Part shown: positions 1-64,000 of the stretch, one piece after another
How the letters are laid out: each line of letters starts with the position of its first letter
How positions within the stretch are numbered: position 1 is the first letter of the stretch
Notes under the pieces: generated by a model
Databases searched by the model: none
The model's input: only the letters and a program-made list of their open reading frames with translations
Told to the model about the DNA's origin: nothing
Program-made: the position numbers and the translations under genes
NCBI GenBank assembly: GCA_041653995.1
Contig: JBAZEK010000001.1
Span: 1,030,613 to 1,094,612 of the forward strand
DNA: 64,000 nucleotides
From: Dehalococcoidia bacterium
GTDB lineage: Bacteria > Chloroflexota > Dehalococcoidia > GIF9 > UBA5629
Direction: 5' to 3'

Positions 1-60
1 CCCGCAGGTGGCAACGGTTCTGCCGAATATGATGCGCAACTGAACAGGAGGACGCAAACA

Positions 61-876
61 ATGGATACTTCGACTGACGAGCTGTTATTCGAGTGTGACA
101 ACGGGATTGGGGTTATCACTCTCAACCGGCCGGAAAGGAGAAATGCGATCACCTCAACGATGGGTGAAAGCTTTGTTAAAGTATTGGAACAGGCCAGAAA
201 AAGGGATGATATCAAGGTACTGATCATCACTGGCAGCGGCGAAGGCTTCTGCGCCGGCGCCGATGCTGCCAGCCGTCTCAAAGAACGGATAGGAGACGGC
301 GGTTACAAAGCGCTGGAGAAATCCCGCTCGGAGCTTCTGGAACCCGGCATGATAGTAATGCCCCACGCGCTTATGGACCTCGGTAAACCCGTAATTGCCG
401 CTGTTAACGGTGTCGCTGCCGCCTCGGGCCTTTCTCTGGCGCTGTTGTGTGACTTTCGCATAGCTTCAGAAAAAGCCAGGTTTGTCGCTTCATGGGTAAG
501 GATAGGGTTGATGCCGGACGCAGGCGCAAGCTACTGGCTGCCAAGGATAGTGGGGGTTGATAATGCTCTGAAGCTATTTTATACTGGTGAAGCGATTGAT
601 GCGGCCGAGGCAAAGAGGATAAACCTTGTTACACAGGTTGTTCCGCATGAAGAGCTCATGAGTACAGCCATGGACTTTGCAGGCAAAATAGCCAGTATGC
701 CCTCGGTGTCGATTGAGTTGACCCACCGTACGGTTTACCGTTTATTCAACGAGGAGTTGGCGAGGCAGCTGTTTAATGAAAACCTGGCAATGAACATCTG
801 CTTTAACACGGAAGATTTCAGAGAAGGTACAAAGGCTTTTCTCGAGAAGCGAAAGCCCGTATTTAAAGGCATCTAG
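61..876 (+). CDS. enoyl-CoA hydratase/isomerase (crotonase) family protein
   Basis: 271 aa ORF with the N-terminal GVITLNRPERRNAI crotonase signature. AGGAGG RBS sits upstream of the ATG at 61. Confidence 0.9.
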   Translation: MDTSTDELLFECDNGIGVITLNRPERRNAITSTMGESFVKVLEQARKRDDIKVLIITGSGEGFCAGADAASRLKERIGDGGYKALEKSRSELLEPGMIVMPHALMDLGKPVIAAVNGVAAASGLSLALLCDFRIASEKARFVASWVRIGLMPDAGASYWLPRIVGVDNALKLFYTGEAIDAAEAKRINLVTQVVPHEELMSTAMDFAGKIASMPSVSIELTHRTVYRLFNEELARQLFNENLAMNICFNTEDFREGTKAFLEKRKPVFKGI

Positions 877-906
877 TCAATCAAAGAATCTAGAAGGAGT
901 GCTACA

Positions 907-2271
907 GTGAAGAAAATCAGGATCGGGGCGGGTTCGGGTTACGCGCCTTCCAAGACGGGTGAAGCACTGAGGCTCGTGCTGGAAGGGAATTTAAATTACA
1001 TCTGCTTCGACCAGCTGGCCGAGCTAACCATGTCCATCATGTCCAAGAACCAGCAGAAGGATCCCTCCAAGGGTTACCTTACCCAGCACATCGACGGTAT
1101 GAAACAGGTACTGCCTGAAGCTCACAAGAGGGGCGTTAAAATCATCACCAACGGCGGTGGCGTCAATCCCGAGGCGGCGGCTGACCAGATACTCAAAATA
1201 GCCTCCGATAATAACATCAAAGGTTTGAAAGTTGCCGTGATCAAAGGCGACAATATAGCAGGCAGGATCGACGAGCTGCTCAAGAAAGGATGGAAGTTCA
1301 CCAACCTGGAGACAGGCGAGGACGATATCAGCCGGATAAAAGACAATATCCTGATCGCCAATGCTTACATCGGCTCCGACTCCATTGTCGAAGCACTGGA
1401 GGCCGGCGCTGACGTGGTTGTGGCTGGCAGATGTTCTGATAGCGCGCTTTTCGTTGCCCCAATGATGCACGAGTTCGGATGGAAGTTTGAAGACACATAC
1501 TGGCCACGCATAGGCGCTGCCATTACCATCGGCCACACGCTGGAATGCGCCGATTTCGTCACGGGAGTGGCCAGCCCGGTGTGGGAACATGTACCCAAGC
1601 CGAACGAGATCGTCTATCCGCTGGCCGAGGTATCCGAGGACGGGACGGCCATACTGGAGATGCCGTCATCGGGAGGCGGCCTGCTCAACGAATGGACCGT
1701 CAAAAGCCAGCTCGTTTACGAGGTGCATGATCCTAAAAACTATATTATGCCCGACGGCGTGGCCGATATGACGGCGGTAAAGGTGGAGGACCTGGGCAAC
1801 AACAGGGTGAAGCTGAGCAATATGACCGGCAAGCGCAGGCCGGACACCCTCAAGGTGATCATCGGGTATCCGGGTGGGTTCATAGCGGAGACCATGAACT
1901 ACATATCGGCGCCTAAAGCCCTGACCAAGGCCAGAAGAGTGGAGGAACTGGGCTGGAAGAACCTTACCAAATACGGCATGAAGCGCGAGGATGTGGACGT
2001 ACAGATCGATTACGTCGGCTTGAATTCGATACTCAAGTCCATAGTCCCCCTGCCGGACGAAGACAGTATCAACGAACTCTGCCTGCGTATAGCGGCCAGG
2101 GGTAAAAATCCTCTCGAGGCGGGCATGATAGCCGTGTCTTTCCTGGACATGTCGCCGGTTGGTTTCACTGTATCGGTCCCTTCCAAGCCGAGAAGCTATA
2201 TATCCCTGTGGCCGACGCTGATACCGCGCGAAGAAGTCCCAACGAGTTTTATTATGAAGAGGCTGGAATAA
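907..2271 (+). CDS. AtuA-like (DUF1446) acyclic terpene utilisation family protein
   Basis: 454 aa ORF with a GTG start. Its N-terminus (IRIGAGSGY...) and overall composition resemble the AtuA/DUF1446 family. The small DUF4387-like partner gene follows immediately. Confidence 0.55.
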   Translation: MKKIRIGAGSGYAPSKTGEALRLVLEGNLNYICFDQLAELTMSIMSKNQQKDPSKGYLTQHIDGMKQVLPEAHKRGVKIITNGGGVNPEAAADQILKIASDNNIKGLKVAVIKGDNIAGRIDELLKKGWKFTNLETGEDDISRIKDNILIANAYIGSDSIVEALEAGADVVVAGRCSDSALFVAPMMHEFGWKFEDTYWPRIGAAITIGHTLECADFVTGVASPVWEHVPKPNEIVYPLAEVSEDGTAILEMPSSGGGLLNEWTVKSQLVYEVHDPKNYIMPDGVADMTAVKVEDLGNNRVKLSNMTGKRRPDTLKVIIGYPGGFIAETMNYISAPKALTKARRVEELGWKNLTKYGMKREDVDVQIDYVGLNSILKSIVPLPDEDSINELCLRIAARGKNPLEAGMIAVSFLDMSPVGFTVSVPSKPRSYISLWPTLIPREEVPTSFIMKRLE

Positions 2272-2273
2272 AA

Positions 2274-2624
2274 ATGAGCAAGAAAGTGTTGATTAAAGAG
2301 CTGGCCTATGTCCGCAGCGGCGATAAAGGCGATATCTCCAACGTGGGGATAATGGCGTTCAATAAAGAGAACTACGAGATCATTAAAAAGCAGGTTACGC
2401 CTCAGAAGGTCAAGGACCATTACAAAGAGCTGGTCAAAGGCGAAGTCAAGGTATACGAGATGCCCAATATCGACGCTCTGCAGGTGGTCATGTACAGAGC
2501 CCTGGGAGGCGGCGCTACCTCTACACTCAGGTTCGATGAGACGGGAAAAGCCATGTGCCTGGGCATGCTATTCATGCCGGTCGAGGTGCCGGACGGATTC
2601 AAGCCGGCCAAACCTCCCATGTAA
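2274..2624 (+). CDS. small AtuA-associated protein (DUF4387-like)
   Basis: The ATG at 2274 is in frame with track ORF 2208..2624 and lies 3 nt after the stop of the upstream gene. A ~116 aa partner is typical downstream of DUF1446 genes. Confidence 0.45.
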   Translation: MSKKVLIKELAYVRSGDKGDISNVGIMAFNKENYEIIKKQVTPQKVKDHYKELVKGEVKVYEMPNIDALQVVMYRALGGGATSTLRFDETGKAMCLGMLFMPVEVPDGFKPAKPPM

Positions 2625-2671
2625 AATGTGTTATAAAAGGTCCAGCGCTTTCGTGCCGGCCATTCCGACTG

Positions 2672-3115
2672 CTATACGCCAGCCAGCCACTCCAGCAATC
2701 CGAATACCAGAACGCAGGCGATAAAATCTATACAGATACCGAAGCCTATTGCCTTGGTCACGCCGCCCTTACGTTTAACGGCGAAAACGACCAATACTAT
2801 TATTGCTATTCCGACCAGCCCAAGAGCTATAACGAAAAATGTATTTGCCAGAACTGACACCCCCGCCATTCCGGTGGCATTGCCGAGCACTTGTGAAGCA
2901 ATAGCAAGCAGGAGCGCCAGACATGGTGGAATTATTGTTGCGGGTATAGCCAGTCTGGCGGGACCAACCAGTTTCTCTTTTGGCCGGATCACCCATGCAA
3001 GAACGATGGCAGCAATGGTCAGCGGGATGGTCAATAACATAATGAATTCTCCTCCACTTTTTGGTTTTCTGTCAGAATGTAATTTAGCACGCCTTCCGCT
3101 ATCCCTCTTTATCAT
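2672..3115 (-). CDS. integral membrane protein (DUF2178-like), partner of XRE regulator
   Basis: 147 aa with several hydrophobic helices. It overlaps the upstream HTH gene by 17 nt, so they form an operon. Confidence 0.5.
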
Positions 3116-3302
3116 TCAGAATAAAGATATCTTCGATGGCAGCTCCCAGCGCGCGAGAAATTCCATAAGCCAGCTTGAGCGATGGATTATATTTGCCTTG
3201 CTCGAGAAAGATAATGGTCTCGCGCCGCACCCCCACCATCTCCGCCAGCTTCTCCTGGGTCAGGCCGAGGCGGGCGCGATATTCTTTCATCCTTGTTTTC
3301 AT
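3099..3302 (-). CDS. XRE-family helix-turn-helix transcriptional regulator (YozG-like)
   Basis: 67 aa with [19 protein letters not shown] and a GKYNPSL HTH_3-type motif. Confidence 0.8.
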
Positions 3303-3919
3303 GACTGTTCAACGGCACTGAAACTTGCACATAATCCCTTGCTATAGATTACCAGGCATCCCAGCAGGCTTAATGCCAGCACCGCCGGCGCCACCAGCAG
3401 CCCGAGTATAAAGAAGAAAGCATCCTCGAAGCCGAACCAGACGCTGACCAGATTATGCAGGACGATGGCCAGCGCGATTGTGCTGAGACAGAGCCCGGCT
3501 GTAATCAGGCATATCCTGAGCCATCTTGCCGCTTTCTCACCCAGGCAGGGACGGACACGGTCATAGTAATAATAGCCGATGACATAGACGAAGCCCACGA
3601 CCACGAGTTGTCCGCTGATGATCAGCTCTTTGGGAGTATTCTTGAAGACATTGAACCTGAACAGCAATATCAGCACTATGCTGGCAATAAAGAAAAATAT
3701 TCCGGTCAGGCGCATTGCACCTGTGAGATTATCGCGAACCCGTTCATCGATGACGGGCATCCGGCCGTGACGGATGAGCGACCACAATTCACGATGCCCC
3801 AGCAGCAAAATACCGGCTATCAGCGCTATCACTACGTACAGGTTCTCTCTGGAAAGCATCAGCATCAATGCCAGCAAACTGACAGCGGCATAGGCTATTA
3901 GTATCCATCTTGCTTTCAC
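3299..3919 (-). CDS. integral membrane protein
   Basis: 206 aa multi-TM ORF. A 4-nt overlap with the downstream HTH gene gives a three-gene operon on the minus strand. Confidence 0.5.
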
Positions 3920-4357
3920 CGCATTTCCTCCCTATGTTAGAAATATTTAACGTTAGATATATATAACATATCACGTTCAAAAAGACCTGTCAAGGATTCC
4001 CACAGAAGCATGATGCAATTAAGCGCAGGTCACTGAGAAGAGTTACTTCGAAAAGCGGAGAGGGTTGATGACAGTCCGAGATAATTTACGCTTTGGTGGG
4101 GCATTGTGGACAGTTCCCGAACTCCTGTTTGAGAGCAAAAAGCTTATTTCGGTGCTGCAGCAATTGCTCACTGAAGGCTAACATGACCTTGTTTCCTTCC
4201 CTCCGACAACCACTTGCTCCTCGCCGGGATAAAACCTTTTCGTTTTGCTAAGCAAGACGCTCGAGATTATAAAGGCAGACCACTGACAGAAATCAAACTT
4301 GACAATTTATACCGGAGAAAGCATCTTCAATGTAGATACTATTGAAGGAGGCTTGGA

Positions 4358-4600
4358 TTGAAAGCTCGTATACAGAAATGGGGAAATAGTCTTGCTTTGC
4401 GTATCCCCAAGTCTTTTGCTTCAGAAGCAGGTTTGCAAAGAGAAACCTCTATTGAAATTTCACTATCAGAGGGAAAGCTCATAATAACACCATTGGCTAA
4501 TCCGAAATTTACTCTTAAACAGCTATTGGCAAAGGTTAATAAAGAGAATTTGCATCATGAGACGGATACTGGCCCCGCCGCAGGTAACGAAGCATGGTAA
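4358..4600 (+). CDS. mazE: MazE-like antitoxin (AbrB/SpoVT fold)
   Basis: 80 aa with a TTG start after a GAAGGAGG RBS. The N-terminus KWGNSLALRIPKSF is the classic MazE/AbrB swapped-hairpin motif. Confidence 0.8.
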   Translation: MKARIQKWGNSLALRIPKSFASEAGLQRETSIEISLSEGKLIITPLANPKFTLKQLLAKVNKENLHHETDTGPAAGNEAW

Positions 4601-4940
4601 GCGCTTCACCTATATTCCAAGATGCGGAGACATAGTGTGGATAACCTTAAATCCTCAAGCAGGACATGAACAATCAGGACGCCGCCCCGCCCTGGTAGTT
4701 TCACCTGTTAGTTATAATGATAAGACAGGGTTGGCCGTCCTTTGTCCCATCAGCAGCATTGTCAAGGGCTACCCTTTCGAAGTACTACTTCCAGAAGGAT
4801 CACCAGTGGCGGGGGCAATCTTATCTGACCAGGTAAAAAGCATGGATTGGCGTATTAGAAATGCAGTACTATTATGCACACTGCCTGCCGGAAATATCTC
4901 TGAGGTGCTCTTAAAACTGAACACCTTGTTATCACACTAA
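4557..4940 (+). CDS. mazF: MazF/PemK-family endoribonuclease toxin
   Basis: The GDIVWITLNPQAGHEQSGRRPALVVSP motif is typical of MazF. It overlaps mazE. The exact start is uncertain because no in-frame ATG lies closer to the conserved core. Confidence 0.8.
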   Translation: MRRILAPPQVTKHGKRFTYIPRCGDIVWITLNPQAGHEQSGRRPALVVSPVSYNDKTGLAVLCPISSIVKGYPFEVLLPEGSPVAGAILSDQVKSMDWRIRNAVLLCTLPAGNISEVLLKLNTLLSH

Positions 4941-5069
4941 ACAAATGCAATAAGGTCGTAGCCGGGTTGCGACTTGGACTACTTTACGATACGGCCTAAC
5001 AACTCTATACCGTTCGCAATATGAGTGTACATGCATAATAAAGTCAGCTTTAAATTCTGACACGCCGGC

Positions 5070-5098
5070 TTGACTGTGCCTTAATTTTCCCTTAATAT
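5070..5098 (+). promoter_or_regulatory. putative sigma70-type promoter (TTGACT-17-TAATAT)
   Basis: TTGACT at ~5070, a 17-nt spacer and TAATAT at ~5093, about 40 nt upstream of the RBS/ATG of the 5138 repeat-protein gene. Confidence 0.4.
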
Positions 5099-5137
5099 TT
5101 CGCTCAACCATGACGTGAGGTTTAGGAGGATTGAAAT

Positions 5138-7201
5138 ATGGTGACAATGCTGAGGCTCTGCATAGCCCTGATTATCATTATCGCATTGGTCCTGCCAGGA
5201 ACAGGTTGTATTAAATTGGGCAAACTGCCGGGAAAACAGGCCGCGGAAAATAAGACTGCAGCATCAGGCGTCACGGCCGGGGGAACTGCCGGACAGTCAG
5301 GATCACAGGCGCCGGACACGGCGGGCAATCAGCCCGGTCAGGGCGGACAACCGGGCGCCCAACCCTCCGGCCAGGAGGCACAGGTCATTACCGGCGGTGG
5401 TGGAGTTGCCGTTGCCAACTGGATCGGCACCTGGCAATGCGGCAACTTTAAAATGTATCTGAACCAGGCAGGTGACCGGGTAACTGGGTGGTACGAGTAC
5501 GAAAACAGCGACATCGAAGGCACTGCTACCGGCAACACTCTCACCGGTACCTGGACTGTATCAGGTGTTAAATATGGTTTTCAGATTGTTCAGTCCTCTG
5601 ACGGCAAATCCTTTTCCGGCCGTTATAACCAGGGAACTTCAAGCAATCAAGGTGGATCATGGTCATGCACAAGGATAAGCACGGCCATGCCCACTGCAAA
5701 ATCATCAGGAGAAAATTCCCAGGTAATCACCCAGGGAGGAGGCGTGGCCGTTGCCAACTGGATCGGCACCTGGCAGTGCGGCAACAATAAAATGTACTTG
5801 GACCAATCAGGAAATCAGGTGACCGGGTGGTTCGATTCTGAAAATAGCGATATTGAGGGCTTTGCCACAGGCAATACACTTGTGGGTACCTGGACCAAGG
5901 GCGGAGTCAAATATGATTTCCAACTGGATCAGTCGTCTGACGGTAAATCATTTGCCGGACATTTTCGCCAGGGATCATCAGGCGCATGGACGGGAGAATG
6001 GTTCTGTATACGCACCAGCAGCGCCAGACCTCCGGCGAAACCAGCCACATCATATCCCCCCTCAGCCATACAGACTGCAAGCTGGACAGGTACATGGGAA
6101 TGCAATAATTATAAAATGTACCTGACCCAGACAGGCAGCAAGGTGACCGGCTGGACTGAACTGGATAATGGTGACATCGAAGGCTATGCAACCGGTAACA
6201 CAATTGTCGGCACCTGGACACTCTCCGGAATTGAATATGATATTCAGCTAAACCAGTCATCCGACGGCAAATCCTTTACAGGCCATTACCGTCAGGGTTC
6301 ATCAGGCAATTGGGCAGGAAGCTGGCCCTGCACTTTTATAACCAACGCACAGCCTCTGCCAAAGTCCGCAGTTCGATCTCAGCCTGCACCGACAGCACCC
6401 CCCACAAGCTGGACCGGCACATGGCAGTGCGGCCAGAAACAAATATGGCTACTTCAGACGGGCAGCCAGGTCATTGGCTGGTATGATGAACAGAGCGGTG
6501 ATATTCAGGGCTATGTCACAGGAAATACACTGGTAGGAACCTGGGCGGACGCCTCGGGTGAAAAAGATATTCAGCTGTCCATGTCCGCAGACGGGAATGC
6601 TTTTTCGGGTCATTACCGCACCAGCCCTTCAGCAAGCTGGATCAGCCACTTCTCCTGCACGAAAAAAAGCGCGGAATTACCCGCACCCAAAGTAACATTT
6701 GATATACAGCCCGTAAGTATTACCAGGGGGATGTCCGCGCAGTTATCCTGGAGCACTATACTGGCTACTTCTGTAGATATTAAACCGGACATAGGTCCCT
6801 GTGGCGCTAATGGCAAAATAAATGTCAAGCCCGACGCAGACATCTCATATACATTGAGCGCGAGCAACCCATTTGGCGGATCTAAAGTAACAGTTCCCCT
6901 AAAGGTAACATCGCCGAACTGGAGCGGGGAATGGGACTGCGGAAGCTTTGGGCATATGATACTCACCCAATCCGGCAACCAGGTTAACGGAATATATACA
7001 TACCAGGGCGGTAAAATCAGTGGCTATGTTAACGGGAATAAGCTTGCAGGAACGTGGTCTGAGGACCCGACCCATAAAGCTCCTGATGATGCGGGTGGTT
7101 GCGAATTCACCCAGTCAGCAGATGGTCTTTCCTTTACCGGTTATTATGACTACGGGTTTTCAGGCGCCGTGAGTCCCTGGAACGGGAAAAGGATTAGATA
7201 G
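5138..7201 (+). CDS. secreted/lipoprotein repeat protein with five ~95-aa two-cysteine modules plus an Ig-like domain
   Basis: 687 aa. Signal peptide with an LPGTGC lipobox-like site, then a G/Q/P-rich linker. Repeated modules follow the pattern W.GTW.CG...MYL.Q.G..VTGW...DIEG.ATGNTL.GTW....SSDGKSF.G.Y. The DNA has near-identical stretches at 5407 and 5750. Confidence 0.6.
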   Translation: MVTMLRLCIALIIIIALVLPGTGCIKLGKLPGKQAAENKTAASGVTAGGTAGQSGSQAPDTAGNQPGQGGQPGAQPSGQEAQVITGGGGVAVANWIGTWQCGNFKMYLNQAGDRVTGWYEYENSDIEGTATGNTLTGTWTVSGVKYGFQIVQSSDGKSFSGRYNQGTSSNQGGSWSCTRISTAMPTAKSSGENSQVITQGGGVAVANWIGTWQCGNNKMYLDQSGNQVTGWFDSENSDIEGFATGNTLVGTWTKGGVKYDFQLDQSSDGKSFAGHFRQGSSGAWTGEWFCIRTSSARPPAKPATSYPPSAIQTASWTGTWECNNYKMYLTQTGSKVTGWTELDNGDIEGYATGNTIVGTWTLSGIEYDIQLNQSSDGKSFTGHYRQGSSGNWAGSWPCTFITNAQPLPKSAVRSQPAPTAPPTSWTGTWQCGQKQIWLLQTGSQVIGWYDEQSGDIQGYVTGNTLVGTWADASGEKDIQLSMSADGNAFSGHYRTSPSASWISHFSCTKKSAELPAPKVTFDIQPVSITRGMSAQLSWSTILATSVDIKPDIGPCGANGKINVKPDADISYTLSASNPFGGSKVTVPLKVTSPNWSGEWDCGSFGHMILTQSGNQVNGIYTYQGGKISGYVNGNKLAGTWSEDPTHKAPDDAGGCEFTQSADGLSFTGYYDYGFSGAVSPWNGKRIR

Positions 7202-7331
7202 GAGCATTATTGGTTTATGGTAAGTATTTTGGCTTCTATATTTAGTGCCAAATAACCAATATCCCATTGAATACCAGTCCATGCTAAAAAGAGATAAGTG
7301 GTGGTAGTATTACCTGGGGGCAGGTCATTTT

Positions 7332-7407
7332 TGGTGGACCTGGGGAGATTCGAACTCCCGACCTCCTGAATGCAAATCAGGCGCTCTCCCAATTGAGCTA
7401 CAGGCCC
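7332..7407 (-). tRNA. tRNA-Ala (anticodon TGC)
   Basis: 76-nt cloverleaf read on the minus strand. It has the G3:U70 Ala identity pair, anticodon loop TTTGCAT and an encoded CCA. Confidence 0.9.
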
Positions 7408-7468
7408 GCAAGACTACATATTATACTAAATCCGCTTCTGTTTGCTAAACGCCAGTGCGGCGATATAG

Positions 7469-8026
7469 CTATTTCTTGCCTTTGGCTGGTTTAGATGGAC
7501 GCGGCTCCGGTGAGCCCATCCAGCGCTCGTAGTGCACGCGCTCCGGCTTGAACCTGTCCTCCATGCGCGGCCTCTCGTCCGGATAGCCTACGGAAACGAG
7601 GGCGATCGGCACTATCCTGGTCGGCATGTTGAGCAGTTTCCTCATACCGTTCATCCTTTCCACCACCGGATAGACGCCGACCCACACCGCCCCCAGTCCC
7701 AGATCATGTGCGGCCAGCAGGATGTTCTGCGTGGCCGCCGAGCAGTCCAGCACACCCCTGCCTCTGGTCAGCTCGAGGCCGCTGTCGTTACACACCAGTA
7801 TGGCAAGCGCGGCTTCCTTGAGCATATGCGCGTGCGGATGAAAGGTCGGCACCTGTACGAGCGTCTTGCGCTCGGTGATGACCACGAAATGCCACGGCTG
7901 CTCATTGGCTGCCGAAGGGGCTGCCATCCCGGCCCGCAGGAGTTGCTCGACAACTTCCGCCGGCACGCGGTTATCCGTATATTTCCTGATGCTTCTGCGC
8001 GTCATGATTGATTCAAATGTTTCCAT
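7469..8026 (-). CDS. nitroreductase family protein
   Basis: 185 aa with the RRSIRKY...APSAANEQPWHFVVI signature of NAD(P)H nitroreductases. Confidence 0.9.
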   Translation of the reverse strand: METFESIMTRRSIRKYTDNRVPAEVVEQLLRAGMAAPSAANEQPWHFVVITERKTLVQVPTFHPHAHMLKEAALAILVCNDSGLELTRGRGVLDCSAATQNILLAAHDLGLGAVWVGVYPVVERMNGMRKLLNMPTRIVPIALVSVGYPDERPRMEDRFKPERVHYERWMGSPEPRPSKPAKGKK

Positions 8027-8050
8027 CGGTTCACCTCGTAAGCGCCGGAT

Positions 8051-9532
8051 CTATATACGCCGCCTGACCCTGGCAATCCAGCGCCCGATTAAAACGATCA
8101 GTGTAATGACTACCGCCGCCAGAACATAAGGCCAGATCATCTCGTAAAGCGGTGTGGGCGGCGGTTGCCTGTATCCGGTTAAATTCACCTTGAGCCTGTT
8201 GTCCAGTCCGCCGGCTATATGGAAAGTAGTCGCAGTCCTCTTGCCTTCTTTCTCGACAACTATCTTATATGTGCCGTAGAAGCCGCGCATTCTGGCGATG
8301 CCGTCATCACCCGTGTACACATCGCCGCGCGACCACCATTTATCACGGATAAGAGTCAGCAGGCGGTTATAGGCCGGCTTTTTCGTCATATCCATCCGCA
8401 ACAGCCCGGCCGGCGCCCCCTGCCAGGCGCCACTATCCGACAGGTCCCACCAGGTTATGGCCTGCACGGACGGGTGGCTGAAGAGCAGTATGTAGAACTT
8501 CTCCGCGTAATCAGCCTGCTCGTTCTCGCCTGCAGGTGTGGACGGCCACTCGGACGGCTGCTCCTGGGACGATATGCCCGTCCTGGGCTTGCCGCTCAAC
8601 ACGGTCACTTCGGTGAAATGAATGGGGGCATCGAAATCCTTGAACCGCTCGCAGGTATCCCAGACTTGGTATAAAGGCCAGTTGCCGCGGTGCATATGCG
8701 ATTGTATGCCTATGGCATCGAATTTACCCTTCTGCCTGACGATCCCCTGGAGCAGATCGCTATAATCCTGGTCGGTGCGAAAATCGTTGATTATGAGCGT
8801 CGACGTCGGGCAGGCCGACCTGGCCCAGCCCAGCGCATCCGCGCAGACCGTCACAGGTGTACGCTGGGACATCCACTTGCCCACCCGGGTGCTCACCTGC
8901 GCGCTCATGGTCGGCTCATTCACAACATCCCAATAATCGATCGTTCCGCAGAATTCACCGGCAATCTCCTTGACCCGCTTCTCCTGCGCTTTTTGCATAT
9001 CATCGGGCCCGACGGGCGCCCAGCCGGGCACCGATTCAGCCCAGATCAGAGGATGTCCCTTTACCGTGATACCCCTTTTCTCACACCATTCCGCAACCAT
9101 CTCGAGCATAATGGCTGATGACTGGCCCTGCTGCTCTTCATAGCTATCCCAGTAAAAAGGCGCGGTGCCGTAATTGAAAAAAGCGCTCAATGCTTCAGCC
9201 CAGTCCTGGTTGACTGCGGTGGGCCCGTTCTCGGCCAGCGGCGCCAGGCCGGTTCCGAAAAGGAAGTCATGGCTCTGCTGCTCGTAGTATACGCGCGCGC
9301 CCCTCACAGGAACGTTGTTCTCGTCCAGCACCTGTATAACGCCATCCCCCTTGCGTATCTTCTCGATACGGTCGCCGGCGCTCTGCATAATGAACCACTC
9401 AAATATCCCATTGTAAGCCTGAATGATGACATTGCCCGCGCTGACCCCAGGCGCCTGGCAGGCCGCCGCAGGCACAAGCAAAGAGACAACCACAATGGTC
9501 AGCGTCGCTATATAAAAACATCTTCTGTTCAT
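8051..9532 (-). CDS. glycoside hydrolase family 10-like (xylanase-like) secreted protein with C-terminal TM anchor
   Basis: Motifs KGHPLIW, DYWDVVNEP (acid/base region) and IHFTEV (nucleophile region) fit GH10. A signal peptide starts at MNRRCFYIATLTIVVVSLLV, so the start is set at ~9532. A hydrophobic C-terminal helix is present. Confidence 0.55.
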   Translation of the reverse strand: MNRRCFYIATLTIVVVSLLVPAAACQAPGVSAGNVIIQAYNGIFEWFIMQSAGDRIEKIRKGDGVIQVLDENNVPVRGARVYYEQQSHDFLFGTGLAPLAENGPTAVNQDWAEALSAFFNYGTAPFYWDSYEEQQGQSSAIMLEMVAEWCEKRGITVKGHPLIWAESVPGWAPVGPDDMQKAQEKRVKEIAGEFCGTIDYWDVVNEPTMSAQVSTRVGKWMSQRTPVTVCADALGWARSACPTSTLIINDFRTDQDYSDLLQGIVRQKGKFDAIGIQSHMHRGNWPLYQVWDTCERFKDFDAPIHFTEVTVLSGKPRTGISSQEQPSEWPSTPAGENEQADYAEKFYILLFSHPSVQAITWWDLSDSGAWQGAPAGLLRMDMTKKPAYNRLLTLIRDKWWSRGDVYTGDDGIARMRGFYGTYKIVVEKEGKRTATTFHIAGGLDNRLKVNLTGYRQPPPTPLYEMIWPYVLAAVVITLIVLIGRWIARVRRRI

Positions 9533-9684
9533 TTCCAACCCTGTCAACGAAAATACTTTATCTATTTTAGCACAGCATCCAATCTGTCTATACCGGCCTG
9601 CAGCCGCGAATGCCATTAACCCGACCGATAGTATTTTTTGACTATTGTTATAAACATCAATATAATATATGATAATATGAGTAT

Positions 9685-10050
9685 ATGGTAATATATTCAG
9701 GGAGTAATCATTTGGCTGAATTGAAATTGGACCGGGTCACGCTGTATGAGTTTCATGCTCAGTTCTGCAAGACGCTGGCTGACGCCAATCGTTTGCTGAT
9801 CATCGCAGAACTTGTCGGTGGAGAGAAGTCTGTGACCGATCTGGCGCACAATCTGGGCCTCGGTCAGTCCAATGTGTCGAAGCACCTGGCGCTGATGAGG
9901 GAGCGCGGACTGGTGGAAACCAGGCGTGACGGCGCGTCCATCTACTACTCACTGTCGGACCCCAGAATCTTTAAGGCTATTGAACTGCTGGTGCAGGTTC
10001 AAACCGAACAGGTTGCCAGAAGGCATAGCCTTGCGCAGCACAGCCGCTGA
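9685..10050 (+). CDS. ArsR/SmtB-family transcriptional regulator
   Basis: Winged-HTH motif LADANRLLIIAELVGGEKSVTDLAHNLGLGQSNVSKHL. It sits upstream of sulfur-relay genes. Confidence 0.85.
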   Translation: MVIYSGSNHLAELKLDRVTLYEFHAQFCKTLADANRLLIIAELVGGEKSVTDLAHNLGLGQSNVSKHLALMRERGLVETRRDGASIYYSLSDPRIFKAIELLVQVQTEQVARRHSLAQHSR

Positions 10051-10116
10051 CGCCGTACGGCGTAGTATCAGCTATGAACGTTGGATTTTAATCAAAAGTT
10101 AAGGAGGCTATTCGAA

Positions 10117-10596
10117 ATGGATAACCAGGCAGACGGGGTGACCATAATAGTAATGAGTGGCGACATGGATAAGATAATAGCTGCGTTCAATATCTCCATT
10201 GGCGCCGCAGCTCTGGGCAAAGAAGCTAATATGTTTTTCACATTCTGGGGCATCAAGGCCATTCAGAAGGGCAACCTGACCGGAGACAGTTTCTTCGGCA
10301 AGATGATGGGGCTTCTGAACCGCGGCGGCATTGATCGCATCGGCCCCTCCCGCTTCAACTTCTGGGGCATGGGGAAATGGATGTTCAACCAGATGATGAA
10401 AATGCATAAGATCACACCCATAGCCGAGCTGCGTCAAACCGCCATCGACCTGGGAGTCAAGCTTCTACCCTGCCAGATGAGTATGGAAGTAATGGAAATC
10501 AAAAAAGAGGATCTCATCGACGAGGCCCAGCCTGCCTGCGGTGTGGCCACCATGCTGGAAATGGCCTACCGCTCCAAGGCGACCCTCTTTATTTAA
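10117..10596 (+). CDS. DsrE/DsrF-like sulfur relay family protein
   Basis: An AAGGAGG RBS lies 9 nt before the ATG at 10117. The VTIIVMSGDMDKIIAAFNISIGAAALG... stretch is typical of the DsrE/DsrF-like fold. Confidence 0.7.
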   Translation: MDNQADGVTIIVMSGDMDKIIAAFNISIGAAALGKEANMFFTFWGIKAIQKGNLTGDSFFGKMMGLLNRGGIDRIGPSRFNFWGMGKWMFNQMMKMHKITPIAELRQTAIDLGVKLLPCQMSMEVMEIKKEDLIDEAQPACGVATMLEMAYRSKATLFI

Positions 10597-10606
10597 GGAG
10601 CATATT

Positions 10607-11059
10607 ATGTCAGTAGAAAATGAAGTAGTAATGACGCTTAACCTGGAAGGTCTCCTCTGTCCCATCCCGGTAGTTAAAGTCAGCAAAGCAATGCAGGACC
10701 TTCCCGTCGGGGGCGTGCTGGAAGCGACGGCCACCGACCCGGGCGTGCTTGCCGACATCCCCGCCTGGGCGCGCACCACCGGCAACGAGGTCATCAAGAT
10801 CGAACGAGAAGGCAAGCTGGTCAAATTTCAGATCCGAAGATTGAAATATTATACCCGCCATGATCGATCTATCGTTGGCTGTTCTCCTGGTCTCGTTGGC
10901 CGTTGCCCTGGCAGGCGTGGCGGTATGGATTTACCAGCTCTTCTCCAGGCCGAGCGCGTGCGATCCATCGCCCGGCAAGGGTTCGGACAAGCTGGGAGTA
11001 CTGTATGCCTTTACACTTGGCATGCTGCCGTGGAAGAAGGAAAGCGCCGGCCTGCATAA
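10607..11059 (+). CDS. TusA-like sulfurtransferase (with unexplained C-terminal extension)
   Basis: The LEGLLCPIPVVKVSKAM region contains the CPxP active site of TusA. The ORF runs ~70 aa past the usual TusA end and overlaps the next gene by 200 nt. This may be a frameshift or a genuine overlap. Confidence 0.65.
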   Translation: MSVENEVVMTLNLEGLLCPIPVVKVSKAMQDLPVGGVLEATATDPGVLADIPAWARTTGNEVIKIEREGKLVKFQIRRLKYYTRHDRSIVGCSPGLVGRCPGRRGGMDLPALLQAERVRSIARQGFGQAGSTVCLYTWHAAVEEGKRRPA

Positions 11060-11504
11060 AATAGTCTATCTAAGGGGTATCTGCTTTCACATCGGCATTT
11101 TCGCCGGTATAGTGGCGCTAATACTTAGTATCTTCGGCATAGCGGCCGGCAGCACGTTGAACCTGGTGCTGAGCATACTGATGTGGATCGGCGCCGTTGC
11201 AGGCGTTACAGCAATAATATCACGCGCAACCGAAGCCAACCTGAGGGGGATCAGCCGCCCCGACGATTACATCTCGCCCGCGTTGATCACGCTCTTTATG
11301 TCCATGGGCGCGCTGCACGCCATGAACCTCGTCGATACCGTGTATTTTTATGCTGCCGCCAGCGTGCTGTGCCTTTACCTCCCCTGGAGCAAGGTCCGGC
11401 ACTGCGTTTACTTCTTCTTCATGCGCGGTAAGATCGGCGCGATGATGGGCCATCGAGGTCTGCTGGGCACGACGCAACGACAGACGAGGAAAGGAACACC
11501 ATGA
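10860..11504 (+). CDS. polytopic membrane protein, possibly NarI/HdrE/DsrM-like cytochrome b partner of the CCG protein
   Basis: 214 aa with ~5-6 TM helices and several His in or near the helices. It is translationally coupled (ATGA overlap) to the downstream CCG-domain FeS protein. Confidence 0.4.
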   Translation: MIDLSLAVLLVSLAVALAGVAVWIYQLFSRPSACDPSPGKGSDKLGVLYAFTLGMLPWKKESAGLHKIVYLRGICFHIGIFAGIVALILSIFGIAAGSTLNLVLSILMWIGAVAGVTAIISRATEANLRGISRPDDYISPALITLFMSMGALHAMNLVDTVYFYAAASVLCLYLPWSKVRHCVYFFFMRGKIGAMMGHRGLLGTTQRQTRKGTP

Positions 11505-12790
11505 GCGACAACGACACAGCCACATTAACACCGGCGAATCCGGCATCTACGGACGCCGATATGCTTGATAAGCAGCTGACCAGAGAGGTTGAAGCTGCGC
11601 TGGGCGGCTGCGTACGCTGCGGCCTCTGCGCCGAGTCCTGCCATTACTACTCCGCCCAGCCTCAACTTCAGAATATGCCCGTCTACCGGGGTGAGGCCGT
11701 GAGAAAATTTTTCCGCCAGGCCGGCAGCCGGGCGAAGGGATTATTTCATCGGCCTGCAAAGGCGAAAACCGATGTATCGTCCCTTGACACGCTGGCGGAT
11801 ATGGCCTTCGGCAAGTGCACCCTTTGCCGCCGCTGCACGGTGAACTGCCCTGTGGGAGTGGATACGGCGGCGCTCATGCGTACCGCACGCGCCATCGCCA
11901 CGGCCTCCGGCAAAGCGCCGGAGATACTGGTCCAGCTCGCCGATGCGGCCATCAGCCGCGGGGAGAACATGGAGCTCTTTCGCGATATGTTGCTGGACCG
12001 TTTCAAAGAGCTTGAGGTCGAGACACGCAACAAGATCAATGATCCCGCTTTTTCGATTCCCGTGGGTAAAAAAGGCGCCGATATGCTGTTCGTAGGCCTC
12101 TCGGGCGAGCACAGCATAGTGCCCCCCGCCATATTGTTTCATTACGCCGGGGCAAACTGGACACTCAGCCTGTTTGAGGCGTCCAATTATGGCTCATTCC
12201 TGGGCGACAGCGAGAGATCGAAAAAAATAGCTCAACGCATAATCGACGAAGCCGGAGACCTTGGTGTGAAAGAGGTTGTGATCGGCGAGTGCGGCCACGC
12301 ATATACGGTGCTGCGCTGGGAGGCGCCCAAGTGGTTCAAAAAAGCGCTGCCGTTTCGTGTCAGGAGCCTGATAGAGGTGCTGGCCGAGTGGATACAGAGC
12401 GGGCGGCTGATCCTCAATCCCGAGGCCAATCCCGATCCTGTCACATATCATGATTCCTGCAACCTGGGCCGCAACGGCGGCCTTCTGGAGGAGCCACGCG
12501 TTGTGCTGCGCGCTGCAGTCAAGGATTTCCGCGAGATGTACCCCAACAGGGAGGAAAGCTATTGCTGCGGAGGAGGCAGCGGCATGGTGGCCGTTTCCGA
12601 ATGGGAAGAACGGCGCATGCTGGCGGGCTTGCCTAAAGCCAGGCAGATCAAGGCCACCGGCGCTAAAATCGTTGTCGCTTCCTGCGACAACTGCCGTATC
12701 CAGCTTGGCGAGCTCAACGAGCGCTACAACCTGGGCATCAAAGTGACCGGCCTGGCCGACCTGGTTGTGAACGCCGTCGTCAAAAAATAG
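11501..12790 (+). CDS. (Fe-S)-binding protein with two ferredoxin-type CxxCxxCxxxC motifs and C-terminal CCG domains (HdrD/DsrK/GlpC-like)
   Basis: Contains CVRCGLCAESCHYY and CTLCRRCTVNCP motifs plus a cysteine-rich CCGGGSG CCG-domain signature. Confidence 0.8.
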   Translation: MSDNDTATLTPANPASTDADMLDKQLTREVEAALGGCVRCGLCAESCHYYSAQPQLQNMPVYRGEAVRKFFRQAGSRAKGLFHRPAKAKTDVSSLDTLADMAFGKCTLCRRCTVNCPVGVDTAALMRTARAIATASGKAPEILVQLADAAISRGENMELFRDMLLDRFKELEVETRNKINDPAFSIPVGKKGADMLFVGLSGEHSIVPPAILFHYAGANWTLSLFEASNYGSFLGDSERSKKIAQRIIDEAGDLGVKEVVIGECGHAYTVLRWEAPKWFKKALPFRVRSLIEVLAEWIQSGRLILNPEANPDPVTYHDSCNLGRNGGLLEEPRVVLRAAVKDFREMYPNREESYCCGGGSGMVAVSEWEERRMLAGLPKARQIKATGAKIVVASCDNCRIQLGELNERYNLGIKVTGLADLVVNAVVKK

Positions 12791-12834
12791 TTCCAGTGGG
12801 CCTTTTCTCTCCCTGCATTGCCGGCGCTTATTAG

Positions 12835-12919
12835 TCATTGCGAGGAACGTAGTGACGAAGCAATCCTGTACGTGATTGCGTATACACAAGATTGCCACGC
12901 TTCGCTCGCAATGACGAGG
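12835..12919. repeat. ~85-bp palindromic intergenic element, copy A (MITE/REP-like, TIR TCATTGCGAG)
   Basis: tcattgcgagg...cgaagcaatc...gattgcc...ctcgcaatgacgagg, with a perfect 10-bp terminal inverted repeat. A second copy lies at 16887-16972. Confidence 0.6.
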
Positions 12920-12988
12920 AGAGAAACGCTGGCAACGACGTCTCGGCAAATACACCTCTTAACAGCGCCGTATGTTATCATTTGAGAC

Positions 12989-13720
12989 GTGGAATCCATT
13001 CCCCTCCTCAAGTACCTTGTGGAAGCCGGAATCGGCGCCAGGCGCCAGGTAGTAGCCGCCATCAAGATCGGCCGCGTATCAGTCAACGGGAAGCAGGCCG
13101 AGAGCTATACCATGCCGGTCTATCCGCAGGCGGACAGGATCACCTTCGACGGTAAACCCGTCGCGTTCCACAGCCGTGCCAGAATCGTCCTTATGCTGCA
13201 CAAACCGCTGAACCTGCTGACTACCACTAGCGACGACCGCGGCAGGCAGACTGTGCTCGATATCCTCCCAGCCGAGTACCGCGGACTGGGCCTGTATCCT
13301 GTGGGAAGACTGGACCACGATACCACCGGGCTGCTACTTCTGACCAATGACGGCAACCTTACCTACCGCCTGACGCATCCCCGCTTCGAGCTGGGCAAGG
13401 AATACTTTGTGCACATAGAAGGTACGCTGAGCCGGCAGGAAAAAGAGCTGCTGGAAAAAGGCGTGATGCTGGACGACGGCATCACAGCGCCCGCCGGAGT
13501 GAAGGAGATCGGCTACGAGCCGCCCTACAATTACAGCATCACCATCCACGAAGGGCGCAACCGCCAGGTCAGGCGCATGTTCGCCCATCTCGGATATACC
13601 GTCAAATCCTTAAAACGTGTCAGGATGGGGAATCTCCGGCTGGGCGACCTGGCTGAAGGAAGCTTCAGAAGACTCTCTGCACAGGAGATCGCATCGGCCC
13701 TGCGCCAGCACAAACAATAG
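12989..13720 (+). CDS. pseudouridine synthase (RsuA/RluB family) with S4 domain
   Basis: VGRLDHDTTGLLLLTNDG catalytic Asp motif, an N-terminal S4-like region and a GTG start. Confidence 0.85.
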   Translation: MESIPLLKYLVEAGIGARRQVVAAIKIGRVSVNGKQAESYTMPVYPQADRITFDGKPVAFHSRARIVLMLHKPLNLLTTTSDDRGRQTVLDILPAEYRGLGLYPVGRLDHDTTGLLLLTNDGNLTYRLTHPRFELGKEYFVHIEGTLSRQEKELLEKGVMLDDGITAPAGVKEIGYEPPYNYSITIHEGRNRQVRRMFAHLGYTVKSLKRVRMGNLRLGDLAEGSFRRLSAQEIASALRQHKQ

Positions 13721-13837
13721 CACGCTCGAGTTCATAATCATTGACGGGTAAGTCAATGATGTGCAGCCGTTGCCCTGTTGGTGTACAATATGCAGGGTTT
13801 TGCTCGCAACTAATTAAAATAAGGAGTGTGATTCAAT

Positions 13838-14779
13838 ATGGGTGACAGGCTAAAGGGCAAGGTAGCAATCGTTACGGGTTCCGGACGCGGCATCGGCCGT
13901 GCCGAGGCCATGGCGCTGGCCGCTGAGGGCGCCAAGGTTGTTGTCAACGACCTCGGCGCAGCTTCAGACGGCTCCGGCAAATCGGCCAGCCCGGCGGAGG
14001 AAGTCTGCCAGGAGATCAAGAAGCTGGGCGGCGAGGCCGTACCCAATTTTGATTCTGTGGCCACCTGGGCCGGCGGCGAGAATATCGTAAAGACCGCTAT
14101 CGATAAATTCGGCCGCATCGACATCCTGGTCAATAACGCGGGCATCCTGCGCGACCGCATGCTCTTCAACATGAGCGAGGACGAGTGGGATATTATTCTC
14201 AAAATACATCTATATGGCCATTTTTACTGTGCCAGGGCTGCTTCTCCCTATATGCGCCAGCAGCGCTGGGGGCGCATCATCAACACCTCATCCATCGCCG
14301 GCCTGGGCAATATGGGCCAGACCAACTACAGCGCAGCCAAAGAGGGCATCGTCGGATTCACCCGCTCGGCGGCTCTGGATCTGGGCAAATACGGCATAAC
14401 CTGCAATGCCATCCGTCCCAATGCAGCCACGCGCATGACGGTTACACCCGAGCTCAAGGCCGCCTGGGAGAAGAGGGCCGCAGCGGCGGGCATCACCGAT
14501 AAGGCGCAGTTCGAGGCCATGATCAGCCAGATGTTCGCCTCCAAACCTGAGAATATCGCCCCTGTAGTGGTTTTCCTCTGCACGGACGAGGCTGCCAACA
14601 TCAACGGCAGGACCCTCTTTATCAACCTCAACCAGGTCGGCCTGTATTCAGAGCCTGCCCTGATCAAGGAGATCAATAAGGCCGAAGGCTTCTGGTCTGT
14701 TGATGAACTGGTCAAAGAGATCCCGGGCAAGCTGACCGGCGACCTGGTGAATCCGGCGCCGCCTCAGCCGGCCAAATAA
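13838..14779 (+). CDS. SDR-family oxidoreductase
   Basis: KVAIVTGSGRGIGRA Rossmann motif with downstream NNAG and Y...K elements. Confidence 0.9.
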   Translation: MGDRLKGKVAIVTGSGRGIGRAEAMALAAEGAKVVVNDLGAASDGSGKSASPAEEVCQEIKKLGGEAVPNFDSVATWAGGENIVKTAIDKFGRIDILVNNAGILRDRMLFNMSEDEWDIILKIHLYGHFYCARAASPYMRQQRWGRIINTSSIAGLGNMGQTNYSAAKEGIVGFTRSAALDLGKYGITCNAIRPNAATRMTVTPELKAAWEKRAAAAGITDKAQFEAMISQMFASKPENIAPVVVFLCTDEAANINGRTLFINLNQVGLYSEPALIKEINKAEGFWSVDELVKEIPGKLTGDLVNPAPPQPAK

Positions 14780-14878
14780 ACCGCTCAAACAGATAAGCTA
14801 AACAGAAGGGCATCACCCTAAAAGATGCCCTTCTGTTATAATCTCCTTTAACAAGCGCCGGCAGGCTTCAATCAGAGG

Positions 14879-16351
14879 TTGAAAATGACTGATTTCATCG
14901 TGCAGGACAGCCGACGTCAGCTCTGGATCGTCATAAGCGTGGCATTTGCAGCGTTTATGGCGGCGCTGGATACCTATATTGTCAACGTGGCCCTGCCCAC
15001 CATAGCGTCGGATTTCAATGCCAGCCCCACCGATGCGGCGCTCATCACGCTTTCATATCTGCTGGTCATCACCAGCACCCTGCTTATCTTCGGTAAGATC
15101 GGGGAGAGGACAGGCTTCAAAGTCGTGTTTGTCGCCGGATTCGCCCTGTTCGCCGTCGGCTCTTTCCTGAGTGGACTGGCTCCCACGCTGTACCTGCTCT
15201 CAGGCGCGCGCTGCATACAGGGATTTGGCGCCGCCATGCTTTACGCCGTGGGGATGGCCATGATAATCAGGTACATACCGCCGGGCAAGCGCGGCTGGGC
15301 TTTCGGCATCACCTCGACCGGGGCCGGTATGGGCGTGATTATAGGCGCGCCCATGGGCGGCTTTATCACGCAGTACCTGGACTGGCACTGGATATTCTGG
15401 TTCAACGTGCCGGTCGGTATCGCCGCCGTCATCGTGGCGCTGAAGGTGATGCCCAACGACCGCGTCCGCCGCAAAAAGGGCGTCAAACTTCCCCCCTTCG
15501 ATATCGCCGGCGCCCTGATGAGCTTTTTCGCGCTGGCGCTCCTTGTGGGAGCTATAAACCGGGGCCAGCAGTTCGGCTGGGACCACTGGGGCATCTGGGG
15601 CTCATTCACTCTCTCCGCCATACTTTTCATAGCGTTCGTACTGTGGGAGAAGAGGTGCCGCGATCCCCTGCTCGACATGTCCCTTTTCAAGTTCGCCAGC
15701 TTCGGCTTCGGATCGTTCGCCGCACTGGCCGCATGGAGTATGTACTCCGGAGGCAACTTCCTCTTCCCCTTCTACCTGACCATGATCCAGGGCCTTTCAT
15801 CCAGCATGATCGGCTCCATCTTCCTTATCAGCTCCGTTGTATATATCGCCACCAGCCTTTACATGGGACGGCTGTCCGACCGGATCGGCAGGCGGGTGCT
15901 ATGCTGCGCCGGCATGATCTCGGCCTGCGCGGCGCTGATTTTCCTGGCGCTGACGATGGGCCTGCCCTCCCTCATTCCCATGATGGTTTATCTGGCATGG
16001 GTCGGCGTATCCATGGGCACATTCGTCTCACCCAATAACAGCCTTATGCTCGGATCCATACCGACAGATAACCAGGGCGAAGCGTCGGCGGCGTCCAGGG
16101 CCATGCAAAACCTGGGCATGGTGCTGGGCGTGGCTATCTTTGAGACCGTGTTCTCGGCCTTCATACCATCCGCCGACCTGGGCTCCGAGCAGGCCGTTGC
16201 AGGTGTGCCCACAAACGTGCTTGTGATGGGCTTCAGCGCCGCATGTTTCGTGGGCGCCGCCATGTGCGTTTTATCCCTCATCCTATCCTGGCTGGCCAAA
16301 GAAGACAGTGCGGCTGCAACGGGCGAAAAGCCCGGGCCCATAGCGATTTAG
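14879..16351 (+). CDS. MFS transporter (DHA2-like, ~14 TM)
   Basis: 490 aa hydrophobic ORF. MFS signatures include GKIGERTGFK and a GRLSDRIGRR-like loop. Confidence 0.85.
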   Translation: MKMTDFIVQDSRRQLWIVISVAFAAFMAALDTYIVNVALPTIASDFNASPTDAALITLSYLLVITSTLLIFGKIGERTGFKVVFVAGFALFAVGSFLSGLAPTLYLLSGARCIQGFGAAMLYAVGMAMIIRYIPPGKRGWAFGITSTGAGMGVIIGAPMGGFITQYLDWHWIFWFNVPVGIAAVIVALKVMPNDRVRRKKGVKLPPFDIAGALMSFFALALLVGAINRGQQFGWDHWGIWGSFTLSAILFIAFVLWEKRCRDPLLDMSLFKFASFGFGSFAALAAWSMYSGGNFLFPFYLTMIQGLSSSMIGSIFLISSVVYIATSLYMGRLSDRIGRRVLCCAGMISACAALIFLALTMGLPSLIPMMVYLAWVGVSMGTFVSPNNSLMLGSIPTDNQGEASAASRAMQNLGMVLGVAIFETVFSAFIPSADLGSEQAVAGVPTNVLVMGFSAACFVGAAMCVLSLILSWLAKEDSAAATGEKPGPIAI

Positions 16352-16378
16352 CGTACCTTTATACAGAGGTTACTTTCG

Positions 16379-16873
16379 ATGCAGGGCTATGAGATAAGAC
16401 GGGTACGGGAGGCGGACCGCAGCACCGTGGTGAGCATCTTCAACTACTTCGTTGAGAACAGCTTCGCTGCCTACCCCGATAAAAAAGTGGGGCCGGAGAT
16501 CTTCGACCTGCTTAAAAATATGAGCAGGGCGGGGGTTTTTTATGTGGCGGAAACGGCAGACAAAGAGGTGATAGGCTTCGCCCTGCTGAGACATCACCAG
16601 GTTGCAGAGGCGTTCAAGCGTGCCGGCGAGATCACCTATTTCATTCTGCCCGGGCACGAACGCAGGGGCCTGGGCTCCCGCTTTATGGAGACCATTATTA
16701 TTGATGCCAGGGCTGCAGGTGTGGAAACGCTACTGGCCAATATATCATCGCTCAACGAGGTGAGCCTAAATTTCCACCTCAAGCACGGATTCAAAGAGTG
16801 CGGAAGCTTCCAGCGCATCGGGCAGAAGTTCGGCCGGGATTTCGACGTCGTCTGGATGCAGAAATTCCTGTAG
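16379..16873 (+). CDS. GNAT-family N-acetyltransferase
   Basis: 164 aa. An HERRGLGSRFMETII motif (Q/RxxGxG/A acetyl-CoA site) is present. Confidence 0.8.
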   Translation: MQGYEIRRVREADRSTVVSIFNYFVENSFAAYPDKKVGPEIFDLLKNMSRAGVFYVAETADKEVIGFALLRHHQVAEAFKRAGEITYFILPGHERRGLGSRFMETIIIDARAAGVETLLANISSLNEVSLNFHLKHGFKECGSFQRIGQKFGRDFDVVWMQKFL

Positions 16874-16886
16874 GCCGGCGCACGCG

Positions 16887-16972
16887 TCATTACGAGGAAC
16901 GCAGTGACGAAGCAATCTTGTGCCGTCATGCGCGTGAACAGGATTGCCGCGCCCTCCGGGCTCGCAATGACC
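16887..16972. repeat. ~86-bp palindromic intergenic element, copy B
   Basis: tcattacgaggaacgcagtgacgaagcaatcttgt...acaggattgccgcg...ctcgcaatgacc. It is ~80% identical to copy A in the arms and lies between convergent genes. Confidence 0.6.
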
Positions 16973-16990
16973 AATGATGATTAATACTTA

Positions 16991-18259
16991 CTACTTCGAG
17001 CGGAAATCGAAAGGCCCGATTTTAAATTCGTACTGATCTGAGTCCGGCGCCGGTATCCAATCCTGGCCGTCGCCCTGGTCGAACTCATAGTACCCCGGCA
17101 GCCTGTCGGGCCATTCAGCCAGCTCAACCGGCACCGAGAGCTGCTGATCCCCTCTCTGTATAGACAGTGTGACTTTATCCCCCGGCTTCTTGCCGTTGAA
17201 ATAAGAAAGGATATCGTTCACTTTAGCTACAGGTGTATCATCAACCGCCAGGATAATGTCGCCACCCGCCGCAGGCTCGTTTTGTTTATTCCTGCCGCTC
17301 TCCACCAACCCGGCCCTGTCCGCAGGGCTGCCGGTTATAACGCCGACGATGTACACGCCCTTCGTCGCCTTGAGATCCAGCTTGTCCTCCAGGTCTCGGC
17401 TGACGGGCATGCCCTCGATGCCGAGCCAGGGGGCCCTGATGGTGCTGCCCTTGATCAGCTCAGGCAGTACTTTTTTAGCGGTATTGATAGGTACGGCAAA
17501 TCCCACCCCGTTGGCTGTGGCCTCTATAGCAGTATTGATACCGACTACTTCGCCTTTCGAATTGAGCAGCGGGCCGCCGGAATTGCCGGGATTGATTGCG
17601 GCGTCCGTCTGTATGATATCCGTTATATTGCGGCTGTTGGAATTTGGTATGGACCTGCCCGTGCCGCTGATGATGCCGATGGTGATAGAGCCCTGCAGAC
17701 CGTAGGGCGAACCAAGGGCCAACGCCATCTGGCCGGGTTTGACCTCGCTGGAATCTGCCATCACCAGGTATGTCAGGTTCGGCACTTTGGAAGCATCCAC
17801 CTGCAGCAGGGCTACATCGTTATTGAGGTCTGCTCCGATGACCTTTCCCTGGAGCTCGCTGCCGTCGCTGAGCACGATCTTGACGGTGGAAGCCCTGTCC
17901 ACCACGTGGTTATTGGTGAGAATATGGCCTTCCGTATCGATGATGAAGCCCGATCCCTGCCCCCTCATATTGGGTATATCCAGGCCGAAGGGGCCGAGCA
18001 ATTTAGAGGCGATCGTTGTCTCGGATTCCACCTGCACCACGGCCGGTATGCACTTTTCATACAGCGAAACAACCGTGTCTTCATCGTAGAGCGGCGTCAC
18101 CTGCACCGTCGCCGATGAGGAGGGAAGGTTGATGGACTTCTGCTCCGTGGAAACGGATCCCGCGCTGCAGCCGGTAAGCAGGAGCGCAGCAATTAAAAGG
18201 GCAGCGGCCGGCGTTCCGATCATGCTGCGCCGTCCACTGCAAATTTTTAATAAAGACAT
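16991..18259 (-). CDS. HtrA/DegP-family trypsin-like serine protease with PDZ domain
   Basis: Catalytic triad motifs GSGFIIDTEGHILTNNHVV, D and GNSGGPLL, a C-terminal PDZ-like region and a signal peptide. Confidence 0.9.
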   Translation of the reverse strand: MSLLKICSGRRSMIGTPAAALLIAALLLTGCSAGSVSTEQKSINLPSSSATVQVTPLYDEDTVVSLYEKCIPAVVQVESETTIASKLLGPFGLDIPNMRGQGSGFIIDTEGHILTNNHVVDRASTVKIVLSDGSELQGKVIGADLNNDVALLQVDASKVPNLTYLVMADSSEVKPGQMALALGSPYGLQGSITIGIISGTGRSIPNSNSRNITDIIQTDAAINPGNSGGPLLNSKGEVVGINTAIEATANGVGFAVPINTAKKVLPELIKGSTIRAPWLGIEGMPVSRDLEDKLDLKATKGVYIVGVITGSPADRAGLVESGRNKQNEPAAGGDIILAVDDTPVAKVNDILSYFNGKKPGDKVTLSIQRGDQQLSVPVELAEWPDRLPGYYEFDQGDGQDWIPAPDSDQYEFKIGPFDFRSK

Positions 18260-18294
18260 TTATAACCTCCCGGTATTCGATATCCGTAGTGAGA

Positions 18295-19104
18295 TCAAAG
18301 GTTCTGCGGCCCGAAGAATATCTCGTAGTAGTACATGTTGCCCGCCTCCGGCTCCGTGATACGCTCAACGCGGCCCTGCTCGAGGTCGACCAGCGCCAGC
18401 CAGGTTTTCCCATCGAGCTGCACCGATACGATGGCCTGTGCCGCGGCGGGCGTAACTTTCAGAATGGAGCCTCCGATAACGGACATATTGGAGACGGAGG
18501 AAAAAATAGGGAAGACCCTGTCCACACTTCCACCCCTGTCCATGACACTTTTCATCCTCTCATCCGCAGCGGCGATTTTTATCGCGCCTTCACGCTCATC
18601 CTGGGCCAGCTCCGGCATAAAAAGCCCCTCGTAGCGCCGTGCGCTTACCACCGTTTTGACGTTTATATCCACATCGGCTTCGATTAAATCCCCCATACAT
18701 CGCCCGCAGATGACGCTGGCCATACCGTCCCTCACATCCACGCGCATTATGATGATCTCCCCCGTGCCGTTGAGGCGCTGCTGTATGCCGGGATCCCTTT
18801 TGACCACGTCCGCAGCGACAACCGAGGGCGAGGGGGCGGCCAGATAAAAGGCCAGCGATAGCACGGCGGCCACAACGAAGATGGCCAGGCCGCTGGCGGC
18901 GGCCATCCTCCAGGACGGCGCGCGCAGCCAGTTCAGCCAGCCCTTAAAGATGTTCCCCGGCGATTCCAGGCTTCCGCCCGCTGCCAGAGCTTTCGCATAG
19001 GCACCCTGCAGCAGCACCTTTCGCAGGCTGCTTTTGTGTCCCGCTACCATCAGGTCGGGCAGATCAGTGCTTTCCAGCATCCTGATAAGCGCTTCTTTTT
19101 TCAT
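18295..19104 (-). CDS. putative membrane-spanning anti-sigma factor
   Basis: It lies immediately downstream of, and is co-oriented with, the ECF sigma gene. It has a cytoplasmic N-domain, one TM helix and an extracytoplasmic domain. No zinc-binding HxxxCxxC motif is present. Confidence 0.45.
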   Translation of the reverse strand: MKKEALIRMLESTDLPDLMVAGHKSSLRKVLLQGAYAKALAAGGSLESPGNIFKGWLNWLRAPSWRMAAASGLAIFVVAAVLSLAFYLAAPSPSVVAADVVKRDPGIQQRLNGTGEIIIMRVDVRDGMASVICGRCMGDLIEADVDINVKTVVSARRYEGLFMPELAQDEREGAIKIAAADERMKSVMDRGGSVDRVFPIFSSVSNMSVIGGSILKVTPAAAQAIVSVQLDGKTWLALVDLEQGRVERITEPEAGNMYYYEIFFGPQNL

Positions 19105-19156
19105 AATCCTATGCTTCCGTCCAATAATATAATGTGTTTTAACATAAAAAGTTGCA

Positions 19157-19750
19157 TCACTTCATTTGTTCGCGGAGCTTTTCGACCCCCCTGTGCAGCA
19201 GCGACTTGATTGTTCCCTCTTTCTTGCCCAGTATCTTCACCATCTCGCGTATCTTCTTTTTTTCGAAGAACTTCAGGGCTATGACCTCCTGATAAATAAA
19301 GGGCAGCTCGGAGATCTTTTTGTGCAGTGTAATGAATTCCTCGTGCCGGCTCAGCTCCTCCTCCGCCTCGCTTATCTCGTCGCTGTAATCACCGGTGTCC
19401 GCCAGGTCGGCGATGGATTCGATGCTGGATATCCTCCTTCCCCCCTCCCTGCGGTAATGGTCATTAACCTCATTGCTGGCGATACGGTAAAGCCAGGCCG
19501 CGAAGGGCACGTCCCGCCAGCGATACTTTTTAATCTGCGCAAAGGCTTTGAGAAAGGTTATCGATGTTATGTCAAGTGCTAACTGAACACTGGCAGTTCG
19601 TTTCAAAGCATAGTTGAAGATGCGCCGGTAGTAGATTTCGTACAGTTCTCCGAAGGCTTCCGGGCTGTGCTGGGCGCGCTTCACCAGCTCCTTTTCCGCT
19701 TGCAACTGGTCCGGCGAAAGCGAAGTATCAGACGTCATATGATCAGGCAT
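19157..19750 (-). CDS. ECF-type sigma-70 family RNA polymerase sigma factor
   Basis: 197 aa with region 2 (YYRRIFNYALKR...) and region 4 (EVIALKFFEKKKIREMVKILGKKEGTIKSLLHRG) motifs. Confidence 0.85.
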   Translation of the reverse strand: MPDHMTSDTSLSPDQLQAEKELVKRAQHSPEAFGELYEIYYRRIFNYALKRTASVQLALDITSITFLKAFAQIKKYRWRDVPFAAWLYRIASNEVNDHYRREGGRRISSIESIADLADTGDYSDEISEAEEELSRHEEFITLHKKISELPFIYQEVIALKFFEKKKIREMVKILGKKEGTIKSLLHRGVEKLREQMK

Positions 19751-19881
19751 GTAACACAGTTTAACTCATAACGTAATGGATGCAAAAAGGTTGCATGCGT
19801 AAAACAGGCTGCAACGATATTGGTAATTGTGGCAGGCAACATGCACGGCCTGTATGCGAACTGACGGGCAGCGCGATCCGG

Positions 19882-20559
19882 CTACTGGTTCTTGAAACCC
19901 CAGCGCCAGATGACTGCCGCCAGGATGCCGCCTATGAGGGGCGCAACCCAGAAGAGCCAGAGCTGCGACAGTGCCTCTCCGCCAACTACCAGCGCGGGCC
20001 CAAAGCTGCGCGCCGGATTAACAGAGGTCCCTGTGATGGGTATCCCCACCAGGTGGATAAGCACCAGCGAGAGACCGATGGCCAGCCCGGCAAAGCCCGC
20101 CGGGGCATTTTTGCTGATGGATCCGAAGATAACGAAAAGGAAGAGGGCGGTCAGCACGATTTCAGCCACGAAACAGGATAACAGGTTGAACTGGCCGGGA
20201 GATAGAGCGCCGTATCCGTTCTGGCCCAGGCCGTTAACCGCCAGTGAGTATTCGGGCATACCGCTGGCTATCAGCCACAGCAGCAGGGCAGCCAGCACAC
20301 CGCCCACACACTGGAATATCACGTAAAAAATGGTGTCTTTCCAGCCCAGCCTTCCGGCAACCAGCATGGCCACGGATATGGCCGGATTAATATGGCAGCC
20401 TGATATGTTGCCGATGGCGTACACCATCGCCAGCACGGTCAGACCGAAGGCGAAGGAGATGCCCATGAAGCCGATATACTTGCCGGCGATAACGGCGCTG
20501 CCGCATCCTATCAGCACCAGCGCAAATGTGCCTATCAGTTCCGCCCAGTACTTTTTCAC
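19882..20559 (-). CDS. aquaporin / MIP-family channel
   Basis: Two NPA boxes are present (HINPAISVAM and SVNPARSFGPA). Confidence 0.9.
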   Translation of the reverse strand: MKKYWAELIGTFALVLIGCGSAVIAGKYIGFMGISFAFGLTVLAMVYAIGNISGCHINPAISVAMLVAGRLGWKDTIFYVIFQCVGGVLAALLLWLIASGMPEYSLAVNGLGQNGYGALSPGQFNLLSCFVAEIVLTALFLFVIFGSISKNAPAGFAGLAIGLSLVLIHLVGIPITGTSVNPARSFGPALVVGGEALSQLWLFWVAPLIGGILAAVIWRWGFKNQ

Positions 20560-20592
20560 TTCCCGTTTACCTCCTTTCCCGGATTATTCGAT

Positions 20593-21321
20593 CTACTTTT
20601 TCAGCGAATCAAGCGCATTCTGCCAGGCAAGCACGGTCGCATAGGCTGTATTCTTATTAAATGCGATATACAGGTCGACCTTGTGCACAAAGGCCACCGC
20701 TTCGATCTCAGCCGGATCCACGCCCGCCTGCTTGGCCACCAACGCCACATCGGCGCCCGTGCCCAGCCAGAGGTCTGCTTCTCCCGCCACCAGCTTCTTC
20801 AGGCCATCGGCGGTTGAATCGACATAAGCGAAATTGATGCATCCCTGCTGAGCCAGCTTCTGCTGGCCCGCTTCATCTTTAACAACGGCAATGCATTTAA
20901 CGGTCCTGGCCTCATCGATACTGCTAACTCTGACATTCGAGCCCTTCCTGGCATAGAGCCAGTTCTCGTAAGAGCCTATAGGACCCACCCACATGAAAAG
21001 GTTTTCCCTTTCCGACGTCCTGGCCATGGAATAAAGCGCGGTATCGGGTTCCGCAAGCACGACCTCGTAGGCCTGTGACCACGGCAACACCTCGATGGTG
21101 ATGTTCTCGCCCAGCTTGTTGATTACACCTTTGACCGCCTCGGTGGATGAACCGACCAGGTTGCCGCCGGCATCGGTGTAATTGAAAGGAGGATATTCCT
21201 CCGTCATAACGCGCAGTTTAGCGGGCTGCGCCGGCGTTGTGCATGCAGTGACAAGCAGTATTACTGCTATAAGAGCAAAACAAAGTCTCTTCATATCTCC
21301 TACCTCAGTGGTTTTTAACAA
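20593..21321 (-). CDS. lipoprotein, family-3 solute-binding protein (orphan ABC-type SBP)
   Basis: Signal peptide/lipobox (LLVTAC). Fold signature EEYPPFNYTDAGGNLVG... No permease or ATPase gene is adjacent. The start is uncertain (21294 or 21321). Confidence 0.55.
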   Translation of the reverse strand: MLKTTEVGDMKRLCFALIAVILLVTACTTPAQPAKLRVMTEEYPPFNYTDAGGNLVGSSTEAVKGVINKLGENITIEVLPWSQAYEVVLAEPDTALYSMARTSERENLFMWVGPIGSYENWLYARKGSNVRVSSIDEARTVKCIAVVKDEAGQQKLAQQGCINFAYVDSTADGLKKLVAGEADLWLGTGADVALVAKQAGVDPAEIEAVAFVHKVDLYIAFNKNTAYATVLAWQNALDSLKK

Positions 21322-21558
21322 GATTATACTCCAGATTCGGCAATGTCAATAGGTGAATGGTACTGGACCAAACACTGGGACAAGATGAAAATCGAGATCG
21401 AGGCGGCGCAGCAATACGAGAGCCGTGAATCGCCTGCTTAATCATTCAGACAGGTCAGTCCGCCTTTGTGTGAATCTGATGCAATTTGGTAGCCCTGCAC
21501 AACGGAGCTATAATGCAATTCAGACCCGAGTATAGTGTCGCTGGAGGTTCTGTCTAAT

Positions 21559-22032
21559 ATGAACTTCAAATTTATTCCGGCATTGCTCTTAATGATACTG
21601 GTTTTATCCGGCTGCGCTTCCGGCACAGCTGATTCCAACACCCCACCAACTCCCACCCCGTCAGATAACTCAACTTCAGCGCCTTCGGACAAGGCGCCGC
21701 GCATCAGCATCGAAGAGCTGTTGCAGAAGATGAACAGCGGATCGGATATCCTCATTGTCGATGCCAGGAGGGATGTGGAAGAACAATTCAAGATAGCGCA
21801 TATCAAGGGCGCCATTGCGGTTCCTCCCGATAAAATCACGGCGGGACAATGGACGCCGCCGCCTGATCTAAACAGAGAAATAGTCATCTACTGCTCCTGT
21901 CCCAACGATGGGACAAGCGCCAGCGCTGTGCTTGTACTGGTTAGTAAAGGTTACACCAACGTCAGGGCATTGAAGGGCGGCTGGAACGCCTGGCAGGCAG
22001 CCGGATACCCTGTGGAATCCGGTACCGATTAG
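21559..22032 (+). CDS. rhodanese-domain lipoprotein
   Basis: Signal peptide MNFKFIPALLLMILVLSGC. The rhodanese fold has an active-site Cys (IYCSCPNDG). The GGWNAWQAAGYP motif is present. Confidence 0.8.
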   Translation: MNFKFIPALLLMILVLSGCASGTADSNTPPTPTPSDNSTSAPSDKAPRISIEELLQKMNSGSDILIVDARRDVEEQFKIAHIKGAIAVPPDKITAGQWTPPPDLNREIVIYCSCPNDGTSASAVLVLVSKGYTNVRALKGGWNAWQAAGYPVESGTD

Positions 22033-22053
22033 GGAGTTTACTTCCGGCTCATT

Positions 22054-23361
22054 TTACTCAGGCGTAATCTCAGAGATATAGGAAACGCCGGCAACAGCAC
22101 GTTTGATGCGGGTTGTATCCAGAAGGTGACGCATATCCACAAACTCACCGGCGCGCGCGATCCTTCTGATTTCTCCGTCCAGATCCAGGGCATAATCCCA
22201 CTGCATATTTTCAAAGACCACACCGTGGTTATGCAGCAGCATCATCTTCTTATCGCCGACATTGGCCGGGTGCATATAGAACGCGTTCTCCAGTGCTGAT
22301 TTCGACAGGTGGGACAGGTCGGCCGTCAGGTCCAGCCCCAGTCCGAAGCTGATCATGGTCCGGCCGGGCAGCTTCGGCTCCAGATTAATGTCCATCCATT
22401 TCTCTATATTTTCAGGATCCGTAATCAGTCCTTTGTTGGCCGGGGCGTGTTTTTTGATGGGGGAGATTTTGACGCCGGAGCTGAAAAGCACGTCCAGGTC
22501 GGCTATCATGGCCACGCTCACCAGGCCACGATTAATCACCTGCCGCTCCCGGGCTATATCGAAAACGGCTTCGTACAGCTCGCTGAGGGTAATCGCTTTG
22601 CTGCCAGCGTCGTCACCTACCAGCATGATATCGTTAAATTCACCATGCAAAGCCAGATTGAGACCGGTGTGGATCATGACCTCGCCTGTATCTTTTTGAG
22701 GGATGAGAAAATCGGGTGTGTCGTTTCCGTCGGTGGGCAGCCAGACCATGGTGCCTCCGCTGGTCATCATTTCGCCCAGCAGCGGCAGGCAGTCTTCAAG
22801 GCTACCGCCCAACGCCCCCAGGCCGATGGAATACTCCGCCTCGGAGAAACGCCTCTGCCGTATATCGCCTGATTCCAGGGTGGCATTCATTACTTTGCTC
22901 AGATCGCCCACGGTCTTCAGAGTGGCGGGGCGATCGGTAACGTGGAAGACGTGAAAGCTGGTATCCTTTCTGTGGTAACAGGGAAGGCTTCCCCAGTCCT
23001 TTTCGGAGCGTCTCATATCCTTCAGCATGGAGCTGTGGTTGACGGCTTCGTCCACCGTAGAATAGGTGGGGAACATGCCTTCCATACCCGCCATCTTCAA
23101 GACCTGGGCCGGGTATTCCGTAATTCCACACAGGGAGAGATGCCCTTTTCTGCCGGCCAGTTTTTTATGTATGGAGAGAAGGAGCCTGATGCCCCCGCTG
23201 CTCAAATACAGCGCGCCGGACATATCGAGCACCAGATAGTGATCGTCCTCCGTTACAAGGAACTCAAGCTCTTTGCCCAGGCCGGCGGCCTCAAAGGCGC
23301 CCAGCCTGCCCTCCAGAGCCACCACCAGGATGCCGTTTCTGCGTTCCGATTTAATGCTCAC
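22054..23361 (-). CDS. STAS (anti-sigma-factor-antagonist-like) domain fused to ~330-aa uncharacterised domain
   Basis: The N-terminal ~110 aa (GILVVALEGRLGAFEAAGLGKEL...LDMSGALYLSSGGIRLL...) has an SpoIIAA-like STAS fold. The remainder was not recognised. Confidence 0.5.
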   Translation of the reverse strand: MSIKSERRNGILVVALEGRLGAFEAAGLGKELEFLVTEDDHYLVLDMSGALYLSSGGIRLLLSIHKKLAGRKGHLSLCGITEYPAQVLKMAGMEGMFPTYSTVDEAVNHSSMLKDMRRSEKDWGSLPCYHRKDTSFHVFHVTDRPATLKTVGDLSKVMNATLESGDIRQRRFSEAEYSIGLGALGGSLEDCLPLLGEMMTSGGTMVWLPTDGNDTPDFLIPQKDTGEVMIHTGLNLALHGEFNDIMLVGDDAGSKAITLSELYEAVFDIARERQVINRGLVSVAMIADLDVLFSSGVKISPIKKHAPANKGLITDPENIEKWMDINLEPKLPGRTMISFGLGLDLTADLSHLSKSALENAFYMHPANVGDKKMMLLHNHGVVFENMQWDYALDLDGEIRRIARAGEFVDMRHLLDTTRIKRAVAGVSYISEITPE

Positions 23362-23503
23362 AACGATTCAATTTAATTAATAAGCCGGAGTATGTCAACA
23401 GACAGCAGTCCGAATAAAGACGGTACACAACCGGTAATACACTTGACAGAATGTATAGTATGCTTTACAATTAGTATAATAAACTATATAGGAGACGTTG
23501 TAA

Positions 23504-23883
23504 TGCAAGTAAGCAGATTCCGAGTCTACAGGGCGATTATAGCCGCCGGGCTGGCCGTTGCCGTGGCGATTGCGATCGCCACCGATATCCCCTTAATCGC
23601 GCTGGTCGCGGTTGTCGTTGCTATCGCGCTTGCCATAGTTCTGGAACGCCGCAACAAAGAGATCGTGCGGGATGAGCGGATCCAGCAGATCGGCGGGAGG
23701 GCCGCCACTGCATCTTTCAACAGCGTGATTATACTGGCGGCTGTGGCCGCGCTGGGCGCTGCCCTTTTCCGCAATCAATTGCCTGAAAATATTGTATTCG
23801 TCGGCAACATCATGGGCTATTTCGTCTGCATCGCCATAATACTGCACCTGTGCTTTTACGCATATTTCAGCCGCAAGCTTTAG
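23504..23883 (+). CDS. small integral membrane protein (partner of XRE regulator)
   Basis: The start is chosen at MQVSRF after an AGGAGA RBS. Three or four hydrophobic helices. The HTH gene follows 10 nt downstream. Confidence 0.45.
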
Positions 23884-23892
23884 GGTGTAAAT

Positions 23893-24129
23893 ATGAAAAA
23901 CAGGTTAAAGGTATTCCGGGCCATGCACGACCTCACACAGGAGGCGCTGGCCGATCGATTGCGCGTGACCAGGCAGACGGTCATATCCATCGAAAACGGC
24001 AAATACGACCCTTCCCTGCCGCTTGCCTTCCGTATCGCCAATCTTTTTAACGTGAAAATCGAGGACGTCTTCTTCTACGAAGGTGGTCCGGGTGAGTTCC
24101 ACGGCTATCCACCCAGGTCTGAAAAATGA
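23893..24129 (+). CDS. XRE-family HTH transcriptional regulator (YozG-like)
   Basis: LTQEALADRLRVTRQTVISIENGKYDPSL motif. It is a paralog of the 3099-3302 gene. Confidence 0.8.
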   Translation: MKNRLKVFRAMHDLTQEALADRLRVTRQTVISIENGKYDPSLPLAFRIANLFNVKIEDVFFYEGGPGEFHGYPPRSEK

Positions 24130-24148
24130 AGCCGCCGCAAAGAAGCAG

Positions 24149-24538
24149 TCATGCCTTCCCAAAAGCGCCCTGGAGTATCAGTAGAGCCGAAATTGTAAAA
24201 ATAACCGGACAAAGTCTATATGGAATAAAATCGATTTGGGCGCCTGTAAACAGCGACAGCACTGCCATCGCTATCAGCATGACCGCTGCTGATACAAACA
24301 CAACTTTCCGTGATTTCAGATTACTGTAGTTGAGTGCTGCAACGAGAATTACCAACCCTCCCAGGAATAAGAGCGTCAGGCCTTCATTTATCCATTCCAT
24401 CAAAACTATTCTTGTATTGTCGACTGAAATGGCGCCGAATCCATCGACAACCGAATCAGTGGGAATCAAGTGAGCAATACCCCATAAGATACACAGTGCG
24501 CCACCGATTATAACCAATACTTTCCTGGCCATCTTCAC
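24149..24538 (-). CDS. small membrane protein
   Basis: 129 aa with four hydrophobic helices. Confidence 0.45.
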   Translation of the reverse strand: MKMARKVLVIIGGALCILWGIAHLIPTDSVVDGFGAISVDNTRIVLMEWINEGLTLLFLGGLVILVAALNYSNLKSRKVVFVSAAVMLIAMAVLSLFTGAQIDFIPYRLCPVIFTISALLILQGAFGKA

Positions 24539-24642
24539 ACTCCTTCAATTTGTTACCGCACCATCCAGTTCAGGCAGCTGCCCAATCAATTACAATAGTA
24601 TCCCATCCGACCTCCCATAGTCATCACGCCATTTTCATTTCA

Positions 24643-24666
24643 GTAATCTCACGACTGTTTCTTAAA
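24643..24666. repeat. 24-bp direct repeat flanking TA cassette (left copy)
   Basis: gtaatctcacgactgtttcttaaa. The right copy at 25312-25335 is 23/24 identical. The similarity extends ~30 bp. Confidence 0.6.
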
Positions 24667-24701
24667 TATGGTATGATAATATGTAATACCAGGAGGTCAT
24701 A

Positions 24702-24944
24702 ATGGGCAAGGAAAAGATAGCGATCACTATTGATGGGCAGCTTGTCAGCGAACTTGACGGGCTGGTGGGTAAAAACGTCTTTCAGAGCCGCAGCCAGGCT
24801 ATTCAGGAAGCTGTCCATGAAAAACTTATGCGAATCAGAAAGACCCGCCTGGCGGAAGAGTGCGCCAAACTTAATCCTTCATTTGAAAGAGCCCTCTCCG
24901 AGGACGGATTTGAAGGGGATATTAAACAGTGGCCGGAATACTGA
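24702..24944 (+). CDS. ribbon-helix-helix (CopG/MazE-like) antitoxin
   Basis: 80 aa. An AGGAGG RBS is present. The N-terminal beta-strand plus two helices suggest an RHH fold. It overlaps the toxin gene. Confidence 0.7.
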   Translation: MGKEKIAITIDGQLVSELDGLVGKNVFQSRSQAIQEAVHEKLMRIRKTRLAEECAKLNPSFERALSEDGFEGDIKQWPEY

Positions 24945-25264
24945 GGGGAGAGATCCGCTGGGCGGACTTAAGCCCAACTCGGGGACATGAACAAACGGGT
25001 TTGCGCCCCGTGCTCGTTGTCAGTCACGACGTTTTCAATGAACGCTCGGGCACCGCTATTGTAGTCGCAATCACGAGTCAGCTGCAGCAGGCTGGTTTTC
25101 CACTTGTCCTGGAGTTGAAAACGGGAGGCCTTCCCAAGCGTTCATGGGCAAAAATCAGCCAGATCAGGACCGTTTCAACTGAAAGGCTGGGCAATAAAGT
25201 CGGTAGATTATCCCACGAAGAGCTGGCAAAAATCATCGATGGTCTGAACGAAATCGTTGCATAA
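24929..25264 (+). CDS. MazF/PemK-family toxin
   Basis: GEIRWADLSPTRGHEQTGLRPVLVVS matches the MazF signature. Confidence 0.85.
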   Translation: MAGILRGEIRWADLSPTRGHEQTGLRPVLVVSHDVFNERSGTAIVVAITSQLQQAGFPLVLELKTGGLPKRSWAKISQIRTVSTERLGNKVGRLSHEELAKIIDGLNEIVA

Positions 25265-25311
25265 ATATACGCCGGGCAGCTTCGAGAAAAACATACTGCA
25301 TTATTATTTAG

Positions 25312-25335
25312 GTAATCTCACGACTGCTTCTTAAA
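25312..25335. repeat. 24-bp direct repeat flanking TA cassette (right copy)
   Basis: gtaatctcacgactgcttcttaaa. Confidence 0.6.
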
Positions 25336-25516
25336 CAGGCATGCAACCTGCATCACCAACCTGCCGGGTTGAATTCACCGGTCACTGGTGATAGTATTTC
25401 CAACATAATACGCATAAAGGAGGACTATTGATGCTTGCCATTTTAATAACTGCGGATATTACATCCCTTGAGGTTTCAGGCTAGATACCATATCATCGTT
25501 TAACCGATAGATTGCC

Positions 25517-25545
25517 GGTCGTTCCGCAGGGAACGGCTTTTTTGT
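25517..25545 (+). terminator. rho-independent terminator
   Basis: GC-rich hairpin ccggtCGTTCCgcagGGAACGgc followed by TTTTTTG. Confidence 0.6.
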
Positions 25546-25654
25546 TCTTCTCCTGATCAGGAAGTAAGGCTTAATTACGCACGGGGTGTGAGTCCGTGGA
25601 TTATTCGACATTGAATAATGTCCTGATTAACTTACTTTCGAAAAGGAGCAAGAA

Positions 25655-26764
25655 TTGAATATAGCTTCAAACCATTCACGAACACCCAACCTCCAGGATA
25701 TAGGGTGGAATTCGTTTTTTCAGAAGAGCTACCGGGCGTTGCAAATCCCGGACACCATGCCTGCCAGAGTCATCACCGAACTCAAGGATGCTTTTCAGGT
25801 TTACACTGAATGCGGGGAATTGACTGCCGCGGTTTCAGGCAGGATGAGACACTTCGCTGAAAGTGAAGAACGATATCCGGCCGTCGGCGACTGGGTTGTC
25901 ATCAAACGGCTGAATAACGAACGGAAAGCGGTAATCCATGCCGTACTGCCGAGAAAGAGCAAATTCTCCAGGAAAGTTGCCGGGGAACGTACCGAAGAGC
26001 AGATTGTCTCGGCTAACATAGACACCGTTTTCATTGTCAGCGCTATGGACGGCGGCAGGAACTTCAATCTCCGGCGGATTGAGCGATATCTCACACTTGC
26101 CTGGAGCAGCGGCGCCACCCCGGTAGTTGTCCTCAATAAAGTCGACCTGTGCACGGATATCGATACGCCCGTTCACGAAGTCGAGACTGTCGCTCCGGGC
26201 ATATCCATTCACCCGGTCAGCGCCCGTGAGAAAATCGGTCTGGATGCGCTCACAGCTTACCTGGGAAGAGGAAAAACGACTGCTTTTCTGGGCTCCTCGG
26301 GCGTGGGCAAATCCGCACTGATCAATGCGCTGCTCGGCGTGGAGAGACAGAAGACGGGAGAGGTCCGGGGAGACGACCGCATGGGCAGGCACACCACGAC
26401 CAGACGCGAACTGATCATCCTTCCCGGCGGCGGCATGGTGATTGATACGCCGGGTATGAGGGAAATCCAGATGTGGGCCGGAGAAGAGGACCTGCAGGCG
26501 GCATTTCAAGATATCGAGATGCTGGCCGGACAATGCCGCTTCAGCGATTGCAGTCACAACACGGAATCCGGCTGCGCCGTAAAAGCAGCAATCGCCAGGG
26601 GCGCTCTTGACCCATCCAGGCTGGAGAGCTTCAGGAAACTGCAGAGGGAAATAGATTACCTTGCATACAGGGAAGAGCATGGTACACGCCTGTACGAAAA
26701 GCTCAGATGGAAGAAAGTAGCTAAGCTGGTGAAAGAAATAAAGCATAATCCCAAGAATCGTTAA
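25655..26764 (+). CDS. rsgA: ribosome small subunit-dependent GTPase A
   Basis: Circularly permuted GTPase motifs (NIDTVFIV, VVLNKVDL, LGSSGVGKSALINALLG) and a C-terminal zinc finger (CRFSDCSHNTESGCAV). Confidence 0.9.
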   Translation: MNIASNHSRTPNLQDIGWNSFFQKSYRALQIPDTMPARVITELKDAFQVYTECGELTAAVSGRMRHFAESEERYPAVGDWVVIKRLNNERKAVIHAVLPRKSKFSRKVAGERTEEQIVSANIDTVFIVSAMDGGRNFNLRRIERYLTLAWSSGATPVVVLNKVDLCTDIDTPVHEVETVAPGISIHPVSAREKIGLDALTAYLGRGKTTAFLGSSGVGKSALINALLGVERQKTGEVRGDDRMGRHTTTRRELIILPGGGMVIDTPGMREIQMWAGEEDLQAAFQDIEMLAGQCRFSDCSHNTESGCAVKAAIARGALDPSRLESFRKLQREIDYLAYREEHGTRLYEKLRWKKVAKLVKEIKHNPKNR

Positions 26765-26886
26765 CCGGCTGCAGACGTTTGAACCAATAGTCTCCCTCGC
26801 ATCATTCTTGATCGCAGGGGGGCTATCAGTTTTGACCATTTGATTAATAATTGCTACAGTTATTGATATCAGGATGTATTACTAAT

Positions 26887-29545
<2,659 letters not shown>

Positions 29546-29561
29546 TACCATAAACGCTTTT

Positions 29562-29600
29562 CTGTGATTCAAAGGTAACAATGTTACCTTTGAATCACAG
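29562..29600. repeat. 39-bp perfect palindrome (19-bp arms) downstream of katG
   Basis: ctgtgattcaaaggtaaca-a-tgttacctttgaatcacag, starting 17 nt after the katG stop. No T-tract follows. Confidence 0.7.
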
Positions 29601-29661
29601 TAGCAATCCATTATGAACCCGCAGGCAGGGCAGAATGACTATGCTATGATAGATACTCACA

Positions 29662-30966
29662 ATGGTCTATTTCGAAATAATCATCATTATCTTTTTGACT
29701 ATGCTCAACGGCTTGCTCGCCATGTCCGAGCTTGCTATTGTCTCTTCACGTAAAAGCCGTCTTGAACAGATGATGAAAAACGGGGACAAGGGGGCGCGTT
29801 CAGCTCTCCGGCTCCTCGAGAATCCCAGCCGGTTCCTTTCAACCGTCCAGATAGGCATCACTCTTATCGGCCTGATCGCCGGTGCATTTAGTGGAGCAAC
29901 GATCGGACACCGCCTTGGGCTTTGGCTGGATTCCTTTCCAGTGATCTCACCATATGGTGACATACTGGGTATAGGTGTTACGGTTATAGCCATTACGTAT
30001 TTATCTGTGATAATAGGTGAACTCGTCCCAAAGCGGATTGCCTTTGCCCAACCTGAGAGGATTGCTGCTTCCATTGCCAGGCCAATGCAGGTGCTCTCGC
30101 TCATATTCACGCCTGCGGTCTGGTTGCTTCACGTATCAACCGAAGGAGTGTTGCGTGTATTCCACATGTCGGCAAACAGGGAAACAAGCATCACTGAAGA
30201 TGAGGTCAAATCACTCATCACCGAAGGGACAAGAGCGGGTGTCTTTGCTCCGCAAGAAAAGGAGATGATCGATGGTGTACTCAGGCTGGCAGACCGCCCG
30301 GTAAGAGCAATCATGACACCGCATTCCAAGATAATCTGGTTGGACTTACAATCAGATCGGGATACTATACTCAAGATACTGGAGACCAACCGCTTTTCCC
30401 GTGTTTTAGTCTGTGATGGAACTCTGGATAAGCCGATTGGCGTTGTGAATGCTAAAGACCTTCTGCCAAAAGCCATGACTTGCGCTGATATTAATCTGGC
30501 TGATTTGATTACACCTTTGCTTTATGTTCCTGAAAACACATCTATCCTTATACTTCTCAATCAATTCAAGAAAGAAAAGGTGCATGTGGCCGCCGTAATC
30601 GACGAATACGGCATGACTAAAGGGCTGGTCACGCTCACCGATGTAATCGAAGCAGTCGCTGGAGATTTGCCGGAACTTGGCGAAGATATGACTCCTGAGA
30701 TTACCCAAAGAGATGACGGATCGTGGCTGATCGACGGCATGCTGCCGACGGATGAATTGGAATCCATCACCGGCATCAGCGTGGGGAAAAGTATGAAGAT
30801 CCTTGCCGGATTCGTAATGGAACAGCTTGGACATATACCGGCAGCAGGTGAGAGCTTCATCTATGGGAGCTATCGGTTTGAAGTGGTGGACATGGACGGC
30901 AACCGTATCGACAAGGTACTCATCCAAAACATTCAAAACGCTGCTGAAGCTCAAAGCTCGGATTAG
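29662..30966 (+). CDS. CorC/HlyC (TlyC) family protein: DUF21 membrane domain + CBS pair + CorC_HlyC
   Basis: 434 aa. N-terminal TM region, an ...IMTPHSKIIWLDL... CBS region and a C-terminal transporter-associated domain. Confidence 0.9.
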   Translation: MVYFEIIIIIFLTMLNGLLAMSELAIVSSRKSRLEQMMKNGDKGARSALRLLENPSRFLSTVQIGITLIGLIAGAFSGATIGHRLGLWLDSFPVISPYGDILGIGVTVIAITYLSVIIGELVPKRIAFAQPERIAASIARPMQVLSLIFTPAVWLLHVSTEGVLRVFHMSANRETSITEDEVKSLITEGTRAGVFAPQEKEMIDGVLRLADRPVRAIMTPHSKIIWLDLQSDRDTILKILETNRFSRVLVCDGTLDKPIGVVNAKDLLPKAMTCADINLADLITPLLYVPENTSILILLNQFKKEKVHVAAVIDEYGMTKGLVTLTDVIEAVAGDLPELGEDMTPEITQRDDGSWLIDGMLPTDELESITGISVGKSMKILAGFVMEQLGHIPAAGESFIYGSYRFEVVDMDGNRIDKVLIQNIQNAAEAQSSD

Positions 30967-31038
30967 CAATCATTATCTTTGGCTTTGCCGCTCCCTTTGA
31001 CGCTCGCCCGCCCGGTTGCGGGCCGTTTTGATCTGGGT

Positions 31039-31275
31039 TTACATGATGTAGGGCGTGCGGCAGCATTTAAGTGCAACACGATGAGAACATATGGTGGGCG
31101 ATACTGGATTTGAACCAGTGACCCCCTGTGTGTAAGACAGGTAAAAACCTTTAATTGACTGGAGCTTATTGATAATCTCTAGGGAAGCCTTACGTTGTCC
31201 TGAAAGAATCATGCTCAAATAGCTTTTACTGATACCTAATTCTTTGGCTAATTGACTCTGTGTTAACTTTTTCAT
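31039..31275 (-). CDS. XRE-family HTH regulator (island-borne; C-terminus reads through attL into host flank)
   Basis: LTQSQLAKELGISKSYLSMILSGQRKAS HTH_3 motif. The last ~35 codons are encoded by the att repeat and flank. Confidence 0.55.
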   Translation of the reverse strand: MKKLTQSQLAKELGISKSYLSMILSGQRKASLEIINKLQSIKGFYLSYTQGVTGSNPVSPTICSHRVALKCCRTPYIM

Positions 31276-31530
31276 TTATTTCACCCGCCTTTTTATATCC
31301 TTTAAGCCTGCGTTTCCAATTATCGGTAAATATTGGTACGACTTCTTCTGTCTTCCTTTTGCACTAAAGTTCCCCTGTGGTTTTCTCACAAAATGACAGT
31401 CTACCTCATCAATAAGCCATCTCCGTCCAATGTAGAGTGCATTAATCCGTCCCTCTGACAAAAGCTTACGAACCCGTCTCTCAGATATACCAAGCCTTTC
31501 TGCTGCCTGTGGAACCGTAAGTAGTTTCAT
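31276..31530 (-). CDS. excisionase-like HTH DNA-binding protein
   Basis: LLTVPQAAERLGISERRVRKLLSEGRINALYIGRRWLI is an Xis/MerR-type HTH_17-like motif. Confidence 0.6.
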   Translation of the reverse strand: MKLLTVPQAAERLGISERRVRKLLSEGRINALYIGRRWLIDEVDCHFVRKPQGNFSAKGRQKKSYQYLPIIGNAGLKDIKRRVK

Positions 31531-31823
31531 TCAATTACCTTCTATCATTTTAATATTATACCGTTATCGGAATAATGTCAAGTATAATTACAAGCTAAAA
31601 TATCTTTTCTTTTTGCCGCATTTTTCCATAATACTCCGCAGAATTTTTTCAAATCGTATTTAAATTAAGTTTTAAAAGTTCAAGAATGAGGGTTTATAAT
31701 ATGCATATAAACTGGAAGCATATGGAAGGAAGCACGATAGAAAGTTAGAACGTAAGCAAGCGAGTAAGCAAGAAGGAAAGCAGGCGAGCAGGGAAGCTAT
31801 GTTGCTTTCCTTTTTTTAATTTT

Positions 31824-32057
31824 TTGATTCGGAGGTACGAAATGACTGAAAACAAGGTCAAGGAAATTAGATTGAGCAAATGCATGAATCAGAGAGAACT
31901 GGCAGAGAGAGCTCATATCTGTCAAACAGCTATTTCAGACATTGAAAGGGGGGTAAGACTACCATGGAAAGCAGCGTCTGAAAAGCTTGCTATTGCATTG
32001 GGTGTCACAATCGAGGAATTATTCCCAAACAATCTTAGGGGAGGTAAAAATTGCTAA
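31824..32057 (+). CDS. XRE-family HTH regulator (divergent from Xis-like gene)
   Basis: MNQRELAERAHICQTAISDIERG motif. A 290-bp AT-rich divergent intergenic region resembles a lysogeny-type switch. Confidence 0.75.
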   Translation: MIRRYEMTENKVKEIRLSKCMNQRELAERAHICQTAISDIERGVRLPWKAASEKLAIALGVTIEELFPNNLRGGKNC

Positions 32058-32398
32058 ACAAAAATAGAACGTCTTTAAAGCTGGGAAACAAGAAAGTAGG
32101 CTACTTTGAAGGTGATAAATTCATCAAACCCGTAATCGGCTCAAAGCATCTGCTGAAATTTCCTTACCAAGCTTGGGCAATTGATGCCAAAGTATTTGAC
32201 GATGAAATTAAACCTAACGCCAATTATTTTATTGTAAGAGATAGGGAGTCGGGGCTTGAATATAGTTGTACGGTAAAGGACTTCGACAATTTAAAGCGAA
32301 CCATTAACAGAGGGTATGGTAAGCAGTACAGTCTATCTCTAAAACATTGGAAAATAGCAGCTATGGAAGACGCTGAAGCTTCCAGTAACGCAACATAG
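32051..32398 (+). CDS. hypothetical protein
   Basis: 115 aa ORF co-oriented with and overlapping the XRE gene. No recognisable motif. Confidence 0.4.
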   Translation: MLNKNRTSLKLGNKKVGYFEGDKFIKPVIGSKHLLKFPYQAWAIDAKVFDDEIKPNANYFIVRDRESGLEYSCTVKDFDNLKRTINRGYGKQYSLSLKHWKIAAMEDAEASSNAT

Positions 32399-32528
32399 AG
32401 TAGTGCAGCACCCGTTTTAGTAGTTGGAGGTGCTGTGTAAAAATGGTATTAGACAGAAGGAAAAGGCTGATGGAGGAGGGTATGACTCGCCATGATATTT
32501 CAGGAGCCTACTTATTTAATCAATTCAA

Positions 32529-33026
32529 GTGAGTTGTAATAGATGGTCATACCTATTCGATGGTCTTAAGGAGGAAAATATGATTCAGGGCATAGAAAAT
32601 TATATAAATTTAACAGATACCAAGAATGAATGGGCAAAATTTCTAAATGGCTTTGAATGGCATTGGTTCTTTACTCTCACATTTGATAAAAAGGTAAGTG
32701 ATGACTTGGCATACAAGCAATTCTTTAGGTGGAAGAATTGGATAAAGAGTTCAGTAGGACACAGAATTTTCTATCTAATTATTCCTGAGCGTCCCAAGTA
32801 TAAGGGAGATAATACTCATATTCATGGATTTCTTAATGGTGTTGAAAATGAGAAACCCTACATATGGAGAAGGAAATGGGAGGCAATGGCAGGCTTTTCT
32901 CGGATTCAACCCTATGATAGTTCAAGGGGTGCAAGCTATTATCTAGCGGATAAAATTGTATTTAAAGAAGAGGATATTTATCATAGCAAAGACCTAAATA
33001 TGATAAAGATAAATACACTCAATTAA
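32529..33026 (+). CDS. putative HUH-superfamily rolling-circle replication initiator (Rep)
   Basis: Three motifs in canonical order: motif I FFTLTF, motif II HIHGFL (HUH) and motif III SYYLADK (YxxxK). Confidence 0.45.
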   Translation: MSCNRWSYLFDGLKEENMIQGIENYINLTDTKNEWAKFLNGFEWHWFFTLTFDKKVSDDLAYKQFFRWKNWIKSSVGHRIFYLIIPERPKYKGDNTHIHGFLNGVENEKPYIWRRKWEAMAGFSRIQPYDSSRGASYYLADKIVFKEEDIYHSKDLNMIKINTLN

Positions 33027-33165
33027 ATCCATTATATATATCAATATGATTATTACTACAAACATCAATATTTATTTCTTTTACTTTTACTTTTCCTTAT
33101 GCCCCTTTTTTATTTTTGCCCCAAATATGAATTAAATATAAATATCTACAATTAATTGCATAAAA

Positions 33166-33858
33166 TTGGGGCATAGGGAAAAAATCACATATAAAATTCA
33201 AATAGAAAGTCAGGAGGAATCAGTAAGTAAAATGAGTACAATAATTTCAAAACCTACGACAATTCAAATTAGCATGCTTGGGACACATGCCTTTTGTGAA
33301 TATAGGATATATCTTGAGCTTGTTATGGGTTTTAAAGCACGAGGTACACCAGAAATGCTTGAAGGCACAAAAGCACACTCAAGGATAAATACGATGGCTT
33401 TCTTAACGAGAGATTCAAATATTAGCATTGAGGATGCGTTGCTCCAAGCAGAGTCAGACGGAAGAGAAATAACAAAAAGGAACGTACGGGTAACAGGTAA
33501 GATACTACGTGGGAATATCGATGAAATTCACATTGGGCCAAAAGAAATTACGATTATAGATGATAAAAAATGGGCAGAGCATTATCCATCATATAAAAAT
33601 CAAGTCTTTGGCTATTGCCTTGCGTTTAAAGAACAATACAACCCAAAGCAGCCGATATACGGTGCCATAAAGAATTATCAGTCTGGAAAGGAAGTCTGGA
33701 AAAAACAATTTTCAGTTTTGGAAGAGGAATATATAAACGGCATTGTTCAAAGAATACTGGGGATAATTCGTGAGGATATCACTCCAAAACCCATTGGTGT
33801 TAGAGAAGTATGCTGGCAATGTGGATTTAAAAATTACTGCAATGTAAGGACACGATAG
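33166..33858 (+). CDS. Cas4-like / PD-(D/E)XK RecB-family nuclease with 4-Cys cluster
   Basis: An N-terminal Cys (HAFCEY), a D...IDDKK nuclease core, a QVFGY (QxxxY) motif and a C-terminal CWQCGFKNYC three-Cys motif. No CRISPR array is nearby. Confidence 0.5.
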   Translation: MGHREKITYKIQIESQEESVSKMSTIISKPTTIQISMLGTHAFCEYRIYLELVMGFKARGTPEMLEGTKAHSRINTMAFLTRDSNISIEDALLQAESDGREITKRNVRVTGKILRGNIDEIHIGPKEITIIDDKKWAEHYPSYKNQVFGYCLAFKEQYNPKQPIYGAIKNYQSGKEVWKKQFSVLEEEYINGIVQRILGIIREDITPKPIGVREVCWQCGFKNYCNVRTR

Positions 33859-33895
33859 CAAAATGGTGGAAAAAGGAAAAAGAAGAAACTAACTA

Positions 33896-34159
33896 CTATA
33901 CTGCCTTGAAACCCACAATAAAGTAATTTGATTTATCAAATATAAGTCTTATCTTGTGTTCTGAATTATCCTTGCCGGCCAGGGCAATTAAGAATGATAG
34001 CTTCTTTGGATTAGTAACTGTCTTAGAAATTGGACGATGGACAATAAAACCCTCAAGTTCAATCTTCACATATCTACAGCCAGTCTTCGGATATGGCAAA
34101 TCCTTCTCTTCCACAATATCTATATATTTGCATATGGCTGAATTTGTCCTTCTTGGCAT
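33896..34159 (-). CDS. hypothetical protein
   Basis: 87 aa ORF on the opposite strand within the island. Confidence 0.3.
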   Translation of the reverse strand: MPRRTNSAICKYIDIVEEKDLPYPKTGCRYVKIELEGFIVHRPISKTVTNPKKLSFLIALAGKDNSEHKIRLIFDKSNYFIVGFKAV

Positions 34160-34503
34160 ATTTATTTCCTTTCTTCCCTTTTCCGCTAAATTTAAACTAA
34201 ATATAAATATCTACAAATTATTATATTAAATCCACAACCAAATTTGAATATGAATGCCACAGATAAATGGCGGAAAAGAAAAAGAGTCTTAGAGATATTA
34301 TTATTTTGTATTATTTTCTTTAATAGTCAGATAGCAAGTGTGGCTAAGGGCAATTTTACCTTTAAAAATATTGAATCTGGTTGTCATTTGTCTAGTGCTT
34401 TAAAAATAGAAAACCTTCACGTGTGAGAAATGCCAGTAGCACGTGTATTAGAAGCGGCATTTTAAATAAAATCTTAGCCCAAAGTCATAGCAAATATAGA
34501 TTG

Positions 34504-34532
34504 TTGCATGCGTCCTTTTAATACGATAGAAT
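34504..34532 (+). promoter_or_regulatory. sigma70-like promoter TTGCAT-17-TAGAAT (copy 1 of duplicated promoter-leader)
   Basis: The same architecture recurs at 40413-40441. It is followed by a GGGGAG RBS and an ATG at 34559. Confidence 0.5.
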
Positions 34533-34558
34533 ACGGTCAATGTAGTGAGGCTGGGGAG

Positions 34559-36502
34559 ATGAAATATTTACTTGCTTGTTTCATAGCACTATTCGTTATA
34601 TCAGCCTGTGCATCTCAAGTCCATGTTGGTGACCAAGCTCCAAACTTCACACTGACAGATATAAATGGTAAACGTATTAGTCTGCAAGATTTTCGTGGCA
34701 AGCAGGTTGTTCTTTATCTTTGGTTTTTATATTGTCCTGAATGTACAGAAGACCTTGCTGAGATTCAAGAGTTGAATAATAATAGTGACGAAAGAGTCAT
34801 TAAGTTCCTAACCATTAACCCAGAAAATTCATCAAAAGACGTTGCGGATTTTTTCACTAAAAATGGATATAGTTTCCCAGTTTTGTTTGATTTAGATGGA
34901 AGTATTTACAAGCAATATAATTTACGACCTCGGTCTGCACCCTACACAATAATTATTGCTCCTGATGGAAAGATTAACAATATTACAGTGGGGAATCTTC
35001 ATTATCAAGGTGGTTTAAAACGGTTAATTGGAGATAACGTAACATCCTTCAGTCCAAGTGCACAAACTCAAAAGACTCCAATAATTATCGTACCCAGTTT
35101 ACAATCTCATGGTGTCGATGAACTTGCTTATGTATCTAGCGAAACGAACACGAACTCTATATATGTCGTGAATGCAAACGGGGAATATATTGCTAACTCA
35201 TCTGGAAAAATGGATGCATTATACCATGTTAGTTGGTCGCCAAACGGAGATAAGATTATTTTTGAAGTGGTTAAAGATATCAATATAGACCAGAGAAATA
35301 TGACCCTTATTTCTTCGTCTGATATTTATTCTCTTGATATTAAAGACCATGAAGAGCGTAGACTTACTTCAAATTATCCGTATAGCAATTGTTCTCCCAC
35401 ATGGATTGAAGACGATAAAATCGTATTTTATTCAACAAGGGGAAGTTCGTATGGCAGTTTTTTACAAAATATATACATCATGAACGCAGACGGAAGTAAT
35501 CAGATAAATTTAACTAATTGTGCAGAGAATGTACCTATGGTATTAGAACCAATATTATCGCCTGACCACTTGTCTGCAGCATATATTACGGGTAAGTTAT
35601 TCGATGAAGATATATATGTGATAAACCTAGTGAATGGAAATAAATTTGAAATAGGCCATAATCCAACATTTGCACCCTGGACTTGGTGGTCTCCAAACAG
35701 TAAACAGATAGCGTATATATCTGCCTCTCTAAACGGGGGGCCTGAATCATTTTATCTCTACGATGTCGAAAAACAGAAACCGATAAAATACTATGATAGC
35801 CCTCAATCTTATTCTATTATGGAAATAGCATGGTCGCCAGACAGTAACAAAGTCGCTATTTTTGAAAAACCGCAGAGCTTGTATGTTTTAGATTGTCTGA
35901 GTTCCAAGTTTACAAAACTTGATGGGATATGTGACTGGGTAGTAGAGATGAAATGGATACCTAATAACCAACAAATAGCCATTATTGGTGACAGGTTTAC
36001 AAACAGAAACTTGTATGTAATTGATATTGGTGAGCAGAGTAAGCATAAAATCAATCCAGAGGGAACGGCAGTCGAGTCGTATCGATGGTCAACTGATAAT
36101 ACAAGAATCATTTATTGCTTAGATGATGGATATCTTTACACAACTTTCCTACCCAACTTAAATACCATAAAACTAATGCAACTTAATAAAAATACGATAA
36201 AAGGGTTAGCTTTGTCACCAGACGGTTTATTAATCGCTGTTGCTCTGAGTGACGATACTCTAACTGTAATTTCATTAAACAATAACAAGGTGTGCTTGTT
36301 AACTAATGATTATTACAATATTGGAGCAATTTCTTGGTCGCAAAACAGTAACATACTTGCATTTGAATACGGAACTTTATGGGATAGTCCGTTTGTATGC
36401 AGTAACATTCAAATCATCAATTTCGAAAACGAGGAACAGTTCATTAAATTAGATAAACCAATCTCAGGACGCTCTCCAATTTGGGCGAGAAAGGAAAAAT
36501 AA
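34559..36502 (+). CDS. lipoprotein: TlpA-like thioredoxin-fold (CPEC) domain fused to TolB-like beta-propeller
   Basis: Signal/lipobox MKYLLACFIALFVISAC. The redoxin motif is GKQVVLYLWFLYCPEC. The C-terminal ~450 aa carry repeated SWSPNGDKI, AWSPDSNKVA and RWSTDNTRII PD40-like blades. Track ORF 34508 probably starts at 34559. Confidence 0.75.
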   Translation: MKYLLACFIALFVISACASQVHVGDQAPNFTLTDINGKRISLQDFRGKQVVLYLWFLYCPECTEDLAEIQELNNNSDERVIKFLTINPENSSKDVADFFTKNGYSFPVLFDLDGSIYKQYNLRPRSAPYTIIIAPDGKINNITVGNLHYQGGLKRLIGDNVTSFSPSAQTQKTPIIIVPSLQSHGVDELAYVSSETNTNSIYVVNANGEYIANSSGKMDALYHVSWSPNGDKIIFEVVKDINIDQRNMTLISSSDIYSLDIKDHEERRLTSNYPYSNCSPTWIEDDKIVFYSTRGSSYGSFLQNIYIMNADGSNQINLTNCAENVPMVLEPILSPDHLSAAYITGKLFDEDIYVINLVNGNKFEIGHNPTFAPWTWWSPNSKQIAYISASLNGGPESFYLYDVEKQKPIKYYDSPQSYSIMEIAWSPDSNKVAIFEKPQSLYVLDCLSSKFTKLDGICDWVVEMKWIPNNQQIAIIGDRFTNRNLYVIDIGEQSKHKINPEGTAVESYRWSTDNTRIIYCLDDGYLYTTFLPNLNTIKLMQLNKNTIKGLALSPDGLLIAVALSDDTLTVISLNNNKVCLLTNDYYNIGAISWSQNSNILAFEYGTLWDSPFVCSNIQIINFENEEQFIKLDKPISGRSPIWARKEK

Positions 36503-36527
36503 GAAATTTCAAAAATGGAGACTGAAT

Positions 36528-36824
36528 ATGACTGGCGAATTGGGAAATTTTGTTATCGTCATGGGATTACCCTGTTTAGGAGCGCTGTTAATAGCTTTTT
36601 GTTCATTACCAACCGATAAATGGACAATAAAACACACTTTTATGTTGGTGGGAACTTCACTAATTTTTATTAGCTTTATTTTGCAAGCATATCAGATTAT
36701 TGATAAATACCCTGATAAAAATGAATATATATTTGGATGGTGGATTGTCGGTTTAGCTACCGTTATCATGGCTATAATAGGGCAAATTATTAGAATCAGA
36801 TACGGTAAAAGTTGGTTCCAATAG
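36528..36824 (+). CDS. small membrane protein
   Basis: 98 aa with three hydrophobic helices. Confidence 0.4.
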   Translation: MTGELGNFVIVMGLPCLGALLIAFCSLPTDKWTIKHTFMLVGTSLIFISFILQAYQIIDKYPDKNEYIFGWWIVGLATVIMAIIGQIIRIRYGKSWFQ

Positions 36825-36920
36825 GATAATAAAATAGTGGGAAAGGAAAGAGAAGGAAATTTAATTAGCTATCTATATTTAAGATAAGAGTGACTTATAG
36901 AACTTCATTGAGGTTGGGAG

Positions 36921-37451
36921 ATGCAACAACAGTATCAATGCCCTAATTGTAGGTATCCAGTTGCTTATGGGAATAATTTCTGTGGACATTGTAGACAACA
37001 ACTAATCTGGCAACAATTAATGCCACCTTCACCACCAGTACACCATCAGCAAACACCACAAGGCATTATTGGGAAATCACACGAGCAAAACACTTCTGGA
37101 CAAGGTGGTCAATCAATAATACCCGATGAAAAGCGTATTAAACTTCCAAAACTCAATATTCGTTTCGACTTTGAGTTGTTTCAAGCAATTGAGGACAATG
37201 ACCGTAAACTGGCTGAACAGCTCAAAGCAAAATATGGGGATGATGTTTATAATTCCAATTTTTATAACCTGCTTAGTATCGAAGACGCTAACTCAGTAGA
37301 CTCACTTCATCTTAAACTAGTATCAGTTGAAAAAATGAATTTCAATGATATTTTATGCGAAAGTATCAAAATAGAGACTGAAAAAGTACGCAAAAGGATA
37401 GAGGAGCTTGAGAATATAAAAAATTTACGCAACGGGATTGAGGAAGTGTAA
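36921..37451 (+). CDS. zinc-ribbon protein (MQQxYxCPxC family N-terminus)
   Basis: MQQQYQCPNCRYPVAYGNNFCGHCRQQLIW matches the N-termini of chromosomal genes at 56282 and 58107. The rest is charged and coiled-coil-like. Confidence 0.55.
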   Translation: MQQQYQCPNCRYPVAYGNNFCGHCRQQLIWQQLMPPSPPVHHQQTPQGIIGKSHEQNTSGQGGQSIIPDEKRIKLPKLNIRFDFELFQAIEDNDRKLAEQLKAKYGDDVYNSNFYNLLSIEDANSVDSLHLKLVSVEKMNFNDILCESIKIETEKVRKRIEELENIKNLRNGIEEV

Positions 37452-37511
37452 GGAACTGACTAAACCCCTGAAACTGGCAGCTCGAGTAAGAAAAATGGCG
37501 GGAAAGAAAAT

Positions 37512-39368
37512 TTGATTTATATGTTATGGGATGATACGTATCGTAAAGATGCAGCGGAGTATGAAATCTATCTGCGTATGCATCATAAAGAAAAAAACGA
37601 TTACGAGAAGCTTTTATCTAATCTTGAACGTGAGTGGTCAGAAAAATCAGTTAAAGAAGAAAACTACATATCGCTTAAAAAGGAATACACAGCGAAACTA
37701 CAGGAAACAAAGAAGTACATTTCAAAGCTGAAATTCCAGATTACAGCACTCATTAAAAAATGTAATAAAGACATAGATAAAATCGATAGCCAAATTGAAC
37801 AAATTAAATTGCGGCACAAAGTTGGTGAATATTCAGAGGAGAAACTCAAAGAACTATTATCACCATCTGAAACAGAAAGAAGGCAATTTGAATCCTTAAT
37901 AATCGAACTGAAACGCATACATGGCTTGAAATATATACCTAAACCAACTACCGATGATGTTGTATCAGAAACAGAACCGAGTCAGCCTAGAAGGTCTCCT
38001 ATCCCAACGTCATCTACTTCTATTTCAACAGCTGAAGAGCAAGCCCCCGAAATATCAGCACCAATGAGTTTTGAAGAACCGCCTCCTATTTTGGTACCTG
38101 CTGTATTTAAAAAGTCTTCACCTGTAAGAGTAAAGAAGAGTCTGTGGATTATGGCTTCGATTACTATGTTTGTAATATTAATTCTCTGTTTTGTTATTTG
38201 GAATATAGAAGTGCATAAAAAGGTAATCCCTCAGATTGGAGACCAAGCTCCAAACTTCTCTCTCCCAGATATGAATGGTAAAACGGTTAACCTTCAGGAC
38301 TTTCACGGAAAGGGTGTTGTTCTTTACCTTTGGGACACATCATGTCCTTACTGCAAAAATGACCTTAGCTGGATAAATGAATTAAATGGCTGCACCTATG
38401 ACGAAGCAATAATATTTTTAACTATTAATATCTCAGATTCACGTGGAACAGCTATTAAATATTTTGAGGAAAATGGATATAGTATTCCCGTTTTAAATGA
38501 TATGCGTGGGACGGTTATTAAGCAGTATGTAAAGTACACCTTAGGCCATACGTATCCAGATACTATTCTTATTGGTTCAAATGGCCAGATTCGTAATGTA
38601 AAAGTCGGGCCCTTCCAAAGCAAGACTGAATTAAAAACATTTATAGAATCAGGTTTAACCCCCCGTTGGGATAATACTCCTCCACAAATTTATGATATTA
38701 ATCTTTCTAAGGCCTCTATTTTGAGTTGGAAAACGGATGAGGAAACACATAGTAATATACAAGGGTTTCGTAATAGTGTCGGAGGTGCTGGAGTCACTCT
38801 TGGTGAAAATTGGACAAGATATCATAGCGTAAATGAAACAGTTTGCACTAATGGCTACTATGACCAAATTCAAATCAACTCGTATGACCGCTGCGGTAAT
38901 TCTGCTTCAAAAGTTTTTACACTGCCCAACTGCATAAATTTAGGTTGTAGAGCTCCTGATTTCACAGCAACTTCAACTAATAATCAGGATATAACGCTGT
39001 CCGCAGTACCTAGCAAAATGACTCTACTTCACTTCTGGCTACTCGGATGTGGTGCATGTGAAAAGGAACTTCCATTAATCCAAAAACTATATTATGAGCG
39101 TCCTAGAGAAGAACTTGAGATATTGGCTGTGAATGTTAGAGGTGACATATACAGCATAAATGACTTCGTTACTGCAAATGGTTATAGATTAATTATTTTA
39201 CTAGATACAGAAGGCATAATAGATGCCGCCTATCATAATCCAAGGTTCCCCACAACCTTTTTATTGGATTGCAATAAGGTAATTATTAACAAGCATGACG
39301 GTGCCTTTCAAAATTATGAAGAAATCGTTGATTTTGTAGGTCAGTATCCAAAACTTCCTGGTAAATAG
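37512..39368 (+). CDS. membrane-anchored protein with N-terminal coiled coil and two TlpA-like thioredoxin-fold domains (CPYC and CGAC)
   Basis: TTG start. Single TM (LWIMASITMFVILILCFVIW). Domain 1 is IPQIGDQAPNFSL...VVLYLWDTSCPYCKND. Domain 2 is GCRAPDF...LLHFWLLGCGACEKE. Confidence 0.7.
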   Translation: MIYMLWDDTYRKDAAEYEIYLRMHHKEKNDYEKLLSNLEREWSEKSVKEENYISLKKEYTAKLQETKKYISKLKFQITALIKKCNKDIDKIDSQIEQIKLRHKVGEYSEEKLKELLSPSETERRQFESLIIELKRIHGLKYIPKPTTDDVVSETEPSQPRRSPIPTSSTSISTAEEQAPEISAPMSFEEPPPILVPAVFKKSSPVRVKKSLWIMASITMFVILILCFVIWNIEVHKKVIPQIGDQAPNFSLPDMNGKTVNLQDFHGKGVVLYLWDTSCPYCKNDLSWINELNGCTYDEAIIFLTINISDSRGTAIKYFEENGYSIPVLNDMRGTVIKQYVKYTLGHTYPDTILIGSNGQIRNVKVGPFQSKTELKTFIESGLTPRWDNTPPQIYDINLSKASILSWKTDEETHSNIQGFRNSVGGAGVTLGENWTRYHSVNETVCTNGYYDQIQINSYDRCGNSASKVFTLPNCINLGCRAPDFTATSTNNQDITLSAVPSKMTLLHFWLLGCGACEKELPLIQKLYYERPREELEILAVNVRGDIYSINDFVTANGYRLIILLDTEGIIDAAYHNPRFPTTFLLDCNKVIINKHDGAFQNYEEIVDFVGQYPKLPGK

Positions 39369-39441
39369 ATAATTTCTTGATATTAAGAAATCGAGGTGTA
39401 CTGGTCTGAACCCCTGAAACTGGACAGCTTGAGTAAGAAAA

Positions 39442-39951
39442 ATGGCGGAAAAAGAAATGCAACAGGAGGAGCATCCCCTAAATATGGGGAAGCTACTTGT
39501 GAATTTCCAATCACTTGAGATAGCTCTCCGTCTATTTCTTTATAATGATGAAATTGCCTCTAGAGTTTCATCTCCTCAGGCGGTAAACCTAAATGCTATG
39601 AATGCGGGGGATATAGTAGCTGAAAATGCGTTCACAAACTATGATAGTCTAAGTCAACTCATTGATAAATATAATAACCATCCCAACATCATATCGACAG
39701 GTCTAACCATTGATAAGACTTTAGTGGACATACGTGATGCAATAGCTCATGGAAGAGTCGCTGGAGTCACTCCTTTGCTTGTGCCTCCTTTAAAACTAAT
39801 GAAGTTTGATAAACCAAAGAACAAAAGTGTGAAAGTAACATTTAGCGTTTTATTGACAAGGGAATGGTTCATTCTAGAGATGGCTAAGGTTCAAGATGCA
39901 GTTTTTAAAGTCTTTCAAGCTATCCAAATAATACAGAGTGCTAAGACATAA
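39442..39951 (+). CDS. hypothetical protein with possible HEPN-like Rx4H motif
   Basis: 169 aa. RDAIAHGR fits Rx4-6H. The evidence is weak. Confidence 0.35.
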   Translation: MAEKEMQQEEHPLNMGKLLVNFQSLEIALRLFLYNDEIASRVSSPQAVNLNAMNAGDIVAENAFTNYDSLSQLIDKYNNHPNIISTGLTIDKTLVDIRDAIAHGRVAGVTPLLVPPLKLMKFDKPKNKSVKVTFSVLLTREWFILEMAKVQDAVFKVFQAIQIIQSAKT

Positions 39952-40412
39952 GTGGTGCCCTCTGAAATCGCTCTGAGGGGCTGAAATCAGGGTGTTGCAT
40001 ATTGAACATGACGGATTCCACCTGTCATTACTATTCCAGCTTAATTAGAGCCTTTAAAGTATTAAACAGTAAAGGTAATAACTCTACTTCCTTTCCCTTA
40101 AGCCCCTTTATTATTTCTTCGCCTAAGTTTCCGTTCAAGTGAATTATGTCGCTTTTAAGACCAACAAACGCTGGTACACCATAAACACGTTTACGTTCAA
40201 GCCAATTATGTCGTTTTGCATATATTATTTCCAGCTTAAATTAACTACAGAAAAATGGGGCAAAAAGAGAAAAAGGGGAATTATATATCAATTTATTGTC
40301 AATAATCTTTGAAATACTATTACTTCATCTGAGAGAGATGCCAGCAGCTAAGTGTAACGGCATTGAATTTTAAATAACTTCTCAGCCCAAAGTGGTAACG
40401 CATATAGGTCTA

Positions 40413-40441
40413 TTGCATAAGTATTGTTCATATAATAGAAT
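40413..40441 (+). promoter_or_regulatory. sigma70-like promoter TTGCAT-17-TAGAAT (copy 2 of duplicated promoter-leader)
   Basis: 83 bp spanning promoter -10, RBS and the first 17 codons is identical to 34526-34608. Confidence 0.5.
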
Positions 40442-40467
40442 ACGGTCAATGTAGTGAGGCTGGGGAG

Positions 40468-41880
40468 ATGAAATATTTACTTGCTTGTTTCATAGCACTA
40501 TTCGTTATATCAGCCTGCACACCAAATAACTCAATAAACAACGTTGAGACATTCCCAAAAATCGGAGATAAGATACCGAATATCTCATGGACTACTATCA
40601 ATGGCGAAAAGATTGATTTAAATCAGTTTAAAGGCAGTTGGGTGCTACTATGCTATTGGTGCTCTTGCCCTGTACATAGGAATGACATACTGACTATTCA
40701 TAATGTTTATGATTCATTATATGATAAGAATCTCGATGTCATTGTAATTAATGATACTTATGCTCAGATAGAATTAGAGGCATTTGGAAAACAAAACAAT
40801 GTACCGTTTTATTTAATTGAAGATAATCAAAAAACAATTGATAAACTTGTACCATTTGGCAACAGGCCAATATATCTCTTAATTGATGGGAGTGGGGATT
40901 TACATGCTATCGAAATAGGTACATTTCGCTCTGGCGAAAATAGCGTTAACAATGTAATCAATTTCCTTGATGATGTGATTAAGGTAAGAATCGATAATAT
41001 TACAGTCACTAATATTACTTCAAATAGGGCAACTGTGAGATGGAAAACAGATAAGGCAGTACCGTGTTGGTTGGAAATTCACCCCCAAGGTGACCCAATC
41101 GGAAAGTGCATCGGCAAGACAAATCCAAATACATTTCATGAATTGATATTAAACTGTAATCCCAACACAGCTTACACTTTTAACGTAGCTGCTAGTGGAT
41201 TAGATAATTCTTTAATTAACGATGCAAGCAATCGTAGTAGTGAATTTTCATTTCAAACATTACCAAATTGGGTTACTTCTTTATATGAGGTTGACTCTAC
41301 TAAACCAAAAATATCGAATGTTAAAGTTTCTATAATTACAGATACGAGTGCAGAGTTATATTGGGAAACTGATGTGGAAGCTCAAGTCACCGCTACAATC
41401 TGTAAATATATATCCAGTACTGATGCGCCCTTAAACTCCCAGAAAATTGATTTTATAGAAGACATATATTTTACAAAGAAACATAGCTTTACAATTAGCT
41501 CTCTTGAGCCAAGACGATTATATGACGTTGGTTTAAATGCCAAAGATAGAATGGGAAGGGTTGCCGATTACAGTGTCGAATTTTTAACACAACCTTCAAA
41601 TTATACTCACGGAGCGAAGATATCCAATATATCTTTATATGACATCACGGACAGGAGTGCTAAATTAAAATGGTCAACTGACAAGTCAGTATGGAGTTCA
41701 GCCTGCTATAAATATGAGTGCTCTTCTGGGGACATCAACACTGAGCATTCATATACACTATCCTATGGTCTGGAACCCGATACAGAATACTGGGTGCAAA
41801 TTCTAGCACATGGGGAATCGGTATCTGATGTATTCAACTTCAGAACATTAAAGACAACAGATAAGGTAGATATGAAATGA
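40468..41880 (+). CDS. lipoprotein: TlpA-like thioredoxin-fold domain with variant CYWCSC motif plus three FN3/PAP-N-like domains
   Basis: Identical signal peptide MKYLLACFIALFVISAC. IGDKIPNISW...WVLLCYWCSCPVHRND. Three ~95-aa domains of type ITVTNITSNRATVRWKTD / VKVSIITDTSAELYWETD / ISNISLYDITDRSAKLKWSTD. Confidence 0.7.
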   Translation: MKYLLACFIALFVISACTPNNSINNVETFPKIGDKIPNISWTTINGEKIDLNQFKGSWVLLCYWCSCPVHRNDILTIHNVYDSLYDKNLDVIVINDTYAQIELEAFGKQNNVPFYLIEDNQKTIDKLVPFGNRPIYLLIDGSGDLHAIEIGTFRSGENSVNNVINFLDDVIKVRIDNITVTNITSNRATVRWKTDKAVPCWLEIHPQGDPIGKCIGKTNPNTFHELILNCNPNTAYTFNVAASGLDNSLINDASNRSSEFSFQTLPNWVTSLYEVDSTKPKISNVKVSIITDTSAELYWETDVEAQVTATICKYISSTDAPLNSQKIDFIEDIYFTKKHSFTISSLEPRRLYDVGLNAKDRMGRVADYSVEFLTQPSNYTHGAKISNISLYDITDRSAKLKWSTDKSVWSSACYKYECSSGDINTEHSYTLSYGLEPDTEYWVQILAHGESVSDVFNFRTLKTTDKVDMK

Positions 41881-41907
41881 AAGAAAATCAAAAGGGAGGT
41901 AAAGAAG

Positions 41908-42084
41908 ATGGTAGCAAATAAGAAGAAGTATTATGCAGGGGAATCAGCTAAAGTCTCTGGCAAATACAACGAATGCAGATTGGGCACAGGCAAAACAGGA
42001 GTAACAGCAAATGTCAAGAAGGGGGATACACTCCCACCACATAAAATAGGAGCTCATTGGGAGTTATCAAGAAAATCTAAATAA
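41908..42084 (+). CDS. small ORF (58 aa) with strong RBS, not in supplied track
   Basis: AAAGGGAGGTAAAGAAG precedes the ATG at 41908. It encodes MVANKKKYYAGESAKVSGKYNECRLGTGKTGVTANVKKGDTLPPHKIGAHWELSRKSK. Confidence 0.3.
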   Translation: MVANKKKYYAGESAKVSGKYNECRLGTGKTGVTANVKKGDTLPPHKIGAHWELSRKSK

Positions 42085-42316
42085 TATAGACATATTTAAG
42101 AAAGTGGTGACTTATAAAACTTCATGCTGTCCTGAAAGCTGAATGACCGAGTATATCTTTGCACCATAATAAAGTTCAGCCAAGGCACCGTTAAAATGTA
42201 CTACAGAATTGTTCTAAAGGGCCAAAATGGGGTATATAATATAGGGCATGACAGATTCTTCCTGCCTGAGCTTTTCAAGCTTAATTATTGAACAAATAAC
42301 TATGAAATCCTGATTG

Positions 42317-43081
42317 CTAACGAGGTAACTGATTTGAGCCGTTCACATCTTTGTAGACTTGAAGAGCATCCTCAAAGGATAAAGATTTTGAATACCTTTC
42401 AACCATAGAAATGCTTTCCCAACCGCCTAGATTTTGCACAATACGAGTGGATAACCCAGACTTAATATTGTGAATACAAAACCCTCTTCTATAGCTATGG
42501 GCGTTGGACTTAATGCCAGTTTCTTTAGACAATCGTTTAAGCATAGTTTTAATGCCAGCTCTTGATATTTCAAAACTATCATGCTCATCAAACCACTTTC
42601 CGATAACACCATTACCAGCTAAAGCCTTACGATACTTGTTACCCTTGCCCAGAATGGTTACTGTACCTTCACCCCAGTCAAAGTCTTTAGCGTGCACATT
42701 AGCACATTCACTCAGCCTTACTCCTGAGTACCATAAGAAACTAATTAATGCTCTATCACGTTCACAATGACAATGATTTATCAGAACTTCTAATTGTTCT
42801 TTTGATACCGCAGGCAATAGCTTCTTTTGAATTTTTGGGCTAGGAACTTTGTCAATAACCTTGTCGTGAATATAGCTATTGCTGTATAGCCATGAAATGA
42901 GAGTTTTGAGAGCTTGATAGAATCTTGCTTTGCCATTATGACAGGTAAGTGATTTTAGATAAGCATTAACTCCATCTGGACTTAGGGGATAACCAATAAA
43001 ATGAGTTAAAGTATATTCGTAAAATTCAATAGTTCGCTTACTACAACCATCGGGGCGAGAAGAAATAAACTTCTCCAACAA
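42317..43081 (-). CDS. int: tyrosine recombinase / integrase (short XerC/D-like)
   Basis: 254 aa with catalytic R (WYSGVRLSE), K (LGKGNKYRK), HSYRRG (HxxR), R and the terminal VERY tyrosine. Its start is 63 nt from tRNA-Val. Confidence 0.85.
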   Translation of the reverse strand: MLEKFISSRPDGCSKRTIEFYEYTLTHFIGYPLSPDGVNAYLKSLTCHNGKARFYQALKTLISWLYSNSYIHDKVIDKVPSPKIQKKLLPAVSKEQLEVLINHCHCERDRALISFLWYSGVRLSECANVHAKDFDWGEGTVTILGKGNKYRKALAGNGVIGKWFDEHDSFEISRAGIKTMLKRLSKETGIKSNAHSYRRGFCIHNIKSGLSTRIVQNLGGWESISMVERYSKSLSFEDALQVYKDVNGSNQLPR

Positions 43082-43143
43082 TTCTTTTGTGAACTTTTTG
43101 TAGCTAACTTGTGAATATTGTGAAATTGAGCTGTAGTTTTCTT

Positions 43144-43219
43144 TGGTGGGCGATACTGGATTTGAACCAGTGACCCCCTGTGTGTAAGACAGGTGCTCTA
43201 ACCGCTGAGCTAATCGCCC
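43144..43219 (-). tRNA. tRNA-Val (anticodon TAC); integration target
   Basis: 76-nt cloverleaf. Anticodon loop CTTACAC. CCA is encoded. It is highly similar to canonical tRNA-Val. Confidence 0.9.
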
Positions 43220-43226
43220 TGGGGAG

Positions 43227-43302
43227 TGGCACGCCTGGTGGGGCTTGAACCCACGGCCTCAGCCTCCGCAGGGCTGCGCTCTATCCACTGAGCTACAGGC
43301 GC
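43227..43302 (-). tRNA. tRNA-Arg-like with anticodon GCG as read
   Basis: 76-nt cloverleaf. Its overall sequence resembles tRNA-Arg(CCG), but the anticodon loop reads CTGCGGA. CCA is encoded. Confidence 0.7.
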
Positions 43303-43308
43303 ATAAAA

Positions 43309-43396
43309 TGGTGCCGAAGGTGGGAGTTGAACCCACACATCCGTTACGGATACTACGCCCTGAACGTAGCGCGTCTGCCATTCCGCCACTTCGGCC
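43309..43396 (-). tRNA. tRNA-Leu (anticodon CAG), long variable arm
   Basis: 88 nt. Anticodon loop TTCAGGG. A long extra arm and an encoded CCA are present. Confidence 0.85.
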
Positions 43397-43397
43397 C

Positions 43398-43470
43398 TGG
43401 GCAGCACAGGATTTGAACCTGTGACCCCTTGCGTGTGAAGCAAGTGCTCTAACCGCTGAGCTAGCCGCCC
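43398..43470 (-). tRNA. tRNA-Val (anticodon CAC)
   Basis: 73 nt without encoded CCA. Anticodon loop TTCACAC. Acceptor and T arms resemble the Val(TAC) gene. Confidence 0.85.
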
Positions 43471-43605
43471 TCTAACGCTATATTTTATTCTTTAACAAGG
43501 TTTAAAAGCAAGGCGAACCGCCCCGTACAATCATAGTTCATCAGGATTTATAAGCCCGCGCTGTGGACATCCCTCTACTCCAATGCATATAATTCAACTA
43601 CACCC

Positions 43606-44448
43606 ATGTTATCTTTTAAGCCGCTTGAAGCCGGCCCATCATCGCTGCTGAGTGTCCTCATCCTGCTTGCCGTGCTGGCTGTGGCCTGTGCATCACCCCT
43701 GCCGTCGCAACCGACGCCGGGCGACGATAATTCTCAACCCACGGCTGAGCCGGCGCAGATACCGGCTGCTCCTCCACCGGAACCGGCTGAATCCGAGAAC
43801 GTCTCCACAACAGTTGCCACTCCGGGATCGCCCGTCCGGATAAAGCTTATCCACTACAGGGGCACGCTCAGCAGGATCGGTTGCTGCAATCCGGGACTTT
43901 ACGAGAGAGATGAATTCGTTGTCATCCAGAATGTCGGAGATACGTATGTCGATATCGTCGACTGGCGTCTGACCAATATTACCAGGGGCTATCCCACTTT
44001 CATATTCCCGTCGCACTTCCCCTGCGTCCCCTACGAGCTGCCGCCGCCGGACCCGACCGAGGAAATAATATCGACCGAAAGCTATTACTCCTTGACCAAG
44101 AACCCGGCGCAGTCCGAGATCTACAGGTTCACGACAAATCCCCAGCAGTCCAAACCGACCAATGTGCCCAACAGTGAAATAGACTGGGCTTCATGCACGC
44201 CGGTGGAACCGCTGGACGAGACGCCCATGCAGCCGATAGCGGGCGAACAGGGAGTGCCGCCGCAGTGCATCCTCTACCCCGGTCAAACGATACTGGTATT
44301 CACAGATGAAATTCACTGCCAGACCGGAGGCTTCTCCTTCAACTGGGGACTGGGCAATATCTGGAACAACGTGACCGCCGATACGGCCGCGCTGTATAAC
44401 GCCCGCGGCGAAGAGGTATCGCGCAGGAGCTACCTTGTCGGCAGATAG
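43606..44448 (+). CDS. secreted lamin-tail-domain (LTD) protein
   Basis: Signal peptide, a P-rich linker, then DEFVVIQNVGDTYVDIVDWRLTN, which is typical of an LTD beta-sandwich. Confidence 0.6.
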   Translation: MLSFKPLEAGPSSLLSVLILLAVLAVACASPLPSQPTPGDDNSQPTAEPAQIPAAPPPEPAESENVSTTVATPGSPVRIKLIHYRGTLSRIGCCNPGLYERDEFVVIQNVGDTYVDIVDWRLTNITRGYPTFIFPSHFPCVPYELPPPDPTEEIISTESYYSLTKNPAQSEIYRFTTNPQQSKPTNVPNSEIDWASCTPVEPLDETPMQPIAGEQGVPPQCILYPGQTILVFTDEIHCQTGGFSFNWGLGNIWNNVTADTAALYNARGEEVSRRSYLVGR

Positions 44449-44586
44449 CGGCATGTTTTTCTCCCCGAATTATTAAGTTTATTGATTTATTTAATACCTG
44501 TGTATATAATCAAGAAAATGGTTAAACATAGTCCGCCGGAAATACGTTTTCTCTATGGATAGTTATGGATGTGATGGAGAGATGAA

Positions 44587-45612
44587 ATGCAGCAATGGAT
44601 AAGATGCACCAGATGCGGCGCCAATAATGCTCCCGGACAGAAATTCTGTAACGCATGCGGTACACCCCTGCCGACCGTCTGCCCCAATTGCGGAACCCCG
44701 GCAGGTCCCGGCAGCACTTTCTGCGCCAGGTGCGGCATGACATTCAGCGGTATGCCCCAGCAGACCGGATATTACCCTCCGCAGCAGCCGGGATATCCTC
44801 AGCAACCTGGCTATCCGCAGCAACCGGCATATCCGCAACAGCCGGGCTATCCTCAGCAACCGGGCTATCCTCAGCAACCGGGCTATCCGCAACAGCCGGG
44901 ATACCCGCAACAGCCTGGATATCCGCAGCAGCCCCCCGGCTACCCGCCTCAACAGACCGGCTATTATCCTCCGCAGCAGCCGGGTTATCCTCCACAGCCG
45001 GGATATCCGCAGCAACCGCCCGGTTATCCGCCGCAGCCGGGATATCCGCAACAGCCCGGCTATCCCCAGCAACCGGGATATCCGCCGGGCTATCCTCCGC
45101 AGCAGCCGCCACGCGGAGCGTATCCGCCGGGCGCAAGGCCACCCCAGCAAGGCGGCGGCAAAGGCATGCTCATATTGCTGCTGGTTGTTCTGATTGCCGG
45201 CCTGGCAGGCTTCGGTTACTGGGCTTACAGCCAGGGCTACCTCAAGGGCATACTTAACTTCGGCAGCGATAACACCACCACCTCCACAGGGAAACAGAAG
45301 GACACTGTGCCGCCCACCATCAGCGGCGTAGAAGTTAGCGCCAAGGCCATAAACGAAGTCGGCATTATCTGGAAGACGGACAAGCCATCCAGTTCTCAGG
45401 TGGAATGGGGTCCCAAGGGATCGTTCGGCAACAAGACGACACTACAGGATGACCCCGTGAGCGGTACCAGCATCGGTGTCACCGATCACGGGGTTATCGT
45501 CAAGGGATTAACGGCAAATACTGAATACCAGTACCGTGTGTTATCACATACCGACGGCAACGTTGACGCCGTATCCGCCACCAATACTTTCACGACACCT
45601 TCGGCAGATTAA
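44587..45612 (+). CDS. double zinc-ribbon / PQQPGY-repeat / TM / FN3-like surface protein
   Basis: N-terminus [23 protein letters not shown]. About 25 PQQPGY hexapeptide repeats are encoded by an 18-bp DNA tandem. Then a TM helix and a C-terminal Ig/FN3-like domain. Confidence 0.6.
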
Positions 45613-45644
45613 CCCTCCTTTTCGCTGCGTTTACAGATTTTCTA

Positions 45645-46529
45645 ATGTATCAATCAACAGTACCCTGCCCTAAATGCGGCGCGCAGAACCTGCGGGGACA
45701 GTGGGTATGCGCGTACTGCGGAAATACGCTTGTCGTTTATTGTCCATCCTGCCATACCGGCAACGCCATCGACAGCCAGTATTGCCACGCCTGCCATGCA
45801 GTTCTCGCGTATACCGGCGTTCCGCCGGCTCAACCACAGTATCAACCCCAACCCCAGCAGCCTCAACCATATCCGCAGTACCCGCAATATCCTCCCGGGC
45901 AAACTGACCAGGGCCAGTACCCTCCGCAGTATCCACCCTACCCTCCACCCGGTTATCCACCACAGCAACCACCCTACCCGGACTACCAGGCCGGATACGG
46001 CCAGCCCGGCGATTATAAACCATACTCGGTTCACGGCGGCGAAGCCTACGCCGGAGGCGGGCTGGACGGCCTGATCGACAGGCTCAAAGAGTTCGTGCGC
46101 AATACCAATCCCATTCTCCTCTCTTCGCTGGTGGTGCTGGTAGTCGGTCTGACCATCTTCCTCATCCTGGCCTTCCAGTTCGGCTGGATCAAGACGGGTT
46201 CGGCGCCCAAAGTAGAAACAGTTAAAGATACCACAGCTCCTGTGATAACTTATTTAACTTATGAGCCCGGTGAAAATAGAAGCATTATAATAATTTGGGC
46301 AACCAATGAGCCAGCAAGTACGCGGGTCGAGTGGGGTATCGCACCTGTTTTCAACCAATTCACACTTATAGAAAACGATCCCCAAGTTGGCCAAGGTACA
46401 CTTTCACATAGGGTAACATTGACTAACCTGCTACCAAACACCAGCTATATTTACCGCGCAATATCATATGACAAAGCAGGGAACAAATGCATGAGTCCTA
46501 CTATGCCATTCCAAACTACGAACTACTAG
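45645..46529 (+). CDS. zinc-ribbon / P,Q,Y-rich / TM / FN3-like surface protein (paralog)
   Basis: CPKCGAQN..CAYCG..CPSCH..CHACH, a PQY-rich tract, a TM helix and a C-terminal FN3-like domain. Confidence 0.6.
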   Translation: MYQSTVPCPKCGAQNLRGQWVCAYCGNTLVVYCPSCHTGNAIDSQYCHACHAVLAYTGVPPAQPQYQPQPQQPQPYPQYPQYPPGQTDQGQYPPQYPPYPPPGYPPQQPPYPDYQAGYGQPGDYKPYSVHGGEAYAGGGLDGLIDRLKEFVRNTNPILLSSLVVLVVGLTIFLILAFQFGWIKTGSAPKVETVKDTTAPVITYLTYEPGENRSIIIIWATNEPASTRVEWGIAPVFNQFTLIENDPQVGQGTLSHRVTLTNLLPNTSYIYRAISYDKAGNKCMSPTMPFQTTNY

Positions 46530-46632
46530 TAGAAACGCACCCTGCCTCAAAGCCCGCGTAACATCCGACACCGATCATACATTGCTCCGGGCCCGCATTG
46601 GACATACAATATTAAGCATTTAAGGGATTATC

Positions 46633-46917
46633 ATGCAGCAAAACTTTCTCTGTCCCATCTGCTGGCAAGAAAATACGGCCGGCAGCACGGTGTGCAGCCA
46701 CTGCCACTCACAACTCGGCGTTCTGGGCGCCGTCAATTCCAATTGCCCCCATCCCGGCTGCCGATGGCCGCGCGTACCCTACGACCGCTTCTGCGGCAAC
46801 TGCGGAAGCCCTCTGCAACCCATCTGCCCTAACTGCGGCAACAACATCTCCAGGGACTCGAGATACTGCCCCAAATGCAGCTTTTTCTGCGGCGGGGGCC
46901 GGGAAGGATTAAAATAA
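46633..46917 (+). CDS. stand-alone double zinc-ribbon protein
   Basis: 94 aa with four CxxC pairs. Confidence 0.5.
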   Translation: MQQNFLCPICWQENTAGSTVCSHCHSQLGVLGAVNSNCPHPGCRWPRVPYDRFCGNCGSPLQPICPNCGNNISRDSRYCPKCSFFCGGGREGLK

Positions 46918-46942
46918 TCATATAGCACTGCTGGAGAAGTAT

Positions 46943-47263
46943 ATGGCTGATATCCTTGACGAAGCTCAATCGTTATTACAGTGCAAGACCTGCCCCTGGT
47001 ATAAGAACTGCGTCCTGCCTGTCCGCGTGACGGAGCTCGACCTGAAAAAGCAACTCGGCTCGAATATATCTTTCTCCACGCCTCCCGGCATGGAGGACCT
47101 GGGTCTCAACCAGTTGCTGGGGGGTCTGGCTTCAGCCGCCGAAAATTCGATGCTGGAAGGCTGCCCGGTTTTCATCGATAGACTGCGCTCCAATCCCAAT
47201 CTGGCCCTGCGCATTAAAAAGGTCATGCAGGAGTGGTCGGACGAAAGCGGCGACCAGCAATAG
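46943..47263 (+). CDS. hypothetical protein
   Basis: 106 aa ORF immediately upstream of xth. Confidence 0.35.
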   Translation: MADILDEAQSLLQCKTCPWYKNCVLPVRVTELDLKKQLGSNISFSTPPGMEDLGLNQLLGGLASAAENSMLEGCPVFIDRLRSNPNLALRIKKVMQEWSDESGDQQ

Positions 47264-47266
47264 CTG

Positions 47267-48130
47267 ATGAGCGATCAGATCAAGCTTATCTCCTGGAACG
47301 TGGTCAGCATGCGAAACATGCTGGATAAGGCCAACCTGGCGCCGGACGGACAACCACATTTGCCCTTTCTCGACTGGTTGAAACGGGAATCGCCCGACGT
47401 TGTCTGTTTCCAGGAAACGAAGCTGCAGCAGTCCCAGCTCCCTCCCGCCCTCGAAAACCCGGCCGGCTACTTCACGCTCTGGAATTTCGCAGAGAAGAAG
47501 GGCTACAGCGGTGTGGCCACATTCAGCCGTAATAAGCCTCTTTCCCACAGCAGCGGGCTGGGGATAGAAAGGTTCGACAGCGAGGGCAGGGTGCTGATGA
47601 CCGAACACCCCGGATTCAAACTCTTCAACATCTATTTTCCCAAGGCCTATTCGCCAAAGGAGGTGGCCACAGCCCGCAAAGAGGGCGCAGGAAATGCCGA
47701 TAAAATGGCGGAACGGCTGCCCTTCAAGCTGGCCTTTTACGATGCGCTGCTGGAACACGTGGACCGATTATCGGAGCGGGGCGAAAAAATTGTTATCTGC
47801 GGCGACTTCAATGTAGCCCATACCGAGATAGACCTTGCCCGTCCCAGGGAAAACCGCGAGACCTCCGGATTCCTGCCCGAGGAACGCGCATGGATGGATA
47901 AGCTGATCGACCATGGGTACGTCGACACCTTCCGCCATATCTATAAGGACGCCGGGCATTACACCTGGTGGAGCTACCGCTTCAAAGCACGGGAAAAAGA
48001 TATCGGTTGGCGTCTCGACTATTTCTTTATCTCACGCAATCTGACCGAATCGCTGACCGGCGCATTCATCCTCAAAAACGTGCTGGGATCGGACCACTGC
48101 CCGGTGGGCATAACGTTGAAAATAGGCTGA
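47267..48130 (+). CDS. xth: exodeoxyribonuclease III / AP endonuclease (EEP family)
   Basis: LISWNV..., CFQETK, ICGDFNVAHTEIDL and a GSDHCPV C-terminal motif. Confidence 0.9.
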   Translation: MSDQIKLISWNVVSMRNMLDKANLAPDGQPHLPFLDWLKRESPDVVCFQETKLQQSQLPPALENPAGYFTLWNFAEKKGYSGVATFSRNKPLSHSSGLGIERFDSEGRVLMTEHPGFKLFNIYFPKAYSPKEVATARKEGAGNADKMAERLPFKLAFYDALLEHVDRLSERGEKIVICGDFNVAHTEIDLARPRENRETSGFLPEERAWMDKLIDHGYVDTFRHIYKDAGHYTWWSYRFKAREKDIGWRLDYFFISRNLTESLTGAFILKNVLGSDHCPVGITLKIG

Positions 48131-48153
48131 GCAGGCCTTAATATAAAGGGTAT

Positions 48154-48453
48154 ATGATCGACGCCCTGCACGAACTGAAAAACAATATAGCGCGCGTAGA
48201 GCAGAGCCATCCCCACCTGGGCAACGACCTTTCATCCACATGCGACAGGGCCATCACGGAACTGCAGGAGATCCACCGACGGCAGCGCATGGCCGGGACG
48301 AGGGATAGCGCTGAAGCCGCGCCGCGGACAACCGGGACCAATCCCCTTTCGCAGATGATCGATAAGACAGGCGCCTGTATCATAAGCGGACTGGACAGGA
48401 TGGGCGACGCCATCATATTTCTCTTCGTAAAGATCGGCAGGGTATTCAGTTAG
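48154..48453 (+). CDS. hypothetical protein
   Basis: 99 aa ORF. Confidence 0.3.
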   Translation: MIDALHELKNNIARVEQSHPHLGNDLSSTCDRAITELQEIHRRQRMAGTRDSAEAAPRTTGTNPLSQMIDKTGACIISGLDRMGDAIIFLFVKIGRVFS

Positions 48454-48498
48454 ACGCCTGATTTCAATACAAAGCGGCTTCTCTGTTAAGATATTTGC

Positions 48499-49443
48499 AT
48501 GAAAAAAACGCAGCGCATCGCTGTGATAGGCGCCGGCGCCGTGGGAAGCTATTACGGGGGACGTCTGGCCGAGGCCGGACATGATGTCCGATTCCTGGTC
48601 AGGCGTGATTACCATACCGTCAGGTCGTCCGGCCTGAATGTAACCAGTCCGGACGGGGATTTCCTGCTGGCACGTCCTTTTACAGCTGCAGACAGCACGG
48701 AGATAGGTACGGTGGACTGGGTGATCTGCGCGCTCAAGTCAACCTCCATTCATGCCGCACACAAGCTGGTCCAGCCCTGCGTGGGCGCCGACACCCGCAT
48801 ACTGGTGCTGATGAACGGCCTGGGATTGGAGGACCATTTCGCCGGGTGGTTCGGCCAAGAACGCATATTCGGAGGCCTGGCCTTTACCTGTATCAACAGA
48901 GGCAAGCCCGGTAACGTGCATCACCTGGCATACGGAACGGTTACACTGGGACACTACAAAAACGATCAAGGCGAGATCGACAAAGCCCTTGCGCTGTGGT
49001 CGGGCAGCAAAACCAGCGTTGTCTCAGCGTCCTCGCTTTTGAAGGCCCGCTGGGAGAAGCTTTGCTGGAATATACCTTTCAGCGGCCTGTGCGTGGCCGG
49101 CGGAGGTATCACGACCGACCGCATCATGGCGGACGAAGGACTGCGCGCCGCTGCAAAGGCATTGATGCAGGAAGTCATATGCGCGGGAAACGCCGACCTG
49201 GCATATCACGGCGAAAAATCCGACATCGACCGCAATACAATAATAAATAGTCTGTTTCAGAAGACTTCCACCATGGGAGCATATAAGCCGAGCACCATGA
49301 TCGATTTCGTGGAGGGCAAGGCTATGGAGGTCGACGCCATCTTCGCTGAGCCGCTACGGCGCGCCCGTGAACTCAAGGTCCCCACCCACCGCCTTGCGCT
49401 GCTTACAACCCTGCTGAGATCCCTCAACCACGGCCGGCAATAG
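48499..49443 (+). CDS. panE: 2-dehydropantoate 2-reductase (ketopantoate reductase) family
   Basis: IAVIGAGAVGSYYGGRLAEAGHDV Rossmann N-terminus typical of ApbA/PanE. Confidence 0.8.
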   Translation: MKKTQRIAVIGAGAVGSYYGGRLAEAGHDVRFLVRRDYHTVRSSGLNVTSPDGDFLLARPFTAADSTEIGTVDWVICALKSTSIHAAHKLVQPCVGADTRILVLMNGLGLEDHFAGWFGQERIFGGLAFTCINRGKPGNVHHLAYGTVTLGHYKNDQGEIDKALALWSGSKTSVVSASSLLKARWEKLCWNIPFSGLCVAGGGITTDRIMADEGLRAAAKALMQEVICAGNADLAYHGEKSDIDRNTIINSLFQKTSTMGAYKPSTMIDFVEGKAMEVDAIFAEPLRRARELKVPTHRLALLTTLLRSLNHGRQ

Positions 49444-49455
49444 GGCCCGAGGCCG

Positions 49456-49866
49456 CTACGGTACCGTTATGCCCGATTCCCCTGAGATAGGCACGTATCT
49501 GAATGGACCGCTGTAATCCAGACCCTCCATGCCCATTTTAATATCGTTTACATCCCATATCGAGCTGATGATCCAGACCACCGCCACCTGTTTGCTGGCG
49601 GTAAGCTTTATTAGTATGGGGGCGAAGTCCTTTGTTCCCTGTTTATAGTACTCGATGGGGCCTATCTCGTAACCCTCAGCGACGGATCGCTGCTTCATCG
49701 CGGCCAGCGAGCTCCTTCCGGTCTCATTATCGAGGACCAGGAAAGAGGCATAACTTTTGGATGGATCATAGGTGAAGCCCTGTTCCGGCAACAACGAACA
49801 TGCAAGACACGGCAACGCAAGCAGGACGAGAGCCGCCAGGGTAGCAAGAAGCAGTTTCAGACGCAT
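49456..49866 (-). CDS. small lipoprotein
   Basis: MRLKLLLATLAALVLLALPCLAC signal/lipobox. The start is set at 49866 to avoid overlap with the plus-strand FeS gene. Confidence 0.4.
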   Translation of the reverse strand: MRLKLLLATLAALVLLALPCLACSLLPEQGFTYDPSKSYASFLVLDNETGRSSLAAMKQRSVAEGYEIGPIEYYKQGTKDFAPILIKLTASKQVAVVWIISSIWDVNDIKMGMEGLDYSGPFRYVPISGESGITVP

Positions 49867-49950
49867 CTTTTTAATTTCCTTACCGGTATTCCGTATATTA
49901 TACAAAATGGCAGGCCTGGACGCCCAATTCGATGTATAATCGTCAGTAAT

Positions 49951-50160
49951 ATGAAAAGGGTCTACCACAACGATAAAATAACGGTTTTCTGGGATTCGGA
50001 GAAGTGTATACATTCCGGCAACTGCTTCTCCAACCTGCCCGAGGTTTTTAAACCGATGAGGCGTCCCTGGGTGGATATCAATGCCGCCGAAGCGGCGACT
50101 ATTAAAAGCGCCATAGACAAATGCCCATCGGGCGCGCTTACCTGTGAACTGCATAAATAG
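49951..50160 (+). CDS. small (4Fe-4S)-cluster-like cysteine protein
   Basis: 69 aa with spaced Cys/His (CIHSGNC ... CPSGALTC). Confidence 0.45.
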   Translation: MKRVYHNDKITVFWDSEKCIHSGNCFSNLPEVFKPMRRPWVDINAAEAATIKSAIDKCPSGALTCELHK

Positions 50161-50252
50161 CGGGTGACTGTCGTTAGGGACATTGGGGGCATGACTAAAT
50201 ACCTATTGATACCGGAATATCTGCTGTTATAATAAGCAGTTGGAGGTGATCT

Positions 50253-50900
50253 ATGGGAATCCAGAATGCGGGACAGGTGCTCGGTGTCGTATGCCTGGGT
50301 CTGGCATCCCTGGCAGCATTTCTCATGGTGCCGGCGCGCGAACTGAGCATACGGGAGAGGATCGGCATACATACGTTTTACTGGGCTTTTGCCGTCTACG
50401 CAGCCTGGACCATATTCTTCATGTCGGCAGACCAGGGCTGGGAAAGATATTTTTATACCTGCATACCGTTGATGCTGGGATTGATCCTCAGCCTGTTGTC
50501 CGAGCTGCAGTCCAAACAGCCGCCCATCAATATAAACGATGCCCGTCTCAAAAAGATCGCCGTCCGGACGTGGCAAAGGCTGCCTAATCACGTGAAAAGA
50601 GGGCTGCAGAGCACCGTCATGAATATACAGGAGGTCCCGGAGTGGGACGAGCTGGACGAGGAATATTCCAGGGATTCCACGGCCAGGGCAGCGCGCTGGT
50701 ATACCATCCTGCCCCTGCCGACCAGAGGTATAATACACGTATCGGAAAGCGACTGCCGAAACCTGCAGGACCAGGCTGTAGCGGCAGCCCTGGCACGCGA
50801 GTTAGGCATGGCATATCAATCCACCAAAACCCCCTTCGACAGCAACGCCATCGAAAAAGCCGGCGACGAGCTGCCTGTTAAATGGAAGTTCACTAAATAG
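50253..50900 (+). CDS. membrane protein, hypothetical
   Basis: Three or four TM helices at the N-terminus. Preferred over the overlapping antisense ORF 49962..50738. Confidence 0.45.
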   Translation: MGIQNAGQVLGVVCLGLASLAAFLMVPARELSIRERIGIHTFYWAFAVYAAWTIFFMSADQGWERYFYTCIPLMLGLILSLLSELQSKQPPININDARLKKIAVRTWQRLPNHVKRGLQSTVMNIQEVPEWDELDEEYSRDSTARAARWYTILPLPTRGIIHVSESDCRNLQDQAVAAALARELGMAYQSTKTPFDSNAIEKAGDELPVKWKFTK

Positions 50901-50990
50901 GTCCGGCCTGTTGCATTCGTCTCATATCAACCGTATCATGGTGACGGTTCACTATCTATGCCCGCGGGGAACTGAGGAGGAGAACAGTAT

Positions 50991-52187
50991 ATGCTGAGCA
51001 AAAGCAGGACCTCTGTCAGGGCCGTCGATGTCGACGATGTGCTTTCCGAGTGGCGTTCCAGGGCGGTCACGGTTTTAACTTACGTGGTTCTGATAGTGGC
51101 GCTGCCGGCATTTGCGATTTCAGCGTTCTCCATGTACGCGTCAAAATCCTGGGCCGCGTTTGTCGTGATGAGCGCGGCTTACCTGGGGATGATCGCGCTT
51201 GCCTTATTAAAAAAGATCGATTTCAGGTTGCGGGCCTGGGTGCTGATCACACTGGGCTATATGATGGCCGCGGTCAATTTATGGTATTTCGGGTCCGCGG
51301 GTTCCGCGCGCGTTTATCTCCTGGCATTACCCATTTTGGGATTCATTCTAATCGGTACGCGCACCGGATGGGTCACCACCGCCTTCAGCGCCCTGCTCTA
51401 CGCTGTTTTCTGCCTTCTTGACTATTACGCAATCCTCTCGCCCCGCTTATTGCCTCTCGATAGATTTGATTTGTTGAACTGGGTTACGACTGGTTTTACT
51501 ATGATGATGCTGCTGGTTATCATCGTGATCCTGCTGATACGCATGTACCGTTTCCTGATCAACACCCTGAGGAAAGAGCGTGTCCTTTCGGCCGAGCTGG
51601 AACAGACCTACGACGCGACTCTGGAGGGCTGGGCTACTGCACTGGAATATCGCGACCTTGAAACGGCCGGACACTGTCACCGCGTCAGCGCAATAACCAA
51701 AAGGCTGGCGGAGGCCGACGGCACGGGAGCGCTCGATATAATGGACGTCCATCGCGGCTCCCTTCTGCACGACGTCGGCAAAATGGGCATACCGGACAGC
51801 GTCCTGCTCAAGCCGGGCAAGCTCACCGATGAGGAATTCAAGCAGATGCAGCAGCATACAACCTATGCGTATGAACTGTTGTCCCATATACCCTATCTCA
51901 AACATGCGCTGGATATACCTTACTGCCACCACGAGAAATGGGATGGCAGCGGCTATCCGCGCGGGTTGAAGGGCACGGATATCCCCCTTTCGGCCCGCAT
52001 CTTCTCGGTGGTCGACGTCTACGATGCCCTCATCTCGGACCGCCCATACCGCAAAGCCTGGCAGGAAGAGAAGGCGATCGAATATATAAAAGAGAGATCG
52101 GGCAAAGATTTCGACCCGGCCGTGGTCCAGGCGTTTGTAAAGCTGGCCGAAGAGGAAACCGATTCGCTTTCCAGCAGCGAAGAATGA
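50991..52187 (+). CDS. membrane-anchored HD-GYP domain phosphodiesterase
   Basis: Five N-terminal TM helices. The HD-GYP domain is HCHRVSAITKRLAE...HHEKWDGSGYPRGL. Confidence 0.85.
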   Translation: MLSKSRTSVRAVDVDDVLSEWRSRAVTVLTYVVLIVALPAFAISAFSMYASKSWAAFVVMSAAYLGMIALALLKKIDFRLRAWVLITLGYMMAAVNLWYFGSAGSARVYLLALPILGFILIGTRTGWVTTAFSALLYAVFCLLDYYAILSPRLLPLDRFDLLNWVTTGFTMMMLLVIIVILLIRMYRFLINTLRKERVLSAELEQTYDATLEGWATALEYRDLETAGHCHRVSAITKRLAEADGTGALDIMDVHRGSLLHDVGKMGIPDSVLLKPGKLTDEEFKQMQQHTTYAYELLSHIPYLKHALDIPYCHHEKWDGSGYPRGLKGTDIPLSARIFSVVDVYDALISDRPYRKAWQEEKAIEYIKERSGKDFDPAVVQAFVKLAEEETDSLSSSEE

Positions 52188-52350
52188 CAGACCATAGCAA
52201 ACCCGAGGCTATGTCGCTTCAAGCTGTTATGAAAATCCTTCTCAAGAATAATTAATCAGCCCGCTACTGAATTAGGTATGCCTACGTATTTATCAGGCGG
52301 CGCTAAGATTGTATACTTTCCACTCACTACAATGGAGGAGAAAGTATACA

Positions 52351-53187
52351 ATGATAAAAATAATCTGCGACAGCACCGGAGACATTCCCGAGGAAATAAG
52401 AAAGCAGTACGACATCACCATCGTGCCGCTTAACGTGCAATTCGGCACCGACAGCTATCAGGACGGCGTGAACCTTACTGGAACTCAGTTCTATAAGATG
52501 CTGGTGGAGGGCAAGGTGCATCCCACCACATCCCAGCCCGCGCCCGGCGTGTTTGCCGAGGCATATGAGAAGCTGGCCAAACAAACGGATGAAATACTGG
52601 TGCTGACCATATCGGCCGGCATCAGCGGCACCTACGACAGCGCCATGCAGGCCAAACAACTTGTGGACAGCAAGCTTAAAATCGAGGTCATCGATAGCAA
52701 GTGGACCTGCGCCGGGCTGCTGCTGCCCACACTCAAAGCTGCCAGGGCGGTTGAAAAGGGCATGAAGATGGCGGAGATCACCAGTATGATAAAGGATATC
52801 CTGCCTAAGATCCGTGTCTACATGATTTTCGACACCCTGGAATACCTGAGGAAAGGCGGCCGCATCGGCCGGGCCAAGGCGCTGCTGGGGGGTATGCTCA
52901 AACTGAACCCGGTTTTGACGCTCAAGGACGGTGTAATCCACCCGGTGACTCAAGCTCGCGGCCGTGCCAAAGCCGTAGATCTATTGGTTGACCTGATTAA
53001 AAAGACCGGTAATCCTGACGAAATCGTGGTGGAAGATGCCACCACACCGGATGAGCTCGAAGACCTGGCCAAACGTATAGGCTCCGCCATCCCCAACGCC
53101 AAAATAATCCGCACCAAGGTTGGCCCCACTATCGGCGTCCACGCCGGTCCGAGGATTATGGTCGCCGGCGCAATAGCCACCGTCTGA
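52351..53187 (+). CDS. DegV-family fatty-acid-binding protein
   Basis: IKIICDSTGDIPEE N-terminus and fold-typical spacing. ATG at 52351 after a GGAGGAG RBS. Confidence 0.85.
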   Translation: MIKIICDSTGDIPEEIRKQYDITIVPLNVQFGTDSYQDGVNLTGTQFYKMLVEGKVHPTTSQPAPGVFAEAYEKLAKQTDEILVLTISAGISGTYDSAMQAKQLVDSKLKIEVIDSKWTCAGLLLPTLKAARAVEKGMKMAEITSMIKDILPKIRVYMIFDTLEYLRKGGRIGRAKALLGGMLKLNPVLTLKDGVIHPVTQARGRAKAVDLLVDLIKKTGNPDEIVVEDATTPDELEDLAKRIGSAIPNAKIIRTKVGPTIGVHAGPRIMVAGAIATV

Positions 53188-53479
53188 TCCTCCTCTCCAT
53201 CAGTCAGACTACTGGAACCTGTGAAGAATCCCGATGTGAGCCGGGTGCGGTCTATGTCGTTATCCGGCTCACAGGTTTTTTTTGCTTTCAGCCCTTCCGC
53301 CGCCTGCAATCGATCCCATTTCAGCAGTGTTTCGGATCAACCCTGTATTAACCCAGTACCTAAGTCATAGTACCATAGTAGTATTGCTAATTTGAATATA
53401 CTGAGGTTATATATATGACATATGTATATGAGGTCGGATGTGAGGGTCCCCTTCAAATCAAACTTATATACATGCAAGG

Positions 53480-55312
53480 GTGAGGGTGAAACCGAATAGA
53501 TATGAAAAAGATCGATCTTTAAGTGAGGCATGGGCCGGCATCGACCGCGAGAGCTGTGATCAGCTGTTCAAATCGATATTTTTGAATTCCCCCATAGGTA
53601 AATACGTTGGGCAGAACGGCAAGTTCGTGCTCTTTAATCCTGCCTTTGAAAAGATCACCGGTCATAAGAAAGACGATCTCAGGGACATGCGCCATTTGAG
53701 CCTGGTCGTCCCGGCCGACAGGGAGCTCGTCAGAAGGAATGCCGTGCGCATGCTTAAAGGTTTGCGCAAAACACCCTACCGGTTCAGGGTATGTACGCGC
53801 ACGGGCGAGGTGCGCTGGATAATCGAGACAGTCGTGCCCATCGTGTACCGGGGCCGGCGCGCCGTCCTGGGCAATTCCACGGACATCACCAGCCAGAAAA
53901 ACCTGGGGGAGTCGTTTAAGGCAAGCGAGGAAAAATACCGCGCGCTGGTGGAGAATATCAACGACGTTTTATTCACGCTGGACACCAGGAAGACTATAAC
54001 TTATATAAGTCCGGTCGTAGAGCGCGTCACCAGCTATAAAGTTAAGGAATTGCTGGGACAACCCTTTACCTCATATGTACATCCGGATGACCTGCCGGGC
54101 CTGCTGGGCAGCTACAAACGCCTGCTGTCGGGGATAGTGGAGCCATGGGAATTCCGCCTGAAGGACAGGGACGGTGAAACCAGATTCGTGCGTTCCTCCA
54201 GCCGCCCGATCTACCGGGAAAAACGCATCGTGGGGGTTTCCGGCCTGATAACCGATATAACCGAGCACAGGAAAGCTGAGGACGAGCTTGTGAGATCCAA
54301 GAACCTGTTGCAGAACGTGATAGACGCCACTCCCGACTGGATGTGCGTCAAAGATTTCGAGCATAAATACATATTAGTCAACAAGAGCTTTGCTCAGGCT
54401 CAGCACCTTTCACCCCGGGATATGATAGGCAGGCCGGATACCGACTTCTTCGCGGAAGAGCTATGCGTGGGTAATCCGGGAAAAGGCATCGCGGGATTTC
54501 ACCATGACGACATGCAGGCCTTTCAGGGCCTCCTCGTGCAGAATCCCGGGACCGTTGTAACCTGGGCCGATAGCTCACAACATATTTACGATATATACAA
54601 TATCCCGTTGAGGGACAACTCGGGAAATGTGTACGCCGCCCTCACGTACAGCCGCGACTCCACAGAGAGACAGAAGGCGGAGGAAGAGCGCGAGGCATCC
54701 ATCAACGCCCTACAGAGGACTTTGCGGGCCCTGGTGGATACCATGGTCAAGGTGGTGGAGATGCGAGACCCATATACCGCCGAACACCAGCACCGGGTGG
54801 CCGACCTGGCGGGCGCCATTGCCAGGGAAATGAAGATGGATGAGCTGCGGATCGAACACCTGGTGATGGCGGCCAAAATCCACGATATCGGCAAGATGTA
54901 TGTGCCGTCGGATATACTCAGCAAGCCCGGCAAACTGACCGACACCGAACTGGACCTGATCAAGACGCATACCCTCGGCAGCTATTCCATACTGCGGGAC
55001 ATCGAGTTCTCCCGTCCCATCGCCTTAATGGTCCTGCAGCACCATGAAAGGCTGGACGGTTCCGGTTACCCCCGGGGATCGACGGGCAAAGAGATGCTGA
55101 CGGAGTCCAAGATACTGGCTGTGGCCGATGTGGTGGAAGCCATGTCGTCGCACCGCCCCTACAGAGCGGCGCTGGGTATAGATAAAGCCCTGAATGAAAT
55201 ATCAAAGAATCAAGGCAGGCTGTACGATCCCGAAGTTGTCGACGTCTGCCTGATGCTGTTTAAAGAGAAAGGATTTAAATTCGAGGACAGGTTCGTCTAC
55301 AGGGACCTGTAG
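53480..55312 (+). CDS. PAS-PAS-PAS sensor with C-terminal HD-GYP domain
   Basis: Three PAS-like segments, then HQHRVADLAGAIAREM...HHERLDGSGYPRG. Confidence 0.8.
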   Translation: MRVKPNRYEKDRSLSEAWAGIDRESCDQLFKSIFLNSPIGKYVGQNGKFVLFNPAFEKITGHKKDDLRDMRHLSLVVPADRELVRRNAVRMLKGLRKTPYRFRVCTRTGEVRWIIETVVPIVYRGRRAVLGNSTDITSQKNLGESFKASEEKYRALVENINDVLFTLDTRKTITYISPVVERVTSYKVKELLGQPFTSYVHPDDLPGLLGSYKRLLSGIVEPWEFRLKDRDGETRFVRSSSRPIYREKRIVGVSGLITDITEHRKAEDELVRSKNLLQNVIDATPDWMCVKDFEHKYILVNKSFAQAQHLSPRDMIGRPDTDFFAEELCVGNPGKGIAGFHHDDMQAFQGLLVQNPGTVVTWADSSQHIYDIYNIPLRDNSGNVYAALTYSRDSTERQKAEEEREASINALQRTLRALVDTMVKVVEMRDPYTAEHQHRVADLAGAIAREMKMDELRIEHLVMAAKIHDIGKMYVPSDILSKPGKLTDTELDLIKTHTLGSYSILRDIEFSRPIALMVLQHHERLDGSGYPRGSTGKEMLTESKILAVADVVEAMSSHRPYRAALGIDKALNEISKNQGRLYDPEVVDVCLMLFKEKGFKFEDRFVYRDL

Positions 55313-55453
55313 CTACCGCCTGCCGATATCACCGCCATCTTTCTAAACCACTTTGCTTTCCTCTACGTTTTAATATTTGATCAATATTTGAGCTGTATAC
55401 TGTTTATGTAAACAGCTTAAGATGGTCAATTATAGTGCGCAGGACGTAGATAA

Positions 55454-55651
55454 ATGCTGAAGAATTTGTACTGCCCCAGGTGCATGGCGCGGGTTATGTG
55501 CGGTGAGAGATTCTGTGGGAATTGCGGTGCAAACCTTGTATGGGCGGTGCGGCCGGCACAGTCAGGTGTGCCTGTGACGCCCATCAGCAAGGATATCTCC
55601 AGATTACTGGCAGACTTCGAGAAGCATATTAAATACAGCCATTCCAACTGA
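55454..55651 (+). CDS. small zinc-ribbon protein
   Basis: CPRCMARVMCGERFCGNCG. Confidence 0.45.
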   Translation: MLKNLYCPRCMARVMCGERFCGNCGANLVWAVRPAQSGVPVTPISKDISRLLADFEKHIKYSHSN

Positions 55652-55751
55652 AGTAATACACCGCCCGTTTAAGTTTAAGAGTTGCATAATAAGGAAGCGC
55701 TGACCGGGTCGATGCGATCAGCGCTTCCCTGTTTTATAAGACGTCAGGCTG

Positions 55752-56180
55752 CTACGGCATGGGCGGCGGGGGTGGCATGGTGCCGGGGAAGGGGCCGGGG
55801 AACGGGCCGGGGAACGGAGCGGGCCGCGGCGCCGGGTATGAACGATACGGGTAGTTATACCAGGGTGTGCCGTAGGAGTAGGTCCGGTAATAGATAACGG
55901 TGGGTTGATAGGCCGGCTGCGCAGAAGTTACATACGTATTCTGCTGCCGCAGTTTGGCCTGGGCTTCAGCCAGCGATTGCTGGGTAGTATTCAGTTGCTG
56001 CTGGGTTGAAGACAACTGCTGCTGTGTAGAGTTCAGCGAGTTGTTGAGTGAGTTCACCTGGCCTTGCAGGGCCATGTACTGCTCGCTGCTTATACCAGTG
56101 GAAATGCAACCCGCAGACATCACCGTCATCAGCAATACGACTGATAGAACCGCGATAATTGCTGTCTTTTTCATTTTCAC
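55752..56180 (-). CDS. secreted Q-rich coiled-coil / proline-rich lipoprotein
   Basis: Signal/lipobox (SAGC), a QQQL coiled-coil segment and a C-terminal PFPGPFPGP tract. Confidence 0.5.
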   Translation of the reverse strand: MKMKKTAIIAVLSVVLLMTVMSAGCISTGISSEQYMALQGQVNSLNNSLNSTQQQLSSTQQQLNTTQQSLAEAQAKLRQQNTYVTSAQPAYQPTVIYYRTYSYGTPWYNYPYRSYPAPRPAPFPGPFPGPFPGTMPPPPPMP

Positions 56181-56281
56181 CTCCTTTTTCTTAGCATAAA
56201 GGAGGTGAACTCAGTATGCTTGACGGCAATCTGACAAGTTACTGATATCAGGCTAACAAATTATCGATCGAGGCTGAATTG

Positions 56282-57880
56282 TCACGGGGTTACGCTCACG
56301 GTGACCGTGGCGTTATCAGTCCCGTAGCTGTTGATGGCGGTCAAGGTAAAGCTGGTGGTTTCAGCCGGCGATACAGCCTGCGTGTATTTCGAGGCTGGAA
56401 CGCCGATGCCCTGGTCAATAATGTATAAAGTAGCGCCATTCACATTCCAGGAAAGGTTGGATGTCCCGCCCTGAGAAATGCCGGTAGGCGTGGCCGTGAA
56501 AGATCTTATTATCGGCGCAGTGCCGTCGGTTAAAACGCCTACCGCAACCGTGACTTCCTTCTTTACGGAGCCGAACGTGTTGACCGCGGTCAGCTCATAA
56601 GTGGTGGAAGCGGTCGGTATCACCTTCGTCCAGCCGGAAGACGGTACGCTGCCGACATTCGGGCTGATAGAGACTGTCCTGGCCGCATCGACCGTCCAAT
56701 TGAGTGTCACCTCCTCCCCCAGCATGATCGAATTGTTGCTTACGGAGAAGGTTTTAATCCGGGGCGGGTCTTTGGTCAGCGCCGGACCGGTGCTCAGGCT
56801 GGAAGCATCCACGCTGATAGTGACCGTCCTGGTTACCGAGCCGTAGTCGCTGTCGGCCCTCAATGTATATACTGCGGTCTCGGAGGGCGTTATTCTGACC
56901 GTACCCTTTAAGGCCACGCCGCCGATGCCCGGACTGATATTAATCGATTTCGCGCCGATGATATCCCATGCCAGCGTCGCTTCGTCGCCGGCTTTAATCG
57001 AGGACGGGCTGGCGCTGAAGATCGTGATGATGGGCGTCTTGGATGTGCTTACCTCCAGCGCGGCTGAAGCGGTTGTATTGCCGTTGATATTGGCCGCCGT
57101 CAGCACATAGCGGGTGGTCGCTCCCGGGGAAACGACTTTCGATCCGGTCGAAGATACGGTTCCCACCTCCGGCTGGATGGAAACCGATGTTGCGCCGGAG
57201 ACGTTCCAGGATAAAGTGGACGTCTGCCCCACATAGATACCGCCAGGGCTGGCAACAAAGCTGTTGACCGTCGGCGGCTTGCCGGTGACCTCAACGGTTA
57301 TCTCCCTGCTCACAGAGCCGCCGAAACGGCTATCGGCGGTCAGCTTATAGGTAGTGGTTTCATCCGGCGACATTTTCTTTGTTCCGCTGAAAGACACCGT
57401 CCCTATGCCGGGGCTGATGGAGACGGCGGTTGCCTCGCCGACATCCCACTGTAAAGTCACCTCCTGGCCGGATATAATCGTAGATGAACTGGCCTCGAAA
57501 GCTGTAATAACCGGCGGCGCAAACAGTTTTTCAATATCTCCCTTCAAAGCAACGCCCGTGACGATAAGCGCTGTAACAACAAGCAAGGCAGAGGCTATAG
57601 CAATAGTCTTTGTCCGGTTATCTTTTATCCGCTGCAGCAGTTTCGATACGACGCTATTATTCGGCGGTTGTTCCTGTCCCTGCGAATCCTGACCCGCCCA
57701 TTGATTACCTTCCTGCGACTGATACCATTGCTGCTGCTGATCATGCCGGGAATCGTATGACTGGGACTGGCCCTGCGTCTGGGATCCCTGCCAGTTGAGG
57801 ACGGTTTTGCAGTATGAGCACTGCGCCTGTCCGTAGACGACAGGTGTGTTGCAGTAGGGGCAGTAATACATTTGCTGCAT
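56282..57880 (-). CDS. MQQMYxCPxC zinc-ribbon / TM / tandem Ig-like-repeat surface protein
   Basis: N-terminus MQQMYYCPYCNTPVVYGQAQCSYCKTVLNW, a Q-rich linker, one TM helix, then about five ~90-aa repeats (e.g. ...SxxxTLxWxVxGAxxVSIxPxIGxV...). Confidence 0.65.
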   Translation of the reverse strand: MQQMYYCPYCNTPVVYGQAQCSYCKTVLNWQGSQTQGQSQSYDSRHDQQQQWYQSQEGNQWAGQDSQGQEQPPNNSVVSKLLQRIKDNRTKTIAIASALLVVTALIVTGVALKGDIEKLFAPPVITAFEASSSTIISGQEVTLQWDVGEATAVSISPGIGTVSFSGTKKMSPDETTTYKLTADSRFGGSVSREITVEVTGKPPTVNSFVASPGGIYVGQTSTLSWNVSGATSVSIQPEVGTVSSTGSKVVSPGATTRYVLTAANINGNTTASAALEVSTSKTPIITIFSASPSSIKAGDEATLAWDIIGAKSINISPGIGGVALKGTVRITPSETAVYTLRADSDYGSVTRTVTISVDASSLSTGPALTKDPPRIKTFSVSNNSIMLGEEVTLNWTVDAARTVSISPNVGSVPSSGWTKVIPTASTTYELTAVNTFGSVKKEVTVAVGVLTDGTAPIIRSFTATPTGISQGGTSNLSWNVNGATLYIIDQGIGVPASKYTQAVSPAETTSFTLTAINSYGTDNATVTVSVTP

Positions 57881-58106
57881 GATATATTTTTACTTCCGTC
57901 ACAGAGGTAAGTCAAGCTGTATAAATAGTCCGGTGTGCCGGGATTGTTCGATCTTCTCCCTGTGGTTGACGAAGCTTAGCATAATGCATAGTCCGGGCCG
58001 GGTCAACTCATTCTCAGATAAGGACGCCATTGCTTTCGTGCCCTTAATAAATCCTTTATAATTTGCACATAAACTATTACATATATGACAAAAGTGAAGA
58101 TTTGTT

Positions 58107-60068
58107 ATGCAGCAAATGTACTCTTGTCCAAACTGTAGAGCGCTTATTCAGTATGGACAGCCGTATTGCAGCAACTGCGGTATGACCTTTAATTGGCCTC
58201 CTCCACAACCGCCTCCTTACCCATACCCCAACCAGCAATATATGTACGGCAATCAGGGGGCTATGCCGCCCGGGAAAAGCTCGATGGGCGGTTTTGTCTG
58301 GTTTATTGTGATATTGCTGATCGTCGGCGGAGCGATCGGCGGCTTCTATTACGCTACGAACGGAGATGTCTTGAAATGGTTCACCCCACCCTCCGTAACA
58401 TCCTTCGACGCCAGTCCCAAGTCCATCACGTCGGGAGGGACGGCAACATTAAACTGGGCCGTCATGGGGGCTCAATCGGTCTCCATCAGCCCCGACATCG
58501 GGACCGTGTCATCCAGCGGTTCGCAGGCTGTGAATCCTGATAAAACGACCGAGTACACACTGACCGCCTCCAATTTATCCGGCTCCTCCCGCGCCTGGGC
58601 CACCGTTACAGTTACAGCTCCGAGCAAGCCGGCCATCAGCAGCTTCAGTTCCAATCCGGGCACTATCACCGCCGGGCAGTCGGCCACATTATCATGGAAT
58701 GTTACGGGGGCAACCTCGGTTTCCATCAGTCCCGCTGTCGGCAACGTATCATCGAGCGGCTCAAAGACAGTGACACCCACCGAGACAACCAGCTACACGA
58801 TCACCGCCGTCAACGACGCCGGCTCGTCTACAACAACAGCCAAAGTTACGGTGAATCCGTCCGGACCACCGACGATCGCCAGTTTTACAGCCAGCCCGGC
58901 CTCTATCACCTCAGGCGGGAGTTCGACGCTGTCCTGGACCGTCAGCGGCGCAACCTCTGTTACCATTAACCAGGGTGTGGGCACAGTATCGACTTCCGGA
59001 ACCAGGTCGGTATCGCCCTCCACCACAACCACCTACACCCTTACAGCCGGCAACAGCCTGGGCAGCTCCACCGCGACGGCCGCTGTCACGGTCACGGCGG
59101 CAGGCATACCCGTCATAACCATATTCACCGCCAGCCCGTCGCCGATTACCGCAGGGGACAATATGACACTGTCGTGGACCGTAACGGGGGCGACAACGAT
59201 CAATATCTTGCCAGGTGTCGGAACAGTATCGGCAACAGGAACGCGCACTCTGATCCCCGCTGCGACCACCACCTATACGCTAACCGCCACCAACACTAAC
59301 GGCCCGGCGACCGCGACAGCGACGGTGACGGTGGCTTCGGAAGGCCCACCGGTAATCAGCTCGTTTTACCCATCTCCCGTCACCGTTACCTCCGGATCGT
59401 CTTCGACACTGCACTGGACTGTTGCGGATGCGACGGAGGTATCCATTACCCCCGGCATCGGCGTCGTATCTGCCACCGGATTAGAGACGGTAACGCCTTT
59501 ATCCACAACCACCTATGTATTAACCGCCTTTAACAGCCACGGCACAATCACGGCGACGACCGCTGTCACAGTGGCCCCGGCAGGCTATCCCGCGATCAGC
59601 TTCTTCAATGCCGTCCCGGCCTCGGTCGCGTCGGGACAATCGACAACGTTATCATGGACCGTCACTGGGGCGAGCACGGTCTCCATCAACCAGGGCATAG
59701 GCGCCGTTTCGGCCTCGGGTTCCAGGACAATAACTCCCGCCGCCACCACCACATACACAATTACCGCAACCAACGGCTCCGGCTCTGTTGCTGCTTCAGC
59801 TACGGTAACCGTAACGACAACCTCAGGTACGCCTCCGGTAATAGATTCTTTCGGAGCTTCGCCCACTACCATCTCGCCCGGAGGATCATCGCTGCTGAAC
59901 TGGTCCATAACGGGAGCAACTTCCATCTCAATCGAACCCGATATAGGCGAGCCATCATCGTGGGGCTATCAGGACGTATATCCCACGGAGACCACGACTT
60001 ATACCCTGACCGCCTTCAACAGCGCGGGTTCGGATACAGCCACAGTGACCGTGACGGTAACTCCCTGA
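58107..60068 (+). CDS. MQQMYxCPxC zinc-ribbon / TM / tandem Ig-like-repeat surface protein (seven ~90-aa repeats)
   Basis: N-terminus MQQMYSCPNCRALIQYGQPYCSNCGMTFNW, a P-rich linker, one TM helix, then seven repeats of the pattern SFxAxPxxITxGxSxTLSWxVxGAxxVxIxxGVGxVSxSGxxxVxPxxTTxYTLTA. Confidence 0.65.
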   Translation: MQQMYSCPNCRALIQYGQPYCSNCGMTFNWPPPQPPPYPYPNQQYMYGNQGAMPPGKSSMGGFVWFIVILLIVGGAIGGFYYATNGDVLKWFTPPSVTSFDASPKSITSGGTATLNWAVMGAQSVSISPDIGTVSSSGSQAVNPDKTTEYTLTASNLSGSSRAWATVTVTAPSKPAISSFSSNPGTITAGQSATLSWNVTGATSVSISPAVGNVSSSGSKTVTPTETTSYTITAVNDAGSSTTTAKVTVNPSGPPTIASFTASPASITSGGSSTLSWTVSGATSVTINQGVGTVSTSGTRSVSPSTTTTYTLTAGNSLGSSTATAAVTVTAAGIPVITIFTASPSPITAGDNMTLSWTVTGATTINILPGVGTVSATGTRTLIPAATTTYTLTATNTNGPATATATVTVASEGPPVISSFYPSPVTVTSGSSSTLHWTVADATEVSITPGIGVVSATGLETVTPLSTTTYVLTAFNSHGTITATTAVTVAPAGYPAISFFNAVPASVASGQSTTLSWTVTGASTVSINQGIGAVSASGSRTITPAATTTYTITATNGSGSVAASATVTVTTTSGTPPVIDSFGASPTTISPGGSSLLNWSITGATSISIEPDIGEPSSWGYQDVYPTETTTYTLTAFNSAGSDTATVTVTVTP

Positions 60069-60379
60069 CGTTTTGAACCTGCAATACGTTTGCGTTCAAC
60101 TAAAAACCGGTATAGCTATAGCGAACCAATCATTACAGGGAATCGCTATAATCCGGTGCACTTATACAGCGATGGAACCCGGCAATAACCGGATGCTACT
60201 TCTTCTTGGCTGTGCCCTTTTTAGCTTTGGTCGGCTTACCCTTTGTCTTCGGCGGATTGTGAGCAGCGCACGTCTTGCACATAATATCCTCCTCGCCTTG
60301 AAGCTGTCTCCTTACTTCCGATAATAGTTATTCCGTTTAAAGCTGTCAAATTAAAAGGCATACATACTTAAAAGGTCGA

Positions 60380-61465
60380 TCAAGGGGTGCATGTGATGGT
60401 AAAACTCGCCTGGTTCGACATCATCGGCAACGGGGTAAGGATGCTCACCCTTTCCCAGTACGTGACATTGGAGGCCACATAGATCATCCAGCTCGTTGAT
60501 ACGGTCTTGGTGCCGGCCGCGCTGAAGACGAGGGTCTCCACCGGGCCTGTCGCGCCGTCGATACGCTCCCATCTATATGTTACCGTGCAGGGCCCGTCGA
60601 CAGTGATATCAGCGGACGTGGTAACAGTTTTCGGGCACGGGCCGGTATAGTTGGACGGATTTGCCGTAGCTACAGCGCTTGTCACCTTGGGAGGACCCGA
60701 CCAGCCGCCTCCACCGGGCGGAGTTGCGGGAGGCGGTGTTATCGGTACCGGCGTCCCTACCACAAATGTTCCGACCTGGACTGTTTTTGTAGCTGTCCCA
60801 CCACAGCCGGTGGCTGTCAGTACATAGGTTGTAGAAGTTGTCGGATAAACCACGCGTGAGCCCGGTGACCCCACTTCACCGAAGCCGCCGGGTGAAAGAA
60901 CAACAGAATTCACCAGTTCCCCCGACGTTCCGTTGGTTACCGGACCCCATTCCAGTGTAACCGCCTTGCCGGATTCAACAAAACCGGGATTCGCCTCAAA
61001 ATGGGAAAAAATAGGTGCTCCGGGACATCCGGCGGGCGAGGGTTGCTGCGGTTGGCCCGGTTGCGATGGCTGTTGCGGCTGGCCCGGTTGCGACGGTTGC
61101 TGCGGCGTCCCTGTTCCTGCCACTTCAACCATAACCTCGCGTCTGAGCACAGTGCTGCCTATATCTATCATAAGAGCATAGACGGTGGATTCGGACGGGC
61201 ATACCTGCTTCTGGCCGGAGGCATTCACCGGTTGGCCTTGCAGTTCCACTCCAAAGAAACCTTCGCCCTGAATACTCCAGTTCAGATTAACGCATTCTCC
61301 CGGCTGAATAGTGTTTCTGTCCGTTGTGAAAACTATTTGCGGTTCCCCGGGGGGCTGAGCGCCCTGCGGCGTGCCCGGAGCAACTTCACTTCCTCCCCGG
61401 CATGTGCAGCTGACAGTGGCCAGCATGATCGCAATAAGCACTACAGCAAATACACTTCTACACAT
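60380..61465 (-). CDS. lipoprotein with PSQPGQPQQ repeats and Ig-like domains
   Basis: Signal/lipobox (ATVSC). Tandem 27-30-bp DNA repeats encode PQQPSQPGQ. Ig-like repeats are related to the neighbouring genes. Confidence 0.55.
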   Translation of the reverse strand: MCRSVFAVVLIAIMLATVSCTCRGGSEVAPGTPQGAQPPGEPQIVFTTDRNTIQPGECVNLNWSIQGEGFFGVELQGQPVNASGQKQVCPSESTVYALMIDIGSTVLRREVMVEVAGTGTPQQPSQPGQPQQPSQPGQPQQPSPAGCPGAPIFSHFEANPGFVESGKAVTLEWGPVTNGTSGELVNSVVLSPGGFGEVGSPGSRVVYPTTSTTYVLTATGCGGTATKTVQVGTFVVGTPVPITPPPATPPGGGGWSGPPKVTSAVATANPSNYTGPCPKTVTTSADITVDGPCTVTYRWERIDGATGPVETLVFSAAGTKTVSTSWMIYVASNVTYWERVSILTPLPMMSNQASFTITCTP

Positions 61466-61683
61466 TTCAAAACCTCCTCAGTATCATAGCAGTGTGCTGA
61501 GTCCCGACAATACAAACCCGTTAAGGACATATTAAAAGAAATCCCTGGAATCGGCAATCAAGACGATGGTCCCGGCTGATAGAACGTATGATCGGCCTGC
61601 TGACCGCCGGGATTGATTAATGCCGGAGGCAAGATCCCGTTATTGACACCGGGACACATCAGAATCTACAATACTTATCTGAA

Positions 61684-62109
61684 ATGCCGATTGCTTCTTA
61701 TACGCATACCATTGCCACTGTGCTGGGCTTTATTTGCGCGATAGTCTGCGCCGCCCTCATGCTGAACTTGAAGACGGATGAGCAGAGGCTTAAAAGGGCG
61801 CGCATCGCACGTCGCATAGCGCCTGTAACCTGGGTCGCCTTTATCGCGCTTATTATCAGCGGAATCTTTCTGGCCCTGGACAAGAATGACCTCAATGTCT
61901 ATGTATTGGGAGCGAAGCACCTGCTGGTGTTAATACTGCTGGTCGACGCCCTGCTGATTCACTTCCGCTATTTCCCGCGATTTTTCAAACAGATCGGATC
62001 ACCCGAGTTCGCTAAAACATACACGGTGATGCGCCGCATCGGCGCACTGTCCGTTTCCTGCTGGATCATCATCCTTGTGCTTTCGGTCCTGCTTGACCGT
62101 TTGACTTAG
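61684..62109 (+). CDS. small integral membrane protein
   Basis: 141 aa with four TM helices. Confidence 0.45.
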   Translation: MPIASYTHTIATVLGFICAIVCAALMLNLKTDEQRLKRARIARRIAPVTWVAFIALIISGIFLALDKNDLNVYVLGAKHLLVLILLVDALLIHFRYFPRFFKQIGSPEFAKTYTVMRRIGALSVSCWIIILVLSVLLDRLT

Positions 62110-62151
62110 GCTCTTGTTCCCATTTCCTGCGCAAAGACTATAATATCAGCT

Positions 62152-62439
62152 ATGAAAGGCGCCTGGTACGTTTATATAGTCGAGTGCAGTGAGGGTACCC
62201 TTTACACAGGCATCACTAACAATATTGATAAGCGTATAAGGGATCACAATGCAGGGATCGGTTCCAGGTACACCAAAGGGAGGAGGCCTGTTAAATTGCT
62301 CGGGAAGTGGGATTGTGCCGACAAATCACATGCAGCTAAAATGGAGTATAAAATAAAGCGCCTTTCCAGATCAGATAAACTGAGGGCAATCATGGGAATG
62401 GTAAAATCAAAAGGAGAAGGGGAACTTGATCAACGTTAA
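62152..62439 (+). CDS. GIY-YIG nuclease superfamily protein (UPF0213-like)
   Basis: WYVYIVECSEGTLYTGITNNIDKRIRDHN is the GIY-YIG signature. Confidence 0.85.
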   Translation: MKGAWYVYIVECSEGTLYTGITNNIDKRIRDHNAGIGSRYTKGRRPVKLLGKWDCADKSHAAKMEYKIKRLSRSDKLRAIMGMVKSKGEGELDQR

Positions 62440-63448
62440 GACTGTTCTGTGTATTATATTGGCTGGATTGGCAACCATTTTATGCGGTTGCATTCCTGCG
62501 GTGGTGGTATCCGATATCCCGGCCCGCAACTGGGTAATGAGCGTCGTGACCAACGAAAACTCAGCCTGGACCAGAGGAGCGCAGCTGTTCGCCGACCTGG
62601 TCAAACAACGCAGCGGCGGCCGGATTCAGATAACAGTTCATCCCGATGCCGGGCTGGCGGGCGGCAACCAGGTGAACGAACTGACCATGCTGCGGGACGG
62701 CAACATTAATTTCACCTATCACTCCAATTTGCTTTATTCCAATCTCGACCAATCGTTCGCGGCCATTTCCATGCCGTGGTTGTTCACGGACTATGCGCAG
62801 GTCGATGCGGCGCTGTCAGGTGCGGCCGGCAGCGAGCTGTTGAAGGAGACGGAAGCCTACGGCATAGTCGGCCTGGCCTACGGCGAGAACGGTTTTCGCC
62901 AGTTGACCAACAGCAAGCTCGCGGTACGTGGACCCGACGACATGCACGGTTTGAAGATCCGTATCCCCGATGTAGGGCTATATAACTCGATTTACACAGA
63001 ACTGGGCGCCACCCCCATAATAATGAACTTCCCCGAGGTTACCGGCGCACTCAAGCAGGGACAAATCGACGGCCAGGAGAATCCCGTGGACATTATTGTG
63101 TCCTCCCGGCTCTACGAGGTACAGAACCATATTACCGTCTGGAACTACTCCTACGACGCCCTTATCCTGGGAATGAACAAGAAGGACTGGGACGGTTTAC
63201 CCGCCGCTGCACAGAATATTATCAGGCAGGCGGCAATCGAAGCTTCACAGGAACAGGTAAAGCTGTCTCGCGATGCCGCCCGGACGAAGTTGAGCCTGTT
63301 GCGTGATAAGGGCATGGCTGTAACCGAACTGACACCGGACCAGGTTAAAGCATTTCGGACTGCGACAGAACCGGTATATGCGGAATGGTCGGGTAAGATC
63401 GAACCCCATATTCAAAAGTTATGGGAGATCAGGAGCCTGTCCCAGTAG
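62426..63448 (+). CDS. TRAP transporter substrate-binding protein (DctP family)
   Basis: Signal peptide, a DctP-type fold length and motifs. No DctQM genes lie in the window downstream. Confidence 0.8.
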   Translation: MINVKTVLCIILAGLATILCGCIPAVVVSDIPARNWVMSVVTNENSAWTRGAQLFADLVKQRSGGRIQITVHPDAGLAGGNQVNELTMLRDGNINFTYHSNLLYSNLDQSFAAISMPWLFTDYAQVDAALSGAAGSELLKETEAYGIVGLAYGENGFRQLTNSKLAVRGPDDMHGLKIRIPDVGLYNSIYTELGATPIIMNFPEVTGALKQGQIDGQENPVDIIVSSRLYEVQNHITVWNYSYDALILGMNKKDWDGLPAAAQNIIRQAAIEASQEQVKLSRDAARTKLSLLRDKGMAVTELTPDQVKAFRTATEPVYAEWSGKIEPHIQKLWEIRSLSQ

Positions 63449-63612
63449 CCGCAAGCTACACGGATCGTTTCAACGCTATCATATGGCAGCCATCTGCCGG
63501 CACTATCTGATATTGACCGATATTAATCAGACTTATACAATGTAACTTAACGAACACTTACTTTTTCCACTATCAATAAACGCAGATCAGTCTTGCAATA
63601 TAGGAGGCAGCA

Positions 63613-64000
63613 GTGAAAAAAAACATAGCATCTCAGATATTGGTGGCGATTCTTACTCTGGCTTTATTGTTTGTATCTGCGCCCGTCGTCGCTGATTCCG
63701 GTCTCACCAGCGGGTTTGTAAAAATCAAGGACTGGGATGAGACACATGAAGCCTTCAGTTTTTCATCGGGACAAGTTGCCTGGGGCAGCGGCGACTTCTT
63801 TATTTCACCCAGAGGGATCCATGTTTTTGAATCTCCCGGCATCATCGATATGGGTTTGGTATATCTTGACGATGTAGGCGAGGCGCCGGCAGCGGGATAT
63901 GTGGAGATGGCTGCGCCGGTTGATGGTCATACATATGTTGTGCGCTCCAATGGAAAGTACGGTAAATTCTATCTCGAGGAGACCTATGATTGGCTGACCC
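63613..64000 (+). CDS. secreted hypothetical protein (partial, runs off window end)
   Basis: AGGAGG RBS, a GTG start and a signal peptide (KKNIASQILVAILTLALLFVSAPVVA). The frame stays open to the window end and is not in the supplied track. Confidence 0.45.
   Translation, partial: MKKNIASQILVAILTLALLFVSAPVVADSGLTSGFVKIKDWDETHEAFSFSSGQVAWGSGDFFISPRGIHVFESPGIIDMGLVYLDDVGEAPAAGYVEMAAPVDGHTYVVRSNGKYGKFYLEETYDWLT

Follow-up and report, generated by a model that had tools for sequence, protein, structure and literature searches.

A widely conserved, unstudied operon that places TusA and a DsrE2-type sulfur carrier beside a DsrMK/HmcEF-like membrane module

The operon and its sulfur-carrier genes

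Five open reading frames, all on the + strand, occupy positions 9685-12790 of the window (the whole 64-kb stretch of DNA that was analysed, to which all coordinates refer) and encode, in order, an ArsR/SmtB-family regulator, a DsrE2B-like protein, TusA, a membrane protein (M) and an iron-sulfur protein (K). With two elements upstream, these are:

9638..9666, + strand, sigma-70-type promoter, TTGACT-17 nt-TATAAT, 11 of 12 consensus matches
9678..9699, no strand, imperfect palindrome TGAGTATAT-GGTA-ATATATTCA between the -10 box and the ribosome-binding site
9712..10050, + strand, ArsR/SmtB-family repressor, 112 aa when read from TTG 9712; alternative ORF start at ATG 9685
10117..10596, + strand, DsrE2B-like sulfur carrier (DrsE_2), 159 aa, PF13686 6e-40
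10607..10849, + strand, TusA sulfur carrier, 80-aa domain, PF01206 4e-19; stop lost, ORF open to 11059
10860..11504, + strand, M subunit, putative cytochrome b of NarI/Isp1/HmcE-like type with five transmembrane (TM) helices, 214 aa
11501..12790, + strand, K subunit, cytoplasmic 2x[4Fe-4S] + CCG protein (DsrK/HmcF/TmcB-like), 429 aa

Intergenic gaps of 66, 10 and 10 nt separate the first four genes, and M and K then overlap by 4 nt in a shared ATGA (11501-11504), in agreement with the original prediction of five co-oriented, tightly spaced genes of which the last two are coupled. The TTGAC...TATAAT pair recurs at the equivalent position 5' of orthologous ArsR genes. The palindrome is a candidate ArsR operator; its sequence is kept in close relatives (L009, L011, L001), and AT-rich palindromes stand at the equivalent position in distant orthologs (L032, L037, L052).

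Two gene boundaries were revised. The ArsR frame had been opened at ATG 9685, but the most likely start is TTG 9712, which gives the 112 aa common to all orthologs and is preceded by a GGGAG ribosome-binding site (9700-9704). The end of the TusA ORF as first read was also set aside: orthologs stop at codon 10847-10849 (TAG or TAA in relatives), which is TAT in the window. Base 10849 is T here vs G in three otherwise identical assemblies, and this single base removes the TusA stop, so that the reading frame continues for 70 codons into the membrane gene.

Both carriers predicted for the locus were recovered by profile searches. The DsrE-like protein matches DrsE_2 with 137 bits and carries an invariant Cys119 (motif CQMSMEVME); its best PDB match is 2QS7 (SSO1126; 2.9e-17, active-site Cys aligned), which is cited as DsrE2B by Liu 2014. 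From domain, cysteine and closeness to this prototype it is assigned to DsrE2, subgroup DsrE2B as defined in PMC4175335, with a full-length NCBIfam DsrE2 score of 63 bits that lies below the cutoff of 210. TusA scores 68.7 bits against PF01206 (cutoff 28.6), and Cys18 lies in the predicted CPxP (LLCPIP here) within an L-x-G-L-x-C-P-x-P motif that is invariant in 15 orthologs. Fold and active-site Cys place it in the TusA family by sequence, and it scores 38.7 bits vs a cutoff of 78 for the E. coli-type NCBIfam equivalog.

The M and K subunits and their relatives

Direct searches of M against Pfam (zero matches, Nitrate_red_gam included), a PDB sequence profile and E. coli NarI gave nothing significant, and the NCBIfam matches were weak: TmcC at 4.5e-7 (30 bits, cutoff 240) and HmcE at 3.8e-6 (27 bits, cutoff 275). 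By hhalign, M aligned to an Isp1-like protein (probability 97.4%, E 9e-12, 188 columns) that itself passes Nitrate_red_gam (PF02665). The top eight Foldseek matches of the M AF2 model were all NarI, although weak (E about 0.1, TM-score 0.45). These comparisons identify M as a homolog of the NarI/Isp1-type cytochromes b with the Nitrate_red_gam fold. Three of the four haem-ligand histidines have aligned counterparts in M, namely His66, His77 and His181; His77 and His181 occur in 83/83 sequences and His66 in 76/83. Dihaem cytochromes b of the DsrM/NarI/Isp1 type have four such histidines, two in TM2 and two in TM5, 18 residues apart, and M was not assigned to this class: the distal helix-5 position is Phe in the window and Phe, Leu, Met or Trp, never His, among the 83 sequences. 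A lack of conserved haem-ligand histidines, which would have counted against the original prediction, was thus not found, although with three of the four the haem set is incomplete. Replacement of the distal ligand in every member examined makes a normal two-haem transmembrane wire doubtful, and M may use a quinone site on the cytoplasmic side. From the charges of its loops, the C-terminus of M and every strongly conserved motif are predicted to face that side. A three-histidine cytochrome b is a testable departure from its family.

K carries the two CxxCxxCxxxC motifs and C-terminal CCG domain (Cx~34CCGx~38CxxC; Pfam CCG 6e-13) that define the DsrK/HdrD superfamily, and is placed by sequence in its DsrK/HmcF/TmcB/HdrD group. 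Cys37/40/43/47, Cys106/109/112/116, Cys320, Cys355-356, Cys395 and Cys398 are invariant in 79 sequences; 14 invariant cysteines were counted, including eight for the two ferredoxin-type clusters and the five-Cys CCG motif. The plural CCG domains of the original prediction were reduced to one complete domain (residues 314-402), the preceding half-domain being degenerate and keeping only Cys264. HdrDE was rejected on the same ground: HdrD needs two complete CCG domains, and Pfam gives this single stretch in K. Grouping with LutA/GlpC dehydrogenases was not found: NCBIfam scores were 260 bits for DsrK (cutoff 400), 236 for TmcB (735) and 226 for HmcF (750), vs 25-52 bits for GlpC, GlcF and LutB, and relatives of K in all three clades of its tree score 230-265 bits for DsrK. 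The AF2 model of K (pLDDT 81.5) gave the HdrD-like part of EtfD as its best fold match (E 1.6e-11, TM-score 0.67), followed by LutA and HdrB, and Isp2 is a K homolog with 32% identity.

Because neither K nor M reaches any curated NCBIfam cutoff (NF045796 in the case of DsrK), they are not bona fide DsrMK, HmcEF or TmcCB. The HmcABCD/TmcA partners are likewise absent, and the operon holds no cytochrome c, FeS or NrfD genes beyond M-K.

M and K are adjacent in essentially all of the ~90 loci with both genes in range, and a natural fusion of the two exists as a single 670-aa protein (P0159). The K tree has three clades, each with a different cysteine sulfur carrier beside M-K: DsrE2 plus TusA in the clade of the window operon, a small DsrE inside an Hmc-like complex (FeS, NrfD, small membrane protein, M, K) in clade B, and canonical two-Cys DsrC in clade C. 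M-K thus always adjoins such a carrier, which bears out the link to sulfur relay proteins proposed at the outset. A class-V aminotransferase (cysteine-desulfurase-like) gene often accompanies the DsrC of clade C and is adjacent there. The core order DsrE2-TusA-M-K is kept in Dehalococcoidia, Thermoflexus, Kryptonia/Bacteroidota, Armatimonadota and Aminicenantia, with flanks that vary by lineage and regulators that swap between ArsR, a Cys-rich MerR and a CsoR-family protein. Identical order at ~20 distinct loci in several phyla, amid unrelated flanking genes, is far beyond chance. No description of a DsrE2-TusA-M-K operon was found in the literature searched, and databases annotate the redox subunits no further than "hypothetical protein" and "(Fe-S)-binding protein".

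DsrC, DsrAB and other dsr genes were found neither in the 64-kb window nor within 5-7 kb in orthologous loci, and a DsrMK system recognised by dsrC/dsrAB association was rejected on this basis. The sHdr sulfur-oxidation system and membership of the YTD cluster were likewise rejected, as hdrA, hdrB1/B2, hdrC1/C2, lbpA and any YedE-like gene are missing from the operon and flanks. The sulfur-trafficking, Hdr-like module first proposed is therefore retained as a DsrMK/HmcEF-like membrane module and not as sHdr (HdrABC).

The pairing of TusA and DsrE2-type carriers with a DsrMK/HmcEF-type enzyme suggests that the latter probably links protein-bound sulfur to the quinone pool by electron transfer. 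M-K might instead act on a small-molecule disulfide or other non-carrier substrate, with TusA and DsrE2 serving housekeeping delivery (tRNA thiolation, Moco, Fe-S) or enzyme maturation. The biosynthetic roles of TusA are well documented, the DsrE2B of Metallosphaera cuprina was unreactive in vitro with all sulfur compounds tested (PMC4175335), and the cysteine-desulfurase-like neighbour in clade C would fit biosynthetic sulfur mobilisation. This explanation nevertheless appears improbable: both carriers are strictly syntenic with M-K in at least four phyla with unrelated flanks, and the different carrier at the equivalent locus of each sister clade is hard to explain if the carriers are not enzyme partners.

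The regulator and the proposed function

Assignment of the regulator to ArsR/SmtB was confirmed by Pfam (HTH_5, 6e-11) and NCBIfam (ArsR/SmtB subfamily, 87 bits vs a cutoff of 55), and its nearest solved structures are SqrR (6O8L, 1e-16), NolR and BigR (3PQJ); the NCBIfam BigR score was 65 bits vs a cutoff of 155. The sensing pair of SqrR, Cys41/Cys107, was taken as reference: in the alignment Ala stands at the Cys41 position, and a C-terminal Cys is missing. The sole Cys of the protein lies upstream of the Cys41 position, in an A-x-(F/L)-C-K motif, and is invariant in 12 orthologs. Persulfide-sensing repressors need both cysteines (Cys50/Cys116 in SoxR; PMC10451225), and the protein was on this ground left out of the SqrR/BigR/SoxR/sHdrR persulfide-sensor class. 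The earlier label "SoxR-type" is thus not established, since the overall likeness to SqrR/BigR comes without the two sensing cysteines. A one-cysteine SqrR-like repressor is a testable departure from its family.

All three regulator families, ArsR, MerR and CsoR, are classical metal sensors, and their presence before the core in different phyla would fit an operon responding to metals or metalloids (As, Se, Te, Cu, Hg), as would the copA/copZ-like genes that adjoin the core at one locus (L098) and the score of the window TusA for the selenium-related YedF model (41.7 bits), slightly above its TusA score. Both scores are below their cutoffs, however, and YedE is absent. The known metal sites of ArsR/SmtB proteins are an alpha3 CxC and an alpha5 DxHx10HxxE; neither occurs in the window regulator, with its one Cys, or in 11 orthologs, and a metal-sensing class was rejected. 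The L098 CsoR-family protein has two Cys and no His four residues before the second, and presumably stands closer to the persulfide-sensing CstR than to Cu(I)-CsoR. A metal response is considered very improbable.

The best reading of the locus is an inducible quinone-linked oxidoreductase that would act on TusA/DsrE2-bound sulfur, whether reductively or oxidatively. In the proposed scheme the promoter, operator, arsR, dsrE2-like gene, tusA, M and K would form one inducible operon. M would be a haem-b membrane anchor (NarI/Isp1/HmcE type) exchanging electrons with the menaquinone pool, and K would sit on its cytoplasmic face, with two [4Fe-4S] clusters that connect to a CCG cluster of the HdrB/DsrK type, a type of site at which S-S bonds are formed or cleaved. 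The protein substrates of K would be TusA (Cys18) and the DsrE2B-like protein (Cys119), in a role like that of DsrC for DsrMK. Sulfane sulfur would be bound on these carriers as a Cys-persulfide or in a mixed di- or trisulfide that links the two, and menaquinol electrons would reduce it at the CCG site to H2S with regeneration of the carrier thiols. Reactive sulfane sulfur would in this way be disposed of, or respired, by a self-contained route. ArsR would repress from the palindrome downstream of the -10 box, and a thiol-based signal via its single conserved Cys would release it.

We give this scheme as a whole, in the reductive direction, slightly better than an even chance. Counted in its favour, along with the assignments of K and M, their adjacency, the carrier of each clade and the conserved core order, were the invariance of the two carrier cysteines and the nearest solved ArsR relatives (the persulfide sensor SqrR, and BigR), together with two precedents. 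The dsrMK-dsrC operon of Desulfurella amilsii holds DsrE-like genes, and a DsrE-like protein is highly abundant only in thiosulfate-respiring cultures (PMC6378623); in Metallosphaera, DsrE3A and TusA, encoded beside Hdr-like genes, exchange sulfur (PMC4175335). Counted against it were the sub-cutoff NCBIfam scores of K and M, the replaced distal haem His, the in vitro inertness of M. cuprina DsrE2B, the missing sensing Cys pair of ArsR, and the absence of rhodanese, SQR, PDO or sulfur transporter genes linked to the cluster.

Persulfide reduction by menaquinol is thermodynamically uphill under standard conditions, and transfer from thiol or persulfide to menaquinone is favourable by established redox potentials. 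In EtfD, to which the K model is structurally closest, electron flow is understood to run from ETF to menaquinone. Both points would favour the opposite direction, in which M-K oxidises carrier thiols or persulfides and delivers electrons to menaquinone. Hosts include probable aerobes or microaerophiles (Thermoflexus, Kryptonia, Armatimonadota), and a catalase-peroxidase (KatG) is encoded elsewhere in the 64-kb window, so that the host of the window may see oxygen, which also leans this way. Possible reactions are TusA-SSH + HS-DsrE2 to a trisulfide, or carrier-SH + H2S to carrier-SSH. This would make M-K a protein-based analogue of sulfide:quinone oxidoreductase or, alternatively, of DsrMK(JOP), which is proposed to oxidise persulfurated DsrC in sulfur oxidisers (PMC8477390). 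In none of the examined loci, however, is DsrAB, sHdr, PDO or rhodanese linked to process the product, so an oxidative module would not be self-contained; we consider oxidation rather unlikely and prefer the reductive scheme.

It is rather doubtful that the operon constitutes a hitherto unrecognised, self-sufficient respiratory or detoxifying system joining the quinone pool to protein-bound sulfane sulfur without DsrAB or DsrC; such a system could be a new sulfur (persulfide/trisulfide) reductase or an SQR-independent oxidiser of sulfide or thiol to persulfide. For DsrK-type CCG enzymes, substrate and direction have mostly been deduced from the DsrC system as it operates in sulfate reducers and sulfur oxidisers. 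If the proposal is true, the operon would offer a simple system in which to reconstitute electron transfer between a CCG cluster and a protein persulfide or trisulfide, quinone-linked sulfur chemistry would extend to new phyla, and M-K would emerge as a module that has acquired each member of the TusA-DsrE-DsrC relay as a new partner. The hosts of the window-type module include many uncultured lineages, and some that can be cultivated, to which sulfur metabolism is not ascribed; a hidden sulfur-cycling role would follow for ordinary heterotrophs in Chloroflexota, Kryptonia, Armatimonadota and Aminicenantia.

Comparison with known systems

The YTD cluster (yedE-tusA-dsrE plus conserved hypotheticals) is likewise a compact tusA and dsrE module found across phyla, and has been proposed for sulfur disproportionation (PMC12998232). 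It has the YedE transporter and hypothetical proteins where the window operon has the M-K redox pair.

The pair of TusA and a DsrE2-type protein, with TusA Cys18 and the DsrE active-site Cys conserved in both, is shared with the dsrE3A-dsrE2B-tusA sets beside sHdr (M. cuprina, Aquificales, Hyphomicrobium) and with rhd-tusA-dsrE2 of Allochromatium, and lies there too beside a CCG-cluster enzyme handling S-S bonds. The sHdrR/SoxR systems also have an ArsR-type repressor, but with the Cys50/Cys116 pair. The enzyme of sHdr is soluble HdrAB1B2C1C2 with LbpA, in contrast to the membrane-bound, putatively quinone-linked M-K, and the window operon lacks the DsrE3, rhodanese and lipoate-binding protein of these sets. 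In D. amilsii, a sulfur/thiosulfate reducer, DsrE-like genes stand directly beside dsrMK (dsrE-dsrE-dsrK-dsrM-dsrC-dsrL ... dsrAB; PMC6378623); that operon has DsrC, DsrL and DsrAB and no TusA, whereas the window module has no Dsr catalytic genes.

Of the homologs that could be demonstrated for M, Isp1 of Hyn-type [NiFe] hydrogenases is the closest (hhalign 97%); it keeps all four haem histidines. Mycobacterial EtfD has the fused cytochrome-b + FeS + CCG architecture of the M-K fusion P0159; the partners of Isp1/Isp2 and EtfD are hydrogenase or ETF, not sulfur carriers. Among NCBIfam models, those for HmcEF/TmcCB of sulfate reducers rank first for M (TmcC, HmcE) and close to first for K, and clade B has an Hmc-like gene order, but the window M-K is a stand-alone pair with cytoplasmic sulfur carriers.

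DsrMK, the minimal form of DsrMKJOP, differs from the window pair in its DsrK score and in the fourth haem His and Nitrate_red_gam match that M lacks. It likewise combines a NarI-type cytochrome b with a 2x[4Fe-4S] protein bearing one functional CCG domain, and its partner is likewise a small Cys sulfur carrier, DsrC there and TusA plus the DsrE2B-like protein here; in a sister clade of the K family, M-K directly adjoins canonical two-Cys DsrC. Set beside it, the window module is pared down to four proteins and has different carriers.

Operon layout and control region

ORF reading of the window placed five ORFs on the + strand at 9685-12790, encoding, in order, an ArsR repressor, a DsrE2B-like protein, TusA, a 214-aa five-helix membrane protein (M) and a 429-aa cytoplasmic iron-sulfur protein (K). 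The original prediction had described five tightly spaced, co-oriented genes with the last two translationally coupled, and this was borne out by gaps of 66, 10 and 10 nt and an ATGA overlap of the M and K ORFs. Pfam and NCBIfam likewise upheld its assignments of an ArsR/SmtB regulator, a DsrE-like protein (DrsE_2, DsrE2-type), TusA, and two ferredoxin-type motifs plus a CCG domain in K. By comparison with orthologs, ArsR most likely starts at TTG 9712 and is 112 aa long. The control region contains the following features, and AT-rich palindromes occur at the equivalent position in orthologs:

9638-9666, + strand: strong promoter-like site, TTGACT-17-TATAAT (11/12 matches)
9678-9699: imperfect palindrome, 3' of the promoter-like site

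No intrinsic terminator was found 3' of K. A copy of a 67-nt repeat (12834-12900) adjoins this side of K; it is 78% identical to a second copy at 16886-16952, translates to "..EERSDEAI.." and may be a REP/MITE-like element.

The TusA ORF is open to 11059 (150 aa), overlapping the M gene by 200 nt, whereas all TusA orthologs are 78-82 aa long. Codon 10847-10849 reads TAT in the window and TAG or TAA in relatives, and the ORF extends 70 codons into the M gene past the lost stop. Three independent assemblies align to the window over 4.0-6.4 kb with a sole mismatch at 10849 (G in place of T). The long ORF is due to a single-base change, and this single TAG-to-TAT substitution ruled out both a programmed frameshift and a TusA-membrane fusion; the T reflects a stop-loss of very recent date or else an error in the assembly. 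Despite the loss, the TusA domain is undamaged. Ortholog alignments showed TusA Cys18 (CPxP motif) and DsrE2 Cys119 (CQMSMEVME) to be invariant. The nearest PDB relative of the DsrE2-like protein is 2QS7, cited as a DsrE2B structure by Liu et al.

The nearest solved structures to ArsR are SqrR, NolR and BigR. A Cys pair is required by SoxR, sHdrR, SqrR and BigR (PMC10451225); ArsR has Ala in place of SqrR Cys41 and no C-terminal Cys, and the one invariant Cys that it does have sits upstream of there, within A-x-(F/L)-C-K. Membership in this sensor group was therefore not established, and identification as a bona fide SqrR/BigR sensor was rejected. Among the NCBIfam matches of ArsR that fell below cutoff the best was "TsoR", on which nothing relevant was found in the literature.

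Several features elsewhere in the window were recorded. A 12 kb low-GC island (31095-43220; ~35% vs 55% GC) adjoins tRNA-Val(TAC) and has as its boundary a 48-nt repeat of the 3' half of that tRNA (31095-31142). Its genes encode a tyrosine integrase (42317-43081, minus strand), a nuclease of the Cas4/PD-(D/E)XK type and three large fusion proteins in which AhpC/redoxin is joined to a WD40 propeller, to a second AhpC domain and to an fn3 domain, respectively. At 5138-7201 a 687-aa protein, secreted or lipoprotein-like and without a Pfam match, contains four to five internal repeats of ~110 aa (WTGTWxCG...GxxxGxTLxGTW...SxDGxSFxG). An 18-nt-period tandem repeat at 44754-45075 encodes the (Q-Q-P-G-Y-P)n stretch of a zinc-ribbon protein (44587-45612), which shares zinc-ribbon and purple-acid-phosphatase-N domains with the neighboring paralog at 45645-46529.

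The redox subunits M and K

K scored best against the NCBIfam models DsrK (260 bits), TmcB (236 bits) and HmcF (226 bits), whereas the dehydrogenase models GlpC, GlcF and LutB gave 52, 31 and 25 bits; all of these scores were under the curated cutoffs. K thus does not group with LutA/GlpC, and a GlpC/GlcF/LutA-type dehydrogenase subunit was rejected on these scores and the lack of a flavoprotein partner. Fourteen Cys are invariant across 79 family members: eight in the two [4Fe-4S] motifs, five in the CCG motif, and Cys264, in a GECGH motif inside the degenerate first half-domain. In fold, the AF2 model (pLDDT 81.5) came closest to M. smegmatis EtfD, in its HdrD-like portion (E 1.6e-11, TM 0.67); LutA and HdrB ranked next.

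An NCBI protein listed under "Dehalococcoidia bacterium" shows 100% identity to M. M had no Pfam match, weak NCBIfam matches to TmcC (4.5e-7) and HmcE (3.8e-6), and nothing relevant among PDB chains searched with the single sequence and a 22-sequence profile. Its AF2 model (pLDDT 76.5) comprises five transmembrane helices plus an amphipathic one, and the top eight Foldseek matches, all weak, were NarI. When the M profile was compared directly with E. coli NarI by hhalign, the match fell short of significance (E 0.17), and the NarI family was reached only via an Isp1-like intermediate from a Methylovirgula plasmid hydrogenase cluster, located by tblastn of K against plasmids. This protein passes Pfam Nitrate_red_gam and matches the M profile at 97.4% probability (hhalign, E 9e-12).

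The four Isp1 His align with M His66, His77, Phe163 and His181. Every one of 83 M proteins has His77 and His181, 76 have His66 and nearly all have Met55, and His never occurs at position 163. From this pattern the cytoplasm-side haem site looks intact and the distal site appears to be short of one canonical ligand, so that the expectation of conserved haem-ligand His holds for three positions and fails at the fourth, where Phe163 stands. The haem His are highly conserved in DsrM (PMC10504309), and the missing ligand is therefore a real departure from that family.

Relatives in other genomes

A scan of species-representative genomes yielded 80 loci, and M and K were adjacent at essentially every locus with both in range. 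M proteins form a family of modest extent, with 519 clusters (50% identity, E <= 1e-3). In one 670-aa library protein (P0159) M and K are naturally fused, with M at residues 6-207 and K, 36% identical to that of the window, at residues 251-669; it has an architecture in common with mycobacterial EtfD. Neighbor-gene clustering and the K tree defined three clades with three contexts.

Clade A, to which the window operon belongs, has the order regulator, DsrE2-like protein, TusA, M, K. A search with K also found its core in Thermoflexus, Kryptonia, Armatimonadota and Aminicenantia. The regulator is ArsR in Chloroflexota and a Cys-rich MerR with a nine-Cys C-terminal tail in Kryptonia and Bacteroidota; replacements include the following (locus coordinates):

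L096/L097, 3139-3591: MerR of the Kryptonia/Bacteroidota group
L017, 1525-2019: regulator replacing ArsR
L098, 3002-3310: divergent CsoR-family protein, Armatimonadota

The CsoR-family protein has two Cys and lacks a His four residues before the second; it may be CstR-like. At three clade-A loci (L013, L021, L101) an adjacent ArsR, MerR or CsoR-family regulator is absent; at L021 genes of a two-component system are present instead, a few genes upstream. Flanking genes are unrelated between lineages and regulators differ, so the conserved functional unit is DsrE2-TusA-M-K. In the Aminicenantia MAG locus L101 the M gene of the four-gene core is broken into two ORFs of 68 and 98 aa (1944-2584), probably a frameshift or pseudogene.

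Clade B (Anaerolineae; L006, L022, L026, L048 and ~30 further loci) encodes, in order, a molybdopterin oxidoreductase, an FeS protein, NrfD, a 60-aa protein, a 699-aa monohaem membrane protein, M, K, a small DsrE, a CobB/DsrN-like amidase and HemA. The 699-aa protein, without a Pfam match, combines a signal peptide with a single CxxCH motif, a single TM helix and an Ala-rich helical domain. The layout is Hmc-like, with the molybdopterin oxidoreductase in place of the multihaem cytochrome, and looks like an undescribed membrane complex.

In clade C (L036, L047, L060, L074, L083 and 18 others, in Clostridia, Zixibacteria, Aminicenantes and Ignavibacteria) the gene immediately 5' of M-K encodes a canonical two-Cys DsrC that ends in ...GACKxAGLPKPDGCV, and a cysteine-desulfurase-like class-V aminotransferase gene is usually on the opposite strand. 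No dsrAB was found within 7 kb of these loci, which are flanked by trehalose, amidohydrolase and other unrelated genes.

Proposed reaction and comparison with known systems

The main argument for carrier-bound sulfur as the substrate of M-K is its consistent pairing with each member of the TusA/DsrE/DsrC relay in turn. By analogy with DsrMK and DsrC, electrons from quinone would travel via haem b and the Fe-S centers to K's CCG cluster, whose target would be TusA or DsrE2 bearing a persulfide or a mixed (tri)sulfide. In the reductive direction this would release H2S and make the module self-contained. The rest of the 64-kb window contains no other dissimilatory sulfur genes. A serious rival is that M-K runs oxidatively, the direction that thermodynamics and the analogy with EtfD favor. 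Also bearing on direction is a KatG-type catalase-peroxidase (747 aa) at 27302-29545, which points to exposure of this Dehalococcoidia lineage to oxygen or peroxide.

In the papers searched, on TusA, DsrE or DsrE2 combined with DsrK, DsrMK, HdrD, HmcEF or Dehalococcoidia, no description of this cluster was found, and in databases the two redox subunits go under the names "hypothetical protein" and "(Fe-S)-binding protein". It has been remarked that basal Chloroflexi DsrM sequences stem from genomes lacking DsrAB. Related systems in the literature are sHdr with DsrE3/TusA, rhd-tusA-dsrE2, the YTD cluster and the dsr operon of D. amilsii. An sHdr system was rejected, as HdrA, HdrB and HdrC are lacking, and a YTD cluster was rejected by the lack of YedE; the reductive direction proposed for M-K agrees with the D. 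amilsii precedent.

What the first reader, a model, noticed from the sequence alone, without database searches (positions are those of the whole stretch)
31092..43194. Low-GC 12.1-kb integrative element inserted into tRNA-Val(TAC) with perfect 51-bp att repeats
The 51 nt from 43144 to 43194 (3' end through the anticodon stem of tRNA-Val-TAC) are repeated exactly at 31092-31142. A short tyrosine recombinase (HxxR...VERY) sits 63 nt from the tRNA. Xis-like and XRE genes sit at the other end. GC falls from ~60% to ~35% between the repeats. The cargo is unusual: an HUH Rep-like gene, a Cas4-like nuclease and three secreted thioredoxin-fold proteins. An XRE gene reads through attL.
Basis: seen in the sequence. 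Interest (0 to 1): 0.8.

Follow-up and report, generated by a model that had tools for sequence, protein, structure and literature searches.

The report
Integrated plasmid that splits its integrase
This is a 12-kb mobile element inserted in a tRNA-Val gene of a Dehalococcoidia bacterium whose attachment site lies inside its own integrase gene, so insertion cuts that gene in two, an arrangement a 2021 review called exclusive to archaea.

Summary
An exact 51-bp direct repeat (31092-31142 = 43144-43194) is the 3' part of tRNA-Val(TAC). It brackets 12 kb of 36% GC DNA in a 54% GC genome.

The 'XRE gene reading through attL' and the 'short integrase' are two halves of one gene. Joining the ends as in the excised circle gives a single stop-free 336-codon ORF: HTH_3 domain, then a linker encoded by the att core, then a Xer-like recombinase. 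A xis-like gene precedes it.

Among 88 related loci, 77 have the integrase half directly beside a tRNA. In 13 of 14 distinct elements with both ends, the circle restores an in-frame fusion. These use three tRNA targets: Val, Ala and Glu. One metagenome contig carries the intact xis plus fused gene. No start codon is conserved for the integrase half.

The family is Xer-like, not the archaeal SSV type. The window's copy adds a small HUH Rep, a Cas4-like nuclease and three exported thioredoxin-fold proteins. Neither excision nor an empty site was observed.

Verdict: a real element, and a new variant of a known kind, namely a bacterial self-splitting integrase.

The parts
31092..31142 (.). attL core: displaced copy of the 3' 51 nt of tRNA-Val(TAC)
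   Evidence: It is identical to 43144-43194. Together with 18 nt of element DNA it scores as a weak pseudo-tRNA (Rfam 32.4 bits).
43144..43194 (.). attR core, inside the intact tRNA-Val(TAC)
43144..43219 (-). tRNA-Val(TAC), the integration target. It is the last gene of a Val(CAC)-Leu-Arg-Val(TAC) cluster at 43144-43470.
   Evidence: ARAGORN; Rfam 74.2 bits. The same cluster is the target in L097-L110 and L160.
31039..31275 (-). Int(N): the 5' part of the split integrase gene as it reads in the integrated state. It gives 78 aa: an HTH_3 domain, 17 aa encoded by the core, and a tail encoded by host DNA.
   Evidence: Pfam HTH_3, E = 1.2e-10. It is in frame with Int(C) across the reconstructed attP. 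Its HTH is homologous to the N-terminus of the intact fusion P0055.
42317..43143 (-). Int(C): the 3' part of the split integrase gene, comprising the Xer-like core-binding and catalytic domains. The mechanical ORF runs 42317-43081 from a TTG. The frame stays open upstream through the 62-nt spacer and the tRNA.
   Evidence: Pfam PF00589, E = 3.3e-21. The catalytic R, K, HxxR, W and Y are invariant. The frame is open upstream. No start codon is conserved at this position in 68 relatives.
31276..31530 (-). xis-like HTH_17 gene. It directly abuts the start of Int(N) and is the first gene of the xis-int operon.
   Evidence: Pfam HTH_17, E = 2.8e-10; PHROG excisionase families. The same xis-then-int order occurs in the intact form L084 and in other family elements.
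31531..31823 (.). Divergent intergenic region with promoter-like sites facing xis-int (minus strand, 31581-31553) and XRE2 (plus strand, 31671-31700)
   Evidence: Consensus scan only; the count is not above the shuffled expectation. Inferred.
31824..32057 (+). Second XRE-type HTH_3 regulator, first gene of the rightward module
   Evidence: Pfam, E = 5.9e-10; PHROG repressor families
32051..32398 (+). orf115, function unknown, shared with two other family elements
   Evidence: tblastn hits in L160 and L154; no Pfam, PHROG or NCBIfam hit
32529..33026 (+). Small HUH-type Rep, a candidate rolling-circle initiator (probable start 32580)
   Evidence: PF23343 scores 27.6 to 28.0 bits against a cut-off of 27.8. 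The family has 632 representatives with conserved TLTF / HxH / YxxK motifs. A family profile hits the SIRV1 ORF119 Rep, 2x3g, E = 0.006.
33166..33858 (+). Stand-alone Cas4-like PD-(D/E)XK nuclease
   Evidence: PF01930 scores 30.7 bits against a cut-off of 22.7. TIGR00372 scores 51.5, below its cut-off of 65. PADLOC Cas4 models hit at 1e-14.
34508..36502 (+). Cargo: exported thioredoxin-fold (AhpC-TSA/Redoxin, CPEC motif) protein with beta-propeller repeats
36528..37451 (+). Cargo: a 98-aa membrane protein and a 176-aa zinc-ribbon protein
37512..39368 (+). Cargo: membrane-anchored protein with two thioredoxin-fold domains
   Evidence: AhpC-TSA, E = 3.8e-38, two stretches
39442..39951 (+). orf169, function unknown
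   Evidence: No significant family hit
40468..41880 (+). Cargo: lipoprotein with a thioredoxin-fold domain and fibronectin-III repeats. Its 5' region duplicates that of 34508-36502.
   Evidence: Pfam; 87% identical 150-nt duplication, 34459-34608 against 40367-40517

Best explanation
The segment from 31092 to 43194 is a small plasmid-like integrative element. It inserted by tyrosine-recombinase site-specific recombination into the 3' half of tRNA-Val(TAC) of a Dehalococcoidia bacterium.

Its attP core lies inside its own integrase gene. In the excised circle, xis is followed by one 336-codon gene with three parts:
- an N-terminal HTH_3 DNA-binding domain;
- a linker encoded by the 51-bp tRNA-identical core plus a 62-nt spacer;
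- a complete Xer-like core-binding and catalytic module.

Recombination with the tRNA cuts this gene in two. Int(N) is a 78-aa HTH protein that stays behind the xis promoter and gains a tail encoded by host DNA. Int(C) is 254 codons long, lands at the other end next to the tRNA, and has no promoter of its own and no conserved start codon.

Integration therefore stops synthesis of full-length integrase and creates a free-standing HTH protein. The circle is probably copied by the small HUH Rep through rolling-circle replication. I infer that an episomal or related co-resident copy, or a tandem insertion, supplies intact integrase for excision, as proposed for archaeal 'suicidal' integrases.

What is shown and what is inferred:
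- **Shown:** the repeats, the tRNA target, the compositional break, the in-frame reconstruction, its conservation across the family, and one contiguous intact gene.
- **Inferred:** what each half does after integration, the replication mode, and how or whether the element excises.
For: **Boundaries.** The 51-bp repeat is exact and equals the tRNA 3' end, and GC is 36% against 54%.

**Reconstructed circle.** It gives a 336-aa stop-free ORF joining the HTH ORF, the core and the integrase.

**Intact relative.** P0055/L084 (324 aa, PF01381 + PF00589) is preceded by an overlapping HTH_17 gene. Its HTH shares the motif LGISKSYLSMILSG with the window's ORF.

**Survey of 88 related loci.**
- 77 have the integrase half no more than 200 nt from a tRNA: Glu-CTC 32, Ala-GGC 24, Val-TAC 16, others 5.
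- Every locus long enough to hold the far end has a homologous HTH ORF 5 to 10 kb downstream on the same strand.
- In all but one of these (L119, where the contig ends just past the HTH) the HTH ORF is followed by a 26 to 56 nt repeat of the tRNA.
- 13 of 14 distinct elements reconstruct an in-frame, stop-free fusion. Linker lengths differ and three different tRNA cores are used, one of them read antisense.

**No separate start for the integrase half.** In 68 non-redundant loci, the codons at the window's putative TTG start are mostly CTG, CTA, CTC or TTA. The conserved residues SSQKFT(T/K)E lie upstream of it.

**Domain layout.** Int(C) aligns with XerA from its residue 13 onward, so it is a complete Xer-like core and the HTH is an added domain. 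The AlphaFold model of P0055 shows the HTH at residues 1-37. The core-encoded residues 41-70 are an unstructured low-confidence linker, and the core-binding domain starts at residue 75.

**Replication.** The Rep motifs and family support a rolling-circle initiator. Sister elements carry AAA_25 helicase or D5-type primase-helicase genes instead, so autonomous replication modules are the rule.
Against: - No attP junction and no empty attB of this particular element was found. Logan contigs of the same organism simply break inside the repeat or the tRNA cluster.
- For the window alone, the in-frame, stop-free junction has a chance probability of about 0.07: one third for the frame times 0.20 for no stop, and the core is open in all three frames.
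- Only one clearly intact contiguous gene (L084) was seen, against hundreds of split ones.
- A TTG exists at 43081 that could start an independent 254-aa Int(C).
- The presence of a xis-like gene implies regulated excision, which a truly 'suicidal' integrase would not need.
- The P0055 model is only moderately confident (pLDDT 65.7).
- The Rep sits on the Pfam threshold, and its predicted structure was too poor to confirm the fold.
Confidence: 0.85

Rival explanations
1. This is a conventional island with two independent genes. A short Xer-like integrase is translated from the TTG at 43081, and a separate XRE regulator happens to read into attL. The in-frame junction in the circle has no function.
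For: A TTG start exists at 43081 and gives a 254-aa protein with all catalytic residues and a full Xer-like two-domain core. For the window alone, the chance of the in-frame junction is about 0.07. Public annotations call the two halves separately.
Against: 13 of 14 distinct relatives keep the frame and have no stop across attP, despite different tRNA cores and linker lengths. An intact fused gene exists in L084. The TTG position is a non-start Leu codon in most relatives, and conserved residues precede it. No promoter-like site lies between the tRNA and Int(C) on the minus strand.
Confidence: 0.08
2. This is a trapped or decaying relic. The element integrated once and can no longer move, so the split gene is only the first step of decay.
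For: No attP or attB evidence was found. Decayed relatives are common:
- L083 has only int fragments and no Int(N).
- L107 is frameshifted.
- L086 is a lone Int(C).
- L136/L139, L177 and L178 carry remnants.
Against: The repeats are perfect. All element ORFs are intact, including both integrase halves, xis, Rep and Cas4. The split arrangement is the conserved state of many intact elements, not an accident of this copy.
Confidence: 0.2
3. This is an integrated ssDNA or other virus. The HUH Rep replicates a viral genome, and the large exported proteins are virion or entry proteins rather than cargo.
For: The HUH Rep belongs to the ORF2/G2P family found in ssDNA phages and archaeal viruses. A stand-alone Cas4-like nuclease is common in viruses, which I state from general knowledge. 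Several ORFs have no assigned function.
Against: No capsid, portal, terminase, morphogenesis or lysis family was hit in Pfam or PHROGs. IMG/VR holds no close relative of the Rep or the integrase. Sister elements are 5 to 10 kb and carry plasmid-type helicase or primase genes plus defence cargo.
Confidence: 0.05

Closest known systems
SSV-type ('suicidal') integrases of archaeal viruses and plasmids (SSV1/SSV2, pTN3, pT26-2)
   Same: attP lies inside the integrase ORF near its 5' part. Integration into a tRNA gene splits int into int(N) and int(C), and the catalytic part lies next to the tRNA. The elements are small and self-replicating, and they pervade genomes as integrated copies (PMC8371274, PMC7253208).
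   Different: The host is bacterial: Dehalococcoidia/Chloroflexota. The protein is Xer-like (PF00589), not PF16795. The part split off is a recognisable HTH_3 domain, and an xis-like gene precedes int. The 2021 review states that such integrases occur exclusively in archaea.
Myxococcus phage Mx8 IntP
   Same: This is a bacterial case in which attP lies inside the int coding sequence, so that integration changes the gene product (PMC6070905, PMC4383910).
   Different: In Mx8 the site is near the 3' end. Integration swaps the C-terminus and leaves an active, altered integrase. Here the cut is near the 5' end and separates a whole N-terminal domain, together with the promoter and start codon, from the recombinase core.
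Integration-dependent immunity of mycobacteriophages (BPs, Brujita, cluster P)
   Same: attP lies inside a gene for an HTH protein, so integration changes which protein form is made. The genetic switch is thereby tied to the integrated state (PMC4557955, PMC3694055).
   Different: There attP is in the repressor gene and the integrase is a separate gene. Here the HTH is part of the integrase itself. Whether the released HTH protein acts as a repressor is untested.
pSAM2-type integrative rolling-circle plasmids of actinomycetes
   Same: These are elements of about 11 kb with a xis-int operon, a tRNA att site of about 50 to 60 bp, and a rolling-circle Rep. I state this from general knowledge. Nine of 50 Rep-family relatives also touch the Pfam RepSA model.
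   Different: No FtsK-like transfer gene was found here. The window's own Rep does not hit RepSA. The pSAM2 integrase is not split by integration.

Membership tests
tRNA-gene-integrated genomic island (Islander criteria, PMC4383910) | An intact tRNA gene plus a displaced fragment of it in direct orientation, marking the two ends | tested here: met
   The 51-nt exact repeat is the 3' part of tRNA-Val(TAC).
tRNA-gene-integrated genomic island (Islander criteria, PMC4383910) | A tyrosine integrase ORF inside or overlapping the island; length 2 to 200 kb | tested here: met
   PF00589, E = 3.3e-21. The island spans 12,103 bp including both repeats.
tRNA-gene-integrated genomic island (Islander criteria, PMC4383910) | The site is unoccupied in related genomes | tested here: inconclusive
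   The nearest relative (L005, CorC 91%) shows a degenerate 17-nt tRNA-end remnant followed by different DNA on a 1.9-kb contig. No relative shows CorC directly followed by tRNA-Val.
SSV-type / suicidal integrases | The recombination site lies inside the integrase ORF, so integration splits the gene into int(N) and int(C) | tested here: met
   A 336-codon stop-free ORF crosses the reconstructed attP. The same holds in 13 of 14 relatives, and an intact gene is present in L084.
SSV-type / suicidal integrases | Sequence membership (Pfam PF16795, Phage_integr_3) | tested here: not met
   Only PF00589 is hit. The best relatives are XerA, XerC and XerD.
SSV-type / suicidal integrases | Archaeal host | tested here: not met
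   NCBI names the source contig and its relatives Dehalococcoidia or Chloroflexota bacterium. The flank relative is a Dehalococcoidales MAG.
SSV-type / suicidal integrases | The split halves are inactive, and full-length enzyme performs integration and excision without helper proteins | not testable with these tools
   This needs biochemistry. A xis-like gene is present here.
Tyrosine recombinases (Xer-like) | Catalytic R, K, HxxR, H/W and Y residues | tested here: met
   R190, K228, H277, R280, W303 and Y312 are invariant in 18 family members.
Tyrosine recombinases (Xer-like) | XerA, XerC or XerD equivalog score | tested here: not met
   NF040815 scores 109 bits against a cut-off of 220; XerC and XerD score 83 to 86 against about 330.
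HUH Rep (Pfam PF23343, REP_ORF2-G2P) | Motifs I (uuTu), II (HuH) and III (YxxK) | tested here: met
   FTLTF, HIHGF and YYLADK are present. T34, F35, H80, H82 and Y121 are at least 90% conserved in 50 relatives.
HUH Rep (Pfam PF23343, REP_ORF2-G2P) | Score at or above the Pfam gathering cut-off, and the HUH fold | tested here: inconclusive
   The score is 27.6 bits for the 165-aa ORF and 28.0 bits for the 148-aa form, against a cut-off of 27.8. 47 of 50 relatives hit the family. The AlphaFold model has pLDDT 48.8, and Foldseek found nothing significant.
Cas4 | Cas4 domain | tested here: met
   PF01930 scores 30.7 bits against a cut-off of 22.7. PADLOC Cas4 models hit at 1e-14.
Cas4 | Equivalog score and CRISPR-cas neighbourhood | tested here: not met
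   TIGR00372 scores 51.5, below its cut-off of 65. No cas gene is among the island ORFs. No CRISPR repeat family was found in the 64-kb window.
Integration-dependent immunity (BPs type) | Integration converts an HTH protein into its active repressor form | not testable with these tools
   The HTH product does change on integration. Its activity is unknown.

The most novel reading that the evidence does not exclude
Chloroflexota, and Dehalococcoidia in particular, harbour a large family of small self-replicating integrative elements that I did not find described in the papers searched. Their Xer-like integrase gene spans attP. This would be a convergent bacterial counterpart of the archaeal 'suicidal' integrases. 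Integration would release the N-terminal HTH domain as a stand-alone regulator, which would work as an integration-dependent switch. Placing the att core in a disordered linker would let the family retarget to different tRNAs, in either orientation, without damaging the enzyme.
Probability: 0.4. Interest if true: 0.8.

Novelty: new variant of a known kind. Interest (0 to 1): 0.7.

Why it matters
Integrases that cut their own gene on integration were described as exclusive to archaea, and their persistence there is treated as an evolutionary paradox (PMC8371274, PMC7253208). A second, unrelated and abundant family in bacteria would show that the arrangement evolved more than once. That would imply it has a selectable benefit, such as one-way commitment, integration-dependent regulation or easy change of target.

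The same result matters for annotation. Hundreds of public 'XRE-family regulators' and 'short XerC/XerD integrases' in Dehalococcoidia genomes appear to be halves of one gene. Island-finding tools should allow for this.

Dehalococcoidia include the organohalide-respiring bacteria used in bioremediation, which I state from general knowledge. A small site-specific integrating replicon could be a starting point for genetic tools in a group that has few.

Tried and rejected
- **Empty site.** The one genome-collection scan with the CorC flank found one close relative (L005, 91%) on a 1.9-kb contig. It has no tRNA, only a degenerate remnant. Exact look-ups of CorC and the right-flank LTD protein returned only the same occupied locus, or Logan contigs that end inside the repeat or the tRNA cluster. 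None of the 88 survey loci carries the window's flanks.
- **Circular form of this element.** None was found. I spent the single metagenome scan on a family survey rather than on the 51-mer.
- **IMG/VR.** It holds no close relatives of the Rep or the integrase: three scans, best 28% identity.
- **Rep structure.** With a 2-sequence alignment the model had pLDDT 48.8, and Foldseek against the PDB found nothing with E of 0.001 or better. I discarded this result.
- **Arm-type or operator repeats near the att arms.** I found nothing beyond short matches of chance length. Promoter and terminator scans were not above shuffled expectation.
- **Defence role for the cargo.** There are no PADLOC hits except Cas4.
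- **L083 as a second complete copy of the Rep-bearing element.** It is decayed: there is no Int(N), only C-terminal integrase fragments, and the contig is full of frameshifts.
- **SSV-family membership.** Rejected on sequence grounds.


Full report
**1. The observation**

ARAGORN finds tRNA-Val(TAC) at 43144-43219 on the minus strand. It is the last gene of a Val(CAC)-Leu-Arg-Val(TAC) cluster, and Rfam agrees. The 51 nt at 43144-43194 are the 3' end of this tRNA, from the anticodon stem to the encoded CCA. They recur exactly at 31092-31142, and the match extends by zero bases on either side.

GC is 35.9% between the repeats and 53.6% and 54.2% outside. So the drop is real but starts from about 54%, not about 60%.

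An ENA metagenome contig (L002) carries the same occupied locus. Its only difference from the window is an 18-nt indel in a host PQ-repeat protein.

**2. Gene content**

On the minus strand at the left end there is a 78-aa HTH_3 ORF (31275 to 31039) that reads out through attL. A HTH_17 xis-like gene (31530 to 31276) sits immediately upstream of it.

Rightward on the plus strand come:
- a second HTH_3 regulator;
- orf115;
- a 148-165 aa protein on the threshold of Pfam REP_ORF2-G2P;
- a Cas4-like nuclease;
- a cargo block with three AhpC-TSA/Redoxin proteins (one with beta-propellers, one with two thioredoxin-fold domains, one with FN3 repeats), plus a small membrane protein, a zinc-ribbon protein and two ORFs of unknown function.

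At the right end a 254-aa Phage_integrase ORF (43081 to 42317, minus strand) begins with TTG, 62 nt from the tRNA. No capsid, transfer or lysis function was detected. PADLOC hits nothing except Cas4.

**3. The key finding: one integrase gene split in two**

I joined the element ends as they would be in the excised circle...43143, then the core, then 31143... The HTH ORF then runs in frame through the 51-bp core and the 62-nt spacer into the integrase ORF without a stop. This gives a 336-codon gene.

For this one locus, chance alone would produce such a junction about 7% of the time. That is one third for the frame times 0.20 for no stop in the spacer, and the core is open in all three frames. 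The case therefore rests on comparison with relatives.

**4. Comparative evidence**

The integrase has more than 517 homologues with E of 1e-10 or better, at 60-88% identity. Those that carry a name are called Chloroflexota or Dehalococcoidia.

Many gene-called homologues have N-terminal extensions that are translations of tRNA sequence. One of them, P0055, is a 324-aa protein with both PF01381 and PF00589. Its contig (L084) shows an overlapping HTH_17 gene directly upstream, which is exactly the predicted attP-form operon. Its HTH shares LGISKSYLSMILSG with the window's left-end ORF.

A metagenome scan with a family alignment gave 80 more loci. With eight loci from look-ups, the survey covers 88 loci:
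- 77 have the integrase half within 200 nt of a tRNA: Glu-CTC 32 (read antisense), Ala-GGC 24, Val-TAC 16, Val-CAC 2, Ala-TGC 2, Gly-TCC 1.
- Every locus long enough to hold the far end has a homologous HTH ORF 5 to 10 kb downstream on the same strand.
- In all but one of these, the HTH ORF is followed by a 26-56 nt repeat of the tRNA part. The exception is L119, where the contig ends just past the HTH.
- Reconstructing the circle restores an in-frame, stop-free HTH-core-integrase gene in 13 of 14 distinct elements. The exception (L107) is frameshifted. Linker lengths differ and three different tRNA cores are used.

In 68 non-redundant loci, the two Leu codons at the window's putative TTG start are mostly CTG, CTA, CTC or TTA. 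The conserved residues SSQKFT(T/K)E lie upstream of them. So the integrase half has no conserved start of its own.

A profile of the N-terminal region finds 637 proteins. The best 120 are all 65-157 aa 'XRE-family regulators', which are Int(N) halves.

**5. What kind of recombinase**

Int(C) aligns with Pyrococcus XerA (4a8e) from its residue 13 onward, and it also matches XerD. NCBIfam gives sub-threshold XerA, XerC and XerD hits. Pfam gives only PF00589. The R, K, HxxR, W and Y residues are invariant.

It is therefore a complete Xer-like two-domain core with an added N-terminal HTH. It is not a member of the archaeal SSV family (PF16795).

An AlphaFold model of P0055 (pLDDT 65.7) places a three-helix HTH at residues 1-37. 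The core-encoded residues 41-70 form an unstructured low-confidence linker, and the core-binding domain starts at residue 75. A linker position would explain how the family tolerates unrelated tRNA-derived peptides in that segment.

**6. What kind of element**

Only the integrase, the xis-like gene and orf115 are shared with other family members. The Rep occurs only here and in a decayed relative, L083. That relative lies beside tRNA-Ala(TGC) in a related host.

Other members are 5.0-10.2 kb. They carry AAA_25 helicase or D5-type primase-helicase genes, with cargo such as Mrr or TIR-SduA. The family thus looks like a set of small self-replicating integrative plasmids with exchangeable replication modules. 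IMG/VR holds no close relatives.

The window's Rep belongs to a family of 632 representative proteins. The TLTF, HxH and YxxK motifs are conserved in it, and 47 of 50 members hit PF23343. A family profile weakly hits the SIRV1 ORF119 Rep. Structure prediction was uninformative.

**7. Mechanism**

Shown:
- integration into the tRNA with regeneration of the tRNA;
- the split of the integrase gene;
- retention of xis and Int(N) behind the left-end control region;
- placement of Int(C) next to the tRNA, with no promoter-like site in the 62-nt gap by a simple scan.

Inferred:
- full-length integrase is made only from the circle;
- the integrated copy cannot make it;
- excision depends on an episomal or related copy, or on a tandem insertion that rebuilds a hybrid gene (junction remnants of that kind are seen in L177 and L178);
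- Int(N) may act as a regulator in the integrated state.

**8. Comparison with what is known**

The topology matches the archaeal SSV-type 'suicidal' integrases. A 2021 review says these occur exclusively in archaea.

One bacterial precedent for attP inside int exists, phage Mx8. There the site is at the 3' end and only swaps the C-terminus. Mycobacteriophage integration-dependent immunity places attP in a repressor gene. Full-text searches found no description of a bacterial split-integrase family.

**9. Verdict**

The more interesting result is the self-splitting integrase and the size of its family. Excision, the empty site, and the roles of the two halves remain untested.

Noticed in passing
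window 31095-31160 (minus strand): The Rfam tRNA model scores attL plus 18 nt of element DNA at 32.4 bits, above its gathering score of 29. The displaced fragment therefore looks like a weak pseudo-tRNA.
   Followed up: no
window 34459-34608 and 40367-40517: This is a 150-nt internal duplication at 87% identity. It covers the upstream region and the identical lipoprotein signal peptide (MKYLLACFIALFVISAC) of two thioredoxin-fold cargo genes.
   Followed up: partly
window 42111-42182 (minus strand); L083 16302-16363 and 16927-16993: A 24-aa stretch resembling the integrase C-terminus lies just downstream of the integrase stop codon. It is about 84-89% identical in DNA to two places in the decayed relative L083. 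It could be a remnant of an earlier copy or a conserved site.
   Followed up: no
L005 930-1861: In the nearest relative (a Dehalococcoidales MAG, CorC 91% identical), the CorC flank is followed by a degenerate 17-nt copy of the tRNA 3' end and then by unrelated small minus-strand genes. This suggests a recombination hotspot with different occupants.
   Followed up: partly
L087 3131-3209 and the other Glu(CTC)-type loci: The Glu(CTC)-targeting members recombine in the 5' half of the tRNA and read it antisense. The native upstream region of the tRNA is therefore moved a whole element away. How that tRNA is then transcribed is unexplained.
   Followed up: no
L139 2125-2304 and 8499-15740; L136: One contig holds a 21-aa integrase remnant beside tRNA-Val(TAC) and a complete family element at tRNA-Glu(CTC). 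So one genome can carry several generations of the family.
   Followed up: partly
L177 3293-3589; L178 2503-2904: These are contiguous HTH, core and first 40-70 integrase codons, followed by host genes. They look like decayed hybrid junctions, of the kind a tandem insertion would create.
   Followed up: partly
window 44842-44859: An 18-nt indel in the PQ-repeat zinc-ribbon host protein is the only difference between the window and the ENA contig over 19.4 kb.
   Followed up: yes
P0090: A family integrase (66% identical) sits on a 4.7-kb contig binned as a Hermodarchaeia archaeon. This is either mis-binning or a wider host range.
   Followed up: no
L085 1-1765: Two family integrase genes flank a single tRNA-Glu(CTC). 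The downstream element is longer than 10 kb and carries a restriction-modification system and an AAA_25 helicase.
   Followed up: no

Follow-up and report, generated by a model that had tools for sequence, protein, structure and literature searches.

The question raised by this locus is whether a genomic island of a Dehalococcoidia bacterium carries its own replication protein, and what such a protein would do for the island. The window that we analysed, a stretch of 64,000 nucleotides, contains a 165-aa open reading frame with a GTG start (32529..33026, plus strand) which an earlier, sequence-only reading had taken for a minimal HUH rolling-circle Rep acting on the excised element. The alignments and the structural model presented below support the view that positions 32580-33026 encode a stand-alone, single-domain Rep-class HUH endonuclease, a predicted nuclease that is unusually small for rolling-circle replication. 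As to its role, rolling-circle replication of the excised island would be the best reading of the data. It would assign a definite, though predicted, replication function to a genomic island of the Dehalococcoidia, hard-to-culture bacteria whose mobile elements are poorly known.

The product of the rep gene

The open reading frame exists where the sequence-only reading placed it, but its length is probably 148 rather than 165 aa. The most likely start of rep is the ATG at 32580, because a strong AAGGAGG sequence lies 5-11 nt before this codon, because the public gene calls begin the gene there (P0001; L078), and because in L002, whose homolog is 46% identical to the window protein, an in-frame TAA immediately precedes the corresponding ATG. 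The 148-aa numbering is used throughout. The gene gives a dN/dS of 0.16 in the comparison with its 68%-identical homolog in L001, where pS is 0.60 and synonymous sites are near saturation, and of 0.19 in the comparison with L002; rep is therefore under purifying selection and is maintained.

FFTLTF, HIHGFL and SYYLADK, the three motifs on which the first identification rested, are all found in this frame and in the canonical order that had been claimed. Judged from alignments of 69 and 63 relatives, they exceed what chance would produce, since the near-invariant columns of these alignments (W27, T34, F35, H80, H82, G105 and Y121) include positions from each of them. Motif I occupies residues 30-35, with T34 kept in 68/69 and F35 in 65/69 aligned sequences; H80-I-H82 is invariant in all 63 aligned relatives; Y121, kept in 68/69 and 62/63 sequences, stands C-terminal to the HUH motif, which is the Rep order. 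E70 is kept in about 90% of the sequences (61/69 and 57/63) and is a plausible candidate for the third metal ligand. The first tyrosine of the 'YY' pair, Y120, varies among relatives, so that Y121 (Y138 in the 165-aa frame) is the predicted nucleophile. In the window protein the motif continues as Y121-L-A-D-K125, which puts a lysine at the position of the second tyrosine, as in 11 of the 12 members of its subfamily; the same position is a tyrosine (Y-x-x-K-Y, the two-tyrosine motif) in 48 of the 63 members of the wider family. This lysine, together with the unconserved Y120, makes the window protein a predicted single-tyrosine Rep.

A profile search against HUH families, which the sequence-only reading had proposed, gave a divided answer. 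The sole Pfam match at E<=1 is PF23343 REP_ORF2-G2P (28.0 bits, E 2.7e-6, residues 29-123), whose gathering cut-off of 27.8 bits is passed by only 0.2 bits, and even at that E-value neither Rep_1, Rep_2, Rep_trans nor Viral_Rep nor the IS200-type Y1_Tnp gives a match; PHROGs, NCBIfam and PADLOC gave no match. All 63 relatives match PF23343, with a best E of 1.3e-18, and the additional Pfam matches among them are to RepSA (14 proteins), Rep_N (one) and Helitron_like_N (one). A word-indexed homolog search yielded two proteins only; at E<=1e-3 the exhaustive HMMER search gathered 632 or more cluster representatives, mostly of 130-230 aa, with 68 at E<=1e-10. By tblastn the window Rep matches nothing in GenBank phages or in PLSDB. 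The family as a whole is absent from the 72,556 curated plasmids of PLSDB, and among GenBank phages it reaches only VP4 of Microviridae, at E~7e-4. A literature search found no paper describing the window protein.

The AlphaFold model built with the 63-sequence alignment reached a pLDDT of 93.2 and a pTM of 0.86 (pLDDT 49 with two sequences only), and its topology, b-a-b-b-a-b-a with the tyrosine on the last helix, is that of HUH Reps. The motifs had been expected to coincide with catalytic positions in a structural model, and here they fall on the predicted catalytic elements of the fold: motif I lies on the strand 29-35, E70 ends the strand 64-70, the HUH motif lies on the strand 80-86 and Y121 on the helix 118-128. 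The Foldseek search of the PDB placed at the top the PCV2 Rep-ssDNA complex, SIRV1 ORF119 (probability 1.0, TM 0.50/0.61), NS1 of MVM and B19, other circovirus Reps, AAV Rep and WDV Rep, with E-values that are weak (>=2e-3) and with ferredoxin-like proteins such as S6 interleaved among the matches. Furthermore, the search of viral models gave 172 matches at E<=1e-3, their TM values reaching 0.69, and those that bear a name are Microvirus replication initiators. At the sequence level, the family profile found SIRV1 ORF119 (2x3g) among PDB sequences with an E of 6.4e-4, aligning motif I, the Glu and the HUH motif, H80-I-H82 falling on the HYH of ORF119; parvovirus NS1 followed at E 0.057, and a profile made of two sequences matched nothing in the PDB. 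As modelled, the Rep is structurally nearest to the initiators of Microviridae and filamentous phages and to SIRV1 ORF119.

The island and the relatives of its Rep

The rep gene lies in an island that has att repeats, an adjacent tyrosine integrase and a deviant base composition. The island covers 12,052 bp between perfect 51-nt direct repeats (31092-31142 and 43144-43194), the repeat being the 3' end of tRNA-Val(tac) as delimited by ARAGORN, and its GC content is 35.9%, against 53.6 and 54.2% in the flanks. Its features are collected in Table 1. The start of the regulator that opens the rightward module is taken as in the L078 gene call; the xis DNA is 89% identical to that of the related island L001; the genes of the cargo lipoproteins have paralogous 5' ends (repeats D1 and D3); and the integrase is named 'tyrosine-type recombinase/integrase' by NCBI.

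Table 1. Features of the island and of its borders in the 64,000-nt window
Feature	Position	Strand	Remarks
Small HTH_3 gene, reading outward over attL	31039..31275	-	HTH_3 E 1.8e-10
attL, the last 51 nt of tRNA-Val(tac) as a displaced copy	31092..31142	-	perfect repeat with 43144-43194
Excisionase-type DNA-binding protein (xis)	31276..31530	-	HTH_17 E 2.8e-10; TIGR01764 'excise' above cut-off
Cro/CI-type HTH regulator, opening the rightward module	31842..32057	+	HTH_3 E 5.9e-10; PHROG transcriptional repressors
115-aa protein, function unassigned	32051..32398	+	no family match; missing from L001 and L002
Conserved non-coding block upstream of rep	32443..32579	+	candidate cis element
Predicted mini HUH Rep, 148 aa	32580..33026	+	motif I FFTLTF, Glu70, His80-Ile-His82, Tyr121; single-tyrosine variant
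Conserved block downstream of rep	33027..33178	+	candidate origin or regulatory site; 79% identical to L001
Cas4-like PD-(D/E)XK nuclease with C-terminal Cys cluster	33232..33858	+	TIGR00372 E 7.6e-14 (below cut-off); Pfam Cas_Cas4, PDDEXK_1
Cargo: three AhpC/TSA-redoxin lipoproteins fused to beta-propeller or FN3, small unknown ORFs	34508..41880	+	
Tyrosine recombinase (integrase), catalytic part	42317..43081	-	Phage_integrase 76 bits; annotated start TTG
tRNA-Val(tac)	43144..43219	-	ARAGORN; 3' 51 nt (43144-43194) = attR

Pfam recognises in the island only regulators, the Rep, the Cas4-like nuclease, redoxin-type lipoproteins and the integrase, and no Walker-A coding pattern occurs anywhere in 31092-43194. 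The absence of conjugation genes, stated at the outset from the letters alone, is thus borne out: with no P-loop ATPase the island encodes no transfer machinery, nor is a conjugative system seen anywhere else in the 64-kb window. Since the missing Walker-A pattern also means that there is no Zot, FtsK/TraB, VirB4 or coupling protein, the island is neither an inovirus nor an AICE/ICE. Integration of an inovirus was rejected for want of a Zot/pI-type assembly ATPase, and neither the Pfam search nor the Walker-A scan found a phage structural gene. The suggestion that the element was AICE- or integrated-plasmid-like therefore holds in its second half only; an AICE would be expected to bring an FtsK/TraB-type dsDNA translocase, and an integrated plasmid or cryptic integrated element fits better. 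Neither a helicase nor an SSB nor a single-strand origin was recognised in the island.

The surroundings of related proteins were surveyed by scanning species-representative genomes with a hand-made, degenerate motif-I pattern. It returned 70 loci, nearly all confirmed by the family HMM, in Acidobacteriota, Gemmatimonadota, Chloroflexota, Verrucomicrobiota, Planctomycetota, Proteobacteria, Bacillota (where the proteins are longer and more distant) and one Aenigmatarchaeota MAG. A tyrosine or serine recombinase stands within the <=8 kb examined at 14 of the 31 distinct loci that score >=90 bits, and 21 of the 23 recombinase candidates are confirmed by Pfam. Integrase, xis and Rep occur together on the P0005 contig; a tyrosine integrase directly follows the Rep in L003 and L081, and L005 has a large serine recombinase. 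The order xis-Rep-Cas4 is repeated in L002 and L080 has the Rep with Cas4, the pairing with a Cas4-like nuclease being found at three of the four closest loci. In the 20 kb examined of L001, no recognisable integrase was found. L006, a filamentous-phage-like viral contig, carries a 147-aa family member together with a Zot ATPase. PF23343 is listed only as a phage replication domain; the survey shows that it consists mostly of stand-alone proteins of ~150 aa, which adjoin integrases in a wide range of uncultivated phyla and hardly occur among GenBank phages.

Finally, identical ends occur in four contigs of the family, among them L033, a circular-assembly contig of 1,169 bp that contains the Rep and one other small ORF, with a perfect 14-bp hairpin (z -6.0) located 15 nt upstream of rep. 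This circle is the best available sign, an indirect one, that a Rep of this type can sustain an autonomous circle; the Zot pairing of L006 and the TTGCTTGA box described below are further indirect signs of autonomous replication in the family.

Candidate cis elements and island junctions

A rolling-circle initiator would need a nick site, and a search for a nick-site hairpin near the gene had been suggested. The segments 32470-32579 upstream and 33027-33170 downstream of rep are respectively 74% and 79% identical to L001, so that the non-coding flanks differ from it at 21-26% of positions against 60% at the synonymous sites of rep; judged by this comparison, both flanks are under constraint. 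The upstream block contains a box GGAGGnTATGACy (32473-32486), which recurs in L080 and partly in L002, as well as a possible 29-aa ORF (32443-32532). The downstream block contains an imperfect hairpin (33095-33178) whose loop carries CAAATATGAATTAAATATAAATATCTACAATTAATTG, a box common to four loci. The arm duplex of this hairpin is worth -14.2 kcal/mol in the window (0/1000 shuffles), the pairing is significant in L001 (0/1000) and L002 (6/1000), and its GC core co-varies, reading GCCCC/GGGGC, GCCGA/TCGGC and CCGC/GCGG in the window, L001 and L002. The origin reading of the hairpin is nevertheless weakened, since its arms resemble inverted copies of a purine-rich 20-mer dispersed in the island (6 occurrences against 0.03 expected), since it is not significant in L080, and since its single-sequence z-scores are only about -1.5.

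When both rep flanks of the window were folded on both strands, the z-scores of the hairpins ranged from -0.4 to -1.6 and none was significant. Short hairpins close to the 3' end of rep were rejected as an origin, as they are not conserved in L001, and a shared nTTGwawwwG upstream of rep was discarded because it holds too little information to be told from chance. Promoter prediction gave no sigma70-like promoter for the downstream block. In at least 13 loci of the family a TTGCTTGA box adjoins rep on the same strand as the gene, at the apex of a hairpin in L011 and L035; matches to this box in the window do not exceed chance, and it has no counterpart there. A co-varying hairpin adjoins rep, but the z-scores of the flanks are weak and the box of the family is absent. 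We regard the conserved blocks on both sides of rep as candidate cis elements and assign no origin.

As regards excision, the predicted attP junction would read GAGCTGTAGTTTTCTT, the core, then AAAAACCTTTAATTGA. Scans of metagenome contigs gave 0 matches to this junction and 0 matches to an empty attB. Exactly the same Rep is present on two other contigs, neither of which is an excised form: L078 has it in the same integrated configuration, and L079 on a fragment of 3.4 kb beginning within the att core.

The ends of the island show a further arrangement that concerns the integrase. On the minus strand, the stop codon of xis abuts the ATG of the small HTH gene, which crosses attL. In the predicted circle, the HTH gene would stay in frame and meet no stop while crossing the 51-nt core and a further 62 bases to enter the integrase ORF, giving a predicted fusion of 336 aa with HTH_3 and Phage_integrase domains; the chance of an in-phase, stop-free junction is ~0.07. 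The 254-aa catalytic piece of the integrated form has no ATG or GTG, only TTG TTG without a Shine-Dalgarno sequence, and the variant L084 has TTA TTA at those codons and a frame that is open up to the end of its homology with the window. The predicted fusion does not match PF16795, the SSV-type integrase family, and the 336-aa protein was not found in the protein sequence collection. The 37-aa 'N-terminal extension' of the P0222 integrase was rejected as a fusion: the gene call runs into a tRNA-Ala fragment, so it is no evidence for one.

Could the integrase gene be split by integration, with attP inside int? From the junction sequences we hold this to be possible, though doubtful. One end of the integrated copy would then hold just a catalytic fragment that lacks a start codon, the other end an HTH fragment, and the full-length 336-aa integrase, translationally coupled to xis, would be made only from the circle. 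It is rather unlikely that the island is a bacterial counterpart of the SSV/pTN3 type with attP within int and a mini-Rep keeping the circle alive, and that Rep-integrase modules are widespread, undescribed integrating rolling-circle episomes. Self-disrupting integrases are found exclusively in archaea according to a review (PMC8371274), a published statement that a split integrase, if true, would overturn; it would also give the Rep a clear purpose. The modules so read would be those of mini-Rep and integrase found in Acidobacteriota, Gemmatimonadota, Chloroflexota, Planctomycetota and others.

Proposed replication of the excised circle and known systems

The model we favour, and consider rather probable, is that rep belongs to the module for regulation and replication of a non-conjugative 12-kb island, integrated at tRNA-Val, whose circle would be copied by the HUH Rep. 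Beyond the identity of the product as a Rep-class HUH nuclease, we infer every step. The integrase and the excisionase would cut the island out as a circle, and Rep would then bind a specific site adjoining its own gene. With a metal held by Glu70, His80 and His82, Tyr121 would cut one strand and become covalently joined to the 5' end, and the free 3'-OH would prime leading-strand synthesis by the host polymerase with a host helicase, the latter being needed since the Rep has no helicase domain. Because the subfamily has lost the second tyrosine of the Y-x-x-K-Y motif, either a second subunit, as in the dimeric ORF119, or another nucleophile would be required to terminate the round and re-ligate the strand. 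The outcome would be plasmid-like copies: the Rep would probably let the island copy itself as a circle once excised, and any horizontal movement of the island, which has no transfer genes, would need help. The rep gene with the surrounding 32400-33250 would be a candidate minimal replicon for vector building.

That help is at the centre of a different explanation, in which the protein would be a Rep-like relaxase that nicks a transfer origin, the strand being exported by the transfer or packaging machinery of a helper, in a mobilisation comparable to that by MobT or NicK of the Rep_trans type. An island with integrase and xis and no transfer genes would suit such a role, as would the nick-site-like box that is conserved beside rep across phyla, and Rep-type HUH and Rep_trans proteins are documented as ICE relaxases (PMC6499999, PMC4595007). 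We nevertheless find it quite improbable, since the closest structures and sequences belong to replication initiators of viruses and plasmids, the circle of ~1.2 kb with a family member has no mobilisation partner, and the 64 kb surveyed around the gene show no conjugative system. The motif order points the same way: with its tyrosine C-terminal to the HUH motif the protein has the Rep-class order, and canonical HUH relaxases have the opposite one. The two roles are not mutually exclusive, as NicK performs both. An IS200/IS605-type Y1 transposase would share the small size (~150 aa) and the single catalytic tyrosine, and this proposal is very improbable and effectively refuted by the missing Y1_Tnp match even at E<=1, the Rep-specific motif I and the lack of IS-like flanking hairpins; moreover, no TnpA occurs among the Foldseek matches of the model, and the gene is present as a single copy in the window, inside an integrase-bounded island.

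It is likewise unlikely that rep is a leftover or domesticated replication gene of a filamentous- or microvirus-like phage, with no role in island maintenance, which together with the Cas4-like nuclease may hinder incoming ssDNA replicons. Such an origin would agree with the Zot-bearing, filamentous-phage-like contig in the family, with Microviridae VP4 as the nearest named relatives, with the Cas4 pairing at three of the four closest loci, and with a related island (L001) in which the 20 kb examined show no recognisable integrase. A relic would hardly be expected to keep its catalytic residues intact at a dN/dS of 0.16-0.19, nor its synteny with xis and its constrained non-coding flanks; the island has no phage structural or Zot gene, and the Rep matches no PADLOC defence model. 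The reading of the locus as a defence system was rejected.

The proposed replication of an excised circle by its own Rep has to be placed among known systems. The window Rep belongs to PF23343 REP_ORF2-G2P, the replication proteins of plectrovirus ORF2 and inovirus G2P, at a threshold score only, and its island, unlike the genomes of those phages, has no phage morphogenesis genes. Its best viral structural matches are the Microviridae initiators (phiX174 gpA and gokushovirus VP4), and VP4 provides the only matches of the wider family to GenBank phages. phiX174 gpA is a two-tyrosine initiator, and the family consensus of motif III, G-A-x-Y-Y-x-x-K-Y, is of the same two-tyrosine type, whereas the subfamily of the window has a lysine for the second tyrosine (11/12). 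The window Rep is also half the size of the Microviridae initiators or less, and is not carried by an ssDNA phage genome. SIRV1 ORF119, the only solved structure found by the sequence profile of the family, was presented as a novel Rep that forms dimers and has the superfamily-II Rep fold and, at 119 aa, is the precedent for a helicase-less, single-tyrosine mini-Rep (PMC4187194); it differs in being a protein of an archaeal rudivirus with a linear genome and a 'flip-flop' mechanism, and its identity to the window Rep is ~19%.

Elements of this general kind are already known. The AICEs of the pSAM2 type (Int, Xis, RepSA and Tra) are likewise integrated with an integrase, an excisionase and an HUH Rep, and 14 of the 63 family members match RepSA, although the window Rep itself does not; they differ from the island, which has no FtsK/TraB-like translocase or P-loop protein, and belong to a different phylum. 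ICEBs1 with NicK (PMC4595007) and SNJ2 with Rep-Arvir offer a functional analogy, an excised circle copied by its own nicking protein, and the provirus SNJ2 has as its origin a hairpin that lies immediately after rep, on its downstream side (PMC13107129). These initiators are of the Rep_trans type, not HUH, with an unrelated fold, and the replication that is demonstrated there would, in the case of the island, be a prediction. The archaeal 'cryptic integrated elements' (PMC6563490) have the same minimal architecture of integrase, small regulators, Rep and cargo, which is found here in a Dehalococcoidia host and with a Rep of a different family.

Surroundings of the island's rep gene

The gene that follows rep on its 3' side encodes a Cas4-like PD-(D/E)XK nuclease with a cysteine cluster at its C-terminal end, and no CRISPR context is present around it. 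The pairing of Rep with this nuclease recurs in L002 and L080, two loci whose Reps are 46-51% identical to that of the window. Upstream of rep, a 29-aa ORF overlaps a conserved block; it is called as a gene in L078 and L079, and its core MT[RI][HI][DH]I is retained in L001 and L080. The conserved entity would be either the 29-aa peptide itself or a DNA box, GGAGGnTATGACy.

The purine-rich 20-mer AAAAATGGSGGMAAAAGAAA occurs six times in the window against 0.03 copies expected; all six lie within the island, each in the orientation of its neighbouring genes, and the arms of the hairpin 3' of rep are looser copies of it. It is a candidate operator, leader or iteron. A separate direct repeat of 70 nt (74% identical between copies), which includes AAATATAAATATCTACAA, has its first copy in the loop of the same hairpin and its second upstream of the cargo genes, where the adjoining block has a counterpart in L001.

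Coordinates of the features discussed (window positions unless a locus is named)
Feature	Position	Strand
AAAAATGGSGGMAAAAGAAA	31606-31625	-
AAAAATGGSGGMAAAAGAAA	33859-33878, 34263-34282, 37491-37510, 39438-39457, 40251-40270	+
70-nt repeat	33097-33166, 34162-34231	
Block with counterpart in L001	34244-34340	
Cas4-like nuclease	33232-33858	
29-aa ORF	32443-32532	
Cargo proteins	34508-36502, 37512-39368, 40468-41880	
Shared 105-nt 5' ends	34504-34608, 40413-40517	
tRNA cluster	43144-43470	
Small HTH gene	31039-31275	-
Integrase ORF through the att repeat	42317-43194	-
Circular contig	L033:1-1224	
Hairpin of circular contig	L033:296-336	
Related islands at other sites	L001:8867-9300, L083:1-120	

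A circular contig and a box in the wider Rep family

The termini of the L033 contig (JAGGTC010000006.1) overlap by 55 nt, so that it represents a circle of 1,169 bp, which carries a 158-aa two-tyrosine Rep of the family, one further small ORF and, just upstream of rep, a perfect 14-bp hairpin (z -6.0). The contig has the appearance of a near-minimal rolling-circle replicon. Matching ends are likewise found in L065 (1,378 bp), L012 (6.5 kb) and L007 (6.7 kb).

Members of the wider family, in hosts of several phyla, share the box (c)cgTTGCTTGA(c/a)gg...gtgtgtc on the rep strand, either 26-67 nt before the rep gene or 60-200 nt after it (L005, L043, L035, L009, L074, L058, L011, L010, L059, L022, L023 and L076). 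The box is placed at a hairpin apex in L011 and L035 and, with CTTGA inside it, is a candidate nick site of the family.

Cargo and sites of integration

The cargo genes encode three secreted paralogues of the AhpC/TSA-redoxin type, whose fusion partners are a beta-propeller, another redoxin domain or FN3 repeats. The 105-nt 5' ends of two of the genes are 92% identical and encode an identical lipoprotein signal peptide.

Related islands are found at other sites. The xis end of the L001 island abuts an intact tRNA-Ala(tgc), with no recognisable integrase within the 20 kb of the locus examined; in L083, the 5' half of an unrestored tRNA-Ala directly adjoins a variant integrase (88% DNA identity). 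Beside the window island are clustered four tRNA genes, Val-tac, Arg-gcg, Leu-cag and Val-cac, the last being 82% identical to the att-bearing Val-tac, which makes it a potential secondary integration site.

A possible split integrase across attP

If the island excises as the predicted circle, attP would join the small HTH gene in frame and without a stop to the integrase ORF, giving a predicted fusion of 336 aa; the estimated chance of such an in-frame, stop-free junction is about 0.07. When integrated, the catalytic piece lacks an ATG and offers only TTG TTG, which in the variant L084 reads TTA TTA. The island integrase may be a split enzyme of the SSV type, which has been reported from archaea only (PMC8371274).

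Follow-up and report, generated by a model that had tools for sequence, protein, structure and literature searches.

The surface-exposed thioredoxin fold of the ResA/TlpA type is already well known. ResA, StoA, CcmG and TlpA share a common fold with an N-terminal GxxAPNF strand, a cis-proline loop, a CxxC motif capping helix alpha1, and tethering to the membrane. In Streptococcus pneumoniae, Etrx1 and Etrx2 are surface thioredoxin lipoproteins (PMC3914529); they are single-domain proteins encoded with CcdA and MsrAB2. The fusion of a membrane-tethered TlpA-like domain to a beta-propeller or to Ig-like domains is also known, from SOQ1 and NHLRC2 (10.1101/2021.03.16.435614; PMC6107167) and from DipZ. 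SOQ1 combines a TM helix with a TlpA-like Trx domain, followed by a propeller and an Ig-like C-terminal domain (CTD); it has Msr activity, and feeding by CcdA has been proposed (10.1101/2021.03.16.435614; 10.1101/2024.11.01.621559). Redox cargo on a mobile element likewise has a precedent, the Legionella element ICE-betaox, which carries msrAB and ahp (PMC4010831).

The window analyzed here, a stretch of 64,000 nucleotides from an uncultured Dehalococcoidia bacterium, contains a small tRNA-Val-integrating element whose cargo includes three proteins of this kind, denoted A, B and C. The element spans 12.1 kb at 35% GC in a host of 54% GC and is bounded by two identical 51-nt direct repeats (31092-31142 and 43144-43194) that correspond to the 3' end of tRNA-Val(tac). 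Together with a tyrosine integrase, these features bear out the earlier note's view of this stretch as a mobile island. The backbone genes encode the integrase, Xis, a HUH Rep-like protein and a Cas4-like nuclease, and the flanks and backbone are arranged as follows.

31039-31275, minus strand: XRE-type HTH protein, 3' end running into attL (Pfam HTH_3, E=1.2e-10)
31092-31142, no strand: attL, 51-nt direct repeat, copy of the tRNA-Val 3' end, identical to 43144-43194
31276-31530, minus strand: excisionase-like HTH_17 protein (Pfam HTH_17, E=2.8e-10; PHROG excisionase families)
31824-32057, plus strand: second XRE-type HTH regulator (Pfam HTH_3, E=5.9e-10)
32529-33026, plus strand: small HUH Rep-like protein (PF23343 REP_ORF2-G2P, 27.6 bits against a cut-off of 27.8; H-I-H present)
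33166-33858, plus strand: Cas4-like PD-(D/E)XK nuclease (TIGR00372 cas4, E=1e-13, below its cut-off; PADLOC Cas4 models)
42317-43081, minus strand: tyrosine integrase, 254 aa, XerA/XerC-like (Pfam Phage_integrase, E=3.3e-21; NCBIfam XerA, E=1.5e-31, below cut-off)
43144-43219, minus strand: tRNA-Val(tac), target of integration; attR consists of the 51 nt at its 3' end

A single homologue of the Rep-like protein was found (P0134, 68% identity), and the excisionase-like gene is 89% identical at the nucleotide level to its copy in contig L093. Like ICE-betaox, the island is a direct-repeat-flanked integrative element with extra redox or antioxidant gene copies as cargo, and the earlier suggestion that such cargo is of an undescribed type is thus anticipated by that system. 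The two nevertheless differ: ICE-betaox is a conjugative element of 65 kb with msrAB and ahp, whereas the island lacks conjugation genes and carries TlpA-like surface proteins. Since the element also encodes many small membrane proteins, and its Rep-like protein is borderline to the plectrovirus/inovirus G2P family, it could be read as the provirus of an unrecognized membrane-containing or filamentous virus whose lipoproteins and membrane proteins act in the virion or in host entry. This reading is highly improbable. The element contains no capsid, terminase or morphogenesis ATPase gene, among viral contigs A, Rep and Cas4 have no relatives, the phage database gave no match, PHROGs returned only a generic unknown family, and redoxin genes occur in other contigs that lack this backbone.

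The cargo region comprises the following features.

34504-34532, plus strand: conserved sigma70-like promoter element of A (TTGCAT-17 nt-TAGAAT), a pattern conserved upstream of family genes at other loci
34559-36502, plus strand: protein A, a lipoprotein that joins a TlpA/ResA-like domain (CPEC) to a large beta-propeller body
36528-36824, plus strand: 98-aa protein, three TM helices predicted from hydropathy
36921-37451, plus strand: zinc-ribbon protein, 176 aa, predicted cytoplasmic (weak DZR/zinc-ribbon Pfam matches)
37512-39368, plus strand: protein B, with coiled coil, TM helix, TlpA-like domain (CPYC), FN3-like spacer and TlpA-like domain (CGAC); start codon uncertain
39442-39951, plus strand: 169-aa cytoplasmic protein with an RDAIAH (Rx4H) motif and no assigned function (faint HEPN_RiboL-PSP match, E=0.078)
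40413-40441, plus strand: conserved sigma70-like promoter element of C
40468-41880, plus strand: protein C, a lipoprotein whose TlpA-like domain is a variant (C62-Y-W-C65-S-C67-P-V-H70) and which also has three FN3 domains
41908-42084, plus strand: 58-aa basic protein (p58) accompanying C; the pair is kept in L097 at 74% nucleotide identity

The earlier note had read the three long ORFs starting at 34559, 37512 and 40468 as thioredoxin-fold proteins, and profile searches agree. The Pfam AhpC-TSA/Redoxin cut-off is 26 bits, and all three exceed it by a wide margin: A with 87.4 bits, B with 130.6 bits over two stretches and C with 47.9 bits. The three proteins together contain four such domains, whose nearest family in both Pfam and NCBIfam is ResA/TlpA; yet none of A, B and C reaches a curated NCBIfam cut-off. 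The best solved relatives in the PDB are ResA, StoA and Etrx, the Etrx structures 2yp6, 4hqz and 4hqs being among the top matches. The four domains share 20-47% pairwise identity, in line with the proposal of a diversified, predicted extracytoplasmic TlpA/ResA-like set as cargo of a tRNA-integrated element. The CPEC motif of A and the CPYC and CGAC motifs of B fall on exactly the same alignment columns as the active-site CxxC of ResA, and all three domains have a proline at the position of the ResA LPTT loop. In the alignment of A/B-type relatives, both Cys-x-x-Cys and this proline are invariant. Because the top Pfam model is AhpC-TSA and weak NCBIfam matches to Bcp/PrxQ occur, direct peroxide detoxification by peroxiredoxins was considered, and its probability is very small: on direct reading the PxxxT/SxxC peroxidatic motif is absent, the helix-cap CxxC is the signature of TlpA/ResA, the NCBIfam scores for ResA/StoA/TlpA lie far above those of the Prx models, and the top PDB matches are ResA, StoA and Etrx rather than Prx.

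The leader of the three proteins proved to be shared only in part. A and C open with the same lipoprotein signal peptide of 17 aa, MKYLLACFIALFVISAC, which has a lipobox, and their DNA is identical over 85 nt ending at the lipobox Cys codon; B lacks a signal peptide. The IGD[QK]APNF motif, previously taken as the common leader, is the usual first-strand motif of the ResA/TlpA family (GSDAPNF in ResA), and it reads VGDQAPNF in A and IGDKIPNI in C. In the window the TTGCAT-17 nt-TAGAAT pattern is confined to two places, one upstream of A and one upstream of C, where 0 matches would be expected by chance. A and C are thus predicted from their sequence to be driven by one conserved cassette of promoter and signal peptide.

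The modules attached to the redox domains are as earlier described for A (a beta-propeller) and C (three FN3 domains), but the coiled coil and TM helix of B are N-terminal. A has a PD40/WD40-like propeller, probably a tandem one; AF2 confidence in the redox domain of A is low (pLDDT about 57-66). B has one predicted TM helix at approximately residues 207-239, following a predicted cytoplasmic coiled coil, and by predicted topology it is a bitopic membrane protein with a cytoplasmic N-terminus. The spacer between its redox domains had no match in Pfam and looks FN3-like only through similarity to relatives; the same architecture recurs in P0137, P0139 and P0142. The interleaved zinc-ribbon and small membrane protein genes are present as noted before. 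The zinc-ribbon ORF and B lie in the same frame with two stop codons between them. Family searches (Pfam, PHROG, NCBIfam, PADLOC) found no match for the 98-aa protein, and neither NCBIfam nor PADLOC had one for the 169-aa protein.

Protein C departs from this pattern, and it is the only one of the three in which the cysteine motif is displaced from the canonical site. The CYWCSC sequence, once regarded as a variant redox motif, is not the equivalent of CxxC: the canonical nucleophile position is C67 and the resolving position is H70 (C-P-V-H), while C62 and C65 are extra upstream cysteines. The AF2 model of C matches ResA in Foldseek (4nmu_A, TM 0.81) and contains a strand at 58-64, a loop at 65-67 and a helix at 68-83, with pLDDT about 90 there, so that C67 caps the helix. 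A very rare subfamily, with 9 representatives among 1.84 billion, conserves the motif C-Y-W-C-x-C-x-x-H; the domain alignment of C-type relatives shows no variation at C62, C65 and C67 and almost none at H70. This conserved Cys3-His motif is undescribed. C keeps the nucleophilic cysteine, has a histidine for the resolving one and carries two further conserved cysteines. It probably acts as a monothiol variant or binds metal, and is less likely to be a standard dithiol oxidoreductase. A rival reading makes the C subfamily a metal-binding thioredoxin fold with no oxidoreductase function, either a Sco/PCuAC-type metallochaperone-like protein or an Fe-S/Zn site with C62, C65, C67 and H70 as ligands. 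It would fit the retention of C-x2-C-x-C-x2-H across relatives of 35-63% identity, the histidine at the resolving position, the location of C67 and H70 on the first helical turn with C62 in the preceding strand (aligned with Asp26 of Trx), and the C-G-C-P-S-H motif in the related second domain of P0131. However, this reading, drawn from sequence and secondary structure, is quite unlikely: the distant P0132, P0136 and P0138 keep C62 but have lost C65, C67 or H70, and copper or cytochrome oxidase genes are absent nearby.

Compared with the described systems, A and both domains of B share the helix-cap CxxC of ResA, StoA, CcmG and TlpA, but the island proteins add a propeller, FN3 domains and a cytoplasmic coiled coil, the resolving cysteine is missing from C, and the trio has no genes for cytochrome c maturation, Sco or CcdA nearby. 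With Etrx1 and Etrx2 they share lipoprotein anchoring of TlpA-like domains, a cell surface without an outer membrane and several paralogues per genome; unlike these, they are multi-domain, encoded on a mobile island and unaccompanied by Msr or CcdA. The order of tethered TlpA-like domain, beta-propeller and Ig-like domain is that of SOQ1/NHLRC2, and an atypical active-site motif with an extra cysteine (CCINC in SOQ1/NHLRC2) is a further point in common. Profile A3 matches the SOQ1 Trx domain weakly (7djj, E=3.6e-4), and also DipZ. The SOQ1/NHLRC2 propeller is, however, a six-bladed NHL propeller, and the island proteins have neither the CCINC motif nor an n-DsbD-like CTD. They are outside that family, and the resemblance is architectural only. 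The C-terminal region of Mycobacterium tuberculosis DipZ (2hyx, 5cyy) is a distant profile match (E about 1e-5 to 1e-3), its TlpA-like region being only part of a chain of ~350 residues. Unlike the island proteins, DipZ has a beta-sandwich module as the remainder of this chain and joins the region to a CcdA-like membrane domain of its own.

Relatives in other contigs show these genes to be passed among Chloroflexota in low-GC cassettes that bring a promoter of their own. All three protein types occur together on contig L008, which answers the earlier call to look for the trio elsewhere. Low-GC patches with family genes adjoin tRNA-Glu in L095/L096 and L097 and tRNA-Asn in L006 and L014, and the last two carry different cargo at the same chromosomal spot (a C-type and an A-type gene, respectively). 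In L015, a 40%-identical relative lies within a trx-ccdA-TlpA operon, which ties the family to CcdA. A link between redox cargo and this Rep/Xis backbone is not supported: its only relative, in L093, has different cargo, and the redoxin loci surveyed share none of the island's accessory genes. Module shuffling is extensive: while the N-terminal unit stays constant, the C-terminal part may be a propeller, an FN3 array, a beta-sandwich or a protease-like domain. Active sites are degenerate in several relatives, with SCHF in domain 2 and no cysteine in domain 3 of P0002, and cysteines lost in P0132, P0136 and P0138. Consequently, the fold may sometimes serve a non-redox role. A neighbor of the P0002 gene encodes an NHL-repeat lipoprotein, another point of contact with SOQ1/NHLRC2.

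This shuffling, the degenerate paralogues and the replaceable low-GC patches would also suit variable surface proteins, in which the TlpA-like module, promoter and leader serve mainly as scaffold and anchor, redox activity is secondary or lost, and the swapped C-terminal modules are functional, for example in binding polymers or particles or in surface variation under phage pressure. This account is nevertheless rather unlikely, given the invariant CxxC and cis-proline of the A/B-type alignment and the two intact CxxC domains of B; the strong conservation of Cys3-His in the C-type alignment likewise argues that selection acts on the active site itself.

The slightly favored interpretation casts A, B and C as extracytoplasmic thiol-disulfide reductases that are tethered to the membrane, recruit substrates through their added modules and draw electrons from host CcdA and thioredoxin. 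Neither the island nor the ~40 window genes scanned include a gene for CcdA/DsbD, Msr or cytochrome c maturation, and the host-fed electron source is consequently putative. The direction of the reductase reaction, the electron donor, the substrates and the role in physiology are inferred, with Etrx1/2-MsrAB2, ResA/CcmG and SOQ1 as precedents. A and C would be held at the surface as lipoproteins and B through its TM helix. The domain of A and both domains of B, with canonical CxxC and cis-proline loop, would most likely be the reductases. Electrons would pass from cytoplasmic thioredoxin through a CcdA/DsbD-type transporter of the host to these domains, and from there to envelope substrates that the propeller and FN3 modules may recruit.

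Between roughly 31.1 and 43.2 kb the window has a GC content of about 35%, as against about 54% on both flanks, which marks a sharp compositional island. A 51-nt direct repeat, TGGTGGGCGATACTGGATTTGAACCAGTGACCCCCTGTGTGTAAGACAGGT, lies at 31092-31142 and 43144-43194; the copy on the right belongs to an intact tRNA-Val(tac), whose 3' end it forms, and this tRNA gene opens a Val-Arg-Leu-Val tRNA cluster. With its tyrosine recombinase, its direct repeats of a tRNA 3' end and its deviating base composition, the region is a tRNA-integrating element of 12.1 kb. It sits on a 1.28-Mb contig of a Dehalococcoidia MAG. Genes for the element's movement and cargo are listed below.

34559-36502: protein A, 647 aa
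37512-39368: protein B, 618 aa, two redoxin domains (B1 and B2)
40468-41880: protein C, 470 aa
Adjoining tRNA-Val: tyrosine integrase, 254 aa, with Pfam and NCBIfam matches
End opposite the integrase: two XRE-type HTH genes and an excisionase-like HTH_17 gene
End opposite the integrase: small HUH Rep-like protein, PF23343 at 27.6 bits (cut-off 27.8)
End opposite the integrase, within the island: Cas4-like PD-(D/E)XK nuclease, with profile matches

The search for an empty site returned only one other contig with an island-flanking gene, L094, which ends within the att repeat. A provirus with structural membrane proteins is an unlikely alternative identity, since relatives of A, Rep and Cas4 were absent from the viral contigs searched, megablast against phages gave no match, and PHROGs yielded just one generic family of unknown function. 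For the inovirus- or plectrovirus-like version, the Rep score is borderline, and the island has no morphogenesis ATPase. A defence-system reading was also rejected, as the PADLOC scan for such systems matched only the Cas4-like nuclease in the island. At the left end of the integrated element, an XRE gene (31039-31275, minus strand) reads through attL, and its last ~35 codons are tRNA-derived. The C-terminus of its product would therefore differ between the integrated and the excised element.

Profile searches place all three cargo proteins in the thioredoxin fold, as an earlier note on this DNA had proposed. The Pfam AhpC-TSA model scores 87.4 bits for A, 130.6 for B and 47.9 for C, with a cut-off of 26. 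The nearest NCBIfam model is ResA in every case, always below its curated cut-off (NF002854, 170 bits; A 89.5, B 161.7 with two domains summed, C 53), and the best solved-structure matches are ResA, StoA and the pneumococcal Etrx lipoproteins. In HMMER alignments, CPEC of A, CPYC of B1 and CGAC of B2 sit exactly on the ResA CxxC; in the model of A, a helix begins at residue 60, right after C59. The cis-proline loop opposite the active site (LPTT in ResA) corresponds to APYT in A, YPDT in B1, FPTT in B2 and RPIY in C, and alignments A3, A2 and A5 show its proline without exception. The redox domains of A, B1, B2 and C are 20-47% identical pairwise and represent old paralogues and not recent copies; the closest pair, A and B1, shares 47% amino acid identity and 70% nucleotide identity over 152 nt. 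A peroxiredoxin assignment (AhpC, Bcp or Tpx) was discarded: direct reading of A, B and C found no PxxxT/SxxC motif, and the NCBIfam peroxiredoxin models reached only 15-45 bits against cut-offs of 123-270.

Protein C departs from the canonical arrangement. In thioredoxin-fold enzymes the active-site cysteine always caps a helix. In single-sequence and profile alignments of C alike, C67 falls on the nucleophilic cysteine and H70 on the resolving one, so that the canonical positions read C-P-V-H. The expectation of a CxxC at the start of helix alpha1 thus holds for A, B1 and B2 and not for C, and CYWCSC, previously taken as a variant redox motif, consists of the true active-site cysteine with two extra ones (C62 and C65) ahead of it. 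The AlphaFold model (mean pLDDT 78, about 90 in the TlpA-like domain) has a strand at 58-64, a loop at 65-67 and a helix at 68-83, an order in which C67 caps the helix. Foldseek matches the redox domain to ResA (4nmu_A, TM 0.81) and the remainder to tandem FN3 arrays. The motif C-Y-W-C-x-C-x-x-H is kept whole in relatives only 35-63% identical to C, and in a domain-only alignment of such C-type relatives C62, C65 and C67 are invariant and H70 nearly so. When 1.84 billion cluster representatives were searched exhaustively with a profile, just 9 subfamily members reached E<=1e-30, which makes the subfamily very rare, and no motif of this type was found described in the searchable literature. In our own alignment, C62 coincides with the buried Asp26 of E. 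coli thioredoxin, beside the resolving position, which makes an active-site Cys3-His cluster plausible. That such a cluster would bind metal is doubtful as a reading of these residues, and it would apply to protein C only.

A and C begin with an identical 17-residue lipoprotein signal peptide, MKYLLACFIALFVISAC, in which a predicted ISAC lipobox follows the hydrophobic leader. B has no signal peptide and a single predicted TM helix with VRVKK just before it. All three proteins are predicted to be extracytoplasmic and membrane-tethered. The shared leader reported earlier is consequently real for A and C and absent from B, and the IGDxAPNF segment assigned to it corresponds to the usual first strand of ResA-family proteins. 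The C-terminal modules were correctly recognized in A, whose body is a large PD40/WD40-like beta-propeller region (about 44 strands in the model, with tandem propellers as best fold matches), and in C, which carries three FN3 domains; the first and third of these hold semi-conserved cysteine pairs, C200/C214 and C413/C418. In B, the coiled coil and TM helix precede the redox domains: from the N-terminus come a cytoplasmic coiled coil, a Pro/Ser-rich linker, the TM helix, TlpA-like domain 1, the spacer domain and TlpA-like domain 2. The more distant P0137, P0139 and P0142 share this architecture, and their spacer reads as FN3/PAP-N-like.

The possibility that the island's zinc-ribbon ORF and B are one split gene was examined and rejected: they are in frame, yet two stop codons separate them and B-like homologues start downstream of these, and the two are treated as separate genes. 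B is called from a TTG at 37512. An ATG at 37494, followed by GCG GGA AAG, has an in-phase G_GGA_AAG heptamer and needs a -1 shift to reach the frame of B; the region 37494-37512 could contain a 1-nt indel or assembly error at the true start of B, or a -1 slip site. Just outside the island, two host genes in tandem (44587-45612 and 45645-46529) have one domain plan in common: a double zinc ribbon, a long Pro/Gln/Gly/Tyr repeat of the PQQPGY type, a TM helix and a PAP-N/FN3 domain. Their topology logic is that of B plus the zinc-ribbon ORF. On the other side, 1.5 kb upstream of the island, lies a host gene for a 747-aa KatG-like catalase-peroxidase (27302-29545), which suggests that the Dehalococcoidia host meets oxygen or peroxide.

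The similarity of A and C extends into DNA that precedes the mature proteins. The two genes share 85 identical nucleotides ending exactly on the lipobox Cys codon, and weaker similarity continues about 100 nt farther upstream. The conserved upstream block has the form of a sigma70-type promoter (TTGYAT-17 nt-TAGAAT), a pattern with only two occurrences in the 64-kb window (34504-34532 and 40413-40441) against none expected by chance. The pattern also lies upstream of family genes in other loci (L006/L007/L010, L009, L095/L096 and L097), and the upstream alignment extends the block to L005 and L014. It also precedes an unrelated cargo gene in L093 (13259-13330), and no match was found among the viral contigs searched. 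The idea that a structured RNA leader precedes A and C was rejected, as Rfam matched tRNAs only.

The island contains further repeats. A purine-rich motif of the 20-nt class, AGAAAAATGGCGGAAAAAGAAA, has seven copies of roughly 20 nt each inside it:

33857-33876, plus strand: AGAAAAATGGCGGAAAAAGAAA motif
34261-34282, plus strand: AGAAAAATGGCGGAAAAAGAAA motif
37489-37510, plus strand: AGAAAAATGGCGGAAAAAGAAA motif
39436-39457, plus strand: AGAAAAATGGCGGAAAAAGAAA motif
40249-40268, plus strand: AGAAAAATGGCGGAAAAAGAAA motif
31605-31626, inverted: AGAAAAATGGCGGAAAAAGAAA motif
33102-33123, inverted: AGAAAAATGGCGGAAAAAGAAA motif

A longer, 52-nt version is found at 37460-37511 and 39406-39458. An ATG within the motif starts a 169-aa gene and several mini-ORFs, and the motif could be bound by a regulator or act as a conserved module for translation starts. 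The 169-aa cytoplasmic protein (39442-39951, between B and C) carries the motif RDAIAH (Rx4H), gives a faint match to HEPN_RiboL-PSP (E=0.078) and may be a HEPN-type toxin or defence gene; comparison showed it to be unrelated to the 182-aa protein encoded ahead of the L006 C-type gene. Two copies of a 34-nt non-coding repeat (36875-36908 and 42092-42125; 85% identity) lie 3' of the 98-aa and 58-aa genes, and two more occur in the related element L093 (16302-16363 and 16927-16993). The repeat could be a terminator or cassette boundary.

Relatives of the cargo recur on other contigs. A survey for the same trio succeeded in L008, a 53-kb contig of ~39% GC, where a C-type and an A-type TlpA lipoprotein accompany a B-type coiled-coil/TM protein 37% identical to B over ~500 residues. 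On L009, a short redoxin and a gene for a propeller accompany two C-type genes. On L005, an A-type lipoprotein (369 aa) precedes a propeller protein encoded on its own (376 aa), which makes A look like two adjacent genes fused into one. In higher-GC hosts the family is found in low-GC patches; P0002, for example, lies beside an NHL-repeat lipoprotein in a 7-kb, 37% GC patch of a 58% GC genome. C-type or A-type genes also stand directly 3' of tRNA-Asn (L006, L014) and tRNA-Glu (L095/L096, L097). Taken together, the patches and tRNA neighbours characterize the redoxin cargo as repeatedly tRNA-adjacent and compositionally foreign.

This cargo is not tied to the backbone of the present island. The only relative of its Rep and Xis genes is the element L093 (8867-17100), at tRNA-Ala on a Chloroflexota contig, with 89% (Xis) and 75% (Rep) nucleotide identity; it has a degenerate integrase, and its cargo comprises membrane proteins and a zinc-ribbon/TPR protein and no redoxin. 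The island's accessory genes are shared with no other redoxin locus, except for the 58-aa ORF after C, which is kept in L097. Scanning genome contigs for C-type genes gave one true locus, in a Chloroflexia MAG; two Cycloclasticus matches were set aside as ordinary CPGC TlpA proteins. Searching metagenomes with the A/B-type domain yielded for the most part generic TlpA proteins, with L013, L014 and L015 as the only close relatives.

Some of these loci have further features. L006 (8498-11700) and L014 (3554-5068) occupy the same chromosomal spot, coaE followed by tRNA-Asn, with different low-GC cargo (a C-type gene and an A-type TlpA+FN3 lipoprotein, respectively), and the spot looks like a replacement-type flexible island. 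P0002 (L001 9893-13168; 1055 aa) has FN3 domains and three redoxin domains, of which the first alone retains CxxC, one having SCHF and one no cysteine; the Cys/His pattern of its C-terminal domain is suggestive of a protease or transglutaminase, and the neighbouring NHL-repeat lipoprotein comes after it. An FHA-domain ABC transporter of ~800 aa is a recurrent neighbour of redoxin clusters on low-GC contigs (L005 429-2855; L008 11517-12736; also the contig carrying P0004), and the island has no counterpart.

Intact CxxC and cis-proline elements, surface tethering and the nearest characterised relatives indicate that the island proteins are most likely extracytoplasmic thiol-disulfide reductases. 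Rather unlikely is that they are variable surface proteins whose redox domain is mainly a scaffold; module shuffling among relatives and degenerate active sites in some paralogues would fit this, and the invariance of active-site residues in the alignments argues against it. For the reductase reading there are precedents. Pneumococcal Etrx1/2 are surface TlpA-like lipoproteins feeding MsrAB2 (PMC3914529). SOQ1 and NHLRC2 combine a membrane-tethered TlpA-like domain with a propeller, an Ig-like domain and an atypical CCINC motif, and SOQ1, proposed to be CcdA-fed, has Msr activity (10.1101/2021.03.16.435614; 10.1101/2024.11.01.621559; PMC6107167). With the A/B-type profile, the SOQ1 Trx domain and DipZ are weak hits. 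Like SOQ1 and NHLRC2, A joins a TlpA-like Trx domain to a following beta-propeller in one membrane-tethered chain; unlike them, it has CPEC instead of CCINC, a PD40/WD40-like propeller with tandem-propeller matches instead of a six-bladed NHL one, and no n-DsbD-like CTD.

With these precedents, the propeller and FN3 bodies of the presumed reductases can be read as modules that would recruit substrates or partners. Electrons, we infer, would be supplied through CcdA, and the island would add thiol-redox capacity to the envelope. A 40%-identical relative within a classical trx-ccdA-TlpA operon (L015) fits such a supply; genes for CcdA, DsbD, Msr or cytochrome maturation turned up neither in the island nor in the set of window genes scanned, which includes the catalase-peroxidase.

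In essence the earlier observation stands, with four of its details corrected, and its interpretation is partly right. A diversified set of thioredoxin-fold proteins, extracytoplasmic by prediction, is indeed carried by a mobile element, the tRNA-Val island. Redox cargo in general is not an undescribed type, having been reported on mobile elements before (PMC4010831). The kind of protein is likewise already known, and the architecture has clear precedents; since the proteins belong to a very large, well-understood family, the general biological surprise is moderate. What is new is the rare Cys3-His variant, the promoter-plus-leader cassette and the repeated low-GC, tRNA-adjacent family patches in Chloroflexota. 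The genes appear to move as ready-to-express cassettes, in which interchangeable substrate-binding bodies are joined to a unit of promoter, lipoprotein leader and TlpA module. A bolder proposal, to which we give little credence, is that the low-GC cassettes form a mobile, self-promoted toolkit of surface-tethered TlpA modules exchanged among Chloroflexota at tRNA sites, and that the C subfamily, with an undescribed Cys3-His redox or metal centre derived from the thioredoxin active site, would form together with its CxxC paralogues and FN3 cysteine pairs a portable extracytoplasmic electron relay like DsbD or SOQ1.

Dehalococcoidia and other Chloroflexota are poorly known, mostly uncultured and without a classical periplasm. 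A very rare thioredoxin-fold subfamily is set apart by the conserved motif C-Y-W-C-x-C-x-x-H and could house a new metal or monothiol centre. Should the inferred function be correct, the thiol-redox capacity of the envelope would be a flexible, horizontally exchanged part of the genome in Dehalococcoidia and other Chloroflexota.
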